A stretch of DNA of 64,000 nt, from positions 105,167 through 169,166 of the forward strand of contig JAHPZI010000021.1 in the NCBI GenBank assembly GCA_019058295.1, given 5' to 3'. This stretch comes from Promethearchaeota archaeon (GTDB taxonomy: Archaea > Asgardarchaeota > Lokiarchaeia > Sigyniarchaeales > SOKP01). Positions 1 through 64,000 of this stretch are shown piece after piece. A program made the position numbers and the translations under genes. How positions within the stretch are numbered: position 1 is the stretch's first letter; each line of letters begins with the position of its first letter. A model generated the notes under the pieces. It saw only the letters and a program-made list of their open reading frames with translations. It ran no database searches and was not told the DNA's origin.

Positions 1-1625
1 CTCAGCACCTTGCCATTTAAAGCTCCCGTGTGCTTGCCGTGATCGCATGTGATTTCCCCATTAACAATCACATACTCAATTCCTTCGGGAAATTGATTTC
101 CATTTTCAATTGTACCCATTTCTTTAATGAGTTTATAGTTAAATATGACAAGATCTGCTTTATATCCTTCCTTAATTACGCCTCTATCTTTGATTTGGAG
201 AATCGACGCTGGGAGAGAAGTCATCTTTCTTATGGCTTCTTCCAATGATATAATTTTCATTTCTCGCACCCATCTCGAAATAACTCTGGGAAAGGCACCA
301 TAAGCACGAGGATGACTATTTCCACCTATATTTAGATTAGCATCTGAGCTCGCGCAAGAAAATGGTTGTTTATAAAAAGGAATTACGCTCTTTTCCTCGT
401 CTTTCATCATATGGATTATTAATACTCCTCCTTCTTCGTCTCGCATAAAATCCAACATAGAATCTTCCAATTTTTTCCCAGGGTAAAGTTTTGTGAGCGT
501 TTCATGCATGGTTTTTCCGAGAAACTGGCGATTATTATTAACGTGAAGAAGTTTTACGCTTTTTGCGATTTTAGGATAGGCGAGTCGTTTCAACAAAAAT
601 TTAGGGATTAATCGGACAATAAAAGGGGCATCAGCTAAAAAGGCAGACGATAATCTCTCCCATACTTCCTTTTTAATTTGGTTTCTGGTTTTGGGATTGG
701 ACAAATTTTCTATGAAGTTTTCGAATACCCATGTATTTAATAATACAAACGGAAGACTGGTAACGCCATCATCATAGGGTACTACATCAGCAGTAATCTC
801 TATTCCTCCGTCTCGTGTATCTTCTAATAATTGAATGGCTTCTTTAACTAATTCTTCGGTATTATATTGGCTTAAAGTCATCCAATGTGAAATATGAGCC
901 CTAACATTAGCTTCTTGGGCTATACGAATGATTTCCTTCATTCCAATTTCAATGAACTTCGCACCATTATTTCTCAAATGAGAATTATAAATTCCATCAT
1001 ATTTACTTACTACCTTGGAAAGTTCGATAAATTCTTCAGTATCTGTAGTGGATCCTGGGGGATAATCTAAGCCAGTAGACAATCCAAATGCCCCAAATTC
1101 CATCCCTTCTCTGACTATCTGCTTCATTTGTGACAGTTCTTCTTGGGTTGCTTGGCGCATGTCTGCTCCCATTACGCAAGTTCTTATATTTATATGGGGG
1201 ACCATAAAGGCCAAATTGAGAGAAACCCCCATCTCCTCTAAAGCTCTCCTCATTTCCTGAAAGTCCCTGTAGATCGTAGGAGACACTCCCATTGCTATCG
1301 AAATAAACTCTTTATAAAATTTAATGAGGAAATCATTGGCAGGGGCAATTCCTAGACCACACACGCTAACTAATAAAGTTGTCATTCCTTGCATAACAAA
1401 AGATTCTGCTTTGTTCGCATCGACAATATTTAAATCAGCGTGGTTATGGATGTCTATAAATCCCGGGGACACAATTGTATTCGAGGCATCAATAAGTTTC
1501 GCGTTATCTGCAGTGAGATCAGAGCCAATTTTAACGATTTTATCCCCTTTAACAAGAACATCTGCTTTATATTTTGGTGTTCCTGTTCCATCAACTATAA
1601 GTCCATTTTTTATTAGAATATTCAT
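1..1625 (-). CDS. Amidohydrolase, N-acyl-D-amino-acid deacylase (D-aminoacylase) family; C-terminal end runs off the window
   Basis: Absent from the ORF track because it has no stop inside the window. The reverse-strand ATG at 1625-1623 gives MNILIKNGLIVDGTGTPKYKADVLVKGDKIVKIG... and DASNTIVSPGFIDIHNHAD, which carries the HxH metal motif of the amidohydrolase superfamily. The frame stays open to position 1. Track ORFs 30-248 and 1324-1659 are antisense to it. Confidence 0.8.
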   Translation of the reverse strand, partial: MNILIKNGLIVDGTGTPKYKADVLVKGDKIVKIGSDLTADNAKLIDASNTIVSPGFIDIHNHADLNIVDANKAESFVMQGMTTLLVSVCGLGIAPANDFLIKFYKEFISIAMGVSPTIYRDFQEMRRALEEMGVSLNLAFMVPHINIRTCVMGADMRQATQEELSQMKQIVREGMEFGAFGLSTGLDYPPGSTTDTEEFIELSKVVSKYDGIYNSHLRNNGAKFIEIGMKEIIRIAQEANVRAHISHWMTLSQYNTEELVKEAIQLLEDTRDGGIEITADVVPYDDGVTSLPFVLLNTWVFENFIENLSNPKTRNQIKKEVWERLSSAFLADAPFIVRLIPKFLLKRLAYPKIAKSVKLLHVNNNRQFLGKTMHETLTKLYPGKKLEDSMLDFMRDEEGGVLIIHMMKDEEKSVIPFYKQPFSCASSDANLNIGGNSHPRAYGAFPRVISRWVREMKIISLEEAIRKMTSLPASILQIKDRGVIKEGYKADLVIFNYKLIKEMGTIENGNQFPEGIEYVIVNGEITCDHGKHTGALNGKVL

Positions 1626-1790
1626 TTTCAAACAAAATAACATTGATTTTATAACATAAAAATCTTTTACCTTTCAGAGATATAAATAAAAATGAATCCC
1701 CAAGGAATGTAGATACTAAAGAGTATAAAAAAAATTTGAGTTTATTAACAAAAAATAAAGTTATATAGAGAAGCGTTTTTAAATATAAAT

Positions 1791-2864
1791 ATGCCGGTAT
1801 TAAATAAACGATTATTAAGACCAGATGTAAAGAAACTCCAGCAAAGGAGTCAAAAAATAATAACAAAAGGAGCACTCGAAATAGCGGAAAAGGAAGGGAT
1901 TGACATTATTAATATGCTCCTTATTATTTCAGAGGGAAATAAACGATTCTACCAAATACTCGAATCTGGAGAAGGTAAAATAGAAGATCTTTATGATCTT
2001 ATAAACAGAGACCAAATGAAACAGTTAGCAAAAGTTTTTCGAGGTGCTATGGAATATAAGGGGAAGATTCTTCAGGAACAGCATCCATTATCTCCAGATG
2101 TAAAAATTGAAAGGGTTGATGCTGGGGGAGTACCCGCAGAATGGGAAATCTCTGAGGGTGTTGATGAGGATAAAGTTCTATTATTTTTCCATGGGGGAGG
2201 ACATGTACTAGGATCTCCAGCTTCTAGTCGTCCTTATTCCGTTGAGATTGGAAAAGCTGCAAATATAAAAGTATTAAGTGTGGATTATGCTCTTGCTCCA
2301 GAACATCCATTCCCTGAGGGGCCAAATGATTGCTTAACATCTTATAAATGGCTTCTTTCCCAAGGTTTTAAACCAGAAAATATAATTGTTGGTGGAGCTT
2401 CAGCAGGTGGAAATATGACTCTCGTAACACTTCTTAAAATTAAAGAGGAGGGTATAACAATGCCTAGAGGTGCAATAGTTCTATCTCCTGGTATTGATTA
2501 TACTACAAACAGTAAAACCATACTAGAGAATGCCCCTACAGATTGTGTAATGGCAGATGTAGGCGTTTTTTGGTGGATTCCCGCATATCTTGATGGAGCT
2601 AATCCTAATGATCCACTTGTATGTCCAATATTTGCTGATTTTACCGGATTTCCTCCAATTTTAGTACAAGTAAGCACAAGTGAGATGGTTTATGATCATT
2701 CAACTAGATTAGTGGAATTCTCTAAAGCAGCAGGTGTTGATGCCACGTTACAAGAATGGGATGATATGCCTCATGTCTGGCAAAACTATGGTCTTTATGA
2801 TCTTCCTGAAGCAAAAGAAGCTATAGAGAAAATTGGGCAATTTGTAAAGGGACTATTTGGTTAA
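1791..2864 (+). CDS. Alpha/beta hydrolase, hormone-sensitive-lipase (HSL) family esterase/lipase
   Basis: Has the HGGG oxyanion motif (FFHGGGHVLGS) and the GxSxG nucleophile elbow (GGASAGGN). The C-terminal DxxH-type region is DDMPHVW. An extra N-terminal region of about 100 aa precedes the fold. Confidence 0.85.
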   Translation: MPVLNKRLLRPDVKKLQQRSQKIITKGALEIAEKEGIDIINMLLIISEGNKRFYQILESGEGKIEDLYDLINRDQMKQLAKVFRGAMEYKGKILQEQHPLSPDVKIERVDAGGVPAEWEISEGVDEDKVLLFFHGGGHVLGSPASSRPYSVEIGKAANIKVLSVDYALAPEHPFPEGPNDCLTSYKWLLSQGFKPENIIVGGASAGGNMTLVTLLKIKEEGITMPRGAIVLSPGIDYTTNSKTILENAPTDCVMADVGVFWWIPAYLDGANPNDPLVCPIFADFTGFPPILVQVSTSEMVYDHSTRLVEFSKAAGVDATLQEWDDMPHVWQNYGLYDLPEAKEAIEKIGQFVKGLFG

Positions 2865-2917
2865 GTATGAAGTATTTAATTCCCTTTATTAGAATGATAT
2901 GATTTGAGTAAATAAAG

Positions 2918-4159
2918 CTAATTTTTTTCATTATATTCATGAACTGCTTCGAGAGCTGCTACAATATTTTCAGGTGGGACATCTGGTAAAATATTATGAA
3001 TAGTATTCCATACATAACCTCCTCCAGGAGCAAATATCTCAAGTAGATTTGTTACATGTTCTTTAACTTCTGGGGGTGATTTAACATTTAAGACATGACG
3101 TGTATCTACTCCGCCTCCCCAGAAAGTAATGTCATCCCCAAATTCCTGCTTTAAGAATTTTGGATCCATACCTTTAACGTTTATTTGGACGGGATTTAAA
3201 ATATCAATCCCAATTTCGATCAAATCAGGAATTATTGGAGCAATTGCTCCGCAAGAATGGAAGAATATCTTCCAATTCGAATGTTTTTTTACATAATCGC
3301 AAGCAGCTTCAAGCCGAGGTTTAAATAATTTCTTAAAAATTCTTGGACTAAAAAGAGGCCCATGGTTTTCCCCGTAATCGTCCCCAAACACAATTATATC
3401 TACTGTATCTCCAAGATACTTGCAACTCAGAGAGAGCGAAGCAAGCTGAAATTCCATTAAAATATCTAAAAATTTGTCAACTTTATTGGTATACCTTATT
3501 ATATCTACTAGAACTTTATCCATCTTCTTTAATACCGTCATAAATTGAAAAAAACTTATACCACCATTCAACATTAATGCTCTTTCACTATTATTCTTTA
3601 ATTCAATAGATCTTCTCTTTAAATTACGCCAGAATCCTCTTTCTCCCAAATGGTTGAAGGGTGGAGGGATCATAGATATTGCATTTTTCATTAGAAGGGA
3701 TAATAATAATTGAGAATTATTAGGATAATCATCTTCAATTGGATAATAAACTTGGTCAATTACCAACGCAGCTGCTGACATACTTGCTACAACTTTACCA
3801 TCATGACGACATACATCCACAGACCCATCAGAATTAAACCGCGGTTTAAATGTTCTGGGAAACTGCGCTTGAATTCCATTAACTTCTACATCATACCATT
3901 CCTCATCCGAATCTGTGAATACCCTTCCGACATCCAAGCAATCCGCTTTAAAGTAGTCTAACATCTCATCCTCGATTTCTGCAAGCTGTTGACCAACATC
4001 ATGAATGCGCGTATGACCTCCTTTTATACCTAAATGTTCTTTTAGCTTGGTATAGGCAATAGCATGTATGCCTGTCTGCAAAGTAGCTCCAATATCTATA
4101 GGGACTCTATCCGGTTCTTTATGGTTAATAGCCGCAAGAATACGCTCTCTACTATTCAT
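2918..4159 (-). CDS. Uroporphyrinogen-decarboxylase (URO-D) family protein, MtaA/CmuA-like methyltransferase type
   Basis: The N-terminus MNSRERILAAINHKEPDRVPIDIG is typical of URO-D/MtaA family proteins. It is 413 aa and uninterrupted. Confidence 0.7.
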   Translation of the reverse strand: MNSRERILAAINHKEPDRVPIDIGATLQTGIHAIAYTKLKEHLGIKGGHTRIHDVGQQLAEIEDEMLDYFKADCLDVGRVFTDSDEEWYDVEVNGIQAQFPRTFKPRFNSDGSVDVCRHDGKVVASMSAAALVIDQVYYPIEDDYPNNSQLLLSLLMKNAISMIPPPFNHLGERGFWRNLKRRSIELKNNSERALMLNGGISFFQFMTVLKKMDKVLVDIIRYTNKVDKFLDILMEFQLASLSLSCKYLGDTVDIIVFGDDYGENHGPLFSPRIFKKLFKPRLEAACDYVKKHSNWKIFFHSCGAIAPIIPDLIEIGIDILNPVQINVKGMDPKFLKQEFGDDITFWGGGVDTRHVLNVKSPPEVKEHVTNLLEIFAPGGGYVWNTIHNILPDVPPENIVAALEAVHEYNEKN

Positions 4160-4250
4160 TTTATTTTCATCTCTAATAGATATTTTTATATTTTTATTTT
4201 TTCATTAAAAACGCTTGCACACGAGTTTAAAATTTGAGATTCTTAATATT

Positions 4251-4268
4251 ATTATTGTTTACAATAAT
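4251..4268. promoter_or_regulatory. 18-bp palindrome (ATTATTGT-TT-ACAATAAT) in the divergent intergenic region of the two URO-D-like genes
   Basis: Read directly. The 8-bp arms are exact reverse complements with a 2-nt spacer. AT-rich context raises the chance expectation. Confidence 0.25.
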
Positions 4269-4414
4269 CATATTAAAGAAAGAAGGTTATTTAAAATAAT
4301 ATTTGATTGGCATCGTAAAACAACTGCCTAAATTAATTTTTTATAATACATATCTTTCTAATAGTCATAGATATTGGAAAGATTTTATGTTTTTCAAGAT
4401 TTATATTATTAACT

Positions 4415-5545
4415 ATGAGTAATTTTTCTGAAAGGATCCTTCGTACATTTGAACACAAACCCATCGATCGAATTGTATGGCAACCTCGAATAATGTATTG
4501 GTATTTTAGTAATCAAGTTCATAGGCTTACACCGGAAAAATACCAGAGCGTTGAACAATTTGTACCTAAAGAATATATAGGAAAAAGCATTAAGGAAGTA
4601 TACAAAGATATAAATGCGTCTATTCGATATCCGGAGGAAACTTTCGGATTTGTAATATTTAACGAGGTTAAGAAAGCTAATCATCAAATCAGAATAAAAA
4701 GGATTAGATCAAAAGATAAGAAACATGTTATGAAAACCATAACACCCGTTGGTGAAGTGAGTCAGATAATTAAAGAAGAGCGGATTCTTGAGTTTCCTGT
4801 CAAAAGAATTGAGGATCTTAAAGTTATCAAGTATATAGAGGAACAAACTGATCTTGTGTTCAATGAATTCATGTACGAAAAAGCTAAAAAGGAAATGCAG
4901 GATTTTGGTATTCCAACTAGCTATTATTTCCGGTCCCCGTATATGAAATGCGTTCTTTCGTATTTAGGACTCGAACGAACAATCATTTATTTACGGAGGT
5001 ACAAGTCAGAAATGGAAGATTTCTTACATTATCTCGAGGATATTGATCTTGGCAAATATAAGAGAGTCATAACAAAATGTCCCTTAAAGCTATTAAACTT
5101 TGGCGAGAATATAGACCACCATCTTTCCTCCCCGCCATATTTTGAAAAATATCTTTTAGAATATTACGAAACGAGGGTTAAACTGCTCCACAATGTAAAT
5201 AAATTCGCATTTATTCATATTGATGGGTCTTTTAAGCATCTTTTACCATACCTTCCTTCAATGTCTTTCGATGGCTACGAGGCACTGACACCACCTCCTC
5301 AGGGAGATGTCCCCATAGAATCCATAGCTAAATCAATAGGAGATTCCGGAAAAATTGTACTTGATGTAATTCCAGCAACGCTTTTCTTGCGAAATTTCAA
5401 AGAATTAAAATTAATTGAGAAAACCAAGAAAATTCTCGAACTTTTCTCGCCCAACTTAATATTAGGAATAAGCGACGAATTATGCCACGGAGATGGGAGA
5501 AGATTGAAGACTGTTTCGAGAATTGTTGGTAAGTTTGAACCCTAA
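4415..5545 (+). CDS. URO-D-like family protein (divergent)
   Basis: The N-terminus SERILRTFEHKPIDRIVW resembles the URO-D family start. It is divergently paired with the 2918-4159 gene. The assignment is weak. Confidence 0.45.
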   Translation: MSNFSERILRTFEHKPIDRIVWQPRIMYWYFSNQVHRLTPEKYQSVEQFVPKEYIGKSIKEVYKDINASIRYPEETFGFVIFNEVKKANHQIRIKRIRSKDKKHVMKTITPVGEVSQIIKEERILEFPVKRIEDLKVIKYIEEQTDLVFNEFMYEKAKKEMQDFGIPTSYYFRSPYMKCVLSYLGLERTIIYLRRYKSEMEDFLHYLEDIDLGKYKRVITKCPLKLLNFGENIDHHLSSPPYFEKYLLEYYETRVKLLHNVNKFAFIHIDGSFKHLLPYLPSMSFDGYEALTPPPQGDVPIESIAKSIGDSGKIVLDVIPATLFLRNFKELKLIEKTKKILELFSPNLILGISDELCHGDGRRLKTVSRIVGKFEP

Positions 5546-5598
5546 TAGTAATTATTGCGTTCAATAAGTTTTTTATTATTTAATTTTTTTTCTCAGTC

Positions 5599-6471
5599 AT
5601 GAGTGAATTTTTTAATAAATATAAAGGAACGATCATAGGAATTGTTTTTATCACTGCGGGGATGCTTTTTTTCCTTATCATAGAAATTTTTCAGATTTGG
5701 ACTAGACCCCGAAGCGCAGGCCCTACTGGTTTCTGCGAATATTATGATCCGAATCTGCTAATAGGAGAACCTATGAATGCATGGTCCAACTTTTATTTTA
5801 TTGGAGCAGGAATGATCATTCTTATTTATTACGACCTCCTCCGCATGGAAAAACTAAATAGAAGAGAAGTTTATATACATAGAGATGAAAATATGCATTA
5901 TATTGTTACTTATGGCTTGTTAACAATATGGGTTGGAATAGCTAGCTTTTACATGCACGCCAGTTATGCGTGGACTCCATGGTTCTCCGCGGGCTTCTTA
6001 GACGTACTTTCCATGAATATGTACATGAGTGGATTGTTAATAATGTCCTTGGCGATTCTTTTTGATATCAAAAAACGGAATCTATATATAATACTCCTTA
6101 TAGATTTTATTTTAGTAGTAATTCTAATGAAAATAGGTCTTCCTCTTATTAGTCTGGGAGGAGGAGGATTATTCGAATTGCTTTTAGTAATTGCTTTCAT
6201 AAACGAGGTCTTGATTGGACTTGGAATATACTCAAGGGTTTTTAAGTATAAAGGGGCAAGACAAATTAAAAGAAATATTCTCATATTAGCTATCGCGGGA
6301 ATTACATTCGGTGTATCATATTGGCTCTGGCATTTTGGTAAAAGAAACGCACCAACATGTGATCCTCACTCTTGGTGGCAGTGGCATGCAGTTTGGCATT
6401 TTCTTAATGCATGTGCTATGTTAATGATTGGTTTATATATTCAGTCTGAAAGAGAAATAGAAATTAGCTAG
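5599..6471 (+). CDS. Alkaline ceramidase-like (CREST superfamily) polytopic membrane hydrolase
   Basis: FCEYYDPNLLIGEPMNAWSNFYF resembles the CE..Y....IAEF.NT.SN signature of alkaline ceramidases. His-containing TM motifs follow (YMHASY, WHAVWHFLNA). About 7 TM segments. Confidence 0.5.
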   Translation: MSEFFNKYKGTIIGIVFITAGMLFFLIIEIFQIWTRPRSAGPTGFCEYYDPNLLIGEPMNAWSNFYFIGAGMIILIYYDLLRMEKLNRREVYIHRDENMHYIVTYGLLTIWVGIASFYMHASYAWTPWFSAGFLDVLSMNMYMSGLLIMSLAILFDIKKRNLYIILLIDFILVVILMKIGLPLISLGGGGLFELLLVIAFINEVLIGLGIYSRVFKYKGARQIKRNILILAIAGITFGVSYWLWHFGKRNAPTCDPHSWWQWHAVWHFLNACAMLMIGLYIQSEREIEIS

Positions 6472-6524
6472 TCTATCTTACTCATCTTATTTATTATTCC
6501 AAAAATTTTTTGACTAAGATTAAT

Positions 6525-7568
6525 TCATTTTGTAATATCTCTAATGAAGTCAACTTCTTTTTGAATATATGGTGTTCCATCGGGATGAAATATATCATGA
6601 AACCATACTTCTGGTTCAGGATCTCCTTCCTTTGACAACCATGGATAAATTGTTTGAGTTTTTCCTGCAACAAGCCCCCAATTAATACATCCCACATTTG
6701 CCTCTTTAAAAACCGGGAGATGAGTCTCAAAAAGACTTGTTGGTCTAGCCATGTATTCAGTGCAAATTATTGGTCGACCGTGTTTTTTCAATTTGGATAT
6801 TTGCCTTTTCAAGGATCTGAAGTTGGAATAATTATGGAATGAAATAAAATCAGAAAGTGTTGACTGAATCCTATTAAACTCCTCAAATATTTTTACAGAT
6901 ACTTTTCTTTGATTCCAGATCCCAACGGTTAAAGGCTGTGATGGGTTTATTTCACGGGCCCACCGATACGTCTCGATCAATAATGGTAATGATTTTTCAA
7001 GCATTCGTTCATTACCTGGTTCATTATAGAGATCCCATCCTAAAATACGATTATCTTGAGAAAATTCTGTAAGAATTTCTTGCACGTATTGTTTTAACAT
7101 TGGCCAGACGGATTTATCAACAACTCGCTTATTTCCAGGACTTGCAGCCCAACCAGAATTATGTATTCCTGGAATTGGTTCTGGTTGTTTACCTATTTTT
7201 GGATCTTGTACCCAACAATCATCAAAAAAAACAAAAAGAACTTTCATTTGATGTTTTTCACATATTTCAAGAAGTTCTTTAATCCGTTTTTTTAATCCTG
7301 AGGCATCTTGCTCCCATAATAAGTAATGCAAATAGATTCTTAATATATTAAAACCAATTGATCGTGCCCAACCAAGCTCTTTATCAATCTGATCACTATC
7401 AAAAGTATCGGCTTGAAACATTTCAAGCTGATTGATAGCATTACTGGGAATAAAATTACATCCTACAAGCCAAGGGTGTTGCGCATACCATTCATTGGCT
7501 TTTTCTTTCGACCATGTTAATTTTTCTAAATCTGAATTATCAGTGTTCATTTTGCATGCGCCAACCAC
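6525..7568 (-). CDS. Glycoside hydrolase, clan GH-A (GH5-like)
   Basis: Carries the WDLYNEPGN acid/base NEP motif. Also has FNILRIYLHY and VFFDDCW strands typical of a (beta/alpha)8 glycosidase. The likely start is the Met at 7550 (MNTDNSD). Confidence 0.65.
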   Translation of the reverse strand: MVGACKMNTDNSDLEKLTWSKEKANEWYAQHPWLVGCNFIPSNAINQLEMFQADTFDSDQIDKELGWARSIGFNILRIYLHYLLWEQDASGLKKRIKELLEICEKHQMKVLFVFFDDCWVQDPKIGKQPEPIPGIHNSGWAASPGNKRVVDKSVWPMLKQYVQEILTEFSQDNRILGWDLYNEPGNERMLEKSLPLLIETYRWAREINPSQPLTVGIWNQRKVSVKIFEEFNRIQSTLSDFISFHNYSNFRSLKRQISKLKKHGRPIICTEYMARPTSLFETHLPVFKEANVGCINWGLVAGKTQTIYPWLSKEGDPEPEVWFHDIFHPDGTPYIQKEVDFIRDITK

Positions 7569-7573
7569 TAGTA

Positions 7574-8944
7574 TTATTTTTTAGCATCTATTTCTTTCCG
7601 TCTAGTTTTCATTAATTCTCTACATTCGATTGCTTCTTTGGAGTAATTTAAATATGGGATTATCAAAATAAAACTGCTACAAATGTAAATTATTAAAAGT
7701 AATATAATCGCCATTGATAAATTTGATAATGAGTCTTGAAGCATAACAGCCACCATAAGATGTCCTATGATCCCTCCGATATTATTCATTATTAACCCTA
7801 TTGAATTTATAGTGCTTCTTTCCTCAGGAGTACATACTTCAGAGTATATAGCACCGTAATTTCCCACGGCAAACGCCCCAATTAAGTAAGAGAAAAATCC
7901 TATAATTAATAGTAAGGTCCAAGATATTATAAAGAGAATTAAGGTTGATTTATTAAACGGGATCATGTAAAAAATGAATAAGGTAAAAGACCCACCCATA
8001 ACAGAAATTATCACTAATGCAACTCGTCTTCGGGGTTTTCCAGATTTATATAATTTATCCCCGATTTTTCCTCCAATTAAATTTCCAAATAAGTTCCCAA
8101 ACCCAGTTAAGATAATTAATAGCGTAGAATAAAACATAGCCACTTCCCTATTACCTCCAAATTTTATAGAAAAATAATATAATGTCCATAATCCAAGGGG
8201 AATTATACAAATAGATGAAATTAAACCGAATATTAAAATACCAGCAACGGTTCGTTTTTTAAATAATCTCTTAAATTTTTCAAATGTTATCTTATAGTCA
8301 TATTCAATATTGCCCTCAAAATCGTGGAATTCTGGTTCAACTCGCCCCCTCTCGGGTTCAATTCCGAAATGATAATAATTAATTATATTCAAAAATCCTA
8401 AGAAAGCAATCAAAACGTATGTAATTCTCCATCCAAGAGGTCCTAAAAAAGAGTTGAATATGGCGCCAAAAAGAATTCCCCCTCCAGCTCCGAGAATATT
8501 CCAAAAACTCATTACTCCATATTTATTTCCTCTCTCTTCTGGAGGATATAATTCTGCTACCATTGTAACTGCTAATGGAGTAAATGCTCCTCCAGCAAAT
8601 GAAGATATAGCTAAGCAAATAGAATAAAAAATAAAGTGTTGCGCGAAAGCAGCTAATCCGAGAGAGGTAAATAAAATAGCTTCTGAAACAATCAAAACAT
8701 TTTTCTTAGCATTTTTCTTGGTCAATTTTTCGCTTAAAAAACCGAAAAAAATTGTGCTAATTAAAAGCATAGCAGTAGTTATCGCTACTAAAATACTTAG
8801 CAAAAAAGGTGTGGTTCCTGAAATGTTTTCGATGATATAAATGATACTTACTGCAAGGATTGCTCCCCCCCAATAATGTGCTGAAGTAAATTGGCACATA
8901 ATTAGAAAAGTTCTATCTATTTCTTTCTGTTGGTGGTCATTCAT
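7574..8944 (-). CDS. MFS-type transporter
   Basis: 456 aa with about 12 hydrophobic segments and a central loop. Gly-rich TM helices. Confidence 0.7.
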   Translation of the reverse strand: MNDHQQKEIDRTFLIMCQFTSAHYWGGAILAVSIIYIIENISGTTPFLLSILVAITTAMLLISTIFFGFLSEKLTKKNAKKNVLIVSEAILFTSLGLAAFAQHFIFYSICLAISSFAGGAFTPLAVTMVAELYPPEERGNKYGVMSFWNILGAGGGILFGAIFNSFLGPLGWRITYVLIAFLGFLNIINYYHFGIEPERGRVEPEFHDFEGNIEYDYKITFEKFKRLFKKRTVAGILIFGLISSICIIPLGLWTLYYFSIKFGGNREVAMFYSTLLIILTGFGNLFGNLIGGKIGDKLYKSGKPRRRVALVIISVMGGSFTLFIFYMIPFNKSTLILFIISWTLLLIIGFFSYLIGAFAVGNYGAIYSEVCTPEERSTINSIGLIMNNIGGIIGHLMVAVMLQDSLSNLSMAIILLLIIYICSSFILIIPYLNYSKEAIECRELMKTRRKEIDAKK

Positions 8945-9199
8945 AATATGAAAAAAACGATAATGATATCAATAATTTATTTTGAATTCTTACTATTGCA
9001 AATAGACTTATTAATATAAAATATTTTTTTTATTAGTAATTTTATAATCAAATCCATCCCGAATCCCTCAAAATGAAGCCCTATGGAATGATAATATTAA
9101 TTTCTTATCATCTGTTCAATATTTAAATTTTTATCAAAAAACATTAATTTATTACTAATTTACAACAATTATAAGAATATTTTAAAATAAGCAATTACA

Positions 9200-10426
9200 A
9201 TGACTGAAAGTTCCGAAATTTCAAAAGAGAAATTAGATAAACGGATTCTTATAATTTTTTTAATAATTTTTACAGAAGTTTTAGGCTTTAGCATGGTGGC
9301 TCCAGTAATCCCATTTTTAGCGTTATCTCTTGGATTGAATGTATTGCAGATTGGGTTGATTTTGAGTATTTTTAGTTTATGTCAGTTTTTTGCCAGCCCC
9401 GTGACAGGCAAATTAAGCGATCGTTATGGAAGAAAACCACTTTTAATAATTAGTCAGATTAGCACATTGATTGGTTTTATATTATTAGGTTTAGCAAATA
9501 GCGTTTGGATTTTAATTTCGGCTCGTTTGGTTGATGGGCTTTTAGGCAGCAATATGACGGTTAGTCAAGCTTATATTAGTGATGTAACTGAGCCAAAAAA
9601 TAGAACTAAAGTATATGGATATTCCAGTGCTGTTTTTGGTGCAGGATTAATCTTCGGACCATTAATAGGAGGAATACTTTCAACTATAAGTTATTCTACT
9701 CCGATGTTTTTTGCTGCTGTGGTAAGCTTAGTCTCAATTTTATTAATTGTTATTTTTCTCCCAGAATCTTTAACTGTAAAAGAAGAAAAGGTTAAAATTA
9801 CATTTAATGATATTTTTCCTATTGATGATGCTAAAAGGTTTTTTAAAGACTCGAAAATTAGAAAAATACTCATTATTTTCTTTCTCTATAGTTTTGGATT
9901 TATGCTCTTTATTTCTACTTATGCTCTCTTCGCTGAAATGCAAATAAATGTCACGGCTCTTGAAGTGGGATTTTTTATGGCTTGGATCGGAATATTAAGA
10001 GTATTCTTTCAAACTGTTTTGATAAGGCCTCTTCAGAAGACATTTGGTGAGAATAAAATCTTAAAAATTGGAATAATTTCAATGATTACTGCCTTTACTC
10101 TTCTTTTTTTTACAACAACCTTTCTTTTTGCTTTTATACCTTTAGTTTTTATAGCTTTTGGGACTGGAATTTGCCGTCCTGTACTTACAAGCAAATTAGC
10201 AAATAGTGTTGAACGAGAAGAGACAGGAAGTCTTCTTGGTGTGAACAATGCACTTACGAGTATCGCAATGATAATTACACCAATACTAGGTGGAGTAATC
10301 TTATATTATTTAAGTTCTCAAACCTTACCCGTTATTTCAGCATCATTTTTTGTAATTATATTTATTATATTGTTATTCAGCGTTTCGGAAAAAGATTCAC
10401 TCCAAGAAGATATAACTGAAAATTAG
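9200..10426 (+). CDS. MFS transporter (drug/H+ antiporter-like)
   Basis: Has MFS motif A (GKLSDRYGRKPLL). 12 predicted TM segments. Confidence 0.85.
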   Translation: MTESSEISKEKLDKRILIIFLIIFTEVLGFSMVAPVIPFLALSLGLNVLQIGLILSIFSLCQFFASPVTGKLSDRYGRKPLLIISQISTLIGFILLGLANSVWILISARLVDGLLGSNMTVSQAYISDVTEPKNRTKVYGYSSAVFGAGLIFGPLIGGILSTISYSTPMFFAAVVSLVSILLIVIFLPESLTVKEEKVKITFNDIFPIDDAKRFFKDSKIRKILIIFFLYSFGFMLFISTYALFAEMQINVTALEVGFFMAWIGILRVFFQTVLIRPLQKTFGENKILKIGIISMITAFTLLFFTTTFLFAFIPLVFIAFGTGICRPVLTSKLANSVEREETGSLLGVNNALTSIAMIITPILGGVILYYLSSQTLPVISASFFVIIFIILLFSVSEKDSLQEDITEN

Positions 10427-10427
10427 A

Positions 10428-10550
10428 TATACTGCTGATGATCGAACAATTATGGCTGTTCGGCATAATTAATTCCGAGTAGAAGGACTTCAATTCCACC
10501 CCGAATTCATCTTAAATTATTTTTTCATAAACTTTTTAAAGGAGCAATGC
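10428..10550 (+). pseudogene. Remnant of a class I glutamine amidotransferase (TrpG/PabA-like) C-terminus with an in-frame stop
   Basis: One frame reads YTADDRTIMAVRHN*FRVEGLQFHPEFILNYFFINFLKEQ. IMA.RH and G.QFHPE are the diagnostic TrpG/PabA C-terminal motifs and include the catalytic His-x-Glu. A TAA stop lies at 10470-10472, and there is no upstream coding partner. Confidence 0.5.
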
Positions 10551-10585
10551 TCCTTTATCCTAATTACTAATATAAAATATTTAAT

Positions 10586-11152
10586 ATGAAAAATATGAAT
10601 GATTCAAAAATTAAATCAATACTTGAGAAATTACCATTTAAAAAAGCAGTTTGGCTTGCACCTATAATTTATTTCTTTCATTTTCTTGAAGAAGCAGTAT
10701 TCGGTTTTTACACTTTCTTTGGCGGAAATTTTACTCTCATACAATTCATAATAGCGAATTCAATCATTATGTCTGTATATCTTATCTTACTTGTCTTATT
10801 CACTCTTCGTCCTAATCGTTTAAATGCATTTTTTGTTTTAACCTTAATCGCAGCAGCACAGTTTTTTAACGCATTTTACCATTTATTGTGGACAATTGTT
10901 TTTAGTAAATATTGTCCAGGCGTAGTTACAGGTCTTTTGATATATGTTCCTTTTTTTGGTCTATTTATGTGGATTGCATATCGAGATGAATATATCACAA
11001 AAAGGTCAGCAGTTCTTATTATATTATTAGGAGCAACACTCATGACTTTATTTGAGATACGAATTTTTCAATTACTAATACTTATTGTCTCAACATCTGT
11101 AGTAGTAGTAGCAAACATTATTGATTATTTCAAAACTAAAACAAAGAGTTAA
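10586..11152 (+). CDS. HXXEE-domain membrane protein
   Basis: The HFLEE motif sits in the first TM region (IIYFFHFLEEAVFGF). 5-6 TM segments. Confidence 0.45.
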   Translation: MKNMNDSKIKSILEKLPFKKAVWLAPIIYFFHFLEEAVFGFYTFFGGNFTLIQFIIANSIIMSVYLILLVLFTLRPNRLNAFFVLTLIAAAQFFNAFYHLLWTIVFSKYCPGVVTGLLIYVPFFGLFMWIAYRDEYITKRSAVLIILLGATLMTLFEIRIFQLLILIVSTSVVVVANIIDYFKTKTKS

Positions 11153-11219
11153 AACTGTAGATTTAATGGTCATATATGAATTAACATATTAGAAAGTTTA
11201 AAATTACAAGCCTAATAAT

Positions 11220-11966
11220 TTATTGGGCATTATTATTTTTAATAAAAATATTTTTAATATAATTGGGTAATGTAAAACCAACATAAAACAAAAATGCTGC
11301 GGCTAGGATGAATGAAACAATAATAACATCTGTAATTTCGTTTGCATAATCTATTGCTACTTCTAAAGTGACACCTATTGTAAAAATAATAAAAGCAAGT
11401 AAGAGAATCTTACCTTTTAATTGAATCTCTTTATTATTTGACCGAAGACTTGCTCTTACAAATAAGAATCCTGTAATTATAAACATTCCAATCGAGAAAA
11501 ATAAATAAAGATCTACGAATAATGACCAATTCGAGGAAAATGCTGATACGCGAATAGCAATTAAGTCAGGATTTTTCATTAATAAAGTAAATAAAATAAT
11601 TTCATAAATTATCGCTTCGATTGTAAAAAGTGTTACTACAATTTTTTTCTTTTTTCTATACAGAAAATTCATAATAGCATACATCCATGTGAAATGAGCT
11701 GGGGGAACGAAAACAATCCCCATAGTAATGTACAATAAGGGATCTAATTCTTTACCTGTTGTCATAATTAAAATAAAGGTGATCGCATCTGGCCAATAAG
11801 GACTGACTAAAAAAATCCACGTTAAACCAACTAGTATTAATTCAATTTGCTTATATTTAAAATATCTAAGAATAATAATTATTCCTAAAATGAAAGATAT
11901 AATAACAAATATTAGAGTAAAAGCACCTTGTAAGGTTTGTAATGGGGAAAGTGTCACTTGCAGCAT
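11220..11966 (-). CDS. Polytopic (about 7 TM) membrane protein, unknown function
   Basis: Long uninterrupted ORF with a strong hydrophobic periodicity. I recognised no motif. Confidence 0.45.
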   Translation of the reverse strand: MLQVTLSPLQTLQGAFTLIFVIISFILGIIIILRYFKYKQIELILVGLTWIFLVSPYWPDAITFILIMTTGKELDPLLYITMGIVFVPPAHFTWMYAIMNFLYRKKKKIVVTLFTIEAIIYEIILFTLLMKNPDLIAIRVSAFSSNWSLFVDLYLFFSIGMFIITGFLFVRASLRSNNKEIQLKGKILLLAFIIFTIGVTLEVAIDYANEITDVIIVSFILAAAFLFYVGFTLPNYIKNIFIKNNNAQ

Positions 11967-12135
11967 TTATATTACTTCCTATATTCTTATACTTTCTTAA
12001 ATTATTTTCATTATAGAGTTATCTTATTTAAATATTTTTTTAAAAAACAAATCAGAATAACGATATTGAAAAATTAAATAAATTTTTATTCAAACATCGA
12101 TTATTTATAGAATTAAATAAAAATTAGGTGAAATT

Positions 12136-12636
12136 ATAATTAAAGTCTTAGTTACTTATTTTTCTCAAACGGGAAATACTAAAAAGATTGCTGAAGCGAT
12201 ATTTGAGGAAATTCAAACAGAAAAAGAAATTAAACCGCTTAAGGAAGTCGATGATCTTGAGGGATACGACTTTTCTTTTATTGGATTTCCTATACATTCA
12301 GGTGGACCAACCAAAAGGGCAGCAGATTTTATTAAAAAAAATGCTATCGATAAGAAAATAGCTCTGTTCGTCACCCATGCAATGCCAGCGGATTATGATA
12401 TGCTTCCGGGTTTATTAAATAGATGCGAAAAATCTGCAAGAAAAGCAGACCTAAAGGGATTTTTTGACTGTCAAGGGGAGCTCGCTGAAAAAGTAGCTCA
12501 AATGTTGTTAAAAAGTGGAAATCCTCAATTGGAATTATTTGGGAAAATGCGTGATGTGACTGTTGGTCATCCAAATGCGGATGAAATTGAGAGTGCTCGT
12601 AATTTTGCTAAAGAAACAATAGAAAAGTTTAAGTAA
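12136..12636 (+). CDS. Flavodoxin-like protein; no canonical start codon (ATA 12136 or ATT 12133/12139 proposed)
   Basis: The frame opens after TAA 12118-12120. It reads (I)IKVLVTYFSQTGNTKKIAEAIFEEI... with the FMN loop S/T-x-TGNT at 12154-12180. The first in-frame ATG is at 12382, which is the track ORF 12382-12636. An SD-like GGTGA lies at 12127-12131. Confidence 0.75.
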   Translation: MIKVLVTYFSQTGNTKKIAEAIFEEIQTEKEIKPLKEVDDLEGYDFSFIGFPIHSGGPTKRAADFIKKNAIDKKIALFVTHAMPADYDMLPGLLNRCEKSARKADLKGFFDCQGELAEKVAQMLLKSGNPQLELFGKMRDVTVGHPNADEIESARNFAKETIEKFK

Positions 12637-12656
12637 TTAAAAAAGGAGATTTTTTT

Positions 12657-14123
12657 TTAGTCATTTCTGGTCAATTCTTTAGTTACTGGAGTGCACCCAA
12701 GTCGATCTTTAAATTGGCGCATAAAATCCATATCAATTGGCTCACGAGCATCCTCCCAGCAGAGCTTTAATAGCTCTTTTGCCTTTTCTGGAGCTTCTGA
12801 AATGATATTTTTATTCAATTTAGGATCCTTATTTACATCAAATAAACTGCCTTCTTCTATATCCCATATATACCCATTATACCAGAAATCATTATTATAT
12901 ACTGCTACGGAGCCTCCCCAAGCTATGGTAACATGATCATAGTAACTCACCGTATCATCTTTAACTAAAGACAATAAATCCTTCCCATCCATATTTTTTG
13001 AAGGAATTTTACATGCATTACATATTGTTGCTGCTATATCGAAATGGTAGCAGAATTTATCGCAGGTCTTACCAGCAAATTCACCTCCTGGGAATCGAAT
13101 CATAGCGACAAGGTCGGCCACTTCTCGCCCTAAAGGATTAGCGGCTTTTGCAATTAGACCATGCTCTCCTAACATATGGCCATGATCCGAAACCACCACA
13201 ATGATAGAATTATCCCAAATACCAATTCGCTTAATATAGTCAATAAAATATCCAAACCAAGTATCCATAAGCGAAACTTCTGCGGCATAACGCGTTTTTA
13301 AGTTTTTGAGCTCTTGTTCGGAGAGAATACTTGCTGGGCCATATAACGAATGAGTAATTCTTTGACATCCCTTTTCCCAATCTGGATCTTCTTCATACAT
13401 TCGAATGTAATGAAGAGGAGGATTCCAAGGTTCATGTGGATCGAACGATTCCACAGTCATAAATCCTTTACCGTTTATTAGAGCATCATAGTTTATATCT
13501 AACCATTCTCCAGCTTTGCGAAATACTTGGGCAGGAAACGTATCAGTTTCAGAGCGCCACCAGCGCGTATTTTTTAAAAATTGTTCCATCATGAATTTTG
13601 CAAAAACGGTTCCTGAGGTAGTTCCTTGCTGTTTGGAAGTAAGATATTTTTGGAGATCTTCGTTAGAAATTTCTGGACCAGAAAGAAAGGCATCTTCTTC
13701 TTGTCCACGGATCCATTCCCATTGAGTAAATCCACGTTGAAAATTATATCCAGGTTTAAATTGATGATATACATCAGAAAACAATGCAGAAATATATTTT
13801 TTTCGTTGAAACCGTTCTGCCAGAGTATCATACGATTCTGAAATGTTGCCCCAACCAGGTGCACCGAGAGCATCACCGATAAAGTCTCCCTTCCCAGATT
13901 TAGTCTCTCCTAGCTTATCCTCTGTAAAAGGAAAGACCCGCTTCCCAGTATAGATGGCTTTTCGCACGGGAAGCGTTGGGAGGGAATCAGGATACATTTT
14001 TGTAAATTTCACAGATTCCTGAGCAAAATTATCAAGATGAGGTGTTTTTATCCAATTATTTCCATAACATCCTAAATGATCTTGTCTCAATGTATCAAGG
14101 ATAATTAATATTGCATTTACCAT
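12657..14123 (-). CDS. Sulfatase-family (alkaline phosphatase superfamily) enzyme with Thr at the nucleophile position
   Basis: NAILIILDTLRQDHLGCYG matches the sulfatase N-terminus. TLPVRKAIYTG aligns with the C/S-x-P-x-R-x4-TG signature but has Thr in place of Cys/Ser. VVVSDHGHMLGEHG is also present. Confidence 0.8.
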   Translation of the reverse strand: MVNAILIILDTLRQDHLGCYGNNWIKTPHLDNFAQESVKFTKMYPDSLPTLPVRKAIYTGKRVFPFTEDKLGETKSGKGDFIGDALGAPGWGNISESYDTLAERFQRKKYISALFSDVYHQFKPGYNFQRGFTQWEWIRGQEEDAFLSGPEISNEDLQKYLTSKQQGTTSGTVFAKFMMEQFLKNTRWWRSETDTFPAQVFRKAGEWLDINYDALINGKGFMTVESFDPHEPWNPPLHYIRMYEEDPDWEKGCQRITHSLYGPASILSEQELKNLKTRYAAEVSLMDTWFGYFIDYIKRIGIWDNSIIVVVSDHGHMLGEHGLIAKAANPLGREVADLVAMIRFPGGEFAGKTCDKFCYHFDIAATICNACKIPSKNMDGKDLLSLVKDDTVSYYDHVTIAWGGSVAVYNNDFWYNGYIWDIEEGSLFDVNKDPKLNKNIISEAPEKAKELLKLCWEDAREPIDMDFMRQFKDRLGCTPVTKELTRND

Positions 14124-14265
14124 TAAAATTCATCAGATTTTTTTAATTGTTATAAAATTATTTACACATCTGTTTAATTAGAAATTTTATTGCTAATATG
14201 TGAATATTCCAATGTAGCATCAAAATTAATTATTTGTATTATAAATTATATCTTTTAAAGACTTA

Positions 14266-15738
14266 GTGATTAATATGGATAAAAAAAAGCTAGAGGAAGA
14301 ATTAGAAGAGTTCAAGGAAGAGCCCCTTACTCCAAAAGTAAAGATCATTGCAGGAGGGATGAGTGCTTCAATTCACCTTTTAATGGCCCTCTCTATGACT
14401 CCTATAACTTATTATTATAATGTAATACTTGGATTAAATTCTGTATTAATAGCCTATGCCTGGTTACTTTTTGCAATTTGGAATGCTCTAAACGATCCAC
14501 TTTTTGCTATTTTCCAAGAGCGTTATATCTCAAAGAAATATGGCCGTAGAATTCCTTATTTAAGATTTGGCGCTCCCTTTTTAGGGTTATTTTTTATTCT
14601 ATTATGGATGCCTTTTTTAATAGTGGATGTAAATCAGGAGATGGTTCTCTTCTTGTATTTTCTAATAAACCTTCTTGCTCTCGATACGATGTATACCTTG
14701 ATATCGGCAGCAAATTTTGCTCTACATTATGAGATCACATTTACACAGAAAGAGAGGACTAATCTGGCAATCTATAATAACTTTATTACTGCAATAGCTA
14801 CTGGAATAATTATAGCTAGTCCATTGATTTTTCTTTATAATAAAGACGATGGTGTTAATCCCTTACTATATCCTGCATTTAGCTTATTAGGCCTAGTATG
14901 TATTTTCCTTATTATCTTAGGGAGCTATACTCTTAAGGAAAAACCCTATTTAAAATATGAAGTCCCTTTAGGTTTTATTGAAGGCATAAAAACTTGCTTT
15001 AAAAATAAACCCTGGTTGATTTCTCAAGGGGTAGGTTTCTTTGGTGCAATCACTGGCACAATTTTTCTAACAGGAATTCTTTACTATATCTTAATTGTTC
15101 TTTCACCCCCATTCTATTTAGTTATAATTTGTTTAGTTACGGTATTCGTATCATTTATCATATTCGTCATATTTTTAAATAAATTGTTAGATACGTTTGG
15201 AATAAAATATGCATATTTGCTATGTGTTGTTATTGGTACAATAGGTTTTATTTTGCTATTTTTTATTGGATGGAATACATTTCCTGGTTGGAACATTTAT
15301 TACGCCTTAATACCGCTAATTTGTGTGACTATAGGATTTGGAACTCTTAGCATTCTAGGTACTACTTTTAACGGTGAAAATATTGATTATGATGAAAAAC
15401 TGACCGGAAAACGCCGAGAGGTAACTTATGGGGGTGTAGGGGCTCTTTTTGGTAAGCCAGCCATCTCAATAGCTAATGCGATCTTTCTATTTATTATTTC
15501 TTTCTATAATTTTGATCCAGATGCTGGATCTAATCAATCCGCTGATGCTATTCTTGGTTTAATGATTGCCTTTGCTTTAATTCCAGGAATTTGTTTAGCA
15601 ATTTCAGGAATATTTCTGTTATTTTGGCCTCTACATGGTCCAGAATGGGATAAAATAAAAGAAGAATTAAAGGAAATTCACTTAATAAAGGAGATCGAGT
15701 TCCTTAAAGGTTTAAGAGAAAAAGGGGTAATTGACTAA
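14266..15738 (+). CDS. GPH/MFS family cation symporter (glycoside-pentoside-hexuronide type)
   Basis: NALNDPLFAIFQER...GRRIPYLRFGAP matches the GPH signature D-P-x-G...GRRRP. 12 TM segments. Confidence 0.75.
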   Translation: MINMDKKKLEEELEEFKEEPLTPKVKIIAGGMSASIHLLMALSMTPITYYYNVILGLNSVLIAYAWLLFAIWNALNDPLFAIFQERYISKKYGRRIPYLRFGAPFLGLFFILLWMPFLIVDVNQEMVLFLYFLINLLALDTMYTLISAANFALHYEITFTQKERTNLAIYNNFITAIATGIIIASPLIFLYNKDDGVNPLLYPAFSLLGLVCIFLIILGSYTLKEKPYLKYEVPLGFIEGIKTCFKNKPWLISQGVGFFGAITGTIFLTGILYYILIVLSPPFYLVIICLVTVFVSFIIFVIFLNKLLDTFGIKYAYLLCVVIGTIGFILLFFIGWNTFPGWNIYYALIPLICVTIGFGTLSILGTTFNGENIDYDEKLTGKRREVTYGGVGALFGKPAISIANAIFLFIISFYNFDPDAGSNQSADAILGLMIAFALIPGICLAISGIFLLFWPLHGPEWDKIKEELKEIHLIKEIEFLKGLREKGVID

Positions 15739-15753
15739 TAAATAGACTTCAAA

Positions 15754-15978
15754 CTACTCTCTCCATTCTTCTTCGTCAAAAACGACGGCTTTAAACTTGA
15801 TTTTATCGTCAGAGACATCTACAATAGTGAAGGGAGACCCACAATCCTGACATTCAATAACATCGTCTACTTCTGGATCTTCTATCAGATTTTCAAAGTA
15901 GCATTCGGAACATTCCAATTTAAACTTACCACCTTCTTTTTCTGTAGACTCATAAATTTTTTCAGCCATATATATCAC
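15754..15978 (-). CDS. lysW: LysW-like amino-group carrier protein (zinc ribbon with acidic C-terminal tail)
   Basis: CSEC...CQDCG zinc ribbon plus the C-terminal tail FDEEEWRE, which ends in Glu (compare the LysW EDWGE tail). The probable start is the Met at 15969. Confidence 0.6.
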   Translation of the reverse strand: MIYMAEKIYESTEKEGGKFKLECSECYFENLIEDPEVDDVIECQDCGSPFTIVDVSDDKIKFKAVVFDEEEWRE

Positions 15979-16345
15979 CGTTATTAATTATAATAATAAG
16001 TTAAATTTTAGATACTATTTTTATTTTTTGGCGTAAATTAAAATTAATCAGTTATAATGGTACAATTCTCATAATTAAGTTCTTATGAAATTGGATTCTT
16101 ATAGTAAGAATTTATAACTTTGTTTTTAGAAAGAAAAATCTCATTAATTTTTAATACAAGACAAATTATCCCTTTTTTGAGGAGTTTATTGTAAAATGAG
16201 GCTAATTATCTTTCAAAAAACAAAAGATTAAAAACTACTTTTTTTATTATTCCTATTGCAAATTCGGATAAATTAGAAAAAAAAAATTTTTTATTTCTTT
16301 TATTGTCTAATTTAATGAAAAAAGGGGTAAGTTAGGGGTATAATT

Positions 16346-19300
16346 ATGATTGATCCTAATAATATTGAAGAACTATTAGAATATTCTGAAGAAAAATATA
16401 GAGCTCTTTTCGACAATGCTCCATTTGCCATTGGAATTGTAGATATGGAGGGAAGAATTGTTGATATCAATTATTACCATGAAAGTAATGGAGGATTTGA
16501 AAAGAAAGATTTAATTGGTAAAAAATTCATTGAGACTGGAGTAATACCAAAGAATTATGAAAAAGTTTTTATAGATGTTTTTAAAGAATTAGTTAAGGGA
16601 AATACTCCAGAACCAAAAGAAGTTCAAATTTATAATAAAAAGGGAGATTTAATCTGGGTTAAAATACAATGCTCCTTCATAAAACTAGGAAAAGAAAAAT
16701 TAATTCAAGTTATAACCCAAGATATTACTGAAAAAAAAAAAACAGAACAGAAATTAAAAGAATCAAAATTCCGTTATATTAATTTTATAGAAAATTTTCA
16801 TGGGATTGCGTTTCAAGGATATCAAGACTTTTCAATAGGATTTTTTCATGGAGCTATCGAGGAAATAACCGGATATGCTAAAAATGCATTCTTGTTAGGA
16901 AAAATTAAATGGGATCAAATTATCCATCCTGATGATTTAACACAATACAAAAATAATATAAAACAATTTCATTCATCGTCTAAGACGTCAAATAGTCGAG
17001 AATACCGGATTATCCGAAAAAATGGAGATTTACGATGGGTAACAGAAACAATTCAAAAATTTTACGATGATAAAACCAATATGGAAGGTGTTCGTGGTAC
17101 TATTATAGATATTACTGAGAGAATGAACTCAGAAAAAAAACTCAAAGAATCTGAAGAAAGATATCGATTAATTACAGAAAATATAACTGATATGGTAGCC
17201 ATTATTACCGGGGATTTCGTAATAGAACATATTAACGAATCAATACATAAAAAATATTTAGGTTATTCAAAGGATGATTTATTAGGCAAAAAATCCTTAG
17301 ATCTAATACATCCAGATGATCTCAAAAATATTTTGCATTTGTACAAAAAAGAGTTGGAGGTTGGTGAAGGTAGAGCAGAACTTAGATATAAAAAGAAAAA
17401 TGGGGATTATATATGGCTGGAGATACAAGGAAAGAAATTTATCGATATTGATGGAAACGAAAAATTCCTTGCAGTTTCAAGAGATATTTCTGAAAAAAAA
17501 ACAATGGAACAATCTTTAAAAAAATCTCAAGATGAAAAATTATTTATTTTAAATAATATTCCGGCGCTAATTGCGTTTCAAGATAGAGAACATAATATTT
17601 TATATGCAAATAAAGCTGCTGGAGATTCTGTTAATAAATCCGCTGAAGAGTTATTAGGGAGAAAATGCTATGAGATTTGGAATATAAGGAGAGAACCATG
17701 TGAAAATTGTCCTGTACATGCTACCTTGATATCAGGGAAGGGTGAGTTAAAAGAAATGACAACACCCGATGGAAGAATATGGCAAATAAGAGGCTTTCCC
17801 GTTAAAGATGATAATGAAAATATAATTGGAGCTATTGAAGTGACAGCCGAAATTACCAAGCGCAAAAAAGCAGAACAAAGATTAAAAGAATCTGAAATAA
17901 AATATAAAAATCTTTTTGACAATTTTCCGATTGGTATATTCTTATTTGATGACTCTGGAAATTTACTTGAGGGAAATACAAAGGTATATAACTCATTCTC
18001 AGGATATCCTCCTGATCAAAGTATTGGAAAGAGTTTCTTAGAGATAATATCCTTATTTAAGAATTCTGATGAATTATCAAAGATATTTAAGAATAGAGCA
18101 ATGGAAAGAGCCAATGGAAAGGAACTGAAACCTATTGAACTGAAATTAGTAAGACAAGATGGAAAAGAATTATGGATATATTGGCATAGTATAGTTTTAA
18201 AACTTAAAAACAAATCTATAATTCAAGCAGTAGTTCAAGACATCACTGAGCGTAAGAAATTTGATCAAATGTTAAGAGAATCTGAGGAAAAATTTCGGAC
18301 TTTATATGAAAATATAGCAGGAGGTACGTTAATTATTAGTGATGACTATATTATTAGAGATGTGAATGAGAGAACTTGTGAAATTACTGGATATAAAAAG
18401 GAAGAGCTAATTGGAAAGCTATGTGATATAGTATGTCCGAAAGGTTCAGCGTCCAAATCTTGTCCTATTTGGGAAGGTGAAAAAGAAGGATTTAAAGGTA
18501 TGGACACAGCAATCAAATGTAAAGATGGAAGAAAAAATCCAATTTTGAAAAATGCAAAAAGAATTCTATTTGAAGGAAAAATACATATCCTCGAGAATTT
18601 TCAAGATATAAGTGAAAGGAAAAATGCAGAAATCAAATTAAAAGAATCTGAAGAAAAATATAGAAGTTTATATGAAAACTCTATAAATGCGATTATTTTA
18701 CTTGATTTTAATGGAAAAATTATTGATTGCAATTCAGCCACTGAGAAAATATGTGGCTATACTAAGGATGATATAATTGGTCAAAACTACTTAAAATTAC
18801 CGTTTTATCCAAAAAGTATGATTAAAGTGTTAAAAGAGAGATTTCAAGCAATATCAAAAGAGTTAGATTTAAAATCACAAGAATTACAAATTAAAAGAAA
18901 AGATGGGAATTTCGCATGGGTTAAAACTAAGATATCTTACATAAAAATAGGAAATCAAAATTATTTACAAGTATTAGTTCAAGATATAACTGAACAGAAA
19001 AATGCTGAAGAAAAATTAAGAGAATCTGAAAAAAAATATCGCAAGATTTTTGAATCTATTCCTGATCTATTCTTTTTAGTCTCAAATGATAGTACAATAT
19101 TAGATTATAACGCTAGTAGTGAAATTGATTTTTATGTACCACCAGAGAAATTTATGAATGTTAAATTGATAGATTTTTTTTCTCAAGAAATTAGAGAAAA
19201 AACTCTTGTAAAAATAAATGACGTCCTTGAATTAAAAAAACCACAAATCTTAGAATATTCCATACCTATTAATGATAAAACACGATTTTTTGAAGCCAGA

Positions 19301-21361
19301 TTTCTATTCTTTTCTAAAAACAAAATCTTAATATTCATTAGAGACATCACAGATAAGAAGGAATCGGAAAAAGGAATATTAGAACATGCCAAAAAATTAG
19401 AAATATTAAATCAAATTATAATAGCCGGAAACAAAACAGAAGATTTAACATCATTATTAGAAGATATTTTAACTCAAACCCTCAAATTATTAAATTTTAG
19501 TGGTGGAGGTATATATCTTGTTAATAAAACAAAAAAAATTGCTGAATTGGTATGCTATAAGAATCTTCCTATAGATTTCATTGAATTTGTAAGATTAAGA
19601 AAGATTGATCAAGAACCAAATAAAACTATTTTTATTAAAGGTGAACCAATTTTTAGTGAAAATTATCAAATAATTGAACCCTTAATTGTTAAAAAGTGGG
19701 GTCTTTTATCTATTGTTAGTATTCCTTTATTTTCAAAGGATGAAATTATTGGAGCTTTGAATATTGCTTCAAAAACTCGTCATAAATTTACATTTCAAGA
19801 AAAAGATATACTTATTTCTATTGGACGAGAAATTGGAACTGTAATTTCTAAAATTAAAGCTGAAGAGACAATAAAAGAAGGGGAAAAATTTCTTTCAAAT
19901 ATTTTTACTAGTATTCAAGATGGAATGTGCATTTTAGATAAAGATTATAATATCATTCAGACAAATCCTACAATGGAAAAGTGGTATTCTCATAAAAAAC
20001 CACTTACCAATTTAAAATGCTATCAATTATTTCATGATAAAAATGAACCATGTGAGGATTGTGGTTGTTATCATGTAATTGAAACAGGAGAGTCTTGTAT
20101 TAAATATATTCCCCGATTAGGACCTAAAGGAAATATTTTGGGGACATTAGAGATCTACACTTTCGCATTCTATAATCAAGAAACGGGTAAAATTTCAGGA
20201 ATAATTGAATATATTCGTGATATTACAAATCAATATAAAACTGAAGAAAAATTAAAGCAGTCTGAAGAAAAATCTCGAGGAATATTAGAAAACATAAAAG
20301 AAGGCTATTTTGAAATTGATTTGCAGGGGAATTTTACTTTTTATAATGATGCGCTACATCAAATTCTTGGATATTCTGAAAAAGAATTGGGGGGTGTGAA
20401 TCTAAATAGAATAGTAGATAATCAAACGAATAGAGAATTAAGACAATTTTTCTATAATATCTTCCAAACAGAAATTCCTCAAACTAGTTTTCAATTTGAA
20501 ATTAGAAAGGGAATTATGGAAAAAAAAGTCCTAGAAACTTCCGGTTATCTAAGATATGATACAAATAAAAATAAAATTGGATTTTGTGGATTGGTTCGAG
20601 ATATTACGGAAGCAAAGAAAGTTGAGTATATGGTTAAAGAGGAGATCAGAAAACTTAAAGAACTAGATTTATTAAAGGATGAATTTATGTTCAGAGCATC
20701 TCATGAATTAAAGACCCCTTTAAATCTTGTATGTAGTGCTTCATCTCGGCTTTTAGAGTCATATAAAGATAAATTAACTTCAAAAGAAAAGCAATTGGTA
20801 GAAGTTATAAATAAAGGGGGTGAGCGATTAGAAAAATTGATTAAAGCTTTACTAGATTTATCTCAAATTGAAACAGGGAAATTGGAATTGGATAAACATA
20901 ATGAAAACATTTCAAAAATATTAGAAGGCTGCATTAATGATACCTATTATTTAATTATAGAACGTGATTTAAACTTAAAAATGGATATTCAAAAAGAAAT
21001 TTTTACTAAGGTAGATAAAATTAGATTTGAACAGGTTATATTTAATTTAATATCAAACGCAATAAAATATACACCTCCAAAAGGAACATTATCAGTAAAT
21101 TTAAAAATTCAAAACGGATTTATCAAAATTGAGATAAAAGATAATGGTGTTGGATTCACTGGTGATGAAATAAAGAAGATTTTTACAAAATTTGGTAAAA
21201 TTGAAAGATATGGAAAAGGGATGGACATAGATTCTGAGGGATCTGGACTTGGATTATATCTATCTAAAAAAATTGTTGATGCTCATAATGGTGTGATTTG
21301 GGTTGAGTCAGAAGGCAGAAATAGAGGGTCTTCCTTTATTATCAAATTACCAATTAATTAA
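16346..21361 (+). CDS. Giant multi-sensor histidine kinase (about 10 PAS modules, 1 GAF, HisKA, HATPase_c)
   Basis: PAS-linker signatures such as ITERKK.EQKLKESEEKYR recur. A GAF-like block lies around 19400-19870. H-box RASHELKTPL, N-box NLISNAIKYT, G1 DNGVGF and G2 GSGLGL are all present. Confidence 0.9.
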   Translation: MIDPNNIEELLEYSEEKYRALFDNAPFAIGIVDMEGRIVDINYYHESNGGFEKKDLIGKKFIETGVIPKNYEKVFIDVFKELVKGNTPEPKEVQIYNKKGDLIWVKIQCSFIKLGKEKLIQVITQDITEKKKTEQKLKESKFRYINFIENFHGIAFQGYQDFSIGFFHGAIEEITGYAKNAFLLGKIKWDQIIHPDDLTQYKNNIKQFHSSSKTSNSREYRIIRKNGDLRWVTETIQKFYDDKTNMEGVRGTIIDITERMNSEKKLKESEERYRLITENITDMVAIITGDFVIEHINESIHKKYLGYSKDDLLGKKSLDLIHPDDLKNILHLYKKELEVGEGRAELRYKKKNGDYIWLEIQGKKFIDIDGNEKFLAVSRDISEKKTMEQSLKKSQDEKLFILNNIPALIAFQDREHNILYANKAAGDSVNKSAEELLGRKCYEIWNIRREPCENCPVHATLISGKGELKEMTTPDGRIWQIRGFPVKDDNENIIGAIEVTAEITKRKKAEQRLKESEIKYKNLFDNFPIGIFLFDDSGNLLEGNTKVYNSFSGYPPDQSIGKSFLEIISLFKNSDELSKIFKNRAMERANGKELKPIELKLVRQDGKELWIYWHSIVLKLKNKSIIQAVVQDITERKKFDQMLRESEEKFRTLYENIAGGTLIISDDYIIRDVNERTCEITGYKKEELIGKLCDIVCPKGSASKSCPIWEGEKEGFKGMDTAIKCKDGRKNPILKNAKRILFEGKIHILENFQDISERKNAEIKLKESEEKYRSLYENSINAIILLDFNGKIIDCNSATEKICGYTKDDIIGQNYLKLPFYPKSMIKVLKERFQAISKELDLKSQELQIKRKDGNFAWVKTKISYIKIGNQNYLQVLVQDITEQKNAEEKLRESEKKYRKIFESIPDLFFLVSNDSTILDYNASSEIDFYVPPEKFMNVKLIDFFSQEIREKTLVKINDVLELKKPQILEYSIPINDKTRFFEARFLFFSKNKILIFIRDITDKKESEKGILEHAKKLEILNQIIIAGNKTEDLTSLLEDILTQTLKLLNFSGGGIYLVNKTKKIAELVCYKNLPIDFIEFVRLRKIDQEPNKTIFIKGEPIFSENYQIIEPLIVKKWGLLSIVSIPLFSKDEIIGALNIASKTRHKFTFQEKDILISIGREIGTVISKIKAEETIKEGEKFLSNIFTSIQDGMCILDKDYNIIQTNPTMEKWYSHKKPLTNLKCYQLFHDKNEPCEDCGCYHVIETGESCIKYIPRLGPKGNILGTLEIYTFAFYNQETGKISGIIEYIRDITNQYKTEEKLKQSEEKSRGILENIKEGYFEIDLQGNFTFYNDALHQILGYSEKELGGVNLNRIVDNQTNRELRQFFYNIFQTEIPQTSFQFEIRKGIMEKKVLETSGYLRYDTNKNKIGFCGLVRDITEAKKVEYMVKEEIRKLKELDLLKDEFMFRASHELKTPLNLVCSASSRLLESYKDKLTSKEKQLVEVINKGGERLEKLIKALLDLSQIETGKLELDKHNENISKILEGCINDTYYLIIERDLNLKMDIQKEIFTKVDKIRFEQVIFNLISNAIKYTPPKGTLSVNLKIQNGFIKIEIKDNGVGFTGDEIKKIFTKFGKIERYGKGMDIDSEGSGLGLYLSKKIVDAHNGVIWVESEGRNRGSSFIIKLPIN

Positions 21362-21391
21362 TTTCAAAGAGCTATTAAAATAAAAATAGGT

Positions 21392-22237
21392 TTATATAAG
21401 AGATAGTAAGCTTTCTAATTGATTAAATTTAAATGGTTTTAAAAAATAACCATCAGCACCTGTTTCTATTAATTTTTTCTTGACTTCCGATTCTGGAACA
21501 GCAGTGACATAAAAAACAGGGATATCTTTAAGATCATCATTAAATTTAATTTTTTTACAAATCTCATAACCGCTTATATCTGGTAAAATTATATCTAATA
21601 AGATAATCTTTGGTTTATAATTCTTTAACTCATCTAATCCTTGATTTCCCGTAAGAACTCCTTTGCATGTAAGATTTTTTGACTCAAAAAAATCATCTAG
21701 GATTGTTATAGCAGGTGGATTATCTTCAATTATTAAAATGTCATATTCAAATTTCTCGGGTTCAATCTCGTAGACAAGTTGATTAATTGTATTCTCAAGA
21801 AATTTGCTTTGATTGAGAATTTCTTTTATTTTTGTAAGAATATTTGGATTTAAATTGTTCGATTCATAATCAATAATTAATTGTGAAAAACCTTGTATAG
21901 TCGTTAACGGTTCTTTTAAATCATGAGAGATTCTAGAAATATCCTTTAAAAAATCTGATTTTGGTGAATTTTCAATATAAGAATTTACTGCTTTTCTAAT
22001 AAATTTCGAAATCGTAGAAAAACTTTTTTCATCTGCAAAATTCTGCCATTTTTCTTTTGTTTCATCAGAAACTAAGATTCCTATACCCTTTTTATCTATT
22101 CCATAAATTTCTTCTCCTCTTTGCCATTTCTTAAATCCTTCAGTTATAGCATTTCGCCAAATAGCTTTCTTTCCAGTTTCTGTTTCGTAACGGAGCATCT
22201 CTTCAGTTAATTTCTCTTCTTTAGTAATGAATAACAC
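21392..22237 (-). CDS. RHH-like domain, HisKA (DHp) and receiver (REC) protein lacking an ATPase domain
   Basis: GIGILVSDETKEKWQNFADEKSFSTISKFIRKAVNSYI looks like a ribbon-helix-helix. H-box ISHDLKEPLTTIQGF is present. The REC domain has IIEDN, LLDIILPD, YVTAV and FLKPF. No N/G1/G2 boxes are present. Confidence 0.75.
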   Translation of the reverse strand: MLFITKEEKLTEEMLRYETETGKKAIWRNAITEGFKKWQRGEEIYGIDKKGIGILVSDETKEKWQNFADEKSFSTISKFIRKAVNSYIENSPKSDFLKDISRISHDLKEPLTTIQGFSQLIIDYESNNLNPNILTKIKEILNQSKFLENTINQLVYEIEPEKFEYDILIIEDNPPAITILDDFFESKNLTCKGVLTGNQGLDELKNYKPKIILLDIILPDISGYEICKKIKFNDDLKDIPVFYVTAVPESEVKKKLIETGADGYFLKPFKFNQLESLLSLI

Positions 22238-22365
22238 CCATAATCATAAAATCTGATTAATCTATTTAATGAAAATTAATCTTTCTTGTTAAATAATTAA
22301 TTATCCAATTTAATAAATTTTTATTGAAAAAAAATTTTTTTTTTTAAAAAAAAAGTAAGTTTTTT

Positions 22366-23802
22366 TTATGATTCAAATAACTCTTTTATTTTTATTGCTG
22401 TTTTATTAAAGAAATTTAATCTTTTAAGTTCGATATCTGTATCAGGTGTGATATATTTTTGTCTTAAGAAATTGATCTTTTCTGTTAAATTATCAAATAT
22501 CCAAGAAATTCTTTTTCCTTGACCAAATTCGTAAAAATCTTCTTTTACACTTTTCATAATTTTATTAATCGTCTTTTTATCCATTTTTTGTTTGTCTTTT
22601 GGCACAAAAGGCGTTGTTCCATCAAAATAAGTTAAAAGTATAAAATTTCTTTCATAATTATTTATATTAATATTTTTAACTAAAAATTCACCATTAGCAG
22701 AGGTCAATTTAAGGAAGTCTAGTGCTTGTAAGTGTAAGCTTTCAATGGTTCTTAGCGCAATTGTGCAAATCAGTGAGAACATTGCCCCTATTGCCATGGA
22801 ATCGAGCTCAATCTCTGTATATTCTGATATCATCATCCCTTTATTATCGATTAAAAAACATGAATGAAACGCCCCATTATCAGATAATTCTTGTAAGATT
22901 TCCTGAAGAATTCCTGCTTTTCCTTTTTTCTGCTCCTCTTTTTCTTTAATTTTGTCTTGATCCTCTATTAACTCAGAATAAACGTTTATATTCTTTTGAT
23001 AGGCAGTTTTTTCTAATTCAGCTTTTCCAATTTCAAATTCTAACTTTTCCTTATCGAATTCAATTTTATTCTTCTCAAAATCATATTTATTTTTTTCTAA
23101 CATCAATTGAATTTTTCTAATTTGCTTCTCTCTTTCTTCGAGATCAATTTTTTTTTGTTCTAATTGCTTATTTATTTCTATAAAATGTTCTCTAGCCTCC
23201 TTTATTTTGTCACTTCGGCCTTTAAAATCAATCTTAACATCTTCTAATTCTTTATTTTTTTGCTCAAATTCTTTTATTGATGTTTCAAATTCAATTCTTT
23301 TTTCTATTAATTCTTGGTTTCTATCTTCATATCTCTGTATTGATTCTTCTAATTTATTATATCTATTATTATAATCGTCGATTTTCTCATTTAATTCTTT
23401 TAATTTGTTTTCGTAAAAGGTTTTTAGATTTTCTTCCTCTTTGGTTAAGCTAATTTCTTTTGTTTCTAATTTTTTTTTATTTGTTTTAGAGTTTTTTGTT
23501 TCTAATTTTTTTTTATTTGTTTTAGAGTCTTTTGTTTCCAATTTTTTTTTATTTGCTTTAGAGTGTTCTGTTTTTACTTTATTAGTTTCTGATGAGATTA
23601 GATTACTACTTACTTTTAGGGTTTCATCTTCTATATTTTCCTTTATAATATCTGTATAAACCTCATCAATAACTTTTTTTACATCAGCATTAATATTTTC
23701 ATCTTTAAGAAATTCTTCTTTTGTTTTAGATATATGTGATACATCATCCGTGAGACTTTTCTCATGGGCATTAATTTGTTTTTCATTATCTTTAATTGGC
23801 AT
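22366..23802 (-). CDS. Long coiled-coil protein with a C-terminal roadblock/LC7 domain
   Basis: About 300 aa of K/E-rich heptad-like sequence (KLKELNEKIDDYNNRYNKLEES...). The C-terminus GAFHSCFLIDNKGMMISEY...DSMAIGAMFSLI...NGEFLVKNI...FILLTYF fits the roadblock pattern. Confidence 0.7.
   Translation of the reverse strand: MPIKDNEKQINAHEKSLTDDVSHISKTKEEFLKDENINADVKKVIDEVYTDIIKENIEDETLKVSSNLISSETNKVKTEHSKANKKKLETKDSKTNKKKLETKNSKTNKKKLETKEISLTKEEENLKTFYENKLKELNEKIDDYNNRYNKLEESIQRYEDRNQELIEKRIEFETSIKEFEQKNKELEDVKIDFKGRSDKIKEAREHFIEINKQLEQKKIDLEEREKQIRKIQLMLEKNKYDFEKNKIEFDKEKLEFEIGKAELEKTAYQKNINVYSELIEDQDKIKEKEEQKKGKAGILQEILQELSDNGAFHSCFLIDNKGMMISEYTEIELDSMAIGAMFSLICTIALRTIESLHLQALDFLKLTSANGEFLVKNININNYERNFILLTYFDGTTPFVPKDKQKMDKKTINKIMKSVKEDFYEFGQGKRISWIFDNLTEKINFLRQKYITPDTDIELKRLNFFNKTAIKIKELFES
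23458..23565. repeat. 3 x 36-bp tandem repeat inside the coiled-coil gene (encodes SK(A/T)NKKKLETK(D/N/E) x3)
   Basis: Copies start at 23458, 23494 and 23530. They are near-identical and in frame (12 aa per unit). Confidence 0.9.
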
Positions 23803-23854
23803 TTTTAATCAAAAATTTGATATGTTATTAATTATCCAGTATATTACTTTGACC

Positions 23855-24307
23855 TCATAATAGTGAGCCTAAACTTTCAAAGAGCTCCTCTTTAGAAGTT
23901 TCTTCTTTGAAATAGTTTTTAATCTCATCAATAATTTTATTTGTTTCAAATTGAATTAATCCAAAATTAATCTTTTTAGAAAATATTACTTGAATAAGTA
24001 CGTTTGAAAATACTCTTGTTATTAATATTGAAAAATCTGCATCAAGGCTTTTGTCCATACCGGCATCAATCTTTATTTGTTCGAGCATTTTATTTTTATT
24101 GATTATTTCTATACCTCTTTCTGCCATTGATAAAATACTTGCTGAGATCGCAGCAAAATTAATATTCATTTCCTCATATTGGTCGTTTTGTTCACTATTT
24201 GAAGCTATTACTAAACCATCTTCAGTAATTAAAGTTGAACTTTTAACGCCAGTATTTAAAATAAAATCATCTAAAAGATTTATTAATTTAATTCTAATAT
24301 CTGACAT
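23855..24307 (-). CDS. Roadblock/LC7-domain protein (150 aa; paralog of 26307-26759)
   Basis: VKSSTLITEDGLVIAS...NFAAISASILSMAERG...FSILITRV...IQVIFS fits alpha-beta-beta-alpha-beta-beta-beta. It aligns end to end with the 26307 product. Confidence 0.7.
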   Translation of the reverse strand: MSDIRIKLINLLDDFILNTGVKSSTLITEDGLVIASNSEQNDQYEEMNINFAAISASILSMAERGIEIINKNKMLEQIKIDAGMDKSLDADFSILITRVFSNVLIQVIFSKKINFGLIQFETNKIIDEIKNYFKEETSKEELFESLGSLL

Positions 24308-24390
24308 ATAACATCCTGTTTTTCTTTGTCAATATTTTACTTTTTTAGCTTTAATTGTAAATAAAAAAAAAAAAATAATAATTAAATTCT

Positions 24391-24756
24391 TTAACCTAAA
24401 ACCATTTTGATTTTATCCAGAGCAGCATTTATCTCGAAATCTATTAGTCCTATTTTGGCATCTGAGGGAGCTAATGCAATTAGAGCTGCTTGCGCTAATT
24501 GATGGACAACAATAAGATTATCCTTACCACTAATTACATGTGAACTCACTTTACCTGATTTTAAAGTATCCGCAACCCTTGACCCAACTGATGTTAAAGC
24601 TGCAGTCATGGCAGCTATTCCACGCTCATCCATATCTTTATGTAAAGCGCTTGCCATCATCTGACCTTTCAAAGATATAACTGCACTGTTTGATACTTCG
24701 GAATTCTTTTCTAAATCATATAATATGTCTTTAATTTTTTCTGATCGAGCACTCAT
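24391..24756 (-). CDS. Roadblock/LC7 (MglB-like) protein
   Basis: 121 aa. VSNSAVISLKGQMMASAL...GIAAMTAALTSVGSRVADTL...SHVISGKDNLIVVHQL...ALIALA is the classic MglB/COG2018-like pattern. Confidence 0.8.
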   Translation of the reverse strand: MSARSEKIKDILYDLEKNSEVSNSAVISLKGQMMASALHKDMDERGIAAMTAALTSVGSRVADTLKSGKVSSHVISGKDNLIVVHQLAQAALIALAPSDAKIGLIDFEINAALDKIKMVLG

Positions 24757-24774
24757 TTATATTTACCTCTTTTT

Positions 24775-24900
24775 TTATTTTTTATCATAAAATTCACAAG
24801 TGTCCTTTTCCTTCGCTGTAACAAAAATTTTCTTTTTCTCACACCAGACTAATCCATCGGAATTTTCATCTCCTGCAAATTTACAATCACTTTTTGCCAC
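24775..24900 (-). CDS. Unlisted 41-aa Cys-containing small protein within the roadblock operon
   Basis: A GTG at 24900 lies 6 nt after the upstream TGA and is preceded by GAGGGGTGA. The product is MAKSDCKFAGDENSDGLVWCEKKKIFVTAKEKDTCEFYDKK with a TAA at 24777-24775. It is too short for the track. Confidence 0.35.
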   Translation of the reverse strand: MAKSDCKFAGDENSDGLVWCEKKKIFVTAKEKDTCEFYDKK

Positions 24901-24906
24901 TTTAAC

Positions 24907-25383
24907 TCACCCCTCTAAATTTATCGTGAAAATTGTTGTATTTTCTTCTGGTTTCCACTCAGCTTTTTCAACTGATCCTGTTTTTCCGGTATTTTTTTCA
25001 ATAGCACCATATAAAATAGCTACCATTGGACAGGGAGGAATATAATTGATATCATTGCCTCTAAGAACTTTTGTAATTGGTGCTAAAACACATTCTCCAA
25101 GATCAAGAACGACTTTACTATCACTAACCTCAATAATGTTTGCTCTTTGACAAAAGCCAACTTCTTTAATCTTTTTAGTAAAATCTTCTGTAATAGATTT
25201 AACATCTGATCCTCCGACCTCTAATCCGACATCCTTCATTAAACCTTTAACACCATCTGAATGAAACATCTCTGCCATTTCATTTTGAATCAGTGGAATA
25301 TTTAATCCCATTTTTAATAAGGAATTCACTGCTACACCAAAACTAATGTTTGTAAATGTCAATAAATCTTTAAATTCTGTCAT
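24907..25383 (-). CDS. V4R-like (COG1719-type) small-molecule-binding domain protein
   Basis: Conserved Cys/Gly spacing (GFCQRANI...LGECVLAP...PPCPMVAILYGAIEKNTG). Its position next to roadblock and MglA-like genes matches known archaeal neighbourhoods. The assignment comes from pattern only. Confidence 0.5.
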   Translation of the reverse strand: MTEFKDLLTFTNISFGVAVNSLLKMGLNIPLIQNEMAEMFHSDGVKGLMKDVGLEVGGSDVKSITEDFTKKIKEVGFCQRANIIEVSDSKVVLDLGECVLAPITKVLRGNDINYIPPCPMVAILYGAIEKNTGKTGSVEKAEWKPEENTTIFTINLEG

Positions 25384-25475
25384 ACTTTTTCATCTCTTTT
25401 TTTTTTTTATTATTATTTTTTTTAAAGAAAACTATTTTTTTAGTAGATTTTTTTATGAAAAGTAAATGTTATAAG

Positions 25476-25546
25476 TTATATTTAAATCTTTTTATAAAGA
25501 AAGTTTTTGTCACTTTGTGGTTCCATATAAAAAGATTTAAATATAA
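25476..25546. promoter_or_regulatory. Perfect 21-bp inverted repeat (TTATATTTAAATCTTTTTATA / TATAAAAAGATTTAAATATAA) with a 29-nt spacer in the divergent control region
   Basis: The arms at 25476-25496 and 25526-25546 are exact reverse complements. Each arm contains TATA-box-like TTTAAATA. The repeat lies between the divergent operon starts at 25383 (-) and about 25664-25679 (+). Confidence 0.6.
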
Positions 25547-25678
25547 GAAGAAAATTATATTTATGTCAGAAAAAATTATATAGAAAATGATATTTTTTTA
25601 TATTTTATAAAAAGGTATCCATTTTTTAGAAAATTATGAAGAAAAAATGAGGAGAGTTTAAAAATTAGTGAAAAAAGT

Positions 25679-26305
25679 ATAAAAATTTTCGTGACTGGAT
25701 TTTTTAATTCGGGAAAAAGTACTTTAGTACATACGATTGACGACAAAGCTATCCATGTAGAAAAGGAATTAAGCAAAACATTTAATGAAGAAAAAACAAC
25801 AACTACTACTGGTTTTGATTTGGGAAGACTAGTTTGGGCTCGTCCAAACTTAAATAACGAAACTGAAGGGGTAATTATGAGTAAGACAGAGTATTTAAGA
25901 GATAAAGATGAATATTTGGGATGGCATATAAAATATGTCGAGTTAAAAGGCAGTCCTGGCCAAATGCAATTTTCTACTGTCCGTAAAATTCTAGCAAAGG
26001 GAAGCGACGGTGTGATCTTTTTAATTGATGGATGTGATTTAGCGAATATTGGCAATGCGTTAGTCGTTTTGGAAGAAATCAAAGCAGTTCTAGGTTCAAA
26101 TATACCAATGCGAATAATTGCTAATAAATCTGATAGGGATGACTTTCATGGATGTGAGGTTATTACAAGTATGATTGGTGAAACAGTATATGTGGGTTCT
26201 GGTAAATATAATGTAGGTATAAAAGATGCAATTATTGAAGTACTTAAGACAATTTTATATGGTTTAGACCAAAATAAAATTTCAAAAGAGAGTGTGGTAG
26301 CTTAA
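25679..26305 (+). CDS. MglA-like small GTPase (COG2229 type); the start lies upstream of track GTG 25691 (ATA 25679 or ATT 25664)
   Basis: G1 is GFFNSGKST. G3 is GSPGQ followed by RKILAKGSDGVIFLIDG, compare MglA TVPGQ...RKLILKGVDGVVFVADS. G4 is NKSD. The beta1 strand (IKIFVTG) is encoded before the first canonical start. The frame opens after TGA 25637-25639. Confidence 0.8.
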   Translation: MKIFVTGFFNSGKSTLVHTIDDKAIHVEKELSKTFNEEKTTTTTGFDLGRLVWARPNLNNETEGVIMSKTEYLRDKDEYLGWHIKYVELKGSPGQMQFSTVRKILAKGSDGVIFLIDGCDLANIGNALVVLEEIKAVLGSNIPMRIIANKSDRDDFHGCEVITSMIGETVYVGSGKYNVGIKDAIIEVLKTILYGLDQNKISKESVVA

Positions 26306-26306
26306 A

Positions 26307-26759
26307 ATGGCTAACTTAAAAGAAAAACAAATTGTACAGATTCTGAAAGATTTTAGAGGAAGGACAAACATTCTATGTTCTATTTTACTCAATGAAGATG
26401 GTTTGATTATTGCATTAGATCAAGCTCAAATGAACGAAGATGATGAGTATCATTTATCTTTCAGTGCAATTTGCTCTGGTATTGTTGCATTAGCAGAAAA
26501 TGGTATTGAAACGATAAAAGAGGAAAATAATGTTAAAAAAATATCAATTCAAGCGGGAGAACAATTAGATAAGGAGGGATTTACAATTATTCTTCAATCG
26601 GTCACAAAAAATATTAAACTATCGATAATGTTTCCAACGTACTTGAATTTCGGTGTAATTCTTTTTGAATTAAATCAAACAATTCAAAGATTATCGGAGT
26701 ATTTTTCAATTCCTGAACAAATCAAAAATCTCGATGGTGTCAGTACATTAATGCAATAA
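26307..26759 (+). CDS. Roadblock/LC7-domain protein (150 aa; paralog of 23855-24307)
   Basis: The start is coupled to the GTPase stop (TAAAATG, 26303-26309). ILCSILLNEDGLIIAL...SFSAICSGIVALAENG...FTIILQSV...LSIMF fits the roadblock pattern. Confidence 0.7.
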   Translation: MANLKEKQIVQILKDFRGRTNILCSILLNEDGLIIALDQAQMNEDDEYHLSFSAICSGIVALAENGIETIKEENNVKKISIQAGEQLDKEGFTIILQSVTKNIKLSIMFPTYLNFGVILFELNQTIQRLSEYFSIPEQIKNLDGVSTLMQ

Positions 26760-26895
26760 ATTAAAAGATTTATCACTTTAAAAAAAAGTTATTTGTAAAA
26801 TTAAGGATTACAAACCAAAAGCAAATGTCTCAAGTTCAATTTATAATTGAAAATTATGAAAAAGATTTTATGAAACTCAGTAGAGAGGTTTTCTC

Positions 26896-35600: not shown

Positions 35601-36071
35601 AATTGCATTTGGCGAATTTTCATATATATTTCGATATTTCTCTTCTGATTCTTTTAATTTTTGTTCTGCTCTCTTGCGTTCTGTAATATTACGCCATATT
35701 GCTTGTATATATTTCTTATTGTGTATATTTATTGCCTTGGCACTTACATAAACATCTATTATTTCACCGCTTTTTGTTATTTGTTTCGTTTCAAAGAGAT
35801 CAGCTCCTTCTGTTAGAACTTTGAAAAAATGTCCCTTAACTTCTTCTGGTGTTTCGATAATTTCAAAGGCTGGTATCTTAAGTTTCTTAAATTCATCACG
35901 TGTATAGCCTAAGTTTTTATATGTTACATCATTGAAATCTACTAGTTCTCCTGTCTCTGGATCGATGAGTACAATTGAGTCTGCTGCTTGTTCGAATAAA
36001 GCGCGATATTTTATTTCACTATCCCTTAATAACTCATCATCATCATTTTCTTCATTTTTAGAATCGTTCAA
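32691..36071 (-). CDS. Multi-PAS (about 8 modules) sensor histidine kinase
   Basis: Repeated ITERKKAEQKLKESEEKYR linkers. H-box LFAHDISNILQNI. HATPase_c with FNGIKYN, DNGIGV and GMGLGL. Confidence 0.9.
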   Translation of the reverse strand: MNDSKNEENDDDELLRDSEIKYRALFEQAADSIVLIDPETGELVDFNDVTYKNLGYTRDEFKKLKIPAFEIIETPEEVKGHFFKVLTEGADLFETKQITKSGEIIDVYVSAKAINIHNKKYIQAIWRNITERKRAEQKLKESEEKYRNIYENSPNAIALLDFTGNIIDCNSGTETIFGYSRDELIGQNYLQLPFYSESMINVLKERFQAITKGGGIKPQELEVKRKDGEIARIKSDIANITIRGENFFQAIIQDITEQKKAEEKLKESEKNFRDIANNANDCIFIGMGEGKIVYANERASEVTGYSIDELLKLNIKNLLHPDEINKVMERFKKRIDGKPTLAKYETILLKKDGPNVCVEINAAKTEWKGEPADLAILRDISDRKKTEQKLKESEESYRLLFEKSPIGIGVVSPGKVLKMNSVLQEITGYSKEEVNMVGIQNTYVSNEQRSELFQILSEKGFVRDFEVELRRKDNSTFTALLNMDSIGEKDENTYLSIMRDITERKKAEQKLKESEKKFRAIFEALPDLFFLVAADTTILEYSGKMEELYIPPEEFLGKKAIEILPPEVGRVSAEHIKKAINSKEQQIFEYKLQMKDGIHYYEGRFLYFSENKVVMFIRDITERKKAEQKLKESEEKYRMLVEKSLQGICILQEVQIIFANKALSNILGYSVDDLLSMSKEEVISLIHPDDREFVLNRHKERLKGKPVPPNYQFRIIRKDGTPRIVEIYASLITFNNKPAVQEIFIDITEQKNAEENLKESEEKYRTMSERYEMLLESITDGVYAINRDWVYTLVNKLAEKLVNMPRDNLLGHKITDVFPGIEQTPFFKTYEDVMNSRIPNRVRDSFNLPNGHIGHYEVSVYPITEGILCIARDITEEVVAEQKLKKSEEDFREAYERAEFYKDLFAHDISNILQNIQSSLGLLSMWENKPEKINKINELMIIINDQLIRGSKLVSNIRKLSEITETVSPLEKVDGIQILKEAKGFIHKSLPNKDINIAIESQIKEVKVNANQLLLDVFENILFNGIKYNENKRIEIFVKISREFKNGTNYAKFEFIDNGIGVPDVMKEHIFKGISDRKEKTHGMGLGLLLVKRVLSEYNGDIWVEDKVKGDPSQGSNFIILIPELI

Positions 36072-36326
36072 ATTTATTCCCTTTTTTTCATAATTTTATT
36101 TTTTTTAATATTATTTATTCTCCTTAAATCTTATTTCATCTCGAAAATTTATACTTTTGTTTTAACAAAAATAAGAAACTTAAATAGAGGAGATTTCAAA
36201 ATGAAAAAAAAAAAGAAAATATACCATCATCACAGTTATTCTCATTATTTTAATTATCCCAATTCTTATTGGAATATACAAAGAATATCTGTTTGTAAGA
36301 GCTTTATTTTTTGGTATAAATTAAAA

Positions 36327-37136
36327 TTAAACAGTTATAGTTGTGCAATTATCATTATTAAGAGCTTTGATAATTGGATTCTCTCGTAGACCAGAAGCGA
36401 TAATTACTTGCTTAATTCCTTCACTGGCAGATTTTAGGGCGACAACAACCTTGGTTTTCATACCTCCAGTTACATTTTCAAGGATTAATTCAGAGTTTTG
36501 CCTATTTATATGATTAATAAGGTTCTTATTTTTATCTAATACTCCATCTACATCAGTTAAAAGGATTAGTTTATCTGCTTTAGTCGCTACTGCGATTGCA
36601 TCAGACATTCTATCACTATCACCACCAACAATCTCATTATCTTCGCTGATAGCAACAGAAGCTATAACTGGGATATAATTTTTCTCCCAGAGAATTTCGA
36701 TTAATCTGGTATTCACTTTAGTTGGTTTCCCCGTGTAATTATCCTTAAGCTTTCTTTTACCATTCAAAATAACCATTGCTTTTTTAAATCTTTCAGCTAT
36801 TATTAGACCCCCATCTACTCCCGATATACCAACAGCCGGGAGATCCTTAGCAAGCATTTCTTTTACAAGGCGTTTATTATTTAGGCCCGCAACCACCATA
36901 ATATAAATATCTCTGGTTTCCTCGTCTACATAACGAGCTTTGTAACCTTTCGTAGAGTGAGTAAAAATCTGGGGTTTACCCATCTTTTCAGCCACAGCTG
37001 TAATTACATCAGCTCCAGCATGACATAAAATTAATTTCTTGTTTTCAGCATGTAGTTTTACTAAATCTGAGATCAGAAAATCTAGGTTTTCCTTTACTAA
37101 ATCTCCTCCCACTTTAATAACAATCTTTTCTGACAT
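36327..37136 (-). CDS. lysZ: Amino-acid kinase family, [LysW]-aminoadipate/acetylglutamate kinase (LysZ/ArgB)
   Basis: IVIKVGGDLV, HAGAD and the LTDVDGVL...TGGMKTK motifs are typical of ArgB/LysZ. Confidence 0.8.
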   Translation of the reverse strand: MSEKIVIKVGGDLVKENLDFLISDLVKLHAENKKLILCHAGADVITAVAEKMGKPQIFTHSTKGYKARYVDEETRDIYIMVVAGLNNKRLVKEMLAKDLPAVGISGVDGGLIIAERFKKAMVILNGKRKLKDNYTGKPTKVNTRLIEILWEKNYIPVIASVAISEDNEIVGGDSDRMSDAIAVATKADKLILLTDVDGVLDKNKNLINHINRQNSELILENVTGGMKTKVVVALKSASEGIKQVIIASGLRENPIIKALNNDNCTTITV

Positions 37137-37157
37137 CTTTCTTAACTTCCTTTTCTA

Positions 37158-38354
37158 TTATTCTAAATTGCTAACAGCACATTCCACAATTCCACGAGCT
37201 ACTTTACCTTCGCTAAATACATGTGTTAGATCCCCAAAATCAATGGTAGCATTAGCTTCACTCGCAAAAAGATTTGCCTTGCTAGTTCCATCAATAAGCA
37301 ACTCTTTTATTTCATGATAGATCTCTAATTTCATATACCTATCCATATCTGAATGGAATTTTTTATCTTTGGCTTCAAAATCTACTTTAAATCGTTTTTT
37401 CATGTGAGTCAATTTGAATTCTTCCGAACTTTTTAGTTGGTTTCCAAGATCTCTTATATTATTTCTTAGATCTATATCATCGGAATTAACTAATATATCA
37501 ATGCCTAAAAGTATGCCCCGATCTTTAACCCCATCCAGTTTAGTAGCACCGTCTAACACAGACTGGCACATTTTAAATGAGAAAGTTTTTATTCTATCGG
37601 AGATTTCGAATTTAACTGAAGGGTTACCTTGAGAGGTGTTTGCCACGATACATTCCTTCATTGGTATTCTAAATAATGCGGCAAAGATTTCTAAAGGTGA
37701 ACCTTTCTTTTTACCAACGACGACTCTAATATCAGCAATATGAGACTTATATTGTTGAACATATAACCCCCATGGATTTGCAAGGATTCTCTCATCTTTA
37801 AATAAATATTCATCTAATTCTTCCCGGTTTTTAAGAAATGTAACCCTCCAGCCTCGACCCCCCCCAGTTGGTTTAATTACAACGGGATATTCAAACTGGC
37901 TTTCAATTGTATCTACAATTGATTTTCTAATCTCTCTAACTTTCAATCTTGGATGATTTGTGATAGGAATCCAGATTGTTGGTGTTGACTGAATCCCCGC
38001 TGCTTCAAAGCATGCAGTAGTCAGTGTCTTATTATCGCAAATATTTGTAACGGAGGGATTATTAAATAATTCATACCCATTGAGAGTTAACATTGGCTGA
38101 ATATAATTAACTTGAGACATTAAGCCTATTCGGTTAATAATGACTGAGTCTTTTTTATAGCTCTTTATAGGATTCAGCAAAGACCAACCCTTATCTTCCA
38201 CAGAAAATATTTGATGTGAGTATCCTAAATCCTCTGAGGCTTGTTGAATTCTTTTAATTTCTAACCAATCGCTTCTATATCCCGATAATATTATTATATC
38301 CGGCATTTTAGATGTCTTAATTTTTACTTCAGTTGTACTTATATAAATTGACAC
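37158..38354 (-). CDS. ATP-grasp ligase, RimK/LysX family, with a C-terminal extension of about 110 aa
   Basis: YPVVIKPTGGGRGWRV, the ADIRVVVG pattern and adjacency to LysZ support the call. The probable start is the Met at 38306 (MPDIIIL). Confidence 0.65.
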   Translation of the reverse strand: MSIYISTTEVKIKTSKMPDIIILSGYRSDWLEIKRIQQASEDLGYSHQIFSVEDKGWSLLNPIKSYKKDSVIINRIGLMSQVNYIQPMLTLNGYELFNNPSVTNICDNKTLTTACFEAAGIQSTPTIWIPITNHPRLKVREIRKSIVDTIESQFEYPVVIKPTGGGRGWRVTFLKNREELDEYLFKDERILANPWGLYVQQYKSHIADIRVVVGKKKGSPLEIFAALFRIPMKECIVANTSQGNPSVKFEISDRIKTFSFKMCQSVLDGATKLDGVKDRGILLGIDILVNSDDIDLRNNIRDLGNQLKSSEEFKLTHMKKRFKVDFEAKDKKFHSDMDRYMKLEIYHEIKELLIDGTSKANLFASEANATIDFGDLTHVFSEGKVARGIVECAVSNLE

Positions 38355-38507
38355 TTACTAAAGAAATTTATGCAATTAAGAAATGAATCCTCATCGAATG
38401 TCAAAATTGAAAAATTTCTTAGAATTATAAATATTAAAATTTCTAACAACTTTTTTAAAATTCAAGCAATTAAGTAGAGAAAAAAATTATTATGAGGTTT
38501 AAATAAT

Positions 38508-38783
38508 ATGGAAGTAATAGAATGGGTGTTTATCATCTTATCGTTTATTGCTTTTTATTTTTTCATTGGTAAAAAAGCAAGCAAACCCAGTTTTAGGATA
38601 ATAGGTTTTATTTTATCAGTCATTATTGCAATTCTTATCACAATTTTTAGTTTTTCCATTGGAGTTTTGAGCCTTGCTTTTATCAACCTTTGTTATGTAT
38701 TCTTAAATGGATATGGAATATTTAACTGCTTTAAAGAAATAAAATCAAATCGCCAAAATTTTGAAAAACAGGAAATCAAATAA
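38508..38783 (+). CDS. Small membrane protein (3 TM), unknown function
   Basis: Hydrophobic ORF only. Confidence 0.4.
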   Translation: MEVIEWVFIILSFIAFYFFIGKKASKPSFRIIGFILSVIIAILITIFSFSIGVLSLAFINLCYVFLNGYGIFNCFKEIKSNRQNFEKQEIK

Positions 38784-38976
38784 GTAAAACGTAATTTATC
38801 ATTTATCATTAAATAACAACCTTTATTTAATGAATAAAGGTATAATCTTTTTTTTAAATCATAATCATCATATTTAAAAATAGAATTTTCTGTATAAAGT
38901 TAGAAAATTAATTTTTATAAAAATTAGAAAAAATAATTGGATTCCCACTAAGCTAATAAAAAAATTCTCTAAAACT

Positions 38977-39750
38977 ATGTCTATAAAGAATTTGGAACAG
39001 ATTCTTGAAAATGAATTAAATAAAATATATAAAAGAATTCTTGCTAAAAAAACCGTTAGGATTTGTATATATACTTTTTTTATTATATTTTACCCGGGAA
39101 TTGTTTTGGCAATTACAATCGCAGATGTATATGGTCCAGAAGGATATAATATATTTAATAATTATATTAGTGATCTGGGCTCAATTAGATATACTCCTGC
39201 TCCATTTATTTTAGATGTTTTATTAATAAGTACCTCAATATTATTAATTCCTATTTTTCTTTATTTAGAACAAATTATTGTTTCAGGCCCTAATCTTAGT
39301 AAAAGATTTTTGAATACTTCAATTTTTATAAAAATTTTAGCTAGAATTGGTAAGATCTCCTTTATATTAGGCTCTATTGGGTTGCTGGGTGCTGGTATTT
39401 TTAATGAAGACTTTTCACCATTTAATATACACATTATTACAGCAATATTTTTTTTTGGAGGTTATTTTATTGGTGCTTTTTCTACTGGATTAATAATTTT
39501 ATTAAAAAAAGTAATAATCCCAAAAGCGATAGGTTATATTATGGTATTTAATTCAAGTGGAATTTTTATTTTATATGCATTTATAAAGGTAACATTTATT
39601 ACCTATTATTTTATTGAATGGTGTCTATTCTTAAGCATACTTATATGGTTTGTTCCAATTACAATCATAATATTAAGATATCAAGATAAAAGTATTAAAA
39701 AAAATTCATTAACAAATAGGGAAAAGAAAAAAAATTTCGAATGCAAATAA
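38977..39750 (+). CDS. Polytopic membrane protein, unknown function
   Basis: About 6 TM segments. I recognised no motif. Confidence 0.45.
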   Translation: MSIKNLEQILENELNKIYKRILAKKTVRICIYTFFIIFYPGIVLAITIADVYGPEGYNIFNNYISDLGSIRYTPAPFILDVLLISTSILLIPIFLYLEQIIVSGPNLSKRFLNTSIFIKILARIGKISFILGSIGLLGAGIFNEDFSPFNIHIITAIFFFGGYFIGAFSTGLIILLKKVIIPKAIGYIMVFNSSGIFILYAFIKVTFITYYFIEWCLFLSILIWFVPITIIILRYQDKSIKKNSLTNREKKKNFECK

Positions 39751-39789
39751 TCTATAAAATAGGAAAATATTACAATTCGATTTCGCAAA

Positions 39790-40794
39790 TTAAGATTTTA
39801 TGAATGAGTTGATTATCTTACTGTGATTATAACTACTTCCTATCTTATTTAATGAGGCTCCATTTAGCTGCTGATAAGTTATATTATTTATTTTCATTAA
39901 CTCATTAATCCTTTTTCTTAAAGTACCTTCAGTAATTAGAGCAGCTTCAGATAAATCTTTTTGCAAACTAGTATCTCCATTTATTTTTGAAGATATATAA
40001 AGTGCTGCTGCGGTGAATCCTTTTGGATCCTTTCCTAAAAGTTTAAATTGGTTTTTTTTACTATTTTTTAATATTTTTAAAGCAACATTTCTAGTTTTCA
40101 TTGATAAGTTTAGATCCTCTTGAATTCTGTCAATATATAGTTCAGGTTCAATGTGCTTAAGTTTAATATCCAAAATGGGAAAAACATTTATATATATAAT
40201 TTTAAGACTCCTATAGAGATCTTTCTTTGATAGTTCTGAATCTTGGATAATTTCTTCCAAAAAGATTGGAAGTTCATACAACCGAATTGCACTATATACT
40301 GAAGCAGATAATAAACTTAAGATACTTCTCCCTTTAGTTAATTTTAATTTTAATGCCTGCAGATATATTTTTAAAGCTTCACTTGAAACAAAGCTAGGAA
40401 ATTTCAATTGGTTTTGTAAACGGTAGAGTATTGGTAAAGCAATATTTAGATTTCTTTCATATCCATTAATTAAATCCCTATTAATTTTAGCTAATCTTTC
40501 ATATTTCAGTTTATTTTTAGGTCTTAAATAATTTCCTAATGCATCTTTATAAGAGGTTAATAGGGTTCTGGGTCCAATTCGGCTATATACACGTTCATTT
40601 ATTTGTCGATTTTTTTTTTCTTCTTGAGTATGGGCTCTTATCCCAGAAAGATCTATTATTCTTGAAAAAGTTGTTCCACAATTTGTGCATGTATAGTATC
40701 CTTCAGTACTAATAATATTTGGAGCTTCACAGCAATTTTCATTCAATTCATCAGAAAAATCTAAATAATTCAATCTAACAGTATTAACAAGCAT
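39790..40794 (-). CDS. Divergent TFB/TFIIB-like paralog
   Basis: Zinc-ribbon-like CCEAP...CTNCG. Cyclin-repeat signatures (GRSILSLLSASVYSAIR; PKGFTAAALYISSK). The C-terminal helix GTLRKRINEL is also present. Confidence 0.75.
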   Translation of the reverse strand: MLVNTVRLNYLDFSDELNENCCEAPNIISTEGYYTCTNCGTTFSRIIDLSGIRAHTQEEKKNRQINERVYSRIGPRTLLTSYKDALGNYLRPKNKLKYERLAKINRDLINGYERNLNIALPILYRLQNQLKFPSFVSSEALKIYLQALKLKLTKGRSILSLLSASVYSAIRLYELPIFLEEIIQDSELSKKDLYRSLKIIYINVFPILDIKLKHIEPELYIDRIQEDLNLSMKTRNVALKILKNSKKNQFKLLGKDPKGFTAAALYISSKINGDTSLQKDLSEAALITEGTLRKRINELMKINNITYQQLNGASLNKIGSSYNHSKIINSFIKS

Positions 40795-40799
40795 TATTC

Positions 40800-41309
40800 T
40801 TAAAAATCACCATAAATTTTTTTAGTATTAGAAGTGCAGATACACCCTCTAAATTTTAAATCCACCGGAAGTATTAAATCATTCAAGATATCTAAAACTA
40901 TTTCCATTGATACAAAATGAATTATTGGATTAGTCCTAAAATGATAATTTACAATCATATCAAGCTCTTGGATTTTAGAACCAGCAATTAATATTTGAAA
41001 ATTTCTCAATCCACTTAATCTGAAGGCATAGATCATATGAGGACATCCTTTAATTATTTCAGTTATTTTGTTTGGATATTTTGTTTGAATATTTACATTT
41101 GCGAAATAAATATTTGACTTTTTTAAGTTTAATCCTGCTTGGTAATCTAATATACCAATATCTACTAATTTTTTGATTCTTATTCCTACAGTAGGTTGAC
41201 TTCTATGGACTTTTTCTGCAATTTCATTGTGAGTAATATTTGGATCACTCTGAATAATGGTTACTATCATTTGATCAATATCATCAATTTTCATACTTTT
41301 ATTTAGCAT
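40800..41309 (-). CDS. Lrp/AsnC-family transcriptional regulator
   Basis: The HTH DDIDQMIVTIIQSDPNITHNEIAEKVHRSQPTVGIRIKKL is followed by a RAM-like domain. Only 5 nt separate it from the downstream TFB paralog. Confidence 0.75.
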   Translation of the reverse strand: MLNKSMKIDDIDQMIVTIIQSDPNITHNEIAEKVHRSQPTVGIRIKKLVDIGILDYQAGLNLKKSNIYFANVNIQTKYPNKITEIIKGCPHMIYAFRLSGLRNFQILIAGSKIQELDMIVNYHFRTNPIIHFVSMEIVLDILNDLILPVDLKFRGCICTSNTKKIYGDF

Positions 41310-41339
41310 TCTTTTCTCCTTATAAATGGTTAATAAATT

Positions 41340-41531
41340 CTACTTTTCTGAAAGAGAAGCTATATAAATACTATTTGAGAGCTTAAATCGTTCGATTGCC
41401 GTGTCCTTTTCCCTTTTTTTAATATTATCAAGAGGGGTTTTTATGATAAATTCGATATCTTCTAAATAATAGTCGATAAAGTACCTTTTCTTTGTTTTAT
41501 CAAATTCAATATAGCTTTTCATTAATTTCAT
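41340..41531 (-). CDS. Hypothetical small protein
   Basis: ORF only. First gene of the putative Lrp-TFB operon. Confidence 0.3.
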   Translation of the reverse strand: MKLMKSYIEFDKTKKRYFIDYYLEDIEFIIKTPLDNIKKREKDTAIERFKLSNSIYIASLSEK

Positions 41532-41571
41532 ATTTGTTTAAAATTTTTTTTGAGTGTTATTAATAAATTAT

Positions 41572-41618
41572 AATATTACAATATTTAAATATTGCGATTA
41601 TAAAATATTACAATATTG
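41572..41618. promoter_or_regulatory. Candidate operator: 16-bp perfect palindrome CAATATTTAAATATTG (41579-41594) overlapping a 14-bp direct repeat AATATTACAATATT (41572-41585 and 41604-41617)
   Basis: Read directly in the divergent region between 41531 (-) and the ArsR gene at 41743 (+). Confidence 0.35.
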
Positions 41619-41742
41619 AAAAATTATAAATATTCAAATTTATATTTAAATAATAGATATTCTGATTATTCATTAAGGAAGAAACTATTATCGTGTTAAT
41701 TGATCTAATTTAATTATATAAACATACTATAAGTCTTTAAGA

Positions 41743-42078
41743 ATGAATGAATTAACTAAAGCTACATCAGAGTTTTTAAAAGCATTAAGTGATCCAATTA
41801 AATTAGAAATTATTAAATATTTAAAAAATGGTGAAAAATCAGCTAAAGACATTGAAAATATACTAAAGATTAGTCAATCATATACATCTCAACAATTAAA
41901 ACAATTAGAGAGAGCAGAGATAATTTTACATAAAAGAGAAGATGGTATAAAAATGTATTTCATTAAAAACACCAATATTTATCGTGTTATCTCAACAATT
42001 AATTCATATATAATTGAACAACATAAAAAGAAATTTCAAAAGTTAATAGATTCTGATAATATTGAGAAATTAAAATAA
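41743..42078 (+). CDS. ArsR/SmtB-family winged-helix regulator
   Basis: LKALSDPIKLEIIKYLKNGEKSAKDIENILKISQSYTSQQLKQLERAEII is a typical ArsR HTH. Confidence 0.8.
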   Translation: MNELTKATSEFLKALSDPIKLEIIKYLKNGEKSAKDIENILKISQSYTSQQLKQLERAEIILHKREDGIKMYFIKNTNIYRVISTINSYIIEQHKKKFQKLIDSDNIEKLK

Positions 42079-42115
42079 TAAAAAAACCTTAAATCCCCTA
42101 TTTTTCATATCAATT

Positions 42116-42658
42116 ATGTCGAAAAACATTAGACGCCCCTTTAGAAAAATTTTAGTGTTAGGTCTTGACAATAGTGGTAAAACATCAGTAGTGCTTAATT
42201 TTATTGGGAAAATTAATTTAACTAATTTTATCACTCCAAAAGCAACGGAAAAAGTGAATATTGTTAACTTTGAAAAGGATAATTTTAAATTTGAAATATT
42301 GGATTTTGGAGGAAAAGAAGTTTATAGAAATGAATTTCTAAAAAAATTTAATGAATATATTACAGATACAAAAGAAATTTTTTATGTAATTGATATTCAG
42401 GATTATGAAAGGTATGATCTCGCATTGAATTTTTTAAAAGAAATAATAAAAAGGTTAAACTCAATTAATTATGAGATAGAATTTACGTTTTTTCTTCATA
42501 AATTCGATAATGATATATTTAACCTCACCCCCAATATAAATGATGAGCTAATTGATGACTTAGTAGAGAAAATAAAAAATATCGTACCTTCTGACGAATT
42601 TAATGAAATTTATAAAAGTACAATATATACTGTTTTAGATAAAATTCATGTATATTAA
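42116..42658 (+). CDS. Arf/Sar-like small GTPase with substituted catalytic and guanine-specificity residues
   Basis: KILVLGLDNSGKTS compares with Arf GLDAAGKTT. G3 is LDFGGKE (Arf WDVGGQD, Gln replaced by Lys). G4 is LHKFD (NKxD, Asn replaced by His). It is collinear with Arf1 over about 170 aa. Confidence 0.75.
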   Translation: MSKNIRRPFRKILVLGLDNSGKTSVVLNFIGKINLTNFITPKATEKVNIVNFEKDNFKFEILDFGGKEVYRNEFLKKFNEYITDTKEIFYVIDIQDYERYDLALNFLKEIIKRLNSINYEIEFTFFLHKFDNDIFNLTPNINDELIDDLVEKIKNIVPSDEFNEIYKSTIYTVLDKIHVY

Positions 42659-42778
42659 TTTATTTGCTTTATTTTTTTTAATTTTTCTATATTTTTTAAC
42701 CAATATCTTTAAAAACAATTACTTTTAGTTTAATAATGTTAATCAGCGTAATCAAATAATAAAAAAAGATCATATAAG

Positions 42779-44056
42779 ATGTCCCAAAGCCAATCAAACC
42801 GTAGAGAAATTAAATTTTTTGATCAAAACAGATTATTTAATCATATAAAAAGATTTAGTTTTCCTCGATTAGCAGGAACTAATGGAGAACAAAAAGCTGT
42901 TAATCTAACTATTCAGTCCTTTAAAGAGCTGGGATTTAAAGAAAATCAAATTATAGAAGAAAATTTTAGATTTTCTACTTTTTATTCTGTCATTCTTATT
43001 AAGATAATTATAGTAATGAATATAATTATGATTTCGCTTTTATTCCTAATAAAATATATTTATCCTTTTCTTATTTTTATAACATCAATATTATTGCTTA
43101 TTATTTTTTTTTCAGTAATAAAAGTCTTTAAACATCCTGAATTAAGGGGTTTCTGGGAAAGGCATTTTGGAAAAATAATTTCTGCCACTAATGTGTATAC
43201 AAAAGTTCCTGCTATTAATTCATTTAAAGTAGATCCTGGTGATATTATCATTTCAGCACATTTAGACTCTAAATCTCAATCATTCAAAACTATTTGGAGA
43301 GTAATTTTATTTAGGACGTGGTTATTTAGTGAGATTTTACTAATTTTATCTTATATAGCTCTAATAATTGATTTACATAGTGATTTTGAATCATTTATTA
43401 TAGGAATTCTTACATTTGAAGTAGTGATAGTGGTTTCAACAGCTTTAGTGATCTCTTCAAATTTTATTTTGTTATTTCTGAATTTAACAAATAAATCATC
43501 TGGGGCTTTAGATAATGCTAGTGGAATGGCGATTGTCTTTGAATTGAGCCGGTACTTTATTGAGAATCCTCTGAATAACTTTACTTTATGGTTCTGTCAA
43601 TTTTCTGCAGAAGAAATAGGGACGATGGGATCAAGGAATTTTGTTGATACACATGAATCATATTTTAAAAAGGGTCAAACCTTTCAAATTAATTTTGATA
43701 TGGTCTCGGCTTCAGATAACAAACGAAATATATTAGAATTCATCAAATCATATGGTATTTTTCCTCGTAAAAAGATTTCACCTATTCTCCATAAATATAT
43801 TCAAGAGTCTTCAGAATTGGAAAATATTAATGTTGATAAGTTTCATGTTTCGGTTGGAGCCCATACTGATTCGATTCCATTTCATCTGAGAAAATTTGAC
43901 TCGGTTGATTTTACAACCCGAGCTGCAGCAAAATATACTCATAGCACAGAGGATACCCCTGATAAAGTAGATCCTTTAATATTATCTCAGGCAACTAGAA
44001 TTGCCCGAAGAGTGATATTACTACTTGATAATGAATTTAATTTTCAAAAGATTTAA
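42779..44056 (+). CDS. Membrane-embedded M28-family metallopeptidase
   Basis: ISAHLDS, GALDNASGMAIVFEL and FSAEEIGTMGS are M28 zinc-ligand motifs. Several TM segments are inserted. Confidence 0.7.
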   Translation: MSQSQSNRREIKFFDQNRLFNHIKRFSFPRLAGTNGEQKAVNLTIQSFKELGFKENQIIEENFRFSTFYSVILIKIIIVMNIIMISLLFLIKYIYPFLIFITSILLLIIFFSVIKVFKHPELRGFWERHFGKIISATNVYTKVPAINSFKVDPGDIIISAHLDSKSQSFKTIWRVILFRTWLFSEILLILSYIALIIDLHSDFESFIIGILTFEVVIVVSTALVISSNFILLFLNLTNKSSGALDNASGMAIVFELSRYFIENPLNNFTLWFCQFSAEEIGTMGSRNFVDTHESYFKKGQTFQINFDMVSASDNKRNILEFIKSYGIFPRKKISPILHKYIQESSELENINVDKFHVSVGAHTDSIPFHLRKFDSVDFTTRAAAKYTHSTEDTPDKVDPLILSQATRIARRVILLLDNEFNFQKI

Positions 44057-44103
44057 TCTTTTTTATCAAAACATATATTTTAAATAATTAATAATTTTGC
44101 GAG

Positions 44104-44418
44104 ATGGAAAATAATAAAATGAAGAAAGATATTGAAAATTTGGTTTTAAATTGGTGTGAGAATGATTTATCAGATAGAATTAATAAAGAAATTAAAAAAG
44201 GATTTACTGTTTTAGATGCTATTGATAAAGCTTTCGAAGAATATAACCTTGAAGACGAAATTATATTAAAATATGAACTTGCTGTTGAAAAGAAAAATAA
44301 TAATAATTCTAAAAATTTAGATTTGACATATAATCAAATTAAGAATTTTAAAGAAAAAATAAAAAAAAGAATTTATAATAAATATATAAATCAAATAGAT
44401 AAAAATTCGAAAAAATAA
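44104..44418 (+). CDS. Hypothetical K/E/N-rich protein
   Basis: ORF only. Confidence 0.3.
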   Translation: MENNKMKKDIENLVLNWCENDLSDRINKEIKKGFTVLDAIDKAFEEYNLEDEIILKYELAVEKKNNNNSKNLDLTYNQIKNFKEKIKKRIYNKYINQIDKNSKK

Positions 44419-44435
44419 TTCTCAAAAACCATATT

Positions 44436-46886
44436 TTATATTTTACTTCTTTTATCCAAAATTTTATTGACAAAGACTTTAATGAAATCTGTAATCAAAA
44501 AAGCAATAATAGCGTAAATCCAAACAAACAATGCTAACATCCAACCCATTGCGGGAAGTAAAATTCCATATACAGTGATCAATGTAGCAATAATTTGGGT
44601 AGCAACCACTGCTATAAACAAAATTTTTGCTGGTCTTTTAGTCCAAAAATGCCCTTTTGTTCTTACAACAAAAACAGTTAAATGCCCTGCTACGGATAAT
44701 TTAAGATATATGAGGGATTGAATAGTTATTTGATCTACATGAAAAACCTGTAATCCGATATATAATACGCCAAATGATGAAAATACTCCTATTATCCCCA
44801 AAATAGATGCCATAGTTAATACTCTCCTCATATCCCAAGCTTCAGGACTTTTATTATACTCTACATTGTCATATGCTATAGTCATAATTGCCGCATCATT
44901 TAAAATTGCTAATAATACTATCATTAACGCAGTTATGGGATAAAATTGAAAAATGATAATAGCTAAAGTTATAAAGATTAAAATTCGTATTGTTTCAGCA
45001 ATTCGATATGTTGAATAATTTAGCATACGTTGAAAGATTTTGCGACTTTCTATTGTAGCATCAATTATAACCGAAAGACCAGGTTTTGTAAGAGTAATGT
45101 CTGCCGCAGATTTAGCTGCATCAGTAGCATTAGATACAGCTATACCTACATCTGCCTTTTTCAGGGCTGGAGCATCATTAACACCATCTCCTGTCATCCC
45201 TACTATATGTCCTCTATCTTGAAGTAGTTCTACTATATGATATTTGTGTTCTGGAAAAACTTCAGCAAAACCATCAGCGTTTTCAACAAGTTCTATTGTA
45301 TCTTCATCAGATTTATCCATAATGGACGAAGAGGGTACTATATTCGTACCTAAATTTACTGTTTTTGCTATTTCTTTAGCAATAGAACTATGATCACCTG
45401 TTAACATTTTAACATTTAATCCCATTGCCATAGCAGTTTTTATTGTTTCTGCTGAATCATCTCGAGGAGGATCATAAAGTGCGATCAGACCAATAAATAT
45501 CCATGAATCTTCATTATTTTTTGTTTTAGCTACTCCAAGAGCTCTGTAACCCTTTTCTGCAAATTCATCAACATACTCATTTACTTTATTACTTAAATCT
45601 TGTTTATTTGAGGATAATGATAATATTATCTGAGGGGCTCCTTTAGCAACTTTAAATTTTTTACCATCTTTATCTTTTACTTCGGCCTCTGTACGTTTAA
45701 TAACTGGGTCAAATGGAGTAAAATTTGCTATAGTATACCCATTAATTATTTTTTCAAATCCTTCAATCATTTTTGCTTTATCAATTATCGTATTATCAAT
45801 TGCATCTTCGTCTTCTTCTCTTGAGGCAAGTGTTCCATATATTAAGATATCATTACTACTAAAATCATTAAATGAAATCACATTTCCAACTGATAAATCA
45901 TTTTTAGTTATAGTACCAGTCTTATCAGAACATAATATATCAACTCCTGCAAGTTCTTCAATAGCAACTAATTTACTAACAATAGCTTCTTTTTTTGTTA
46001 AAGCTACTGCTCCAATTGCCATCGTGACGGATAAAACAGCAGGTAATGCCACCGGTATTGATGCAACTGTCAGAACTAAAGCAAATTCAAATGTACTGAG
46101 AAGATCTGTATTTCGTAAAATTGACACGAGAAAGATTATACCTACAAGAATAGCAGCAAAAACCATTAAAAAATTTCCAATTTTCATAACAGCTTTTTGA
46201 AAATGAGATCGATTTTTAGCTTCTTCTACAAGTTTAGTTGTTTTACCGAAATATGTATTCATTCCTGTTGTAACAACTAACCCATCCATTTCACCTTGTT
46301 TAACTATGGCTCCAGAATAGCCAATATCAGAAACCTTTTTTTCAACAGGTAATGATTCTCCTGTTAATGCAGATTGATCTACTAACAAATAATCTCCTTT
46401 AGTTAATTTAACATCAGCAGGAATTATATCTCCTAATCTAACTCGTATTATATCTCCAGGTACTAAGTCTCTTGCCTCTAATGTTTTCCATTTACCATCA
46501 CGTTTTACTTTAGCTTTTAAGGCTAAATTTTGTTTTAAAAGCTCAATTGCATTATCTGCTTTATGTTCTTCCCAAAATCTGACAATTGCGTTTAAGAGTA
46601 ATAGTGCTAAAATAATCCAAAAATCTGCCCAATGAGCAATTACTGCTGAAAGGATTACTGCAATTTCAATCATCCATGGAATTGGTCCCCAAAAATTACT
46701 TAGAAATTTTATTATTGGGCTAACTTTTTTTTCAGTTATTTCATTATATCCATATTTCTCATATCTTTTTTCTACTTCAGAATTAGAGAGTCCGCTATCG
46801 TTTGATGATAGAATTTTGTATAACTCGTCAATATTTGTGTTTTCTAATTCTTCACTTGTAATTGATTCTTGATTCATAAAATCCAC
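44436..46886 (-). CDS. P-type ATPase, type IIIA (plasma-membrane H+-ATPase-like)
   Basis: CSDKTGTITKN, MLTGDH and MTGDGVNDAPALKKADVGIAV are present. GDIIPADVKLTKGDYLLVDQSALTGESLPVEKK closely resembles plant/fungal PMA-type pumps. Confidence 0.9.
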   Translation of the reverse strand: MDFMNQESITSEELENTNIDELYKILSSNDSGLSNSEVEKRYEKYGYNEITEKKVSPIIKFLSNFWGPIPWMIEIAVILSAVIAHWADFWIILALLLLNAIVRFWEEHKADNAIELLKQNLALKAKVKRDGKWKTLEARDLVPGDIIRVRLGDIIPADVKLTKGDYLLVDQSALTGESLPVEKKVSDIGYSGAIVKQGEMDGLVVTTGMNTYFGKTTKLVEEAKNRSHFQKAVMKIGNFLMVFAAILVGIIFLVSILRNTDLLSTFEFALVLTVASIPVALPAVLSVTMAIGAVALTKKEAIVSKLVAIEELAGVDILCSDKTGTITKNDLSVGNVISFNDFSSNDILIYGTLASREEDEDAIDNTIIDKAKMIEGFEKIINGYTIANFTPFDPVIKRTEAEVKDKDGKKFKVAKGAPQIILSLSSNKQDLSNKVNEYVDEFAEKGYRALGVAKTKNNEDSWIFIGLIALYDPPRDDSAETIKTAMAMGLNVKMLTGDHSSIAKEIAKTVNLGTNIVPSSSIMDKSDEDTIELVENADGFAEVFPEHKYHIVELLQDRGHIVGMTGDGVNDAPALKKADVGIAVSNATDAAKSAADITLTKPGLSVIIDATIESRKIFQRMLNYSTYRIAETIRILIFITLAIIIFQFYPITALMIVLLAILNDAAIMTIAYDNVEYNKSPEAWDMRRVLTMASILGIIGVFSSFGVLYIGLQVFHVDQITIQSLIYLKLSVAGHLTVFVVRTKGHFWTKRPAKILFIAVVATQIIATLITVYGILLPAMGWMLALFVWIYAIIAFLITDFIKVFVNKILDKRSKI

Positions 46887-47247
46887 TTTTTCTTTTATTT
46901 AAAGAAATTCAAATTTATAGTAAATTTCTCATGCATCTTTGTTTTCAGATTAATTTAAACAAATGGTTTAAATTTTATAAAAAAAAATACAGTTTTACAT
47001 GTCGAAATTATAAATTTTTATCTATCTCATTTGATTTCTAAGCTTTCATTATAATGTCATAATAATAGAACTATATTTACCATATAAAACGATTTAACAA
47101 ATTTCTCTTAATTATCATATATTAAGTAGAAATCTAGATTTTATTAACCTTAATTTTAAATATAAAACAAGGTGATTTATTGTAAAAATAATTAAATCAG
47201 AAATATTGTTCAAAATAATCTTTATTATAATATAAATAGGTGCTATA

Positions 47248-49344
47248 ATGAATCAAACAATAAATTTAAGCGTGATAGCTATTAATCCTCAAAATTTATT
47301 TTGGTTTTTCCTTGTAATCACTATAATTCTCTCTATTTTTGGTATTGGCTACATTTTTTGGATTATTCATAAACTGAAGCAATTAGATAATGGAACAGAA
47401 GAAATGATAAAGATTCACAATTTAATTAAATTGGGATCAAATGCTTATTTAAAGAGACAATTTAAAACGATAAGTATCGTTTTAAGTATTTTAACTATCA
47501 TCCTTTTTTTTATAAGTCTTCCATTAGCAATTTCCTTTATGATTGGTGCCATAACATCGCTAATTGCTAGCTATATTAGTATGATCGCATCAACAATGTC
47601 AAATGTAAAGGTCACTCAAGCATGTAAAACCGATATTAAACAAGCTCTAAAAATTGGTTTTAATGCCGGAATGATCATAGGAGTTTCTGTAATTTCAATA
47701 TCATTATTAGGGATCTCGATATTATATATTATATTTAACTACTCCGTTGAGAATATATTAGGATTTGCCTTCGGGGCTTCTTTTTCTGCATTATTTGCTC
47801 AATTAGGTGGAGGAATCTTTACTAAAGGTGCAGATATTGGGGCAGATTTAGTTGGAAAATTAGAGCATGGATTAGCTGAAGATGATATTAGAAATCCAGC
47901 TGCCATCGCTGATAATGTTGGAGATAATGTAGGGGATTGTGCTGGAAGAGGGGCAGATCTTTATGAATCCTCTTCAGCAAACAATATTGGAGCGATGATA
48001 ATTGGTGTTACTCTGACTTTAATTACTAATAATCCATTATTTATTATTTTCTCTTTAATCACAAGAGCATTAGGAAATATTGCTAGTATAATTGGAGGTC
48101 ATTTTGCCAAAATGAAAAATACAGATAAAAGTCCAATTAAAGCTTTTGCCAGAGGATTATCCATTACTGCATTGATGAGTATATTATTCTTTTTTATTTT
48201 AACATGGGTCAGTTTTGGAACTGGATGGTGGCTTTTATTTTTATGTGGAATTTTAGGGATACTCTTAGGGATTTCAACCTATTTCCTTGTTGATTATTAT
48301 ACCTCCTCAAGATATGGACCAGTAAAAAACGTTATAAAAAATTCAGAAACTGGAGCTGCGACAAACGTCATTAGTGGGTTTTCTTTAGGTCTTGAATCTC
48401 CTGCTATTCCAGTTTTTTCATTTATTTTAGGTATATTAATTAGTTTCTCTTTAGGCAAAATATATGGAATTATCCATCATATAGATCCATTTTTAGGCGG
48501 AGTTTTTGGAATAACAATTGCAACTTTGGGATTATTATCTATTACAACAATTATTCTCGCTTTTGATGGATTTGGCCCTGTATCCGATAATGCTGCAGGG
48601 ATCGCTGAAATGGCACATCTCGGAGAGGATGTTAGATTTAATTTAGATCGTTTAGATGCTGTTGGAAATACTACAAAAGCACTTGCAAAGGGATTTGGGA
48701 TAACATGTGCGGCGTTATCTGCCATAATATTATTTGAGGCATATTTAGAGGAAATTAGAGCTACTGATGTAAATATATATCATCCGATTATTATGTGTTC
48801 TTTATTGCTAGGAGCCGTTATTCCATTTCTATTTTCTTCCTTAGCAATTCGAGCAACAGGAAAAGCGGCATATGGAATGATAAAAGAGATCCAAAGACAA
48901 TTTAAAGAAAATCCAGGAATCTTAGAAGGTAATTCACTTCCAGATTATGAGAATTGTATTGATATAGGAACTAAAGTTGCTTTAAAACAGATGATCTTTC
49001 CAGCACTACTTCCCACCCTAACACCAATCTTCTTAGGTTTTTTATTCGGTCCAATTGCAGTTGCTGCTTTTTTGATATCTGGTACAATCTCAGGAATCAT
49101 ATTAGGATTTGTCTTGAATACAGGAGGGGGGGCATTGGATAATGCCAAAAAAGCTATAGAAAGTGGTTTATTAGGTGGAAAAGGTTCTGAGGCCCATTCT
49201 GCATCGGTAGTAGGAGATACGTTTGGTGACCCCTTGAAAGATACAGCTGGCCCCTCACTTCATATTTTAGTTAAAGTCTTAAATACTGTTTCAATCGCTT
49301 TTGCTCCGATTTTTATTGCTTTCGGAGCACTTATAATTTTATAA
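47248..49344 (+). CDS. hppA: Membrane-bound H+-translocating pyrophosphatase, K+-independent type
   Basis: GGGIFTKGADIGADLVGK, AAIADNVGDNVGDCAGRGADL and DAVGNTTKALAKG are present. The Lys in GNTTKA marks the K+-independent class. Confidence 0.95.
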   Translation: MNQTINLSVIAINPQNLFWFFLVITIILSIFGIGYIFWIIHKLKQLDNGTEEMIKIHNLIKLGSNAYLKRQFKTISIVLSILTIILFFISLPLAISFMIGAITSLIASYISMIASTMSNVKVTQACKTDIKQALKIGFNAGMIIGVSVISISLLGISILYIIFNYSVENILGFAFGASFSALFAQLGGGIFTKGADIGADLVGKLEHGLAEDDIRNPAAIADNVGDNVGDCAGRGADLYESSSANNIGAMIIGVTLTLITNNPLFIIFSLITRALGNIASIIGGHFAKMKNTDKSPIKAFARGLSITALMSILFFFILTWVSFGTGWWLLFLCGILGILLGISTYFLVDYYTSSRYGPVKNVIKNSETGAATNVISGFSLGLESPAIPVFSFILGILISFSLGKIYGIIHHIDPFLGGVFGITIATLGLLSITTIILAFDGFGPVSDNAAGIAEMAHLGEDVRFNLDRLDAVGNTTKALAKGFGITCAALSAIILFEAYLEEIRATDVNIYHPIIMCSLLLGAVIPFLFSSLAIRATGKAAYGMIKEIQRQFKENPGILEGNSLPDYENCIDIGTKVALKQMIFPALLPTLTPIFLGFLFGPIAVAAFLISGTISGIILGFVLNTGGGALDNAKKAIESGLLGGKGSEAHSASVVGDTFGDPLKDTAGPSLHILVKVLNTVSIAFAPIFIAFGALIIL

Positions 49345-49465
49345 ATCTCTTTTTTATTATTTTTATTTAACTATTCTAATAGATTAAGATTTAAAACCTT
49401 AATAGAGTATCAAAATTAGTTTTATATGTGAGTTTAGCTAAAATAAAATAAAATAAAAAAACCCA

Positions 49466-49933
49466 TTAACGAACAATTAAAACATCACATGATGCGTGTT
49501 CTAATGCTTTCTCAGCAACTGATCCCATAAGAAACTCTTTTAATTTTGAATGTTCACCTTTATATCCTAATACAACAAGGTCAAATCCTTCTTCCTCTAC
49601 AACTTTTTTAAGATATTCTGCAGGGTTTTCATCTTTTATTAATCTAGTTTCTACTTTAGCCATAGAAGAGCCAAAAATTTCTCGAGCATTATTTAATATA
49701 GTTTTTCCTTCTTCAATTTTTGTTCTTTCAATATCTGAAGAACTCATTGCTGGGTAATGACTTGCTGTTGGCATTATGGAGAGTACTGGTACATTCTCAA
49801 AAAACTTATGCTTAATTGCATGGAAAATGACGACCTTTCTTGGCCATTTTTCTTCAATTTCTCTAATTTTTATAACTGCTCGCATAGAATCTTCAGATCC
49901 ATCAACACCAATCAAAATTTTCTTATAAATTAT
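49466..49933 (-). CDS. Universal stress protein (UspA family); start probably upstream of track TTG 49915
   Basis: KKILIGVDGSEDS...VVLGYKGEHSKLKEFLMGSVAEKALEHASCDVLIV. The frame opens after TGA 49939-49937. GGTGA (49941-49937) is followed by ATA 49933 and ATT 49930. Confidence 0.8.
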   Translation of the reverse strand: MIYKKILIGVDGSEDSMRAVIKIREIEEKWPRKVVIFHAIKHKFFENVPVLSIMPTASHYPAMSSSDIERTKIEEGKTILNNAREIFGSSMAKVETRLIKDENPAEYLKKVVEEEGFDLVVLGYKGEHSKLKEFLMGSVAEKALEHASCDVLIVR

Positions 49934-50160
49934 ATATCACCTTATAAATTTTTAATTATTATCAATCCAAACTACTATCAAATAAGTAGACTTAAAAAGG
50001 TAATATTAAAGTTTTATAAATTATTTAGAAGAACCTCTTTCTAAGATTAATCAGTATAGTAGCTTAACTTTAACATTCTTAACCCGTATTCTTAATAAGT
50101 TAAAACTACAATGAAGATTGACTATAGGATTATAATCAAAATCCTCATGGAGGTTGATAT

Positions 50161-50337
50161 ATGTCAAAAGAAAAAAAGCTTATCTTTTGTTATTATTGTG
50201 GGAATCTAATAAAAGAATATGATGATGAAAAAACTAAAATATGTCCATATTGCGGAATAGAATTACATTATACTGATAAAAAAATTAAGAGAAATAAAGC
50301 ACATAAAACCCTCAATTCAGAAGTATTGGATTTTTAG
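50161..50337 (+). CDS. Unlisted 58-aa zinc-ribbon protein
   Basis: GGAGGT at 50149-50154 lies 6 nt before the ATG at 50161. The product is MSKEKKLIFCYYCGNLIKEYDDEKTKICPYCGIELHY... (CxxC...CxxC), ending at TAG 50335-50337. Confidence 0.55.
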   Translation: MSKEKKLIFCYYCGNLIKEYDDEKTKICPYCGIELHYTDKKIKRNKAHKTLNSEVLDF

Positions 50338-50362
50338 TCCTATTCTAATAACGCATAGAAGG

Positions 50363-51298
50363 TTAATCAAAAGGAATGAATTTATTCATTTCTTCAATGA
50401 ATTTATTCATATCTTCAGCCCTTCTTAAAATTTCAATAAAAATTCTTTTTAACATAATGTAAGTATCGGACAAAAAACGAACAAATGATTTATTGGATGA
50501 TTGAAATCCGGAAACATCAGTTAAGCCAATTCTATTATCTTTTTTATCATCAGTTTTTAAAGCCATTAGGACTTCCGAGTCATCAATTATCGAATACCTT
50601 AGAGGTGCATTTACTATCGCCCCATCAATAAAACAATTTTCAACAAATTTATCTAAAATCTGTTTATTCGGATCTATCACATTTTTTTTGAAAAAAGATC
50701 GAAATCTATTATTTTCTTTCTTTTGAATATCATAAAATGAACCTCCATATAATATTCGTATTTCTAATGAGGGTTTTTTAGTAAAAATCTTATTTAAATA
50801 GTCTTTTAAAATAATCTCCTCATTTTTAATTAAAAATCCACAGATTATTATTACTTTTTTCTCAGCATGTTCAAGTAAATATTCTAAACGCGAAAAATAA
50901 ACATCTATTCTATTGAAAAAGCTAAATGGAATTGTATCGCGCAATGGATATTTTGGTTCAATATGAGGTAAAGAGTATAAATCATCTATCATTTTTTCTC
51001 CTGCTTTTTCTAAAATCATCGTTTTATCAGAAATCATTTTTTCAATGGCGTATTTCGGATCATATACTTCAATGACCATAGGTCGATATCCAATTATATG
51101 TATCAATTTATATTCTTCTAATTTTTTAATAGCCTCATAAACTTTAGGTTTTGAATATTTTGACATCTGAACTAAATCAGATACATTAATTTTATTATAT
51201 TTTTGAGGGGAAACTTTTGTTAATTGAATTAACTGCTTATAAATATTTTTTTCAGTATCTTTAAATTTAAAAACTTCAAAAGGATCAATTTCTATCAT
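50363..51298 (-). CDS. TrmB-like transcriptional regulator
   Basis: N-terminal wHTH pattern (EKNIYKQLIQL...VSDLVQMSKYSKPKVYEAIKKLEEYKLI) followed by a long effector-like domain. Confidence 0.55.
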   Translation of the reverse strand: MIEIDPFEVFKFKDTEKNIYKQLIQLTKVSPQKYNKINVSDLVQMSKYSKPKVYEAIKKLEEYKLIHIIGYRPMVIEVYDPKYAIEKMISDKTMILEKAGEKMIDDLYSLPHIEPKYPLRDTIPFSFFNRIDVYFSRLEYLLEHAEKKVIIICGFLIKNEEIILKDYLNKIFTKKPSLEIRILYGGSFYDIQKKENNRFRSFFKKNVIDPNKQILDKFVENCFIDGAIVNAPLRYSIIDDSEVLMALKTDDKKDNRIGLTDVSGFQSSNKSFVRFLSDTYIMLKRIFIEILRRAEDMNKFIEEMNKFIPFD

Positions 51299-51567
51299 TT
51301 TCTAGTTTGAAAAAATTTGTAGTTAATATTATTAATTTCAAATTTGTTGTTAATAAATTTAATTATAATTTCTATTTATTTAATTTGGGCATTTTTAAAT
51401 AATTTCAAAAAATAAATATTTCAATATTTTTTAGATTTTTTTTTGTAAAATATTCAAGAATTTTACCCAAACTTCCCTATCATAAAATTCTGAAATATAT
51501 ATAAAAAGATTTATCCCTTAAATAGACAAAAACTTTAAAAACTCAGTTAAGGATTATATTATTAAGT

Positions 51568-51585
51568 GAAAAATTTCAATTTTTC
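51568..51585. promoter_or_regulatory. Palindrome GAAAAATT-TC-AATTTTTC upstream of the 51660 operon
   Basis: Read directly. It lies 75-92 nt upstream of the ATG at 51660 and next to the divergent TrmB-like gene. AT-rich context weakens its significance. Confidence 0.2.
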
Positions 51586-51659
51586 ATATAAAAATTATAA
51601 ATAATTATAGTTTTTTAATTCAAGGTTATAAGAAAATAAAATATGTAATTAGGTGAAAT

Positions 51660-52922
51660 ATGAAATATCTTGAAAAATTATTAAAAGATTTTCAAAATAT
51701 ACCTCAAAACATCATTCTCCACGCCGATATCCTAAGAAGGGGTATTAAACTGAACGATGATTTGAAAAGAGCGGGTAAAGAATCGTGTCAAACAGGAATC
51801 GCTACAAAACTTCAATATCATATCCTGAACCAAAAAGATTTGCCACCCAGCCAGTTCCATTTCACGTCAGATGAGACAACAGTGGATATAAAAATAGATA
51901 AAAACAGCCCCTATGAGATAAAAGAGCTTAGTAGTAAAGAATACCATCTTTGCGCCGGGGACAGGGATTTCGGCAGGGTTAGATTTACAAAGCGTCCTAA
52001 ATACGCAGATAAAAACACATCGGATGGACAGGAATGCCAGTTTCTCTTAATGCAGAGAGGTTCATTCTGCCTTCTTGTGAGCCCTCTTGACTTTTGCGCA
52101 TATCTTAAAAAAGGTGATGCATGTCAATATTGTATCCTATCCCCAGCAATGGATATTGCAATACAGCGAGAAATAATGAAACCGATACCTGATCATAAGA
52201 TCATTGCTGAAGCTGTTGAGATTGCTTGTAAAGAGGATGTTAAGCTCAGGGACTTGAAACTCTCCGGCGGAGCACTTTATAACACCAAAAAGGAGGCAGA
52301 ATACTATAAAAGTTGCCTTTCGGCGATTCTTGAGCGTATTGATCCACCTGAGGAGATTACAATCTTCTCACAGGCATTTGATAAGGAAGATCAGATGGAT
52401 TTAAAAGAGATGGGGGCAACGAATGTAATCTTTAATTTGGAGGTCTGGGATGAACAACTCTGGCCTAAGCTTCTTCCAGGTAAGGCAAAAGCAATTGGGC
52501 GTGAAGAATGGATTAACCGACTTAAAGATGCGGTGGAGATCTTCGGAAGGGGGCATGTAAGTTGTAGCTTTGTAGCGGGATTTGAGTGCGCTCCTAAGCA
52601 AGGTTTCTTAACACAAGAAGATTCATTTAATGCATATTTAACTGCATTTGAATTTCTTCTTAAGAGGGATATAGTGCCATCGTTTACCATTTGGACGCCT
52701 TACCCTTTAGTTGGTGGATTTAAAGAAAAGGATCCCCCCGACACTGAATGGTATCTCCGGTTAGGAGTAAAACACCATGAAATGTTGGAAAAGTATGATA
52801 TGTACAAATCTTTGGGATTCCCTCATTATGGAGTAGATCCCCCAACACTTGGTCTATACTGTTATTATTGCTTTAGTATGCAGTTTCTACGTGATTTTCC
52901 AAGGTTAATTGATCGTGATTAA
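51660..52922 (+). CDS. Radical-SAM-like Fe-S enzyme candidate with noncanonical Cys motif (Cx8Cx2C)
   Basis: FCAYLKKGDACQYC sits where a CxxxCxxC cluster would be expected. LKLSGGA resembles the GGE motif. TIM-barrel-like beta/alpha alternation. Sampled lines are 40-43% GC, above the neighbouring genes. The family is not securely recognised. Confidence 0.4.
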   Translation: MKYLEKLLKDFQNIPQNIILHADILRRGIKLNDDLKRAGKESCQTGIATKLQYHILNQKDLPPSQFHFTSDETTVDIKIDKNSPYEIKELSSKEYHLCAGDRDFGRVRFTKRPKYADKNTSDGQECQFLLMQRGSFCLLVSPLDFCAYLKKGDACQYCILSPAMDIAIQREIMKPIPDHKIIAEAVEIACKEDVKLRDLKLSGGALYNTKKEAEYYKSCLSAILERIDPPEEITIFSQAFDKEDQMDLKEMGATNVIFNLEVWDEQLWPKLLPGKAKAIGREEWINRLKDAVEIFGRGHVSCSFVAGFECAPKQGFLTQEDSFNAYLTAFEFLLKRDIVPSFTIWTPYPLVGGFKEKDPPDTEWYLRLGVKHHEMLEKYDMYKSLGFPHYGVDPPTLGLYCYYCFSMQFLRDFPRLIDRD

Positions 52923-53037
52923 AAATGATTTTTGAAAAAAGAAGGTAAATTAAAATTTACCATCTAAAACTATATCTAAAGTTATAAATTATCATAAATT
53001 TATAGAGAAAATATTAAATCTTAAAAAGTAATATATA

Positions 53038-53496
53038 ATGTCTTCGAAAAATGAGAAAGCACTACAATTAAGAAATGAGACCATAGCCGCAAATGTGGGT
53101 AGATTGTTTCAAATGTTAGTTGATATATATGGTGTATCAGAGCTTCATAATTTAGAAAAGATTGTTAAAAAGCGAGAAGGACAAGTAGTAAATCTTGATT
53201 TTAAACCATTAAATACCACTGTTTCCTTTGTCTTATCTAAATCTCGCCTTTCTCCACATTTAGGAAAATCTGATAAAGCCGCTGCGACTGTGATTTTAAA
53301 TATGAAAAAAGAAGACTTAATCCCTTCATTTATAGATTTTATCAAAACCAAGGATAATTTTTTCGGTTTTCTAAAAAATATTTTTAAATATTATATTCCA
53401 GGAAAAATTAAAGTAAAAGGTTCCTTAGGTGCTGGAATTACTTTATGGAAATTACTTTTCATCGGAAAGCATTCAATGTATAAGAAAAAAACGTAG
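53038..53496 (+). CDS. SCP2 (sterol-carrier-protein-2)-like lipid-binding domain protein
   Basis: AATVILNMKKEDLIP...GKIKVKGSLGAGITLWKLL matches the SCP2 C-terminal pattern GKLKIKGdmglAmKL. Confidence 0.6.
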   Translation: MSSKNEKALQLRNETIAANVGRLFQMLVDIYGVSELHNLEKIVKKREGQVVNLDFKPLNTTVSFVLSKSRLSPHLGKSDKAAATVILNMKKEDLIPSFIDFIKTKDNFFGFLKNIFKYYIPGKIKVKGSLGAGITLWKLLFIGKHSMYKKKT

Positions 53497-53504
53497 CAAA
53501 CGAG

Positions 53505-54653
53505 ATGGTATTAATGAGTTTTGAAAGTTTCATAAAAGTAAATAAAACTATTTCTAATTCTTATGTAGAGGAATGGAAAAAGCAAGGAAAAAAAATTGTA
53601 GGATATTACTGTTCTTATATTCCAGAGGAGATTTTAGTTTCAGGAGGAATTTTACCATTTAGAATGAGATCGGTCGAAGCGGAAGGAACTTCTCGAGCAG
53701 ATACTATTTTAAGTCGTTTTAATTGCTCGTTTGTTCGAGCATCCCTAGATTTAGCGATGCAAGGTAAATATAACTTTCTTGATGGATTAGTGGTTATGAA
53801 TTCTTGCGACCACGCTCGAAGGATGTATGATATTTGGAAATATAAAATAATTGGAAAGTTGGAGGGAATTGAGGAGAATTTTGGATTATTTTTTATTTCT
53901 TTACCACATATTATTACAGAAAGAGGATATAATTGGTTATTAGAGGAATTCACATTTTTTAAAGAAAATTTAGAAAAAACCTATAATATAACGATTTCCG
54001 AAGAAAATCTAAAAACTGCAATTAAAACTTTGAATGAAAACAGAAAACTTCTAAAGGAAATTCATAAATTTCGAATTCTAGATAAACCAAAACTTAATGG
54101 AGTTGAAGCTCTTAAATTAAATATCGCAACTACCGCTACTCCAAAAGAAATTTCAAACCAAGTATTAAGTTCTTATTTGCAGTCTCTAAAGGATCGAGAA
54201 GGCATATCAGATTATAGAGCAAGATTATTGATTACAGGAAGTCTAATTGATGATCCTACTTTTTTAAAAATTATTGAAGATGTTGGCGGTCTTGTGGTCT
54301 CAGATTTATTATGCTTTGGTGTTAGAAATTTTTGGGACTTAACTCCTGAAACAGGAGATCCTTTAGAATCAATTACCAAACGTTATTATGAGAAAATCTC
54401 TTGTCCAAGAATGATGGATGATCATGACAGGCGATTTAAATTCCTACAAGAGTTAATAAAAGAAGCGAAAGTAGATGGAGTAATCGGAACAAGAATCGAG
54501 TTTTGCGATTTAAATGGATGTGAATGCATGCTATATGAACATGAATTGGAAGATTTAAACATTCCCATGTTAAGTTTAGATAGAGATTATTTTGTTGGTG
54601 ATAAAGGAAGATTTAAAACTCGATTCGAAGCTTTTATCGAACAAATTGAATAA
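53505..54653 (+). CDS. 2-hydroxyacyl-CoA dehydratase / benzoyl-CoA reductase BcrC/BadD-type subunit (HGD-D family)
   Basis: IVGYYCSYIPEEILVSGGILPFRM, NSCDHARRMYD and RIEFCDLNGCECMLYEHEL are typical HGD-D family blocks. Confidence 0.8.
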   Translation: MVLMSFESFIKVNKTISNSYVEEWKKQGKKIVGYYCSYIPEEILVSGGILPFRMRSVEAEGTSRADTILSRFNCSFVRASLDLAMQGKYNFLDGLVVMNSCDHARRMYDIWKYKIIGKLEGIEENFGLFFISLPHIITERGYNWLLEEFTFFKENLEKTYNITISEENLKTAIKTLNENRKLLKEIHKFRILDKPKLNGVEALKLNIATTATPKEISNQVLSSYLQSLKDREGISDYRARLLITGSLIDDPTFLKIIEDVGGLVVSDLLCFGVRNFWDLTPETGDPLESITKRYYEKISCPRMMDDHDRRFKFLQELIKEAKVDGVIGTRIEFCDLNGCECMLYEHELEDLNIPMLSLDRDYFVGDKGRFKTRFEAFIEQIE

Positions 54654-54670
54654 AAAAAAAGGTTAATTAT

Positions 54671-55978
54671 ATGAGTAGCCATAAAATTATTCCGTATGAA
54701 ATATTATATGAAGCAATATGTACCACAAAGGACCTTGTTGAAGGTGGCCCCGCTAAAGATGAACTTTTAGTGTTAAAATCATTTTTGAAACACATGAAAA
54801 CCGTTATTAAAAGATATCTAGATAATGCAGATTCAGGGTTACCTGTAATAGGACATCATTTTGCATGGCCAACAGAAATATTTTATTGCTTCGATTTTGT
54901 CCCCGTTGTATTTGAAGGAATTCCATACATACTGAGTGCATTATTACCCGAAGGTTCTGAAAGGTTCTATGATATCGCAGATAGCTTTGGTCATCCTTAT
55001 CATTCTTGTACCTCTCAAAAAGGAACTTTGGGCATGGTCTTGGACGGTTTATTTGAATTTGATGTAATATCAACGCCAACGAGTCCATGTGATAATACTT
55101 TTGCAACTTATCCTGTTATAAAACAATTATATGATAAAATCAAAAAGCAAAAAACACCATTTATAATTGCTGATATGCCATATTATCGTGATGATCGCTC
55201 TTATAATTACTACGGAAAAGAATTAAATAGAGTAGTTTCAGAAATAGGTCAAATTATCGGTCAAGAACCTGATTATGAGAAGTTAAGAAAAGCTATTGAT
55301 GTAAATAATAAAGCAATTGAAATTATTGCAGAAATAAACGAATTTAAAAAACTTACACCATGTCCAATTGAATCCATGTTTTGTCCTTTAATGACTGCAG
55401 TTTTGGCATTCATCCCAGGCCAACCTGAAAGAATAGGTTTTTTTAAAGATGTATTAGAAATCGCAAAAAAGCGAGCTAATAAAGGTGAGAGAGCACATGA
55501 AGGAGAAGAAAAAATACGAACCGTCTGGCCATATATGTCTATCTTTTTTGACATTGGATTCTGTGAATGGTTGGATCGGGAAATTGGAGCGACAATACTA
55601 TTAGATATATTCAATTATTTATTTTTTGATGTTATTGATACCTCAAAAAGCGAAGAACATATTTTTAAAGGATTAGCAAAACAATCGATGAATTATCCTA
55701 TGGTAAGACAATCCGCAACTTTTTGTGATGACCTTATCACAGATTTTATCTATTTATCAAAAGAATATAAAGCAGATTGTGCAATCTTCACAGCTCACTT
55801 AGGTTGTAAACAAAGCGTTAGCGTTATCCAATTATTAAGAGAGGCATTCCGAGATGAGATTGGAATCCCAATGCTTTCAATTGATCTTGATATAGGAGAT
55901 GCCCGATTTACTTCTATAGCAACTGTAAAAAGAGAAATAGAAAATTTTACTAAAATTCATGATTTTTCGAAAAAATAA
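54671..55978 (+). CDS. 2-hydroxyacyl-CoA dehydratase / benzoyl-CoA reductase BcrB/BadE-type subunit (HGD-D family)
   Basis: PVIGHHFAWPTEIFYCFDFVPV, YHSCTSQKG, TSPCDN and FTAHLGCKQS are conserved-Cys blocks of the family. Confidence 0.75.
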   Translation: MSSHKIIPYEILYEAICTTKDLVEGGPAKDELLVLKSFLKHMKTVIKRYLDNADSGLPVIGHHFAWPTEIFYCFDFVPVVFEGIPYILSALLPEGSERFYDIADSFGHPYHSCTSQKGTLGMVLDGLFEFDVISTPTSPCDNTFATYPVIKQLYDKIKKQKTPFIIADMPYYRDDRSYNYYGKELNRVVSEIGQIIGQEPDYEKLRKAIDVNNKAIEIIAEINEFKKLTPCPIESMFCPLMTAVLAFIPGQPERIGFFKDVLEIAKKRANKGERAHEGEEKIRTVWPYMSIFFDIGFCEWLDREIGATILLDIFNYLFFDVIDTSKSEEHIFKGLAKQSMNYPMVRQSATFCDDLITDFIYLSKEYKADCAIFTAHLGCKQSVSVIQLLREAFRDEIGIPMLSIDLDIGDARFTSIATVKREIENFTKIHDFSKK

Positions 55979-56055
55979 TGTTCAATCTTTAATCTTTTAT
56001 TATTAATTAATCACATAATCGTTTATAGAATCATTAGCATCAGTGGGATTTCGAT

Positions 56056-56856
56056 TTGAAGGATTATAATTTTTATATTGGGGTGGATGCGGGAGCATCT
56101 TTTTGTAAAGCAATTGCTTTAAATTCGAAGAATAACGAAATTAAAGCAAATTCAATCACTTTTGTCCTTGGAAATCCTGAAAAAGCAGCAAATAAGTGTT
56201 TAGATGAAATAGGAAAGAAATTAAATGTGAAATTAAAAATTTTAAAAAAAAATGTAATTACTACAGGACAAAATGGGGATAAGATTAGAATTGGACAAAA
56301 TAAATCCGAAATAATATGCATTGGGAGAGGAGCCTATGCACTCGATCCTAATATAAGAATTATGGTGGATGTTGGGAGCTTTAGCATGAAAGTATTAAAA
56401 ATAGATGAATCTGGAATAATCAAAGATTATCTTATGAACAATAAATGCGCTGCAGGATCAGGAGTCCTATTAGAACTCGTTGCTGAAGGCTTAGAAATGA
56501 GAATTGACGAATTAAATAATAAAGCATTTCAAGCAAAAAAGCCAATTCAGATTTCAAGCCAATGTAGCATTTTTGCTGAATCTGAGGTAATTTCTTATAA
56601 GAATGAAGGAGCAAATATTCCTGATTTAGTTGCAGGGGTGTGTAATTCTGTAGCAGGTAGAATTTATCCCTTAATTCGGATGATTGATAAAGAAACAAAT
56701 AAAGTAGCTTTTAGTGGAGGGGTCGCTAAAAACAAATATATAGCTGAAAATCTTGAGGAACGATTAGGATTTAAATTGGTCAAATTATCACTTGAACCAG
56801 AATATATAGCTGCATATGGAGCTGCAATTATAGCAAAAGAGGGAGGGGGAACATAA
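56056..56856 (+). CDS. BcrAD/BadFG/HgdC-type ATPase (electron-activating subunit 1)
   Basis: ASKHA phosphate-1 motif GVDAGASFCKA. Cluster-bridging Cys motifs NNKCAAGSG and SSQCSIFAESEV. TTG start. Confidence 0.85.
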   Translation: MKDYNFYIGVDAGASFCKAIALNSKNNEIKANSITFVLGNPEKAANKCLDEIGKKLNVKLKILKKNVITTGQNGDKIRIGQNKSEIICIGRGAYALDPNIRIMVDVGSFSMKVLKIDESGIIKDYLMNNKCAAGSGVLLELVAEGLEMRIDELNNKAFQAKKPIQISSQCSIFAESEVISYKNEGANIPDLVAGVCNSVAGRIYPLIRMIDKETNKVAFSGGVAKNKYIAENLEERLGFKLVKLSLEPEYIAAYGAAIIAKEGGGT

Positions 56857-56857
56857 A

Positions 56858-57640
56858 ATAGTATTTGCGGGAATTGATATAGGGTCTCTCACAGGTAAAG
56901 CATTATTGTTAGAAGATAGTGAGATCCGTGGATTTAAAATAATTAGGGTAAAAAAAACTCCCGTTGAAACTGCTGAAAGTGTTTTTGAAATGGTTTTATC
57001 CGAGACGGGGATAAATAGGGATAATGTAAAATTTGTGGTTAGTACAGGTTACGGGAGAGATAATATTCCCTTTTCTAATAAAAGTATGACAGAAATCACA
57101 TGCCATGGGTTAGGTGCCCATTTTCTAATACCAAGCATTCGGACGATAATTGATATAGGGGGTCAGGATTGTAAAGTAATCGCCGTAGATCGAACGGGTA
57201 AATTAGTTGAATTTGCAATGAATGAGAAATGCTCCGCAGGCACGGGAAGATATCTCGAAATAATGGCCAATTTACTCCATATTTCACTCGATGATCTTGG
57301 GACTTTATCATTGAAGAGTAAAACTCCTGTTCAATTGAAAAGTACTTGTAGTATTTATGCTCAAGCCGAGGTATTGCAATGTATCAATTCTGGATTTAAG
57401 AAGTCTAATATAGCTGCGGGAATTAATAAAGCTATGGCTGAGCGCGTTTATTCCATGTCAAAAAAAGTTAAGATGAGACCAGATGTGGTTATTTCTGGAG
57501 GTGTAGCTAAAAATGCTGGTGTTGTCGGTTATCTGGAAGAAATGATAGGAATCGAATTCTTAAAATTACCAATTGATCCTCAAATTATTGGTGCTCTTGG
57601 AGCTGCTGTAATTGCTCAAGAGAGGTATAAAAGAAAGTGA
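56858..57640 (+). CDS. BcrAD/BadFG/HgdC-type ATPase (subunit 2); start extended to ATA 56858
   Basis: Track ORF (TTG 56906) omits the essential phosphate-1 motif. The extended frame reads (I)VFAGIDIGSLTGKALLLED.... NEKCSAGTGRYLE and KSTCSIYAQAEV are present. The frame opens after TAG 56831-56833. The junction is TAAAATA at 56854-56860. Confidence 0.85.
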   Translation: MVFAGIDIGSLTGKALLLEDSEIRGFKIIRVKKTPVETAESVFEMVLSETGINRDNVKFVVSTGYGRDNIPFSNKSMTEITCHGLGAHFLIPSIRTIIDIGGQDCKVIAVDRTGKLVEFAMNEKCSAGTGRYLEIMANLLHISLDDLGTLSLKSKTPVQLKSTCSIYAQAEVLQCINSGFKKSNIAAGINKAMAERVYSMSKKVKMRPDVVISGGVAKNAGVVGYLEEMIGIEFLKLPIDPQIIGALGAAVIAQERYKRK

Positions 57641-57786
57641 AAAATAACTTATAGAAATTACATGGTTAATTTTTTTTTTCTTATAAAATAAAGACATAAT
57701 ATTTTTTAAAAAACTGTAACTAAATAGCAATAGTTAATATTTAGGAATCTTAGTGTTAGTCTGATTTAGATTCTTTATAAATATAA

Positions 57787-60057
<2,271 letters not shown>

Positions 60058-60247
60058 TGGTTTAATAGGCTCCCTGGTATCAGCAGCATCCCCAGACTTG
60101 GTAATATTGATATAAATAAAACTACAGGCGTATAGAAAAAAAAGTAGATAATTCCATTTTAAAATTACATTTTTTTTTATTAACTAGGAAGAAAATATAA
60201 ATTGTAAGCAATTCAATTTATTAGGAACACTAAAGTAGTGAAATATT

Positions 60248-60739
60248 ATATATCAATCCGAGAAAAACTCTGATCTCCCAGAAGAAGGATCTAGTAACTC
60301 TGAACTAGAAAATAATGAGCCTGAAAATTTAAATAAGGAGGATGAGAAAGAGCGCAATAAATATGTCAGAGGATTATATTTTACTGGGGGTATCATTTGT
60401 TTAAGTTTAGGAATTATAGGAATACTTTTACCTATTTTACCTACTACCCCTTTTCTTTTACTTGCCGCAGGATGCTTTTCTAGAAGTTCTAAAAGATTTT
60501 ATAATTGGTTATTAAACAACAGGATTCTTGGCTCATATATTAGAAACTTTAGAGAAGGAAAAGGAATGCCTATAAAAGTTAAAATTTTTACAATTTCTAT
60601 GTTATGGATAACAATTCTTTTAACATCGTTCATTTTTATTCAAATTATATGGATTAGATATGTACTAATCATCATTGCTATTGCTGTGACAATTCATATT
60701 ATTTTAATTCGCCCAAAAAAAAAAAAGAGTAAAAGTTAG
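60248..60739 (+). CDS. DUF454 (YbaN)-family small membrane protein; no canonical start (ATT 60245 / ATA 60248 proposed)
   Basis: Absent from the ORF track. The frame opens after TGA 60239-60241. It reads ...GLYFTGGIICLSLGIIGILLPILPTTPFLLLAAGCFSRSSKRFYNWLL..., the hallmark DUF454 core. The first in-frame ATG is at 60566. TAG at 60737-60739. Confidence 0.6.
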   Translation: MYQSEKNSDLPEEGSSNSELENNEPENLNKEDEKERNKYVRGLYFTGGIICLSLGIIGILLPILPTTPFLLLAAGCFSRSSKRFYNWLLNNRILGSYIRNFREGKGMPIKVKIFTISMLWITILLTSFIFIQIIWIRYVLIIIAIAVTIHIILIRPKKKKSKS

Positions 60740-60926
60740 ATTAAAATCTTAATTAAAAGTAAAAATTCTTAAAAAAAGAAATTCTTATTTTACTCTTTTT
60801 TCTTATAAAGTTTATTTTTAAGAAATAATTTATCGTAATACTAGTGTTTAAAAATTTGTAGCCTATTTATATCATCGGAGTGAATTTGTAATAAAATTGA
60901 TTTATATTTAAAAATGGATATTTTTT

Positions 60927-61547
60927 ATGGATAATAGAAAAAATAGCGAAGGTGATATTTTAAATCAAGCCTTCGAATTAATGGGAAAAGGTACTGATTT
61001 AGCAAAAGTAAAAGAATACGATGAGGCATTAAGATTATATAATGAAGCTGTAGAATTACTAAGAGAAATTAATTGGGTTGACCAAATTCAAACAATCCAA
61101 AAAACAATTGATCAGTTGGAAATAGAAAGAATACATCATAATCAAGCTTTAGAAAAACAAAAAGCTCGTGATGAAAAACAACGCAAATTAAAAGCTGAAG
61201 AGGCAATCTTAGAAGAGAAACAAGCTAAAGAAGAAAAAGAAAGAATAGAAAGTGAAAGAGCAAGGAAAATAGAGAAGTCTGAAAAAGAGAAGGATTTTAA
61301 ACAGCAAATTGTTGATATGGAGGAATATACTGATAAAATGATAAGAGAATACGAATCTCAGATTAAGAAAGGAAATTTTAACTCAGATCCTCCATACGAA
61401 AAAGTAATTAGAATATATTTGAATATGAGAAGTTTGTTAACAGAAAAAGGTTGGAAGGCCCAAATTGATAACGTTAATGAACAAATTAAATTTTTCATAG
61501 AGAAAATAGAAAAAGATAAAAAATTACGAGAAATTTATTCGGCATAA
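60927..61547 (+). CDS. Coiled-coil protein with two related TPR/MIT-like helical hairpins
   Basis: N-terminal AFELMGKGTDLAKVKEYDEALRLYNEAVELLREINWVDQIQ and C-terminal YEKVIRIYLNMRSLLTEKGWKAQIDN share a pattern. They flank a K/E-rich helix. Confidence 0.45.
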   Translation: MDNRKNSEGDILNQAFELMGKGTDLAKVKEYDEALRLYNEAVELLREINWVDQIQTIQKTIDQLEIERIHHNQALEKQKARDEKQRKLKAEEAILEEKQAKEEKERIESERARKIEKSEKEKDFKQQIVDMEEYTDKMIREYESQIKKGNFNSDPPYEKVIRIYLNMRSLLTEKGWKAQIDNVNEQIKFFIEKIEKDKKLREIYSA

Positions 61548-61570
61548 AATAAATAATTGGTAATTAATCT

Positions 61571-62899
61571 TCACTCATCTTCAATTTCATCTTTACCTTT
61601 CAGCATTTTTTGTATGGAATCTTGCCATTTATCACCTAATTTTTTTATACCATCCCCTAATTTTTTTCCCATTGCTTGAATCCCTAACTCAAAAGGAGAT
61701 GGGCCATTTTCTGGTCTTTTAAATAAACTTCCAATATATTTAATCACTTGCGTAAGTGTGAATTTGTCAATCATAAATTCTTTGAACCTTTTAGACATTT
61801 TAAACACAAGACAAGCAATTAGAGTTATCATAAAAGAAGTAATTAAGAAAATTCTATGATATAAATCACTTATCTTCAAGTTAGGGGTAATTTTAGTTAA
61901 AATAGGCAGATCTGTGATGAAAAATGAATCTAAATAAACCATATGATATCCAACGGCAATGCCAAGAATAATCAAAACCACTCCTTTTTCTCCAAATGCT
62001 TTTTTAATTCTATCTGTAAAATAAAGTCTAGATTGAAACCTAACCTCTAGTCGCTCAGGCGATTCAGGCGATTCTGAGATTCTCATTGTTAAAATTTGAA
62101 CAATATATAATACTCCTATTAAGAGCATAAAAATTTCAAAAACTAATGAAACAACAGATTCGCTCGTAAGGGTAATACTCATATATAAATGATAAGTCAT
62201 AAACATGTTAAAAAATCCAATTGCAGTTGCAAAATTTACAATTCCTGGATTTGATTCAACTCTTTTGGGTGCCCTCCAAATCAGTATAAGTACAATCAAT
62301 GCATTTATTATCCCAAAAATTCCAAAAATCACACTAAGCAAATCCATTTGAAAAATGATATAAATGTAAAATACTATGGAGATGTAAATGATTATTTTTA
62401 CTATAAATCCGAAAAAAATATGAGTTTTTGGCATTCCAAGCGTCATAACCTTTTTAGGAAATGAAGTAAAAAAATATAATATTAAAAAGAACATACTAAT
62501 TGATAAAATTAGTATCCAACACATAAGATATATCAGTTTTGCAAATTGGAAAAATAGGTGGTTATAATCCCATTTGAAATAGAAAAAAGCGAAAATAAAG
62601 AGAGTAATGACTATAAATGAAAATATATAATATAACCATAATTTTTTAATCCTTCCAATTAAAATTCCAGATGATACAATACCAAAAGAAAGAAATAATT
62701 CTAAAATCAGCATAAAGCGAATAAATTCCAGAGAAATTAAAAATTTAAAGTGATAAAGTAGCGCAAGAATTGTATTAGCTGTCATAATGATTAAAATTAT
62801 TAGAGCAAATGGCAGATATTGCTTTTGTGTTAACTTCTTAATTCCCCCAAATATCCGGTTTTTTAAAAACCAATATAGAGTTCTCTCTAAATATGACAT
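61571..62899 (-). CDS. Large polytopic membrane protein, unknown function
   Basis: 442 aa with at least 10 hydrophobic segments and a charged C-terminal tail. Confidence 0.5.
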   Translation of the reverse strand: MSYLERTLYWFLKNRIFGGIKKLTQKQYLPFALIILIIMTANTILALLYHFKFLISLEFIRFMLILELFLSFGIVSSGILIGRIKKLWLYYIFSFIVITLFIFAFFYFKWDYNHLFFQFAKLIYLMCWILILSISMFFLILYFFTSFPKKVMTLGMPKTHIFFGFIVKIIIYISIVFYIYIIFQMDLLSVIFGIFGIINALIVLILIWRAPKRVESNPGIVNFATAIGFFNMFMTYHLYMSITLTSESVVSLVFEIFMLLIGVLYIVQILTMRISESPESPERLEVRFQSRLYFTDRIKKAFGEKGVVLIILGIAVGYHMVYLDSFFITDLPILTKITPNLKISDLYHRIFLITSFMITLIACLVFKMSKRFKEFMIDKFTLTQVIKYIGSLFKRPENGPSPFELGIQAMGKKLGDGIKKLGDKWQDSIQKMLKGKDEIEDE

Positions 62900-62994
62900 A
62901 ATTGAATTAAGGAAAAATTAGTTTAAAATTATTAGATATCAATAATTTACGACTTTTTAACTTTGTTTTTAAAAATATAAATAGTGATTTATTT

Positions 62995-63534
62995 ATGTTG
63001 AAAGATTCGTATGCAAATTCAGATATAAGTGAAATTGATATTTCACATGAAGTTAAGATTGTAAATGTTATATGTCCTCTTTGTAAATCCAAAAAAGAAA
63101 TTACTGTTCCAGTAACAATTATCAACCAAACAGGTCTAACAACAGTATCTATACCTAAAGATTTAGTTTGCAGCCATCATTTTCAAGTTTTCATTGATAA
63201 GCAATTTAAGGTTCGGGGTTATCAAAAAGTAGACCTTGATTTGGCTCTTAATAAAAATAAGGAGTCTAATATTGATAATTTCAATAAAAAAGATGACGAG
63301 CTTTTCGAAAATCTAATTCTAGAAGGCAATTACCTTGAATATAATCCAAAGAAGGTAAAAAAGATACATATAAATAGTGAACCTGAAAAAATTGTATCCA
63401 ATGAGGAAAAGGTAATGACTCTTAAAGAAATATACGAAGAATTTTGGGAATTCATAGATGATGATAATCCTGAATTTAAAGAGTATATCATAAAAGATAA
63501 AAAGAGAAGACAAGGAGTAAAAAGAAGGAATTAA
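62995..63534 (+). CDS. CPxC...CxH zinc-ribbon-like domain protein (paralog of the 28435 N-domain) with a charged tail
   Basis: ICPLCKSKKEITVPVTIINQTGLTTVSIPKDLVCSHHFQVFIDKQFKVRGYQKVD aligns almost residue for residue with the N-terminus of the 28435 product. Confidence 0.5.
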   Translation: MLKDSYANSDISEIDISHEVKIVNVICPLCKSKKEITVPVTIINQTGLTTVSIPKDLVCSHHFQVFIDKQFKVRGYQKVDLDLALNKNKESNIDNFNKKDDELFENLILEGNYLEYNPKKVKKIHINSEPEKIVSNEEKVMTLKEIYEEFWEFIDDDNPEFKEYIIKDKKRRQGVKRRN

Positions 63535-63735
63535 AAAAAATTACTATTGATTGGAAATAACCTGGCTATAGCCATCCCAAAAACATCTAATCATATCAAA
63601 ATAAATCTCTAAATTTCCATTCTATACATTCAAGATATATCTGAATTTTATTTTAAAAAATTAATATGAAAAGTTGTATTATAATACAAAATAAGAGTTT
63701 ACAATGCGGAATATTTACTTTTTATAGCATTATTT

Positions 63736-64000
63736 ATGTATTTAAGCGGTCTAATAAGGAAAGAATTTAGTAGAATTAAAGCCGATAAAAGAACGTTAAT
63801 TTTAATATTTACAATCCCAGTCATATTAATCGTGATATTCGGTCTAACTAGTGGAGGAGGCCCCACTGAATTCTATAACGCTGCAATTATTTCTCGTGAT
63901 AAAATACCATACGAAACTCCTGAATTCCCTGTCGAATCAAATTCTACCCTTAATTATGACGATATATTTATTGATGTTGTGGAGGATGATTGTTCAGCAT
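63736..64000 (+). CDS. ABC-2-type transporter permease, N-terminal part (runs off the window)
   Basis: ATG 63736 gives MYLSGLIRKEFSRIKADKRTLILIFTIPVILIVIFG..., a typical ABC-2 permease start (kEf..i.rD.r.l). There is no stop before the window end. Confidence 0.5.
   Translation, partial: MYLSGLIRKEFSRIKADKRTLILIFTIPVILIVIFGLTSGGGPTEFYNAAIISRDKIPYETPEFPVESNSTLNYDDIFIDVVEDDCSA

Follow-up and report, generated by a model that had tools for sequence, protein, structure and literature searches.

A perfect 21-bp inverted repeat between divergent GTPase and roadblock operons of a Lokiarchaeon: probably two back-to-back BRE/TATA core promoters

Between two head-to-head operons of a Lokiarchaeon lies an inverted repeat of 21 bp without a single mismatch. 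Does such a palindrome act as an element in its own right, or are its two arms better understood one by one, and how may they have become identical? These questions were addressed within the whole stretch of DNA analysed here (64,000 nucleotides; in the following, the window). The left arm, TTATATTTAAATCTTTTTATA, is separated by a 29-nt spacer (AAGAAAGTTTTTGTCACTTTGTGGTTCCA) from its exact reverse complement, TATAAAAAGATTTAAATATAA; the coordinates (Table 1), already given by an initial annotation made from the sequence alone, were confirmed on the sequence and by an independent script. The flanking genes are also as described there, with a GTPase gene followed by a Roadblock/LC7 gene on the forward strand, and the gene of a 158-aa protein followed by two Roadblock/LC7 genes on the reverse strand. 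The repeat is not extendable (outer flanks G/G, inner flanks A/A), and its centre, at 25511, lies 13-26 nt to the left of the intergenic midpoint, depending on the start chosen for the GTPase. Both the 21-mer and the spacer are single-copy within the window.

With 21 bp, it exceeds all other perfect inverted repeats (loop of at most 100 nt) that the script detects in the 64-kb window, the runner-up having 14 bp. For an estimate of chance, 100 sequences of 64 kb were simulated per Markov model, and the longest repeat was scored each time. Models trained on the window gave longest repeats of 11-18 bp, and even for a model trained solely on the very AT-rich intergenic region the maximum was 20 bp; in none of the 100 simulated sequences per model was a length of 21 bp attained. 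The repeat exceeds chance expectation, as the initial annotation had supposed. The notion of a palindrome that arose by chance in AT-rich intergenic DNA can refer to the extreme AT-richness of this region and to the TATA core ATTTAAAT, which is a palindrome in itself. Given the outcome of the simulations and the conservation of both arms in orthologous loci (see below), we attach practically no probability to it. A scan for tRNA genes found none, and a scan for sigma-70 promoters and terminators returned background numbers, under a model that is irrelevant for an archaeon.

The core promoter of P. furiosus, as defined by differential RNA-seq, comprises a BRE (TFB-recognition element) at -36 to -32 (RRAAA), a TATA box at -30 to -23 (WTTTAAAW) and an initiator with a YR step at -1/+1 (PMC6640164). 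The TATA box is near-symmetric, and the direction is set by TFB bound to the BRE (PMC6640164). Read outward, both arms are exact matches to RRAAANWTTTAAAW, the consensus from P. furiosus, and display the layout AAAAA, one base, ATTTAAAT and four further bases; each also bears the outward-facing, TATA-box-like TTTAAATA that had been noted before (25536 on the forward, 25486 on the reverse strand). The 64-kb window holds four exact matches to RRAAANWTTTAAAW, namely the two arms, one site near a gene start, with a predicted transcription start 37 nt ahead of it, and one intragenic site. Both BREs are located on the inner side of their arm, and the outer flanks (ATAAGAAG and ATAACTTA) are not BRE-like. 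As the TATA box is nearly symmetric, direction would be set by the BRE, and with both BREs on the inner side transcription would run outward.

Based on these matches, the inverted repeat most likely consists of two separate archaeal BRE/TATA core promoters that stand back to back and serve divergent operons. TBP and TFB assembled on the inner BREs would point RNA polymerase outward, so that transcription of the Bet3-like/roadblock operon would begin at about 25456 (-) under control of the left arm, and that of the gene string from the GTPase and roadblock genes to the TFB gene at about 25565 (+) under control of the right arm. The likeness of the arms would stem from the proximity of both to one strong-promoter consensus, their pairing not being under selection, and the 29-nt spacer would be variable DNA that separates two pre-initiation complexes. 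TBP/TFB binding, the exact starts and a co-expression of the two operons are what we infer from sequence.

Table 1. Positions of the repeat, of the predicted promoter elements and of the flanking genes in the window
Feature	Position	Strand	Remarks
Left arm	25476..25496	-	Predicted core promoter of the leftward operon; reads TATAAAAAGATTTAAATATAA; exact consensus match
Left-arm boxes	BRE AAAAA 25493-25489 (-36..-32); TATA ATTTAAAT 25487-25480 (-30..-23)	-	
Spacer	25497..25525	.	Between the two BREs, ~-40 to -68 of both promoters; length and sequence unconserved
Right arm	25526..25546	+	Predicted core promoter of the rightward GTPase operon; exact consensus match
Right-arm boxes	BRE AAAAA 25529-25533; TATA ATTTAAAT 25535-25542	+	
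Predicted initiator/start, leftward operon	25456..25457 (C-1 25457, A+1 25456)	-	24 nt past the TATA box
Predicted initiator/start, GTPase operon	25564..25565 (T-1/G+1)	+	23 nt past the last TATA base
Leftward operon	22366..25383	-	ORFs, Pfam, fold; gene order same in orthologous loci
158-aa Bet3/V4R-fold protein	24907-25383	-	First leftward gene
41-aa Cys mini-protein	24775-24900	-	
Roadblock/LC7	24391-24756	-	Pfam
Roadblock-like	23855-24307	-	
478-aa coiled-coil protein	22366-23802	-	
Rightward gene string	25664..31934	+	ORFs, Pfam
Small GTPase	25664 (probable ATT start)-26305	+	
Roadblock-like	26307-26759	+	
HEAT+GNAT	26896-28359	+	
217-aa protein	between HEAT+GNAT and PAS histidine kinase	+	
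PAS histidine kinase	29159-30994	+	
TFB/TFIIB paralogue	31035-31934	+	

The start sites in Table 1 were predicted from the TATA-to-start spacing in P. furiosus (PMC6640164) together with the register of pyrimidine-purine steps in orthologues, which is a test on sequence only. The predicted leaders comprise about 99 nt up to the ATT at 25664 (+) and about 73 nt up to the ATG at 25383 (-). In a crude survey of the window, TATA-like boxes were located 50-130 nt before many start codons, so that leaders of this length do not seem unusual here. They would be longer than those of the Thermococcales; a start-site map of a Lokiarchaeon was not found in the literature searched. Weaker TATA-like boxes lie nearer to both start codons (e.g. 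TTTTATAT/TTTTATAA, 53-60 nt before the GTPase start) and could represent main or additional promoters. In several orthologues, TATA-like TTTTATAAA boxes occur 20-60 nt before the Shine-Dalgarno motif of the GTPase gene (window 25597-25616 (+) and the leaders of loci L001, L012 and L036), and the GTPase leader of L001 and L031 contains a small hairpin (TATAAAAAAAAGGTTTT / AAAACCACTTTTTTATA). These boxes and the hairpin may be second promoters or leader elements.

For comparison, ten other Lokiarchaeial loci were collected that have the 158-aa gene next to the GTPase gene and in divergent orientation; the 158-aa protein is 84-53% identical in nine of them, and the tenth is locus L052. One ATTTAAAT-type box faces each operon in all ten. 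Ungapped comparison of the 21-nt block from -39 to -19 gives a mean pairwise identity of 0.83 on the left and 0.72 on the right, against 0.34-0.58 in the flanking 21-nt windows, and nowhere in the intergenic region is conservation higher than in these blocks. When six intergenic regions were aligned with MAFFT, two invariant blocks emerged (TATTTAAA and TTTAAATAT), with gap-ridden spacer columns between them. The right arm of the orthologues shows no variation in TTTAAATA and hardly any in ATTTAAATAT, and an AT-rich block, ATATTATTA, is conserved downstream of it. A short contig, L051, has 38 nt of upstream sequence and was uninformative.

The distance from each box to a conserved pyrimidine-purine start block is gap-free and amounts to 23-24 nt on either side. 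On the left this block reads as a T-rich run, then TA or CA, then TAAA..AAATCTA, at an identical ungapped distance in the window and in L001, L031 and L011, and the T-run and pyrimidine-purine step are retained in L005, L041 and L043. On the right, the ATATTATTA block is followed by a pyrimidine-purine dinucleotide, which stands at equal ungapped distance in most orthologues. From box to box, the window has 47 nt, and the other loci have 16, 55, 58, 88, 90, 102, 106, 142 and 163 nt. Aligned locally with nine others, the window spacer scored no better than shuffled sequences (p 0.19-0.85), with one exception, where it matched the second promoter pair in locus L038 in inverted orientation (p 0.014, uncorrected for nine tests); this match was not counted as evidence for an invertible spacer segment. 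An inversion by crossover within the TATA cores was also considered and does not reproduce the arm sequences of the window. Conserved boxes at a fixed distance to the start, free spacing and unrelated spacers argue for two independent core promoters and not for one composite element.

Among the readings offered by the initial annotation, a mirrored BRE/TATA promoter pair is therefore the one that agrees with the comparison, in view of the exact consensus, the boxes in ten other loci and the fixed distance to the putative start block. A single dimeric regulator site is unlikely, as a palindromic operator for a dimer calls for a fixed spacing of its half-sites and the box-to-box distance ranges from 16 to 163 nt. 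Conservation in orthologous clusters, also raised there, holds for both boxes but not for the perfect repeat and its 29-nt spacer.

The variation among the loci includes some arrangements of their own. At L052 (1205-1250, window orientation) the TATA boxes are 16 nt apart and the 21-nt promoter blocks overlap by 2 nt, so that simultaneous occupancy by two TBP/TFB complexes might be sterically limited. In L038 the divergent promoter pair is present twice (380-505 and 2339-2404), beside the GTPase gene and beside a 156-aa gene, the latter copy having a spacer of 28 nt (cf. 29 nt in the window). The two copies flank an insert of about 1.8 kb with a 335-aa ORF, transposase-like by eye, and fragments of a Cys-rich protein (CWEFKNCG / CATCDFY); the control region seems to have been duplicated in a rearrangement. 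In L037 (1741-1830), three tandem 30-nt units (catataaaatacaagaaaaaaagattcaaa) lie just downstream of a conserved left-type promoter box and precede a tiny ORF with the CATCDFY motif that heads a related operon.

Could the palindrome act as a structure, either because a transcript running through both arms folds into a 21-bp stem, or because a DNA cruciform modulates the promoters? The predicted stems are stable (RNA: -19.9 kcal/mol, z -4.2; DNA: -15.1 kcal/mol, z -5.3), and the perfect identity of the arms surpasses what a shared consensus predicts. The comparative data speak against it: there is no covariation, the arms of the relatives clash without compensation at -31 (C versus G/A) and at -19, and complementarity is no higher within a genome than between genomes. 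The loop would be absent in the case of overlapping 21-nt blocks and up to about 145 nt long in others, and, since the arms lie upstream of the predicted starts, no single transcript should hold both. No match to Rfam was obtained even at E<=1. Against the cruciform it also counts that a loop of 29 nt disfavours extrusion. We thus assign a very low probability to a structural role, and with it to the 21-bp stem, if transcribed, that had been proposed initially.

In 185,579 species-representative genomes, a set that does not include the source genome, the 21-mer occurs 18 times, once per genome, and a single time in 2.9 million viral contigs. Ten of the 18 hits fall in unrelated archaea (Thermoplasmata, Hodarchaeota, Nanoarchaeota, Woesearchaeota, Methanofastidiosia and Methanosarcina). 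Seven of these ten are followed, at 18-86 nt in the direction of the promoter, by the start of an ORF, and at one archaeal hit the ORF begins exactly at the predicted +1. Archaea make up about 5% of GTDB species; that such a minority of the collection supplies ten of 18 hits may suggest that the 21-mer is a very good archaeal promoter sequence. The concern that it is a dispersed generic repeat is not borne out, as it is single in the window and is never found twice in any of these genomes.

The same searches bear on the possibility that a miniature mobile element of the fold-back or terminal-inverted-repeat type, or a remnant thereof, sits between the operons. Its outline would be plausible, with terminal inverted repeats of 21 bp around a short and more GC-rich core and 71 bp in total. 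Yet arms and spacer are each single-copy in the window, a target-site duplication is absent (AAG on the left, GAA on the right), and ten other genomes have both arms at the orthologous sites, around spacers that are unrelated. With none of the 185,579 representative genomes holding two copies and one match in the 2.9 million viral contigs, a mobile origin appears extremely improbable. An archaeal replication origin, in which inverted, G-rich ORB elements enclose an AT-rich unwinding element and orc1/cdc6 is usually next to them, was also discarded, each arm having one G/C base; a Pfam search of about 47 ORFs of the window gave no hit to Orc1/Cdc6.

A further possibility is compatible with a core-promoter role of the arms: they may be, or overlap with, an operator at which a dedicated regulator, or a specialised TFB paralogue, switches both operons together. 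One candidate factor would be the TFB at the end of the rightward string, in a self-reinforcing loop resembling that of an alternative sigma factor; its gene follows after a gap of 40 nt, which suggests co-transcription. Conservation extends a few bases past the minimal BRE/TATA (TATRAAAAS+ATTTAAATAT), and an operator overlapping a core promoter would leave the same footprint. With up to two mismatches, the extended motif was found in this divergent region and at the heads of the related operons in L037 and L038 only, in a scan of about 170 kb of Lokiarchaeial loci and two further 20-kb loci (about 210 kb), and the ATAAAAAGA context is missing from the remaining TTTAAATA boxes of the window. 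The TFB paralogue is syntenic with the cluster in three genomes (52-54% identity), and the cluster is rich in sensor kinases. Against this stand the arms themselves, which are an exact generic consensus, and the presence of the same 21-mer at promoter-like positions in unrelated archaea. The region of the BRE-reading helix in the cluster TFB (TEVTLRSRYKE) closely resembles TEVTVRNRYKE of P. woesei TFB (1D3U); with a recognition helix this near to identity, nothing suggests an unusual BRE preference, and a special BRE for the cluster TFB was dropped as unsupported. The spacing of the half-sites is also unconserved, so that one dimer cannot bridge both arms.

On balance, a dedicated operator of this kind seems unlikely. 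In its most specific form, namely that the TFB of the rightward string reads an extended BRE (TATRAAAAS) and would thus constitute an autoregulated, sigma-factor-like switch of a conserved Lokiarchaeial module (Bet3/TRAPPC3-fold protein, several roadblock proteins, small GTPase, HEAT-GNAT protein and sensor kinases), we consider it quite improbable. If it were true, the perfect palindrome would reflect selection for equal output of the arms.

The pair of core promoters preferred here is close to known systems. With the archaeal BRE/TATA core promoter (P. furiosus, PMC6640164, and classic in vitro work) it has in common the positions of RRAAA, one base and WTTTAAAW, a pyrimidine-purine step about 23 nt past the box with an AT-rich stretch between, and a BRE on the gene-distal side; nothing essential differs, the host being a Lokiarchaeon. 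P. furiosus also has bidirectional BRE-TATA-BRE promoters, in which one TATA box is shared and the starts lie about 50 bp apart (PMC6640164). Both arrangements are divergent by way of a near-symmetric TATA box and a direction set by the BRE, but the window has a pair of TATA boxes at a distance of 47 nt, each of them with a single inner BRE, and predicted starts 109 bp apart, and the spacing of the boxes has been free in evolution here (16-163 nt). A single shared bidirectional promoter was therefore rejected.

Divergent promoter regions with a shared operator form a general class in bacteria and archaea. Like these, the intergenic region of the window serves two head-to-head operons, plausibly in a coordinated manner. 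In contrast to this class, no conserved operator was detected between the promoters of the window or bridging them, and the spacer is unconserved. Taken together, the feature would be an ordinary divergent promoter pair, an element of known kind, and this assignment is well supported in silico.

There remains the perfection of the repeat. Left and right arms are as alike across genomes (15.7/21) as within one genome (15.7/21; 14.8 if the window is left out), which indicates that complementarity itself is not selected; a general tendency of the two arms to evolve in concert was rejected on this ground. The arms form two types that are kept as such, the left with C at -31 and A at -19, the right with G/A at -31 and T/C at -19. 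Left-by-right comparisons among six other lineages give identities of 11-18/21 and none above, compared with 21/21 in the window; over all left-by-right combinations of these lineages, position -31 matches in 2 of 36 and position -19 in 0 of 36. The left arm of the window differs from that of L011 solely by a change of C to G at -31, and its right arm differs from that of L001 at -20 and -19 only. The spacer of the window is among the shortest (29 nt versus 66-68 nt in the closest relatives).

As far as these alignments can tell, the perfect 21/21 match is lineage-specific, both type-diagnostic positions (-31 and -19) having become identical here, and a shared consensus alone is insufficient to account for it. 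A local homogenisation, such as mismatch correction in a fold-back intermediate, may tentatively be put forward as the event that made the repeat perfect; two chance substitutions are the alternative. The former would resemble quasi-palindrome correction by template switching or hairpin-templated repair, which has been described in phage T4, E. coli and yeast and turns an imperfect into a perfect inverted repeat, much as the 11-18/21 of the relatives compares with the 21/21 of the window. It differs from those cases in that the support consists of the statistical oddity of two type-diagnostic positions becoming identical. Moreover, the direction of change is not the same at -31 and at -19, and a single copying event does not explain the perfection. 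Nothing suggests a conserved function for the palindrome as such; striking as it is, it appears to be a lineage-specific by-product and not a new kind of element.

The genes under this putative control deserve a closer look. The 158-aa protein has homologues in metagenome-assembled genomes that are all from Promethearchaeota/Lokiarchaeia, by which the source organism was recognised as a Lokiarchaeon, and searches of Pfam and of PDB sequences gave no hit. Its predicted fold (pLDDT 94) is closest to Bet3/TRAPPC3 of the eukaryotic TRAPP complex, including a TRAPPC3 from Thorarchaeota (7YH3), and also resembles V4R-type sensor and H-NOX domains (Foldseek E down to 1e-5, TM ~0.55-0.6). TRAPP is a Rab exchange factor in eukaryotes, and for this reason the divergent pairing of a Bet3-like protein with a GTPase/roadblock operon is notable.

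The start of the GTPase was compared over the window (25640-25700 (+)), L001 (2640-2690 (-)), L031 and L036. The ORF has no in-frame ATG, GTG or TTG before the P-loop strand; as called, from GTG 25691, the protein begins with MTGFFNSGKST and lacks the first beta strand. The in-frame upstream reading ...ISEKSIKIFVTG is conserved in L001 and L031, and the ATT at 25664, located 9 nt past a Shine-Dalgarno-like GAGGAG, aligns with the ATG of the L036 orthologue (ATG CGT GAA AAA GGA ATC...). This ATT is probably a conserved non-canonical start codon of the clade and not a sequencing error.

The 41-aa mini-ORF (24775-24900 (-)) shares 55% identity (E 4e-13) with residues 434-471 of the HEAT+GNAT protein (28195-28310 (+)), with the common motif DCK[FY]A...G[LV]WC.KK.I[FY]VT..EK..C.FY, and it is called as a gene in the orthologous loci whose sequence reaches past the 158-aa gene. 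Each of the divergent operons hence carries a Roadblock gene and a Cys module, which makes them partly paralogous. The content of the rightward string, including the TFB, is syntenic in L048 and L049, where the order of TFB and PAS kinase is reversed, and giant PAS histidine kinases and a HisKA-receiver protein flank the gene island.

A second TFB/TFIIB paralogue (39790-40794 (-)) is 32% identical to the TFB at 31035-31934 (+), has no Pfam zinc-ribbon hit, and adjoins an AsnC/Lrp-type regulator (40800-41309), an ArsR-type regulator (41743-42078) and an Arf/Rag-like GTPase (42116-42658). Elsewhere in the window, the stretch at 58-60 kb has a GC content of 48%, against 25-35% in the remainder, and coincides with the gene of a 738-aa haem peroxidase (catalase-peroxidase-like; 57841-60057 (+)), which is probably a recent horizontal acquisition.

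The locus provides a clean comparative definition of a strong promoter in an Asgard archaeon, and suggests that the BRE/TATA grammar of the Thermococcales type is unchanged in Lokiarchaeia. The promoter pair marks the likely control point of a cluster that combines a Bet3/TRAPP-like protein, roadblock proteins, a small GTPase, sensor kinases and a TFB paralogue. The association of Bet3/TRAPP-like, roadblock and GTPase genes in this cluster is of interest for the origin of the regulation of membrane traffic in eukaryotes.

Follow-up and report, generated by a model that had tools for sequence, protein, structure and literature searches.

The window, by which we mean the whole 64-kb stretch of DNA that was analyzed, comes from an Asgard (Promethearchaeota/Lokiarchaeia) MAG. 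Between positions 51660 and 57640 it encodes, in order on the plus strand, a variant radical SAM protein (51660 to 52922), a 152-amino-acid SCP2-like protein that we call sm (53038 to 53496), two HGD-D proteins, N (53505 to 54653) and O (54671 to 55978), and two BcrAD/BadFG ATPases, P (56056 to 56856) and Q (56858 to 57640). A gene for a TrmB-like helix-turn-helix regulator adjoins this cluster and is transcribed divergently (50363 to 51298, minus strand). Every open reading frame of the initial annotation was found in place. We conclude that the functional unit is the five genes sm-N-O-P-Q (53038 to 57640) and that the radical SAM and TrmB-like genes are flanking genes outside the conserved module.

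Limits of the module

The limits of the module are marked by comparison with a close relative (locus L012), in which both flanks are 92 to 98% identical to the window and exactly sm-N-O-P-Q is only 51 to 76% identical. Such divergence between nearly identical flanks indicates that all five genes were exchanged together. The upstream break in identity, from 97% to 62%, coincides exactly with the 115-nt AT-rich spacer (52923 to 53037, plus strand) that separates the radical SAM gene from sm. The spacer holds a hairpin 3' of the radical SAM stop codon (52940 to 52965), a putative terminator, and two TATA-like boxes ahead of sm, TTATAAAT (52982 to 52989) and TTTATA (53000 to 53005), that are candidate promoter elements in an AT-rich genome. 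At the downstream edge, a T10 run read directly from the sequence (57670 to 57679, plus strand), 30 nt past the Q stop codon, is a probable archaeal transcription terminator. The run lies inside an interval (57597 to 57721) that is 51% identical to L012, just before identity returns to 96%. The TrmB-like gene falls in the high-identity flank.

The 420-amino-acid product of the gene at 51660 had been described as a GC-richer protein with a Cx8Cx2C motif and proposed for profile searches of the radical SAM subfamilies. Both points were borne out. The protein had no match in a Pfam search and scored 208.8 bits against the NCBIfam model NF045502 (variant_rSAM; cutoff, 125), its gene is 36 to 39% GC compared to about 29 to 32% in its neighbors, and the three cysteines of the motif (C146-x8-C155-x2-C158) do not vary among 25 homologs, down to 24% identity. 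Bacterial homologs are 67% identical, and the gene was probably acquired horizontally. The TrmB-like product matches the TrmB helix-turn-helix domain (PF01978) at 26.2 bits, just over the gathering score of 25.6, and by tblastn its gene occurs only in the lineage of the window and in L012.

The initial annotation had also set both flanking genes alongside the reductase. A wider unit, in which the radical SAM protein and/or the regulator work with the enzyme, for example by maturing it, activating its substrate, or regulating it specifically, draws on the position of the radical SAM gene next to sm on the same strand, with a gap of 115 nt, and on the same gene order in L012. The flanks of L012 are so nearly identical, however, that shared order there reflects descent and not selection. 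Moreover, the hairpin, the AT-rich spacer, and the identity break part the radical SAM gene from sm. Radical SAM homologs in other Asgard genomes and in bacteria have unrelated neighbors, and those at seven other loci (L001 to L004, L010, and L011) lack the module. Conversely, neither flanking gene accompanies the module at L008, L009, L013, and some 70 further loci, the radical SAM gene is missing from about 75 module loci, and it adjoins the module only in the window and L012. Neither flanking gene is co-conserved with the module, and we consider a wider unit extremely improbable.

The SCP2-like partner

Among 70 Asgard N genes, sm lies directly 5' of N at 62, with a median gap of 33 nt, is 5' of N but separated at 4, and is cut off by a contig edge at 4. 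That is, sm is upstream at 66 of 66 assessable N genes and absent at none, and the SCP2-like gene first noticed beside the reductase is a genuine and strictly co-conserved partner. The family is tiny, with 47 representatives among 1.84 billion, and all are small stand-alone proteins.

The assignment of sm to the SCP2 fold draws on an AlphaFold (AF2) model of medium confidence (pLDDT 71.6) and on sequence signals that are weak. Structural matches of the model in the PDB are SCP2 folds only, led by UbiJ-SCP2 (6h6p; E 3e-6, TM 0.71) and including alkylsulfatase SCP2 domains and SCP2 itself. By sequence, sm scores 16.8 bits against Pfam SCP2, under the gathering score of 21.3, just 3 of 31 family members touch that model (E about 0.008), and in an hhalign comparison with a bona fide SCP2 family of related loci the E value is 2.6e-4 at 42% probability. 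The best structural matches are UbiJ and UbiT of ubiquinone synthesis and the alkylsulfatase domains. In such lipid-handling complexes, a small SCP2-fold domain, stand-alone or appended, holds the hydrophobic substrate on which its partner enzyme acts. Identity between sm and these accessories is 14 to 16% and not significant, and the partner enzyme of sm is of a completely different class. We propose that sm is a third component of the enzyme, with a substrate-handling or structural role. Precedent for a third, non-HGD-D subunit in such a complex is the CoA-transferase of the phenyllactate dehydratase FldABC.

The ATPase pair

Both P (E 1e-34) and Q (E 2e-55) match Pfam BcrAD_BadFG, and they are 35% identical to each other. 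The two cysteines expected to bridge a [4Fe-4S] cluster had been reported for each ATPase and are indeed present in P (NNKCAAGSG and SSQCSIF) and in Q (NEKCSAGTG and KSTCSIY). Q is a canonical ASKHA ATPase that matches MbdQ (E 1e-61) and HadI (phmmer E 4e-61). The best PDB matches of the divergent P are MbdQ, HadI, and HgdC, and its phosphate-2 motif is degenerate, reading DVGSFS where Q has DIGGQD. The degeneracy is kept in 14 of 14 Asgard P orthologs.

Translation of Q probably starts at a noncanonical codon. The P and Q genes are arranged stop to start, with an ATA at 56858 one nucleotide past the P stop codon. The phosphate-1 loop of Q (GIDIGSLTGK) lies in frame 5' of the first ATG, GTG, or TTG, as does KIVFAGIDIGSLTGK upstream of 56906, and the TTG start chosen by the open reading frame caller at 56906 would thus remove the ATP-binding P-loop. 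In alignment, the ATA takes the place of the ATG in L012 and L009 (L008 has ACG-ATA there), the identical sequence is found in three other assemblies, and GGAGGGGG is found 8 nt upstream. With such a start codon, the level of Q expression is uncertain.

The HGD-D subunits

N matches Pfam HGD-D with an E value of 7e-86, and among solved structures it is closest to BzdN (8s02_B; 2e-45) and then to DCCP and HadC. In N, C36, C74, C101, C270, C300, and C334 align with all six double-cubane cysteines of BzdN (Cys36/73/100/263/293/327) and are 100% conserved among 68 Asgard N proteins. Moreover, the counterparts of BzdN Arg53 and Arg267 (R53 and R274), two of the three arginines around the distal sub-cluster, are invariant or nearly so. 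N is predicted to carry an [8Fe-9S] double cubane for electron relay and storage.

O matches Pfam HGD-D with an E value of 4.5e-48 and keeps three cysteines (C113, C140, and C379; 99 to 100% conserved across 107 proteins), of which C140 aligns with BzdO Cys128, as predicted ligands of an open-site [4Fe-4S] cluster. Its AF2 model (pLDDT 89.3) predicts a catalytic-subunit fold with confidence and fits HadB (TM 0.77 to 0.84) and BzdO/MbdO (0.74 to 0.80) about equally. The O family profile is likewise roughly equidistant from DCCP (50 bits), HadB (46), BzdO (38), and MbdO (33). A published cofactor scheme gives DCCP two double cubanes, BzdNO a double cubane and a [4Fe-4S]-OH2 cluster, and HAD a [4Fe-5S] and a [4Fe-4S]-OH2 cluster (Fuchs et al. 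2025, PMC11971306). In this scheme the N-O pair, as judged by its conserved ligands, is of the BzdNO type.

Two HGD-D subunits with two different ATPases are the layout of class I benzoyl-CoA reductases (BzdNOPQ/MbdONPQ) and not of HgdAB plus a single HgdC, as the initial annotation had argued. All four enzyme subunits nevertheless score far under the curated cutoffs for Bcr, Bzd, Had, and DCCP. N reached 215 against double_cubane, its top model (cutoff, 350), 157 against BzdN (454), and 149.9 against HadC (700). O reached 15.8 against BzdO (448.6), 30.7 against BcrB (486.6), and 46.7 against HadB (750), and the four ATPase equivalogs (BcrA/BcrD/BzdQ) also scored far under cutoff. By NCBIfam scores, the subunits thus fall outside every characterized clade.

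Could the enzyme resemble DCCP and reduce small or non-CoA molecules, with the double cubane of N as the active site and O as an accessory? Like the double-cubane cluster protein DCCP and its reductase DCCP-R (PDB 6ENO, 7YYL), the system combines a six-cysteine signature in N, a Cys-Asp motif in O, and ATP-dependent electron injection by an ASKHA ATPase, and DCCP is the top profile match of the O family. DCCP, however, is a homodimer with six cysteines per subunit and two double cubanes, whereas N and O would pair as a heterodimer, and the distal three cysteines, and with them one sub-cluster, are missing from O. DCCP-R is homodimeric, whereas P differs from Q, and DCCP has no SCP2 partner, whereas strict pairing with sm suggests a larger hydrophobic ligand. 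As the double_cubane cutoff also went unreached, we think this reading very unlikely.

A genuine Bzd-type class I reductase of benzoyl-CoA or a substituted benzoyl-CoA is what metagenomic papers and KEGG-style annotation call four-subunit Asgard clusters, and a four-gene Lokiarchaeota cluster was placed in the Bzd class by the study that reported it (Farag et al., bioRxiv 10.1101/763623). Close homologs carry the JGI name "benzoyl-CoA reductase subunit B." Compared with BzdNOPQ of Aromatoleum sp. CIB (PDB 8S02) and MbdONPQ of Thauera chlorobenzoica (PDB 9GAI), the module has the same gene content and ligand pattern: two HGD-D proteins, two different ASKHA ATPases with bridging-cluster cysteines, a double-cubane N, and an O with a three-cysteine [4Fe-4S] site and a conserved Glu. 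BzdN for N and MbdQ for P and Q are the best solved relatives, and F64 and E82 of O stand at the spacing of BzdO Trp46 and Glu65 from the first cysteine ligand, a correspondence taken from spacing and not from alignment.

The likeness to bcrCBAD that the initial annotation proposed therefore holds for architecture but not beyond it. The proposed catalytic His131 of BzdO is replaced in O by a threonine (T143) inside an invariant PCD motif, the O family shares about 14 to 16% identity with BzdO and MbdO and falls short of the curated cutoffs by more than tenfold, and the eight Bcr/Bzd equivalog models all stand at 4 to 52% of their cutoffs. Benzoyl-CoA pathway genes were not found within the 64 kb, nor were crotonase, acyl-CoA dehydrogenase, CoA ligase, or ferredoxin genes, and in L008, L009, and L012 the module likewise has no dch/had/oah, ferredoxin, or benzoate-CoA ligase gene beside it. 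Similarly, bcr-like genes occur in Thor, Loki, and Heimdall bins without dch/had/oah (Firrincieli et al. 2021, PMC8072921). Moreover, this large, Asgard-specific family comprises many paralogs, often with two O genes per N, and is ill suited to a single conserved substrate. An obligate SCP2-like gene ahead of N is, to our knowledge, not part of bzd or bcr operons, and no indexed paper mentions SCP2 together with benzoyl-CoA reductase. Because of the His131-to-Thr change, the low scores, and the missing pathway genes, the substrate is probably not benzoyl-CoA, and a true benzoyl-CoA reductase seems to us quite unlikely.

An atypical 2-hydroxyacyl-CoA dehydratase of the HAD type, used in amino acid fermentation, is harder to set aside. 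In such an enzyme P-Q would serve as activator, and sm would aid with bulky hydrophobic 2-hydroxyacyl substrates of the phenyllactyl or isocaproyl type. Cultivated Asgard archaea ferment amino acids. The module was compared with the (R)-2-hydroxyacyl-CoA dehydratases HadBC with HadI (PDB 3O3M, 4EHT), HgdAB with HgdC, and FldABC with FldI. In both sequence and fold, O resembles the dehydratase subunit HadB no less than it resembles BzdO, which counts against a reductase, and HadB is its best single-sequence PDB, NCBIfam, and Foldseek match. E82 of O is invariant and aligns with the catalytic Glu55 of HadB; as HadB and BzdO share this Glu, active-site residues cannot separate reductase from dehydratase. 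For 89 of the 107 O proteins there is no ATPase in cis, which fits an activator that acts catalytically, as in dehydratases. Finally, paralogous Asgard N-O loci adjoin an FAD-linked oxidase (GlcD/D-lactate dehydrogenase superfamily) and an HdrD/TfrB-like protein, a pair that could make or consume 2-hydroxy acids, although in its FAD-binding domain the oxidase is nearer to p-cresol methylhydroxylase and vanillyl-alcohol oxidase than to D-lactate dehydrogenase. Against a dehydratase, the HAD beta subunit lacks the ligands of the distal sub-cluster whereas N keeps all six double-cubane cysteines, the activator of HAD systems is a homodimer encoded by one gene whereas P and Q are distinct subunits and P is degenerate, and the window has no CoA-transferase or 2-hydroxyacid dehydrogenase gene. 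With HadB and HadC scores so far below cutoff, we consider a dehydratase unlikely.

Proposed function

We favor, with about even confidence, an ATP-driven low-potential reductase of Bzd architecture that acts on a hydrophobic substrate, probably one other than benzoyl-CoA. P and Q would pair as an asymmetric heterodimer around one bridging [4Fe-4S] cluster, with canonical ATP-binding motifs in Q. ATP hydrolysis would push an electron from the P-Q cluster to the double cubane of N, which might store two or more. An electron-accumulating role has been assigned to the double cubane (Fuchs et al. 2025, PMC11971306), and accumulation would suit a two-electron reduction. Electrons would then pass from N to the open-site cluster of O, the presumed site of substrate reduction. 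As an obligate partner, sm may bind or deliver the hydrophobic substrate, perhaps an aromatic or long-chain acyl moiety, or may cap the substrate channel. Published "BCR" labels for such four-subunit clusters in Asgard genomes appear to over-annotate them. Against our favored reading, a reductase that consumes ATP is expensive for an organism living by fermentation.

Gene content and boundaries of the module

ORF calling and Pfam and NCBIfam profiles returned the gene content that the initial annotation had given for 51660-57640. A TrmB-like HTH protein (50363-51298, minus strand; PF01978, 26.2 bits) and a 420-aa variant radical SAM protein (51660-52922) precede the SCP2-like protein sm (152 aa; 53038-53496), the HGD-D subunits N (53505-54653) and O (54671-55978), and the BcrAD/BadFG ATPases P (56056-56856) and Q (56906-57640 as the called ORF), all on the plus strand from the radical SAM gene on. 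Catalase-peroxidase KatG follows (57841-60057; NF011635, 1329 bits). Gene callers put the start of N at M4; an exact-sequence look-up matched O and returned no match for the window's N. The cluster is identical on NCBI MAG contigs JAHPZC010000087 and JAHPZF010000125 and in a Logan assembly.

Relatives of O were sought in one genome per species, and the window proteins were then mapped onto 78 loci. The scan returned 107 O relatives, almost all from Asgard MAGs; the family is large and is restricted almost entirely to Asgard genomes. O homologs bear the names Promethearchaeota, Lokiarchaeota, Helarchaeota, Hodarchaeota, or Sigynarchaeota. The conserved core is sm-N-O or sm-N-O-O'. Among 70 N genes, sm lay directly upstream of 62 (median gap, 33 nt), upstream with three genes inserted in 4, and was lost to a contig edge in 4; it was absent in none that could be assessed. 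A few smaller clades are the only ones with P-Q in cis. One of them is the window's own, made up of the window and loci L008, L009, L012, L013, and L014, although the L014 contig yielded no ATPase genes. The window and L012, a close relative (MAG AMARA_1S), are the sole two loci in which the module is bordered by the radical SAM and TrmB-like genes. Thus, of the flanking genes, sm is co-conserved and the other two are not. We note that Helarchaeota-type modules, about 48% identical to O, occur on two contigs (L069 and L071) of a bacterial MAG named Candidatus Deferrimicrobium sp.; either these contigs are Asgard and were misbinned, or the module has in a rare case been transferred to bacteria.

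Comparison with L012 gave a second view of the unit. Nucleotide identity is 92 to 98% over the TrmB-like and radical SAM genes (50482-52881) and 95 to 100% from KatG onward (57722-60720), but only 51 to 76% over 52882-57721 (L012 5270-10100), an interval that coincides exactly with the five genes from sm to Q. Low identity over exactly five genes between flanks of high identity shows that the five were exchanged as one cassette; the sharp mosaic is an allelic replacement of a whole cassette through recombination between Asgard lineages. The breakpoints lie in the two intergenic spacers. The upstream one has a hairpin (52940-52965) past the stop codon of the radical SAM gene and, ahead of sm, TATA-like boxes; the downstream one has a T10 run (57670-57679). 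A clean swap between close relatives offers evidence of gene membership that is independent and wholly genetic. Because sm is strictly paired with N and lies inside the exchanged cassette, it is part of the system, and the SCP2-like partner proposed for the reductase is indeed kept with N wherever that can be assessed.

The two genomes also differ by rearrangements, as L012 1-283 matches window 15817-16099. In addition, 11.6 kb of the window (38790-50395) sits between blocks that are adjacent in L012 and encodes DUF998, TFIIB, Lrp/AsnC, ArsR, an Arf/Rag-like GTPase, an M28 peptidase, a P-type ATPase, a membrane pyrophosphatase, and Usp.

Flanking radical SAM and TrmB-like genes

Much of what the initial annotation said of the radical SAM gene was confirmed, but its membership in the cluster was not. 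A profile search identified the product as a variant radical SAM protein (NCBIfam NF045502, 'variant_rSAM'; 208.8 bits over the full length against a cutoff of 125). The Cx8Cx2C motif is genuine, as C146-x8-C155-x2-C158 is invariant in 25 homologs down to 24% identity, and the gene is GC richer than its surroundings (36 to 39% versus approximately 29 to 32%). The canonical CX3CX2C motif is not present in the window protein, which matched no Pfam family, PF04055 included, and gave no meaningful match to any solved structure; PF04055 hits are precomputed for some homologs. Homologs in bacteria (67% identical; L001 to L003) and on other Asgard contigs (74 to 80% identical; L004, L010, and L011) have unrelated neighbors and no HGD-D genes, and no conserved gene neighborhood surrounds the radical SAM gene in any locus compared. 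Because the radical SAM and TrmB-like genes are absent from the other module loci and lie outside the L012 identity break, we conclude that they are neighbors by descent only. Three independent lines, namely, the radical SAM neighbors, the 78-locus mapping, and the L012 comparison, agree on membership. That the unit also takes in the radical SAM gene, as the arrangement in the window and L012 would allow, is highly improbable.

Radical SAM homologs 60 to 67% identical occur in Deltaproteobacteria/Thermodesulfobacteriota MAGs, and together with the raised GC content they suggest transfer of the gene between domains. A conserved small partner of the radical SAM protein was considered and rejected, as the 157- to 166-aa neighbors in L001, L002, and L004 are unrelated membrane proteins and not sm homologs. 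Comparison of the intergenic region that separates the TrmB-like and radical SAM genes with the one preceding sm, made to look for a shared operator, gave only low-complexity, AT-rich matches. Two 27-nt tandem repeats, AAATTTGTAGTTAATATTATTAATTTC and AAATTTGTTGTTAATAAATTTAATTAT, at 51313-51366 form an imperfect palindrome adjoining the start of the TrmB-like gene; the pair may be an operator, or a chance occurrence in an AT-rich region.

The SCP2-like protein

At the level of sequence, the sm family is not a recognized member of SCP2. The window protein scores 16.8 bits against Pfam SCP2 (PF02036), below the gathering score of 21.3, and only 3 of 31 family members have even a weak match. The family is tiny, with 47 representatives in 1.84 billion proteins, all of them stand-alone small proteins. 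An AlphaFold model of medium confidence (pLDDT 71.6) predicts the alpha/beta fold of SCP2, in which the sheet has five strands and the C-terminal strand reads G-K-x-K-x-K-G. When that model was searched with Foldseek, ranks 1 to 33, to an E value of about 0.04, were all of the SCP2 fold (20 at E ≤0.001) and included UbiJ-SCP2 (E 3e-6, TM 0.71), alkylsulfatase SCP2 domains, and SCP2 proper. Moreover, hhalign of sm with a true SCP2 family from related Asgard loci gave an E value of 2.6e-4 and a probability of 42%, with the C-terminal KIKVKGS aligned. To our knowledge, an SCP2-like partner accompanies no characterized relative of the enzyme.

Cofactor ligands and ATPases

N resembles the double-cubane subunit of class I benzoyl-CoA reductase (BCR). 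In BzdN, Cys36, Cys73, Cys100, Cys263, Cys293, and Cys327 bind an [8Fe-9S] double cubane (Fuchs et al. 2025, PMC11971306). BzdN is the closest solved relative of N (8S02_B, 2e-45), followed by the double-cubane cluster protein (DCCP) and HadC. All six ligands align with Cys residues of N (C36, C74, C101, C270, C300, and C334) that are invariant (100%) across 68 Asgard N proteins, and BzdN Arg53 and Arg267 align with R53 and R274.

O is of the three-Cys type. In BzdO, Cys95, Cys128, and Cys380 bind a [4Fe-4S]-OH2 cluster, and the active site includes Glu65, His131, and Trp46 (PMC11971306). O keeps the [4Fe-4S] pattern of such a subunit as C113, C140, and C379 (99 to 100% conserved in 107 proteins), with C140 aligned to BzdO Cys128. 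BzdO His131, a proposed catalytic residue that follows the second Cys ligand at a distance of three, is not kept, however, and O has T143 in that position (motif P-C140-D141-N-T), where D141, right after C140, is invariant. Candidate counterparts of BzdO Glu65 (acid/base residue) and Trp46 (ring stacking) are suggested by spacing only, the BzdO N terminus being unaligned: E82 lies 31 residues before the first Cys (30 for Glu65), and F64, which is invariant, precedes it by 49, the distance of Trp46.

P and Q are 35% identical, and their closest solved matches are MbdQ, HadI, and HgdC. Each retains the two Cys residues that bridge the intersubunit [4Fe-4S] cluster, as had been read from the sequence. 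The motifs of Q are canonical, whereas the phosphate-2 motif of P is degenerate (DVGSFS versus DIGGQD) and is kept so in 14 of 14 Asgard P orthologs.

Relation to characterized enzyme families

Family placement was judged by curated HMM cutoffs and profile-to-PDB scores, which stood in for a formal phylogeny. The initial annotation had likened the cluster to bcrCBAD rather than to HgdAB with a single HgdC, and the layout with two different ATPases upholds that reading, but the curated Bcr and Bzd cutoffs are missed. Class I BCRs (Bcr/Bzd/Mbd) likewise encode two HGD-D subunits and two nonidentical BcrAD/BadFG ATPases together, and likewise pair a six-Cys double-cubane subunit with a three-Cys [4Fe-4S] subunit. 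In the published cofactor scheme, DCCP carries two double cubanes, BzdNO a double cubane and a [4Fe-4S]-OH2 cluster, and HAD (2-hydroxyacyl-CoA dehydratase) a [4Fe-5S] and a [4Fe-4S]-OH2 cluster (PMC11971306); under that scheme the N-O pair is of the BzdNO type. Having two nonidentical ATPase subunits is likewise in keeping with class I BCR and not with the single homodimeric activators of HAD and DCCP.

A true, perhaps substituted, benzoyl-CoA reductase would share this architecture, and we consider it distinctly unlikely. NCBIfam scores (score/cutoff) are 157/454 for BzdN and 114/421 for BcrC with N; 31/487 for BcrB and 16/449 for BzdO with O; 108/578 for BcrA, 98/380 for BzdQ, and 91/313 for BcrD with P; and 198/380 for BzdQ, 162/578 for BcrA, and 125/313 for BcrD with Q. 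Moreover, the 64-kb window and the regions flanking the module in L008 and L009 contain no genes for a crotonase, acyl-CoA dehydrogenase, CoA ligase or transferase (including benzoate-CoA ligase), or ferredoxin, and no dch, had, or oah of the dienoyl-CoA pathway.

An atypical 2-hydroxyacyl-CoA dehydratase is an unlikely alternative that draws on the likeness of O to HadB, as O E82 aligns with HadB Glu55. HAD enzymes (Had/Hgd/Fld/Lcd), however, have a beta subunit with a single [4Fe-4S(5S)] cluster that has lost the distal ligands, whereas N keeps six Cys; they have one activator gene for a homodimeric ATPase, whereas the cassette has two distinct genes, one of them for the degenerate P; and HadB and HadC score 46.7 and 149.9 against cutoffs of 750 and 700. 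The fold of O was rejected as a discriminator between dehydratase and reductase, as its AlphaFold model (pLDDT 89.3) superposes equally on HadB (TM 0.77 to 0.84) and on BzdO/MbdO (0.74 to 0.80) and less well on N and beta subunits. The O family profile is likewise nearly equidistant from DCCP (50 bits), HadB (46), BzdO (38), and MbdO (33).

Finally, the predicted double cubane of N recalls a DCCP-like small-molecule reductase, a reading that we regard as improbable. DCCP is a homodimer with a six-Cys double cubane in each subunit, whereas the cassette would encode a heterodimer of N with six Cys and O with three only, and against the 350-bit cutoff of double_cubane NF040772, N scores 215 and O scores 39. 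Thus, no equivalog cutoff for BcrA to BcrD, BzdN, BzdO, BzdQ, HadB, HadC, or double_cubane is reached, and all scores are far below. Membership fails for every characterized family because all curated cutoffs are missed, His131 is not kept, and pathway genes are absent from the 64 kb. The reading we favor, at about even odds, is an ATP-driven low-potential reductase of Bzd architecture with an obligate SCP2-like third component and a hydrophobic substrate.

Context in other Asgard genomes and implications

What the enzyme acts on may be hinted at by its neighbors elsewhere. Genes that often adjoin N-O in main-clade loci (e.g., L027, L052, and L078) encode a second, Pfam-positive SCP2 protein, a FAD_binding_4 flavoprotein (VAO/PCMH-like), and an HdrD/TfrB-like CCG protein. 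The best solved matches of the flavoprotein are p-cresol methylhydroxylase, eugenol oxidase, and vanillyl-alcohol oxidase (approximately 1e-26), with a weaker match to D-lactate dehydrogenase (1e-17), all over the FAD-binding domain only. Many loci have two paralogous O genes per N, and a CdhC-like and CooC-like pair, methylmalonyl-CoA mutase with MeaB, and DUF6125 recur nearby. Helarchaeota-type loci (L047, 2367-11691; L060; L069; and L083) have the gene order sm, SCP2, flavoprotein, CCG protein, N, O, followed in L047, L060, and L083 by a P-Q pair. The two SCP2-type proteins and the VAO/PCMH-like flavoprotein point to hydrophobic, possibly phenolic, substrates, which we offer as a lead and not as a result.

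From the strict pairing with an SCP2-fold protein we speculate, with rather little confidence, that the enzyme acts on a lipid-like or very hydrophobic molecule handed over by sm and not on a soluble aromatic CoA ester. Isoprenoids, long-chain or alkyl-phenolic compounds, and precursors of membrane lipids would be candidate substrates, and the second SCP2 protein, the VAO/PCMH-like flavoprotein, and the HdrD-like subunit would join the enzyme in many Asgard genomes. If so, archaea closest to eukaryotes would have an Asgard-specific, ATP-driven radical pathway for hydrophobic substrates that has no characterized counterpart. For enzymology, the cassette would be a third natural context of the rare [8Fe-9S] double cubane and possibly an arrangement of three components for substrate delivery among the BCR/HAD radical enzymes.

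Anaerobic degradation of aromatics has been ascribed to Asgard archaea in several metagenomic papers, on the ground that four-subunit "benzoyl-CoA reductase" clusters occur in their genomes. Such a cluster in Lokiarchaeota was read as a Bzd-type BCR by Farag et al. (bioRxiv 10.1101/763623), and the JGI annotation of close homologs is 'benzoyl-CoA reductase subunit B'. Zhang et al. (2021, PMC8163825) described bcr clusters of Hermodarchaeota that do lie beside dch and had, and explained them by transfer between this group and Chloroflexi; these clusters are probably distinct from the cassette. Thor, Loki, and Heimdall bins carry bcr-like genes without dch, had, or oah, for which an unknown pathway was suggested (Firrincieli et al. 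2021, PMC8072921). SCP2 and benzoyl-CoA reductase appear together in no indexed paper, and a literature search for Lokiarchaeota with 2-hydroxyglutaryl-CoA dehydratase returned little or nothing. With no His131, no downstream pathway genes in the window or beside the module in L008 and L009, and a constant SCP2-like partner, the case for aromatic degradation is weakened wherever it rests on clusters of the cassette's family. The value of the analysis thus lies in a corrected 'Asgard BCR' reading and in a compact five-gene target, sm-N-O-P-Q, of 4.6 kb.

Start of Q

The ORF caller starts Q at TTG 56906, which would cut off the phosphate-1 loop. The in-frame sequence 5' of 56906 reads K-I-V-F-A-G-I-D-I-G-S-L-T-G-K, and no ATG, GTG, or TTG lies ahead of the P-loop. 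An ATA at 56858, 1 nt past the TAA stop of P and 8 nt past GGAGGGGG, occupies the position of ATG in L012 and L009, and L008 has ACG-ATA where its relatives start Q (L008 12170-12230). An assembly error is unlikely, as three other assemblies carry the identical sequence (window 56834-56906). The arrangement suggests that Q starts at the noncanonical ATA, probably with the help of termination-reinitiation after P. A P-Q fusion by frameshifting was dropped, as relatives show an ordinary stop and then ATG.

Host genome

The host is an Asgard archaeal genome of approximately 30% GC. KatG, directly 3' of the cassette and 96 to 100% identical in nucleotide sequence to the L012 copy, was probably acquired horizontally because its GC content is 46 to 50%. 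tRNA and Rfam scans found no element in the window, which ruled out rRNA as the source of the GC-rich stretch at 58 to 59.5 kb; that stretch is therefore KatG. The window also carries two TFIIB paralogs (31035-31934 and 39790-40794 (-)), an Arf/Rag-like GTPase, three Roadblock/LC7 genes grouped at 23855-26759, an MIT-domain protein (60927-61547), and very large multi-PAS histidine kinases of 1671 and 1126 aa (16346-21361 and 32691-36071 (-)).

Follow-up and report, generated by a model that had tools for sequence, protein, structure and literature searches.

The window analysed here, a 64,000-nucleotide stretch of a Promethearchaeota (Lokiarchaeia-type Asgard) genome with a G+C content of 30%, carries on its forward strand an operon (53505-57640) whose products match Pfam PF06050 twice and PF01869 twice, i.e. 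the composition of a BcrCBAD- or 2-hydroxyacyl-CoA dehydratase-type enzyme. Two HGD-D subunits (BcrB/BcrC or HgdA/HgdB-like, PF06050; 53505-55978, with subunit 2 starting at ATG 54671) are followed by two BcrAD/BadFG-type ATPase subunits. The first of these (56056-56856, 266 aa; PF01869, E=1e-34, profile positions 1-271) has a TTG start that is kept in its orthologues and a TAA stop at 56854-56856, and the second (56858-57640, 260 aa; PF01869, E=2e-58, the match beginning at residue 13 of the open frame) would start at ATA 56858, giving a heptamer of TAA stop, spacer A and ATA start at 56854-56860. Inspection of the translations identified the ASKHA phosphate-1 loops, GVDAGAS and GIDIGS, in the two ATPase subunits, together with conserved cysteine motifs in subunit 1 (NNKCAAGSG and SSQCSIFAESE) and subunit 2 (NEKCSAGTG and KSTCSIYAQAE). 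Both subunits are thereby predicted to carry the phosphate-1 loop and the conserved cysteines of the [4Fe-4S]-bridging type, and subunit 2 (BcrAD-2) is the predicted second ATPase of a four-subunit BcrCBAD-like enzyme; the gene order of the operon is kept at three loci of relatives (L020, L022, L028).

On the reverse strand, a multi-PAS histidine kinase (32691-36071; seven Pfam PAS domains plus HATPase_c; TTG start, TAA stop at 32693-32691) is followed by a CheY-like response regulator (32300-32689, 129 aa) with a putative ATA start at 32689-32687. A third pair, on the forward strand, comprises a small GTPase (25664-26305, 213 aa; putative start ATT 25664), whose TAA stop at 26303-26305 lies 1 nt before the ordinary ATG of a Roadblock/LC7 protein (26307-26759; Pfam PF03259).

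Junction geometry and chance expectation

The original prediction had drawn attention to a common stop-start geometry at these three gene pairs, and a string search of the window bore it out at every position: TAAAATG at 26303-26309 (+) between GTPase and roadblock genes, and TAAAATA both at 56854-56860 (+) between the two ATPase genes and at 32693-32687 (-) between kinase and regulator. At all three the upstream gene ends in TAA, a single A follows and the downstream frame then opens; the longer string that had been reported as common to the two ATA junctions, ATAAAATAG, is indeed present at both. A 1-nt spacer is confined to these three junctions among the 31 co-directional neighbour pairs of the window, the next tightest spacers being 5, 5, 8 and 17 nt. 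The geometry itself is ordinary. Translational coupling by termination-reinitiation is known from gene pairs that overlap or lie very near each other (Huber et al. 2019, PMC6728339; 2023, PMC10666635), and the +1-nt distance seen at all three junctions falls within the range shown to couple, termination-reinitiation at exactly this distance having been demonstrated experimentally for a native pair of the archaeon Haloferax volcanii (PMC10666635). It is not conserved for the GTPase/roadblock pair, where the roadblock ATG is kept at L113 but the two genes overlap there by 8 nt.

As a signal, the shared string fares less well. TAAAATA occurs 93 times in the window, as against 79.3±9.7 expected from dinucleotide shuffles, and ATAAAATAG five times, as against 4.1±2.0 expected by chance; AATA directly follows the stop codon in 4 of 54 window genes, two of which (44436, -, and 61547, +) have no downstream co-directional gene. 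Because the counts match those of shuffled sequence and stop-AATA also occurs where no gene follows, the heptamer and the 9-mer can be dismissed as motifs: TAAAATA is the commonest stop (TAA) plus an A-rich spacer plus ATA, and its sharing between junctions is what chance produces in so AT-rich a genome. The informative parts are the +1 geometry and the absence of canonical starts, the identity of the letters being uninformative.

Start positions behind the ATA junctions and elsewhere

The open frame of BcrAD-2 begins at 56834, and position 2 of the BcrAD_BadFG profile aligns to its residue 13 (GIDIGS). There is no ATG, GTG or TTG at the conserved N-terminus, the first canonical start codon being TTG 56906 at residue 25, from which the public gene call runs (244 aa, as against 260 aa). 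ATA 56858 aligns with Met1 of about 20 Asgard homologues, whose orthologous N-terminus reads M[VPI]FAGID, and of 18/18 bacterial homologues; the latter came from a scan of a genome collection that returned distant bacterial proteins only (<=47% identity) and served as a control, all 18 having canonical starts. At the orthologous junctions the sequence is TAA-A-ATA (window, L020, L025), TAG-A-ATG (L026), TAA-A-GTG (L028) or TAA-A-ACG (L022), so that the stop-N-start geometry is conserved in five lineages and all four start codons are ATG or its one-step neighbours; a further BcrAD-type start (L116) reads AGGAGG-7nt-ACG. The Shine-Dalgarno-like block GGGAGGGGG (56841-56849, +), within the 3' end of subunit 1, stops 8 nt short of the ATA; fold prediction leaves it unpaired, and it forms a duplex of -10.7 kcal/mol with an anti-Shine-Dalgarno sequence, GAUCACCUCCU, that is assumed here, the 16S rRNA lying outside the window. 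Orthologous junctions have a GGAGGTGA-like site 6-8 nt upstream of the start position, and this G-rich block is kept across BcrAD junctions despite changes in the residues that it encodes.

The regulator presents a similar picture. Position 1 of the Pfam PF00072 (Response_reg) profile aligns with residue 6 of the open frame, whose earliest canonical codon, a TTG at residue 22, lies past the acidic E-D pair; public calls give 110 or 89 aa instead of 129. The Shine-Dalgarno site GGAGCTGA (32696-32703, -) lies within the kinase 3' end, 6 nt before the ATA, with a duplex of -10.1 kcal/mol against the assumed anti-Shine-Dalgarno; across the family the site has the consensus ccGGAGGTGAtataaa. Among 72 related loci the codon found at the start position is ATG in 30, ATA in 16, TTG in 10, ACG in 4, ATC in 3 and ATT in 3, i.e. 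ATG or a one-step neighbour in 66/72 and a near-cognate codon in 26 (16 of them ATA), although the loci are mutually related, so that these counts and the p-values given for the family overstate independence. At most of the near-cognate loci, no canonical codon ahead of the E/D-D motif could serve instead, and the tight geometry is kept in 24 of 36 coupled loci. Shine-Dalgarno pairing is stronger at near-cognate and TTG starts than at ATG starts, the medians being -9.7 (near-cognate), -10.7 (TTG) and -5.9 kcal/mol (ATG; Mann-Whitney p=4e-5).

Both ATA-bearing genes are intact and under purifying selection. Their dN/dS is 0.11-0.18 over dS 0.2-1.6 (0.11-0.12 for BcrAD-2 against other ATA-bearing orthologues, 0.14-0.18 for the regulator against the ATA-bearing L030 and L031), and the codons from the ATA to the first TTG differ among orthologues by mostly synonymous changes. 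The same ATA is found in independent assemblies (NCBI MAG, Logan, JGI), which rules out assembly error. The proposal that the downstream frames begin at ATA with conserved N-termini is thus upheld, the ATA aligning with Met1 of the orthologues, and the two genes behind the ATA junctions almost certainly begin at AUA, as judged from alignment and codon evolution.

Near-cognate codons also occupy the orthologues' start position at genes that lie off tight junctions. The flavodoxin (12139-12636, +; 165 aa) has a candidate ATT start at 12139, 7 nt after GGTGA (12127-12131), and, with the gene before it encoded on the other strand, there is no stop-start junction; position 1 of the Pfam Flavodoxin_3 profile falls at residue 10, canonical codons are absent before residue 88, orthologues at L110 and L112 read GGTGA-7nt-ATG at the matching place, and no full-length public call was found. 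For the GTPase, whose orthologues share the N-terminus MxxxxIKIFVTGFFNSGKST, the homologous start codon is ATG at L113 and ATT at L117; the public call (GTG, 204 aa as against 213) loses strand beta-1. A universal stress protein (49466-49930, -) probably starts at an ATT 6 nt after AAGGTGA, on moderate evidence: position 2 of the Pfam Usp profile falls at residue 4, the first canonical codon is a TTG at residue 8, and the Shine-Dalgarno duplex is -9.9 for the ATT as against -0.1 for the TTG. A DUF454 membrane protein (60245-60739, +) has no ATG, GTG or TTG for 108 codons, the first canonical codon being at residue 109, while positions 1-113 of the Pfam PF04304 profile span residues 43-157; its start may be ATT 60245, ATA 60248 or a codon further in. 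A protein of unknown function (28402-29088, +) probably starts at ATA 28402, again on moderate evidence, its distance in residues from the CPIC motif equalling that of the TTG with which the L113 orthologue starts and an SD-like TGGTGG giving a duplex of -8.5. The start of the TFB gene (31044-31934, +) is ambiguous between ATT 31044 (TAGGTGG, -10.3 kcal/mol) and GTG 31035 (-2.7 kcal/mol); its L113/L114 orthologue opens with an ATT that adjoins a stop codon, and canonical codons begin only at residue 78. Among relatives, URO-D starts with ATG or ATT, the ATT-type start lacking a tight junction at L110, and HGD-D subunit 2 has ATT (L026) or ATA (L028) at the same position behind GGTGA.

No canonical start fits the conserved N-terminus of BcrAD-2, the regulator, the flavodoxin, DUF454 or the GTPase, and the near-cognate starts have a GGAGG/GGTGA-type motif 6-8 nt upstream, with duplexes of -7.5 to -10.7 kcal/mol against the assumed anti-Shine-Dalgarno. 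In the window about 4 (strict) to 7 (lenient) of 54 genes, about 7-13%, have such starts. About 12-13 of 141 long ORFs in the window plus six relatives' loci need one, a percentage biased upward by the fetching of loci via families that had drawn attention; with the fetching families left aside, about 7 of roughly 130 ORFs do. A Shine-Dalgarno-anchored census with strict cores was dominated by the regulator family, so that it speaks for that family rather than independently for the genome; synteny with relatives is confined to the Bcr operon and a block at 21-32 kb. At L025 and L044 a GTG inside the Shine-Dalgarno site could be the start instead. Of three short public calls that were checked, two conceal genuine near-cognate starts (L116, ACG; L117, ATT) and one reflects a missed TTG (L115), which makes short calls only in part a valid pointer to such starts.

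Alternative readings of the ATA junctions

Since exchange of ATG for ATT, ATA or ACG is also seen at genes off tight junctions (flavodoxin, GTPase, TFB, URO-D and HGD-D subunit 2), we consider it probable that the AUA starts belong to a lineage-wide practice of near-cognate initiation with strong Shine-Dalgarno sites rather than to a junction-specific device. The original prediction had favoured termination-reinitiation at AUA, and in its strict form, i.e. with AUA used solely by ribosomes that have terminated 1 nt upstream, reinitiation being more tolerant as to the codon, and the weak codon selected to lower the level of the downstream partner, it accounts for the position of both ATA starts of the window at +1-nt junctions, a spacing shared otherwise only by the GTPase/roadblock pair. 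The +1 distance couples in H. volcanii and complex subunits are enriched in tight pairs (PMC10666635). Within the regulator family, 18/26 near-cognate loci have coupled junctions as against 9/30 ATG loci (Fisher p=0.007), although this contrast is confounded by phylogeny (clade) and by Shine-Dalgarno strength. Near-cognate starts with the same Shine-Dalgarno spacing are nevertheless found with no tight upstream gene, both in the window (flavodoxin, GTPase, the universal stress protein at 49930, DUF454) and in relatives (TFB at L113, URO-D at L110, regulators at L046, L049 and L051), and close orthologues have ATG or GTG at the identical junction, which gives no sign of a conserved need for low expression. 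Nor does a role in setting stoichiometry fit well, the BcrA/BcrD-type ATPase heterodimer of class I benzoyl-CoA reductases being expected at 1:1 and response regulators usually outnumbering their kinases. Exclusive reinitiation therefore appears unlikely. Of the earlier claim, AUA as a start codon stands, and reinitiation is unneeded, since near-cognate starts also occur uncoupled; because near-cognate starts are enriched at coupled regulator junctions, it may nonetheless help.

The remaining readings dispense with an ordinary start at AUA altogether. Under a fusion model, programmed +1 frameshifting, or else bypass of the stop, at ...ACA-TAA-A and ...ATA-TAA-A would join the downstream domains to the upstream protein. 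Such an event would resemble the prfB type in its in-frame stop, its +1 downstream frame (seen at both junctions) and a closely placed upstream G-rich, SD-like block that could act as stimulator, and fused kinase-receiver proteins do occur elsewhere. However, a 1-nt spacer gives the +1 frame automatically, and the Thr and Ile tRNAs on P-site ACA and AUA cannot re-pair in that frame (CAU, UAU), i.e. there is no slippery codon; at both junctions folding gave no stimulatory structure (z-scores -0.25 and -1.15) and there was no Rfam hit. Moreover, the orthologues' start position is restricted to ATG, GTG and other one-step neighbours, a start-like spectrum that a fusion would not need, and uncoupled genes share the same codons, so that frameshifting can be set aside as extremely improbable. 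It is also very unlikely, if slightly less so, that the genes are decaying or that their products are shortened, with translation beginning at the next canonical codon (TTG 56906; the regulator TTG at residue 22). The public calls do use those TTGs, and some short calls elsewhere are plain caller errors, as at L115, but truncation would remove the phosphate-1 loop GIDIGS and the acidic pair of the receiver, the downstream TTGs lack a Shine-Dalgarno site (-3.9 and -2.7 kcal/mol) and ATA is retained over dS up to 1.6; the low dN/dS and the largely synonymous change before the TTG, i.e. evolution as coding sequence, tell against a pseudogene or a truncated product. There is, finally, scarcely any likelihood that RNA editing restores AUG or that a dedicated or modified initiator tRNA reads AUA and AUU. 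In animal mitochondria the f5C34 tRNA-Met reads AUA and AUU, and starts are AUG, AUA, AUU and AUC, a set that the codons found here resemble; a modified initiator tRNA is compatible with the data, but ACG, found at the same start positions, departs from AUG in its second base, and UUG and CUG in their first, for which a single modification or type of editing is insufficient, and a search for tRNA genes in the window returned none. Internal ATA at conserved Ile/Val positions rules out reassignment of AUA to Met in elongation.

Possible relaxed initiation and its implications

The scheme that best fits these observations places operon partners 1 nt apart (56854-56860 and 32693-32687), with the downstream gene starting at AUA and the start site fixed by a strong Shine-Dalgarno site (GGAGG(G/T)G...) that lies 6-8 nt ahead of the AUA, within the final codons of its upstream partner. 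Initiator Met-tRNA would pair with AUA with one wobble mismatch, the weak codon being made up for by the strong Shine-Dalgarno site, and ribosomes terminating 1 nt upstream may add initiation by termination-reinitiation. AUA, AUU, ACG and AUC would be freely interchangeable with the canonical AUG, GUG and UUG at homologous starts, including those of genes with no junction partner. More broadly, the balance of the data tilts somewhat towards a general relaxation of start-codon stringency in Promethearchaeota of this type, in which several percent of the starts of ordinary genes would be AUA, AUU, ACG or AUC, offset by unusually strong Shine-Dalgarno sites and drifting to and from AUG among close relatives.

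Parallels exist in other systems, each with differences. Like known termination-reinitiation pairs, the genes described here are co-directional, functionally paired partners at +1 nt with a Shine-Dalgarno site inside the upstream coding sequence, at its 3' end; the published studies concern AUG and GUG, whereas here the codon is near-cognate and is found at uncoupled genes too. The rare near-cognate starts of bacteria (E. coli infC and pcnB AUU; the alternative starts in translation table 11) similarly place a one-step neighbour of AUG behind a Shine-Dalgarno site, the infC AUU being an autoregulatory special case. ATG, GTG and TTG account for 99.95% of annotated starts in model bacteria, and AUA, AUU and AUC work in E. 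coli at 1-2% of AUG (Hecht et al., 10.1101/063800). Near-cognate starts are thus below 0.1% of those annotated there, as against several percent here, where they interchange with AUG and span ordinary enzymes, regulators and a transcription factor. Animal mitochondria, another AT-rich system with frequent AUA and AUU starts, read AUA as Met internally by means of a modified tRNA-Met and lack Shine-Dalgarno sites, whilst in the window AUA is Ile internally, starts are led by Shine-Dalgarno sites and ACG is also used. Near-cognate initiation in eukaryotes (CUG, ACG, GUG, AUU), tuned by eIF1 and eIF5, likewise draws on one-step neighbours at all codon positions; unlike the sole, Shine-Dalgarno-positioned starts of main ORFs seen here, it needs scanning and a Kozak context and serves mostly uORFs or N-terminal extensions. 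Archaea and eukaryotes share the aIF1/aIF1A/aIF2 core (PMC6412873, PMC7531240).

A search of the full-text literature found no description of AUA, AUU or ACG starts in Asgard archaea; whilst such an absence is no proof of novelty, the habit is apparently undescribed. It bears on gene prediction, as callers limited to ATG, GTG and TTG truncate or lose such proteins. All public calls found for the affected window genes are truncated, the lost residues including catalytic loops. Asgard proteomes are intensively mined for eukaryotic signature proteins, and a systematic blind spot for starts would skew domain inventories, predicted structures and phylogenies; if the reading is correct, public databases would lack, or carry in N-terminally shortened form, thousands of Asgard proteins, some families of eukaryotic signature proteins included. 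True ATA and ATT starts would give the N-termini (M)VFAGIDIGSLTGK, (M)ASIFIVEDELAILQ, (M)KVLVTYFSQTGNTK and (M)SEKSIKIFVTGFFNSGK; cultured relatives are Ca. Prometheoarchaeum syntrophicum and Lokiarchaeum ossiferum.

Near-cognate use at perhaps 50-100 times the level of model bacteria would constitute a natural experiment in the balance of Shine-Dalgarno strength against aIF1-type proofreading, in a lineage that adjoins the origin of the eukaryotic initiation machinery. Among the genes so affected would be small GTPases, a TFB, two-component regulators and enzyme subunits, and tolerance of near-cognate starts would already be present in the archaea closest to eukaryotes.

Junction strings and spacing

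All three functionally paired junctions have the common spacing of the original prediction, an upstream stop TAA, a single A and then the downstream frame, with TAAAATG at 26303-26309 (+) between GTPase and roadblock genes, TAAAATA at 56854-56860 (+) between the two BcrAD ATPase genes and TAAAATA at 32693-32687 (-) between histidine kinase and response regulator genes. As a signal in themselves, the shared letters TAAAATA and ATAAAATAG did not survive counting: with both strands of the window counted, there are 93 copies of TAAAATA (79.3±9.7 expected from dinucleotide-preserving shuffles) and five of ATAAAATAG (4.1±2.0 expected), whilst AATA follows the stop of 4 of 54 window genes, two of these sites, at 44436 (-) and 61547 (+), having no co-directional gene downstream. 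Because the window is 30% G+C the letters of the strings carry no weight, and the heptamer is noise. An overlapping TAAAATA run, (TAAAA)n, is also found at 49439-49455 (+), between the gene at 47248-49344 and the USP gene. The 1-nt spacer, present in 3 of 31 co-directional neighbour pairs of the window and only at these junctions, is an ordinary coupling geometry characterised before; none of the three junctions matches a known RNA family or contains unusual RNA structure.

Start codons at the two ATA junctions

Judged by comparison with orthologous sequences, putative AUA initiation holds up at both ATA junctions, where neither the BcrAD ATPase 2 (BcrAD-2) frame nor the regulator frame has a canonical start (ATG, GTG or TTG) at the point required by the conserved N-terminus. 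BcrAD-2 belongs to an operon (53505-57640, +) whose four genes encode two HGD-D subunits and two BcrAD ATPases, an architecture shared with benzoyl-CoA reductases of class I and related dehydratases. Its frame is open from 56834, the Pfam BcrAD_BadFG profile aligns from residue 13 onwards (GIDIGS, the ASKHA phosphate-1 loop), and the first ATG/GTG/TTG is TTG 56906, residue 25 of the open frame. Read from ATA 56858 the window protein is IVFAGID; Asgard orthologues (73-89% identity) begin MVFAGID, MPFAGID, MIFAGID or VIFAGID, and 18 of 18 bacterial homologues have a canonical start 3-4 residues ahead of G-I/V-D-x-G-S. In the genome-representative collection the best homologues were bacterial (47% identity, none closer).

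Among loci from relatives' contigs, the junction reads TAA-A-ATA in the window, L020 (a different MAG) and L021 (93% identity), TAA-A-ATA with a GTG arisen within the Shine-Dalgarno-like site (SD) in L025 (92%), TAG-A-ATG in L026 (88%), TAA-A-GTG in L028 (78%) and TAA-A-ACG in L022-24 (78%). The +1 geometry is therefore conserved here, and the start-position codon in every orthologue compared is ATG or differs from it by one step. Also conserved, despite variation in the residues it encodes, is a G-rich SD block lying 8-10 nt upstream of the start; L116, more distantly homologous, reads AGGAGG, 7 nt and ACG, with an in-frame TAG immediately before the ACG. ATA-bearing BcrAD-2 genes are constrained (dN/dS 0.11-0.12 at dS 0.3-0.5), and over the 16 codons from ATA to the first TTG orthologue differences are mostly synonymous. 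In the NCBI annotation of L022 (protein P0010, 10001) the orthologue already starts from ATA, that of G-I-D-V-G-S, five codons 3' of the homologous start position (ACG). Elsewhere gene callers have taken an in-frame GTG within the SD consensus GGAGGTGA as the start (L025 371-380; L044; P0001), a call (e.g. VHKIVFAG...) that hides the near-cognate start 3 codons downstream.

At the other ATA junction a seven-PAS histidine kinase is followed by a CheY-like receiver (32300-36071, -), in which the receiver profile aligns from residue 6 and no canonical codon occurs before residue 22, which lies past the acidic E-D pair. A metagenome scan returned 80 regulator loci, 72 readable at the start position; the codon aligned with the window's ATA was ATG in 30 of the 72, ATA in 16, TTG in 10, ACG in 4, ATC and ATT in 3 each, CTG in 1 and another codon in 5, these probably misaligned. 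The upstream consensus is ccGGAGGTGAtataaa. Most near-cognate loci have no in-frame canonical codon upstream, the nearest downstream being 14-40 codons away, and ATA is retained in L030 (89%; dS 0.2, dN/dS 0.18) and L031 (71%; dS 1.6, dN/dS 0.14). A short ORF directly downstream of the regulator (31976-32290, -) matches only the AMP-binding enzyme C-terminal domain (PF13193) and is probably a gene remnant.

With no slippery codon present and a start-like codon spectrum in orthologues, a +1 frameshift fusion is excluded, as is a pseudogene or truncated product by the constraint on codons upstream of the first TTG; independent assemblies agree, excluding assembly error, and internal ATA occupies Ile/Val positions, excluding AUA reassignment. 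The window contains no tRNA gene. Modification of the initiator tRNA, or editing of the RNA, is a very improbable source of the near-cognate starts, as neither accounts for the presence of ACG and UUG at these positions too.

Probable near-cognate starts beyond the junctions and a possible role of coupling

Aligned start regions indicate that exchange of ATG with ATT, ATA or ACG extends beyond the junctions, at the same SD spacing. The flavodoxin gene, whose upstream neighbour is on the opposite strand, has GGTGA-7nt-ATT in the window (12139) and GGTGA-7nt-ATG in L110 and L112; HGD-D subunit 2 has ATG 54671 in the window, GGTGA-6nt-ATT in L026 and GGTGA-6nt-ATA in L028; and a URO-D-like gene has ATG in the window versus ATT in L110. 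The GTPase start is ATT 25664 in the window, ATG in L113 and ATT in L117, where 101 codons pass without a canonical codon. TFB in L113 and L114 has ATT straight after a stop, with the first canonical codon at residue 78, and in the window the predicted SD is -10.3 kcal/mol for ATT 31044 versus -2.7 for GTG 31035. Regulators lacking an upstream ORF have ATT (L046) or ATA (L049, L051). Weaker further cases in the window are USP (49930), DUF454 (60245) and the 28402 ORF. At 60245-60370 (+) the DUF454 open frame encodes an acidic low-complexity stretch of ~40 residues ahead of the membrane domain, within which an AAGGAGGATGA motif is accompanied by an ATG in another frame.

In L113 there is an 8-nt overlap (10644-10651) between the GTPase and roadblock genes, versus a 1-nt gap in the window, and the +1 geometry of that junction is therefore not conserved. 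Window 21392-31934 is syntenic with L113/L114, a conserved block (50-80% identity) encoding a HisKA-receiver protein, second roadblock, GTPase, roadblock, HEAT-repeat protein, CPIC-motif protein and TFB; the HEAT protein has 487 aa with an additional GNAT domain in the window, versus 256 aa in a relative.

Predicted SD pairing at the regulator loci, which are mutually related and were scored with an assumed anti-SD sequence, was much stronger for near-cognate and TTG starts (medians -9.7 and -10.7 kcal/mol) than for ATG starts (-5.9; p=4e-5). On the simplest reading, a strong SD would hold the 30S subunit in place, making a weak start codon enough. In the cultured Lokiarchaeon, SD motifs have been described as not widespread overall (PMC7531240). 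Work in Haloferax volcanii demonstrated termination-reinitiation at distances that include +1 nt, and tight gene pairs are enriched for complex subunits (PMC10666635). Coupling was found at 18 of 26 near-cognate versus 9 of 30 ATG regulator loci (p=0.007, confounded by clade and SD strength) and may contribute to near-cognate initiation; it is not required, because near-cognate starts also occur at uncoupled genes. The original observation is confirmed in part and its interpretation, termination-reinitiation at AUA, upheld in part: the AUA start stands on orthologue start alignment and constraint, junction-specificity fails on the uncoupled cases, and a junction-specific stoichiometry device is unsupported.

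Frequency and significance

Among 54 window genes we count 4 firm, 3 moderate and 1 ambiguous near-cognate starts. Such a start is needed in ~12-13 of 141 long ORFs from the window and six relatives' loci, or ~7 of ~130 once the families used for fetching loci are left out; in model bacteria, ATG/GTG/TTG make up 99.95% of annotated starts (10.1101/063800). The closest homologues of the window's proteins are from Promethearchaeota, Lokiarchaeota, Helarchaeota and similar by name, and the window encodes TFIIB and a GTPase/roadblock pair. A KatG-like catalase-peroxidase gene (738 aa; 57841-60057, +) has a G+C of ~0.49-0.51 versus a background of ~0.29, which suggests that it was acquired recently by horizontal transfer.

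Near-cognate initiation as such has precedents in table 11, infC AUU, mitochondria and eukaryotic CUG/ACG starts; the literature searched yielded no description of it in Asgard archaea. What appears to be new is how frequent and broadly spread near-cognate starts are in an Asgard lineage, and that they are swapped freely with AUG among close relatives. In practice this already shows in annotation, where all public calls retrieved for the affected genes of the window are truncated.
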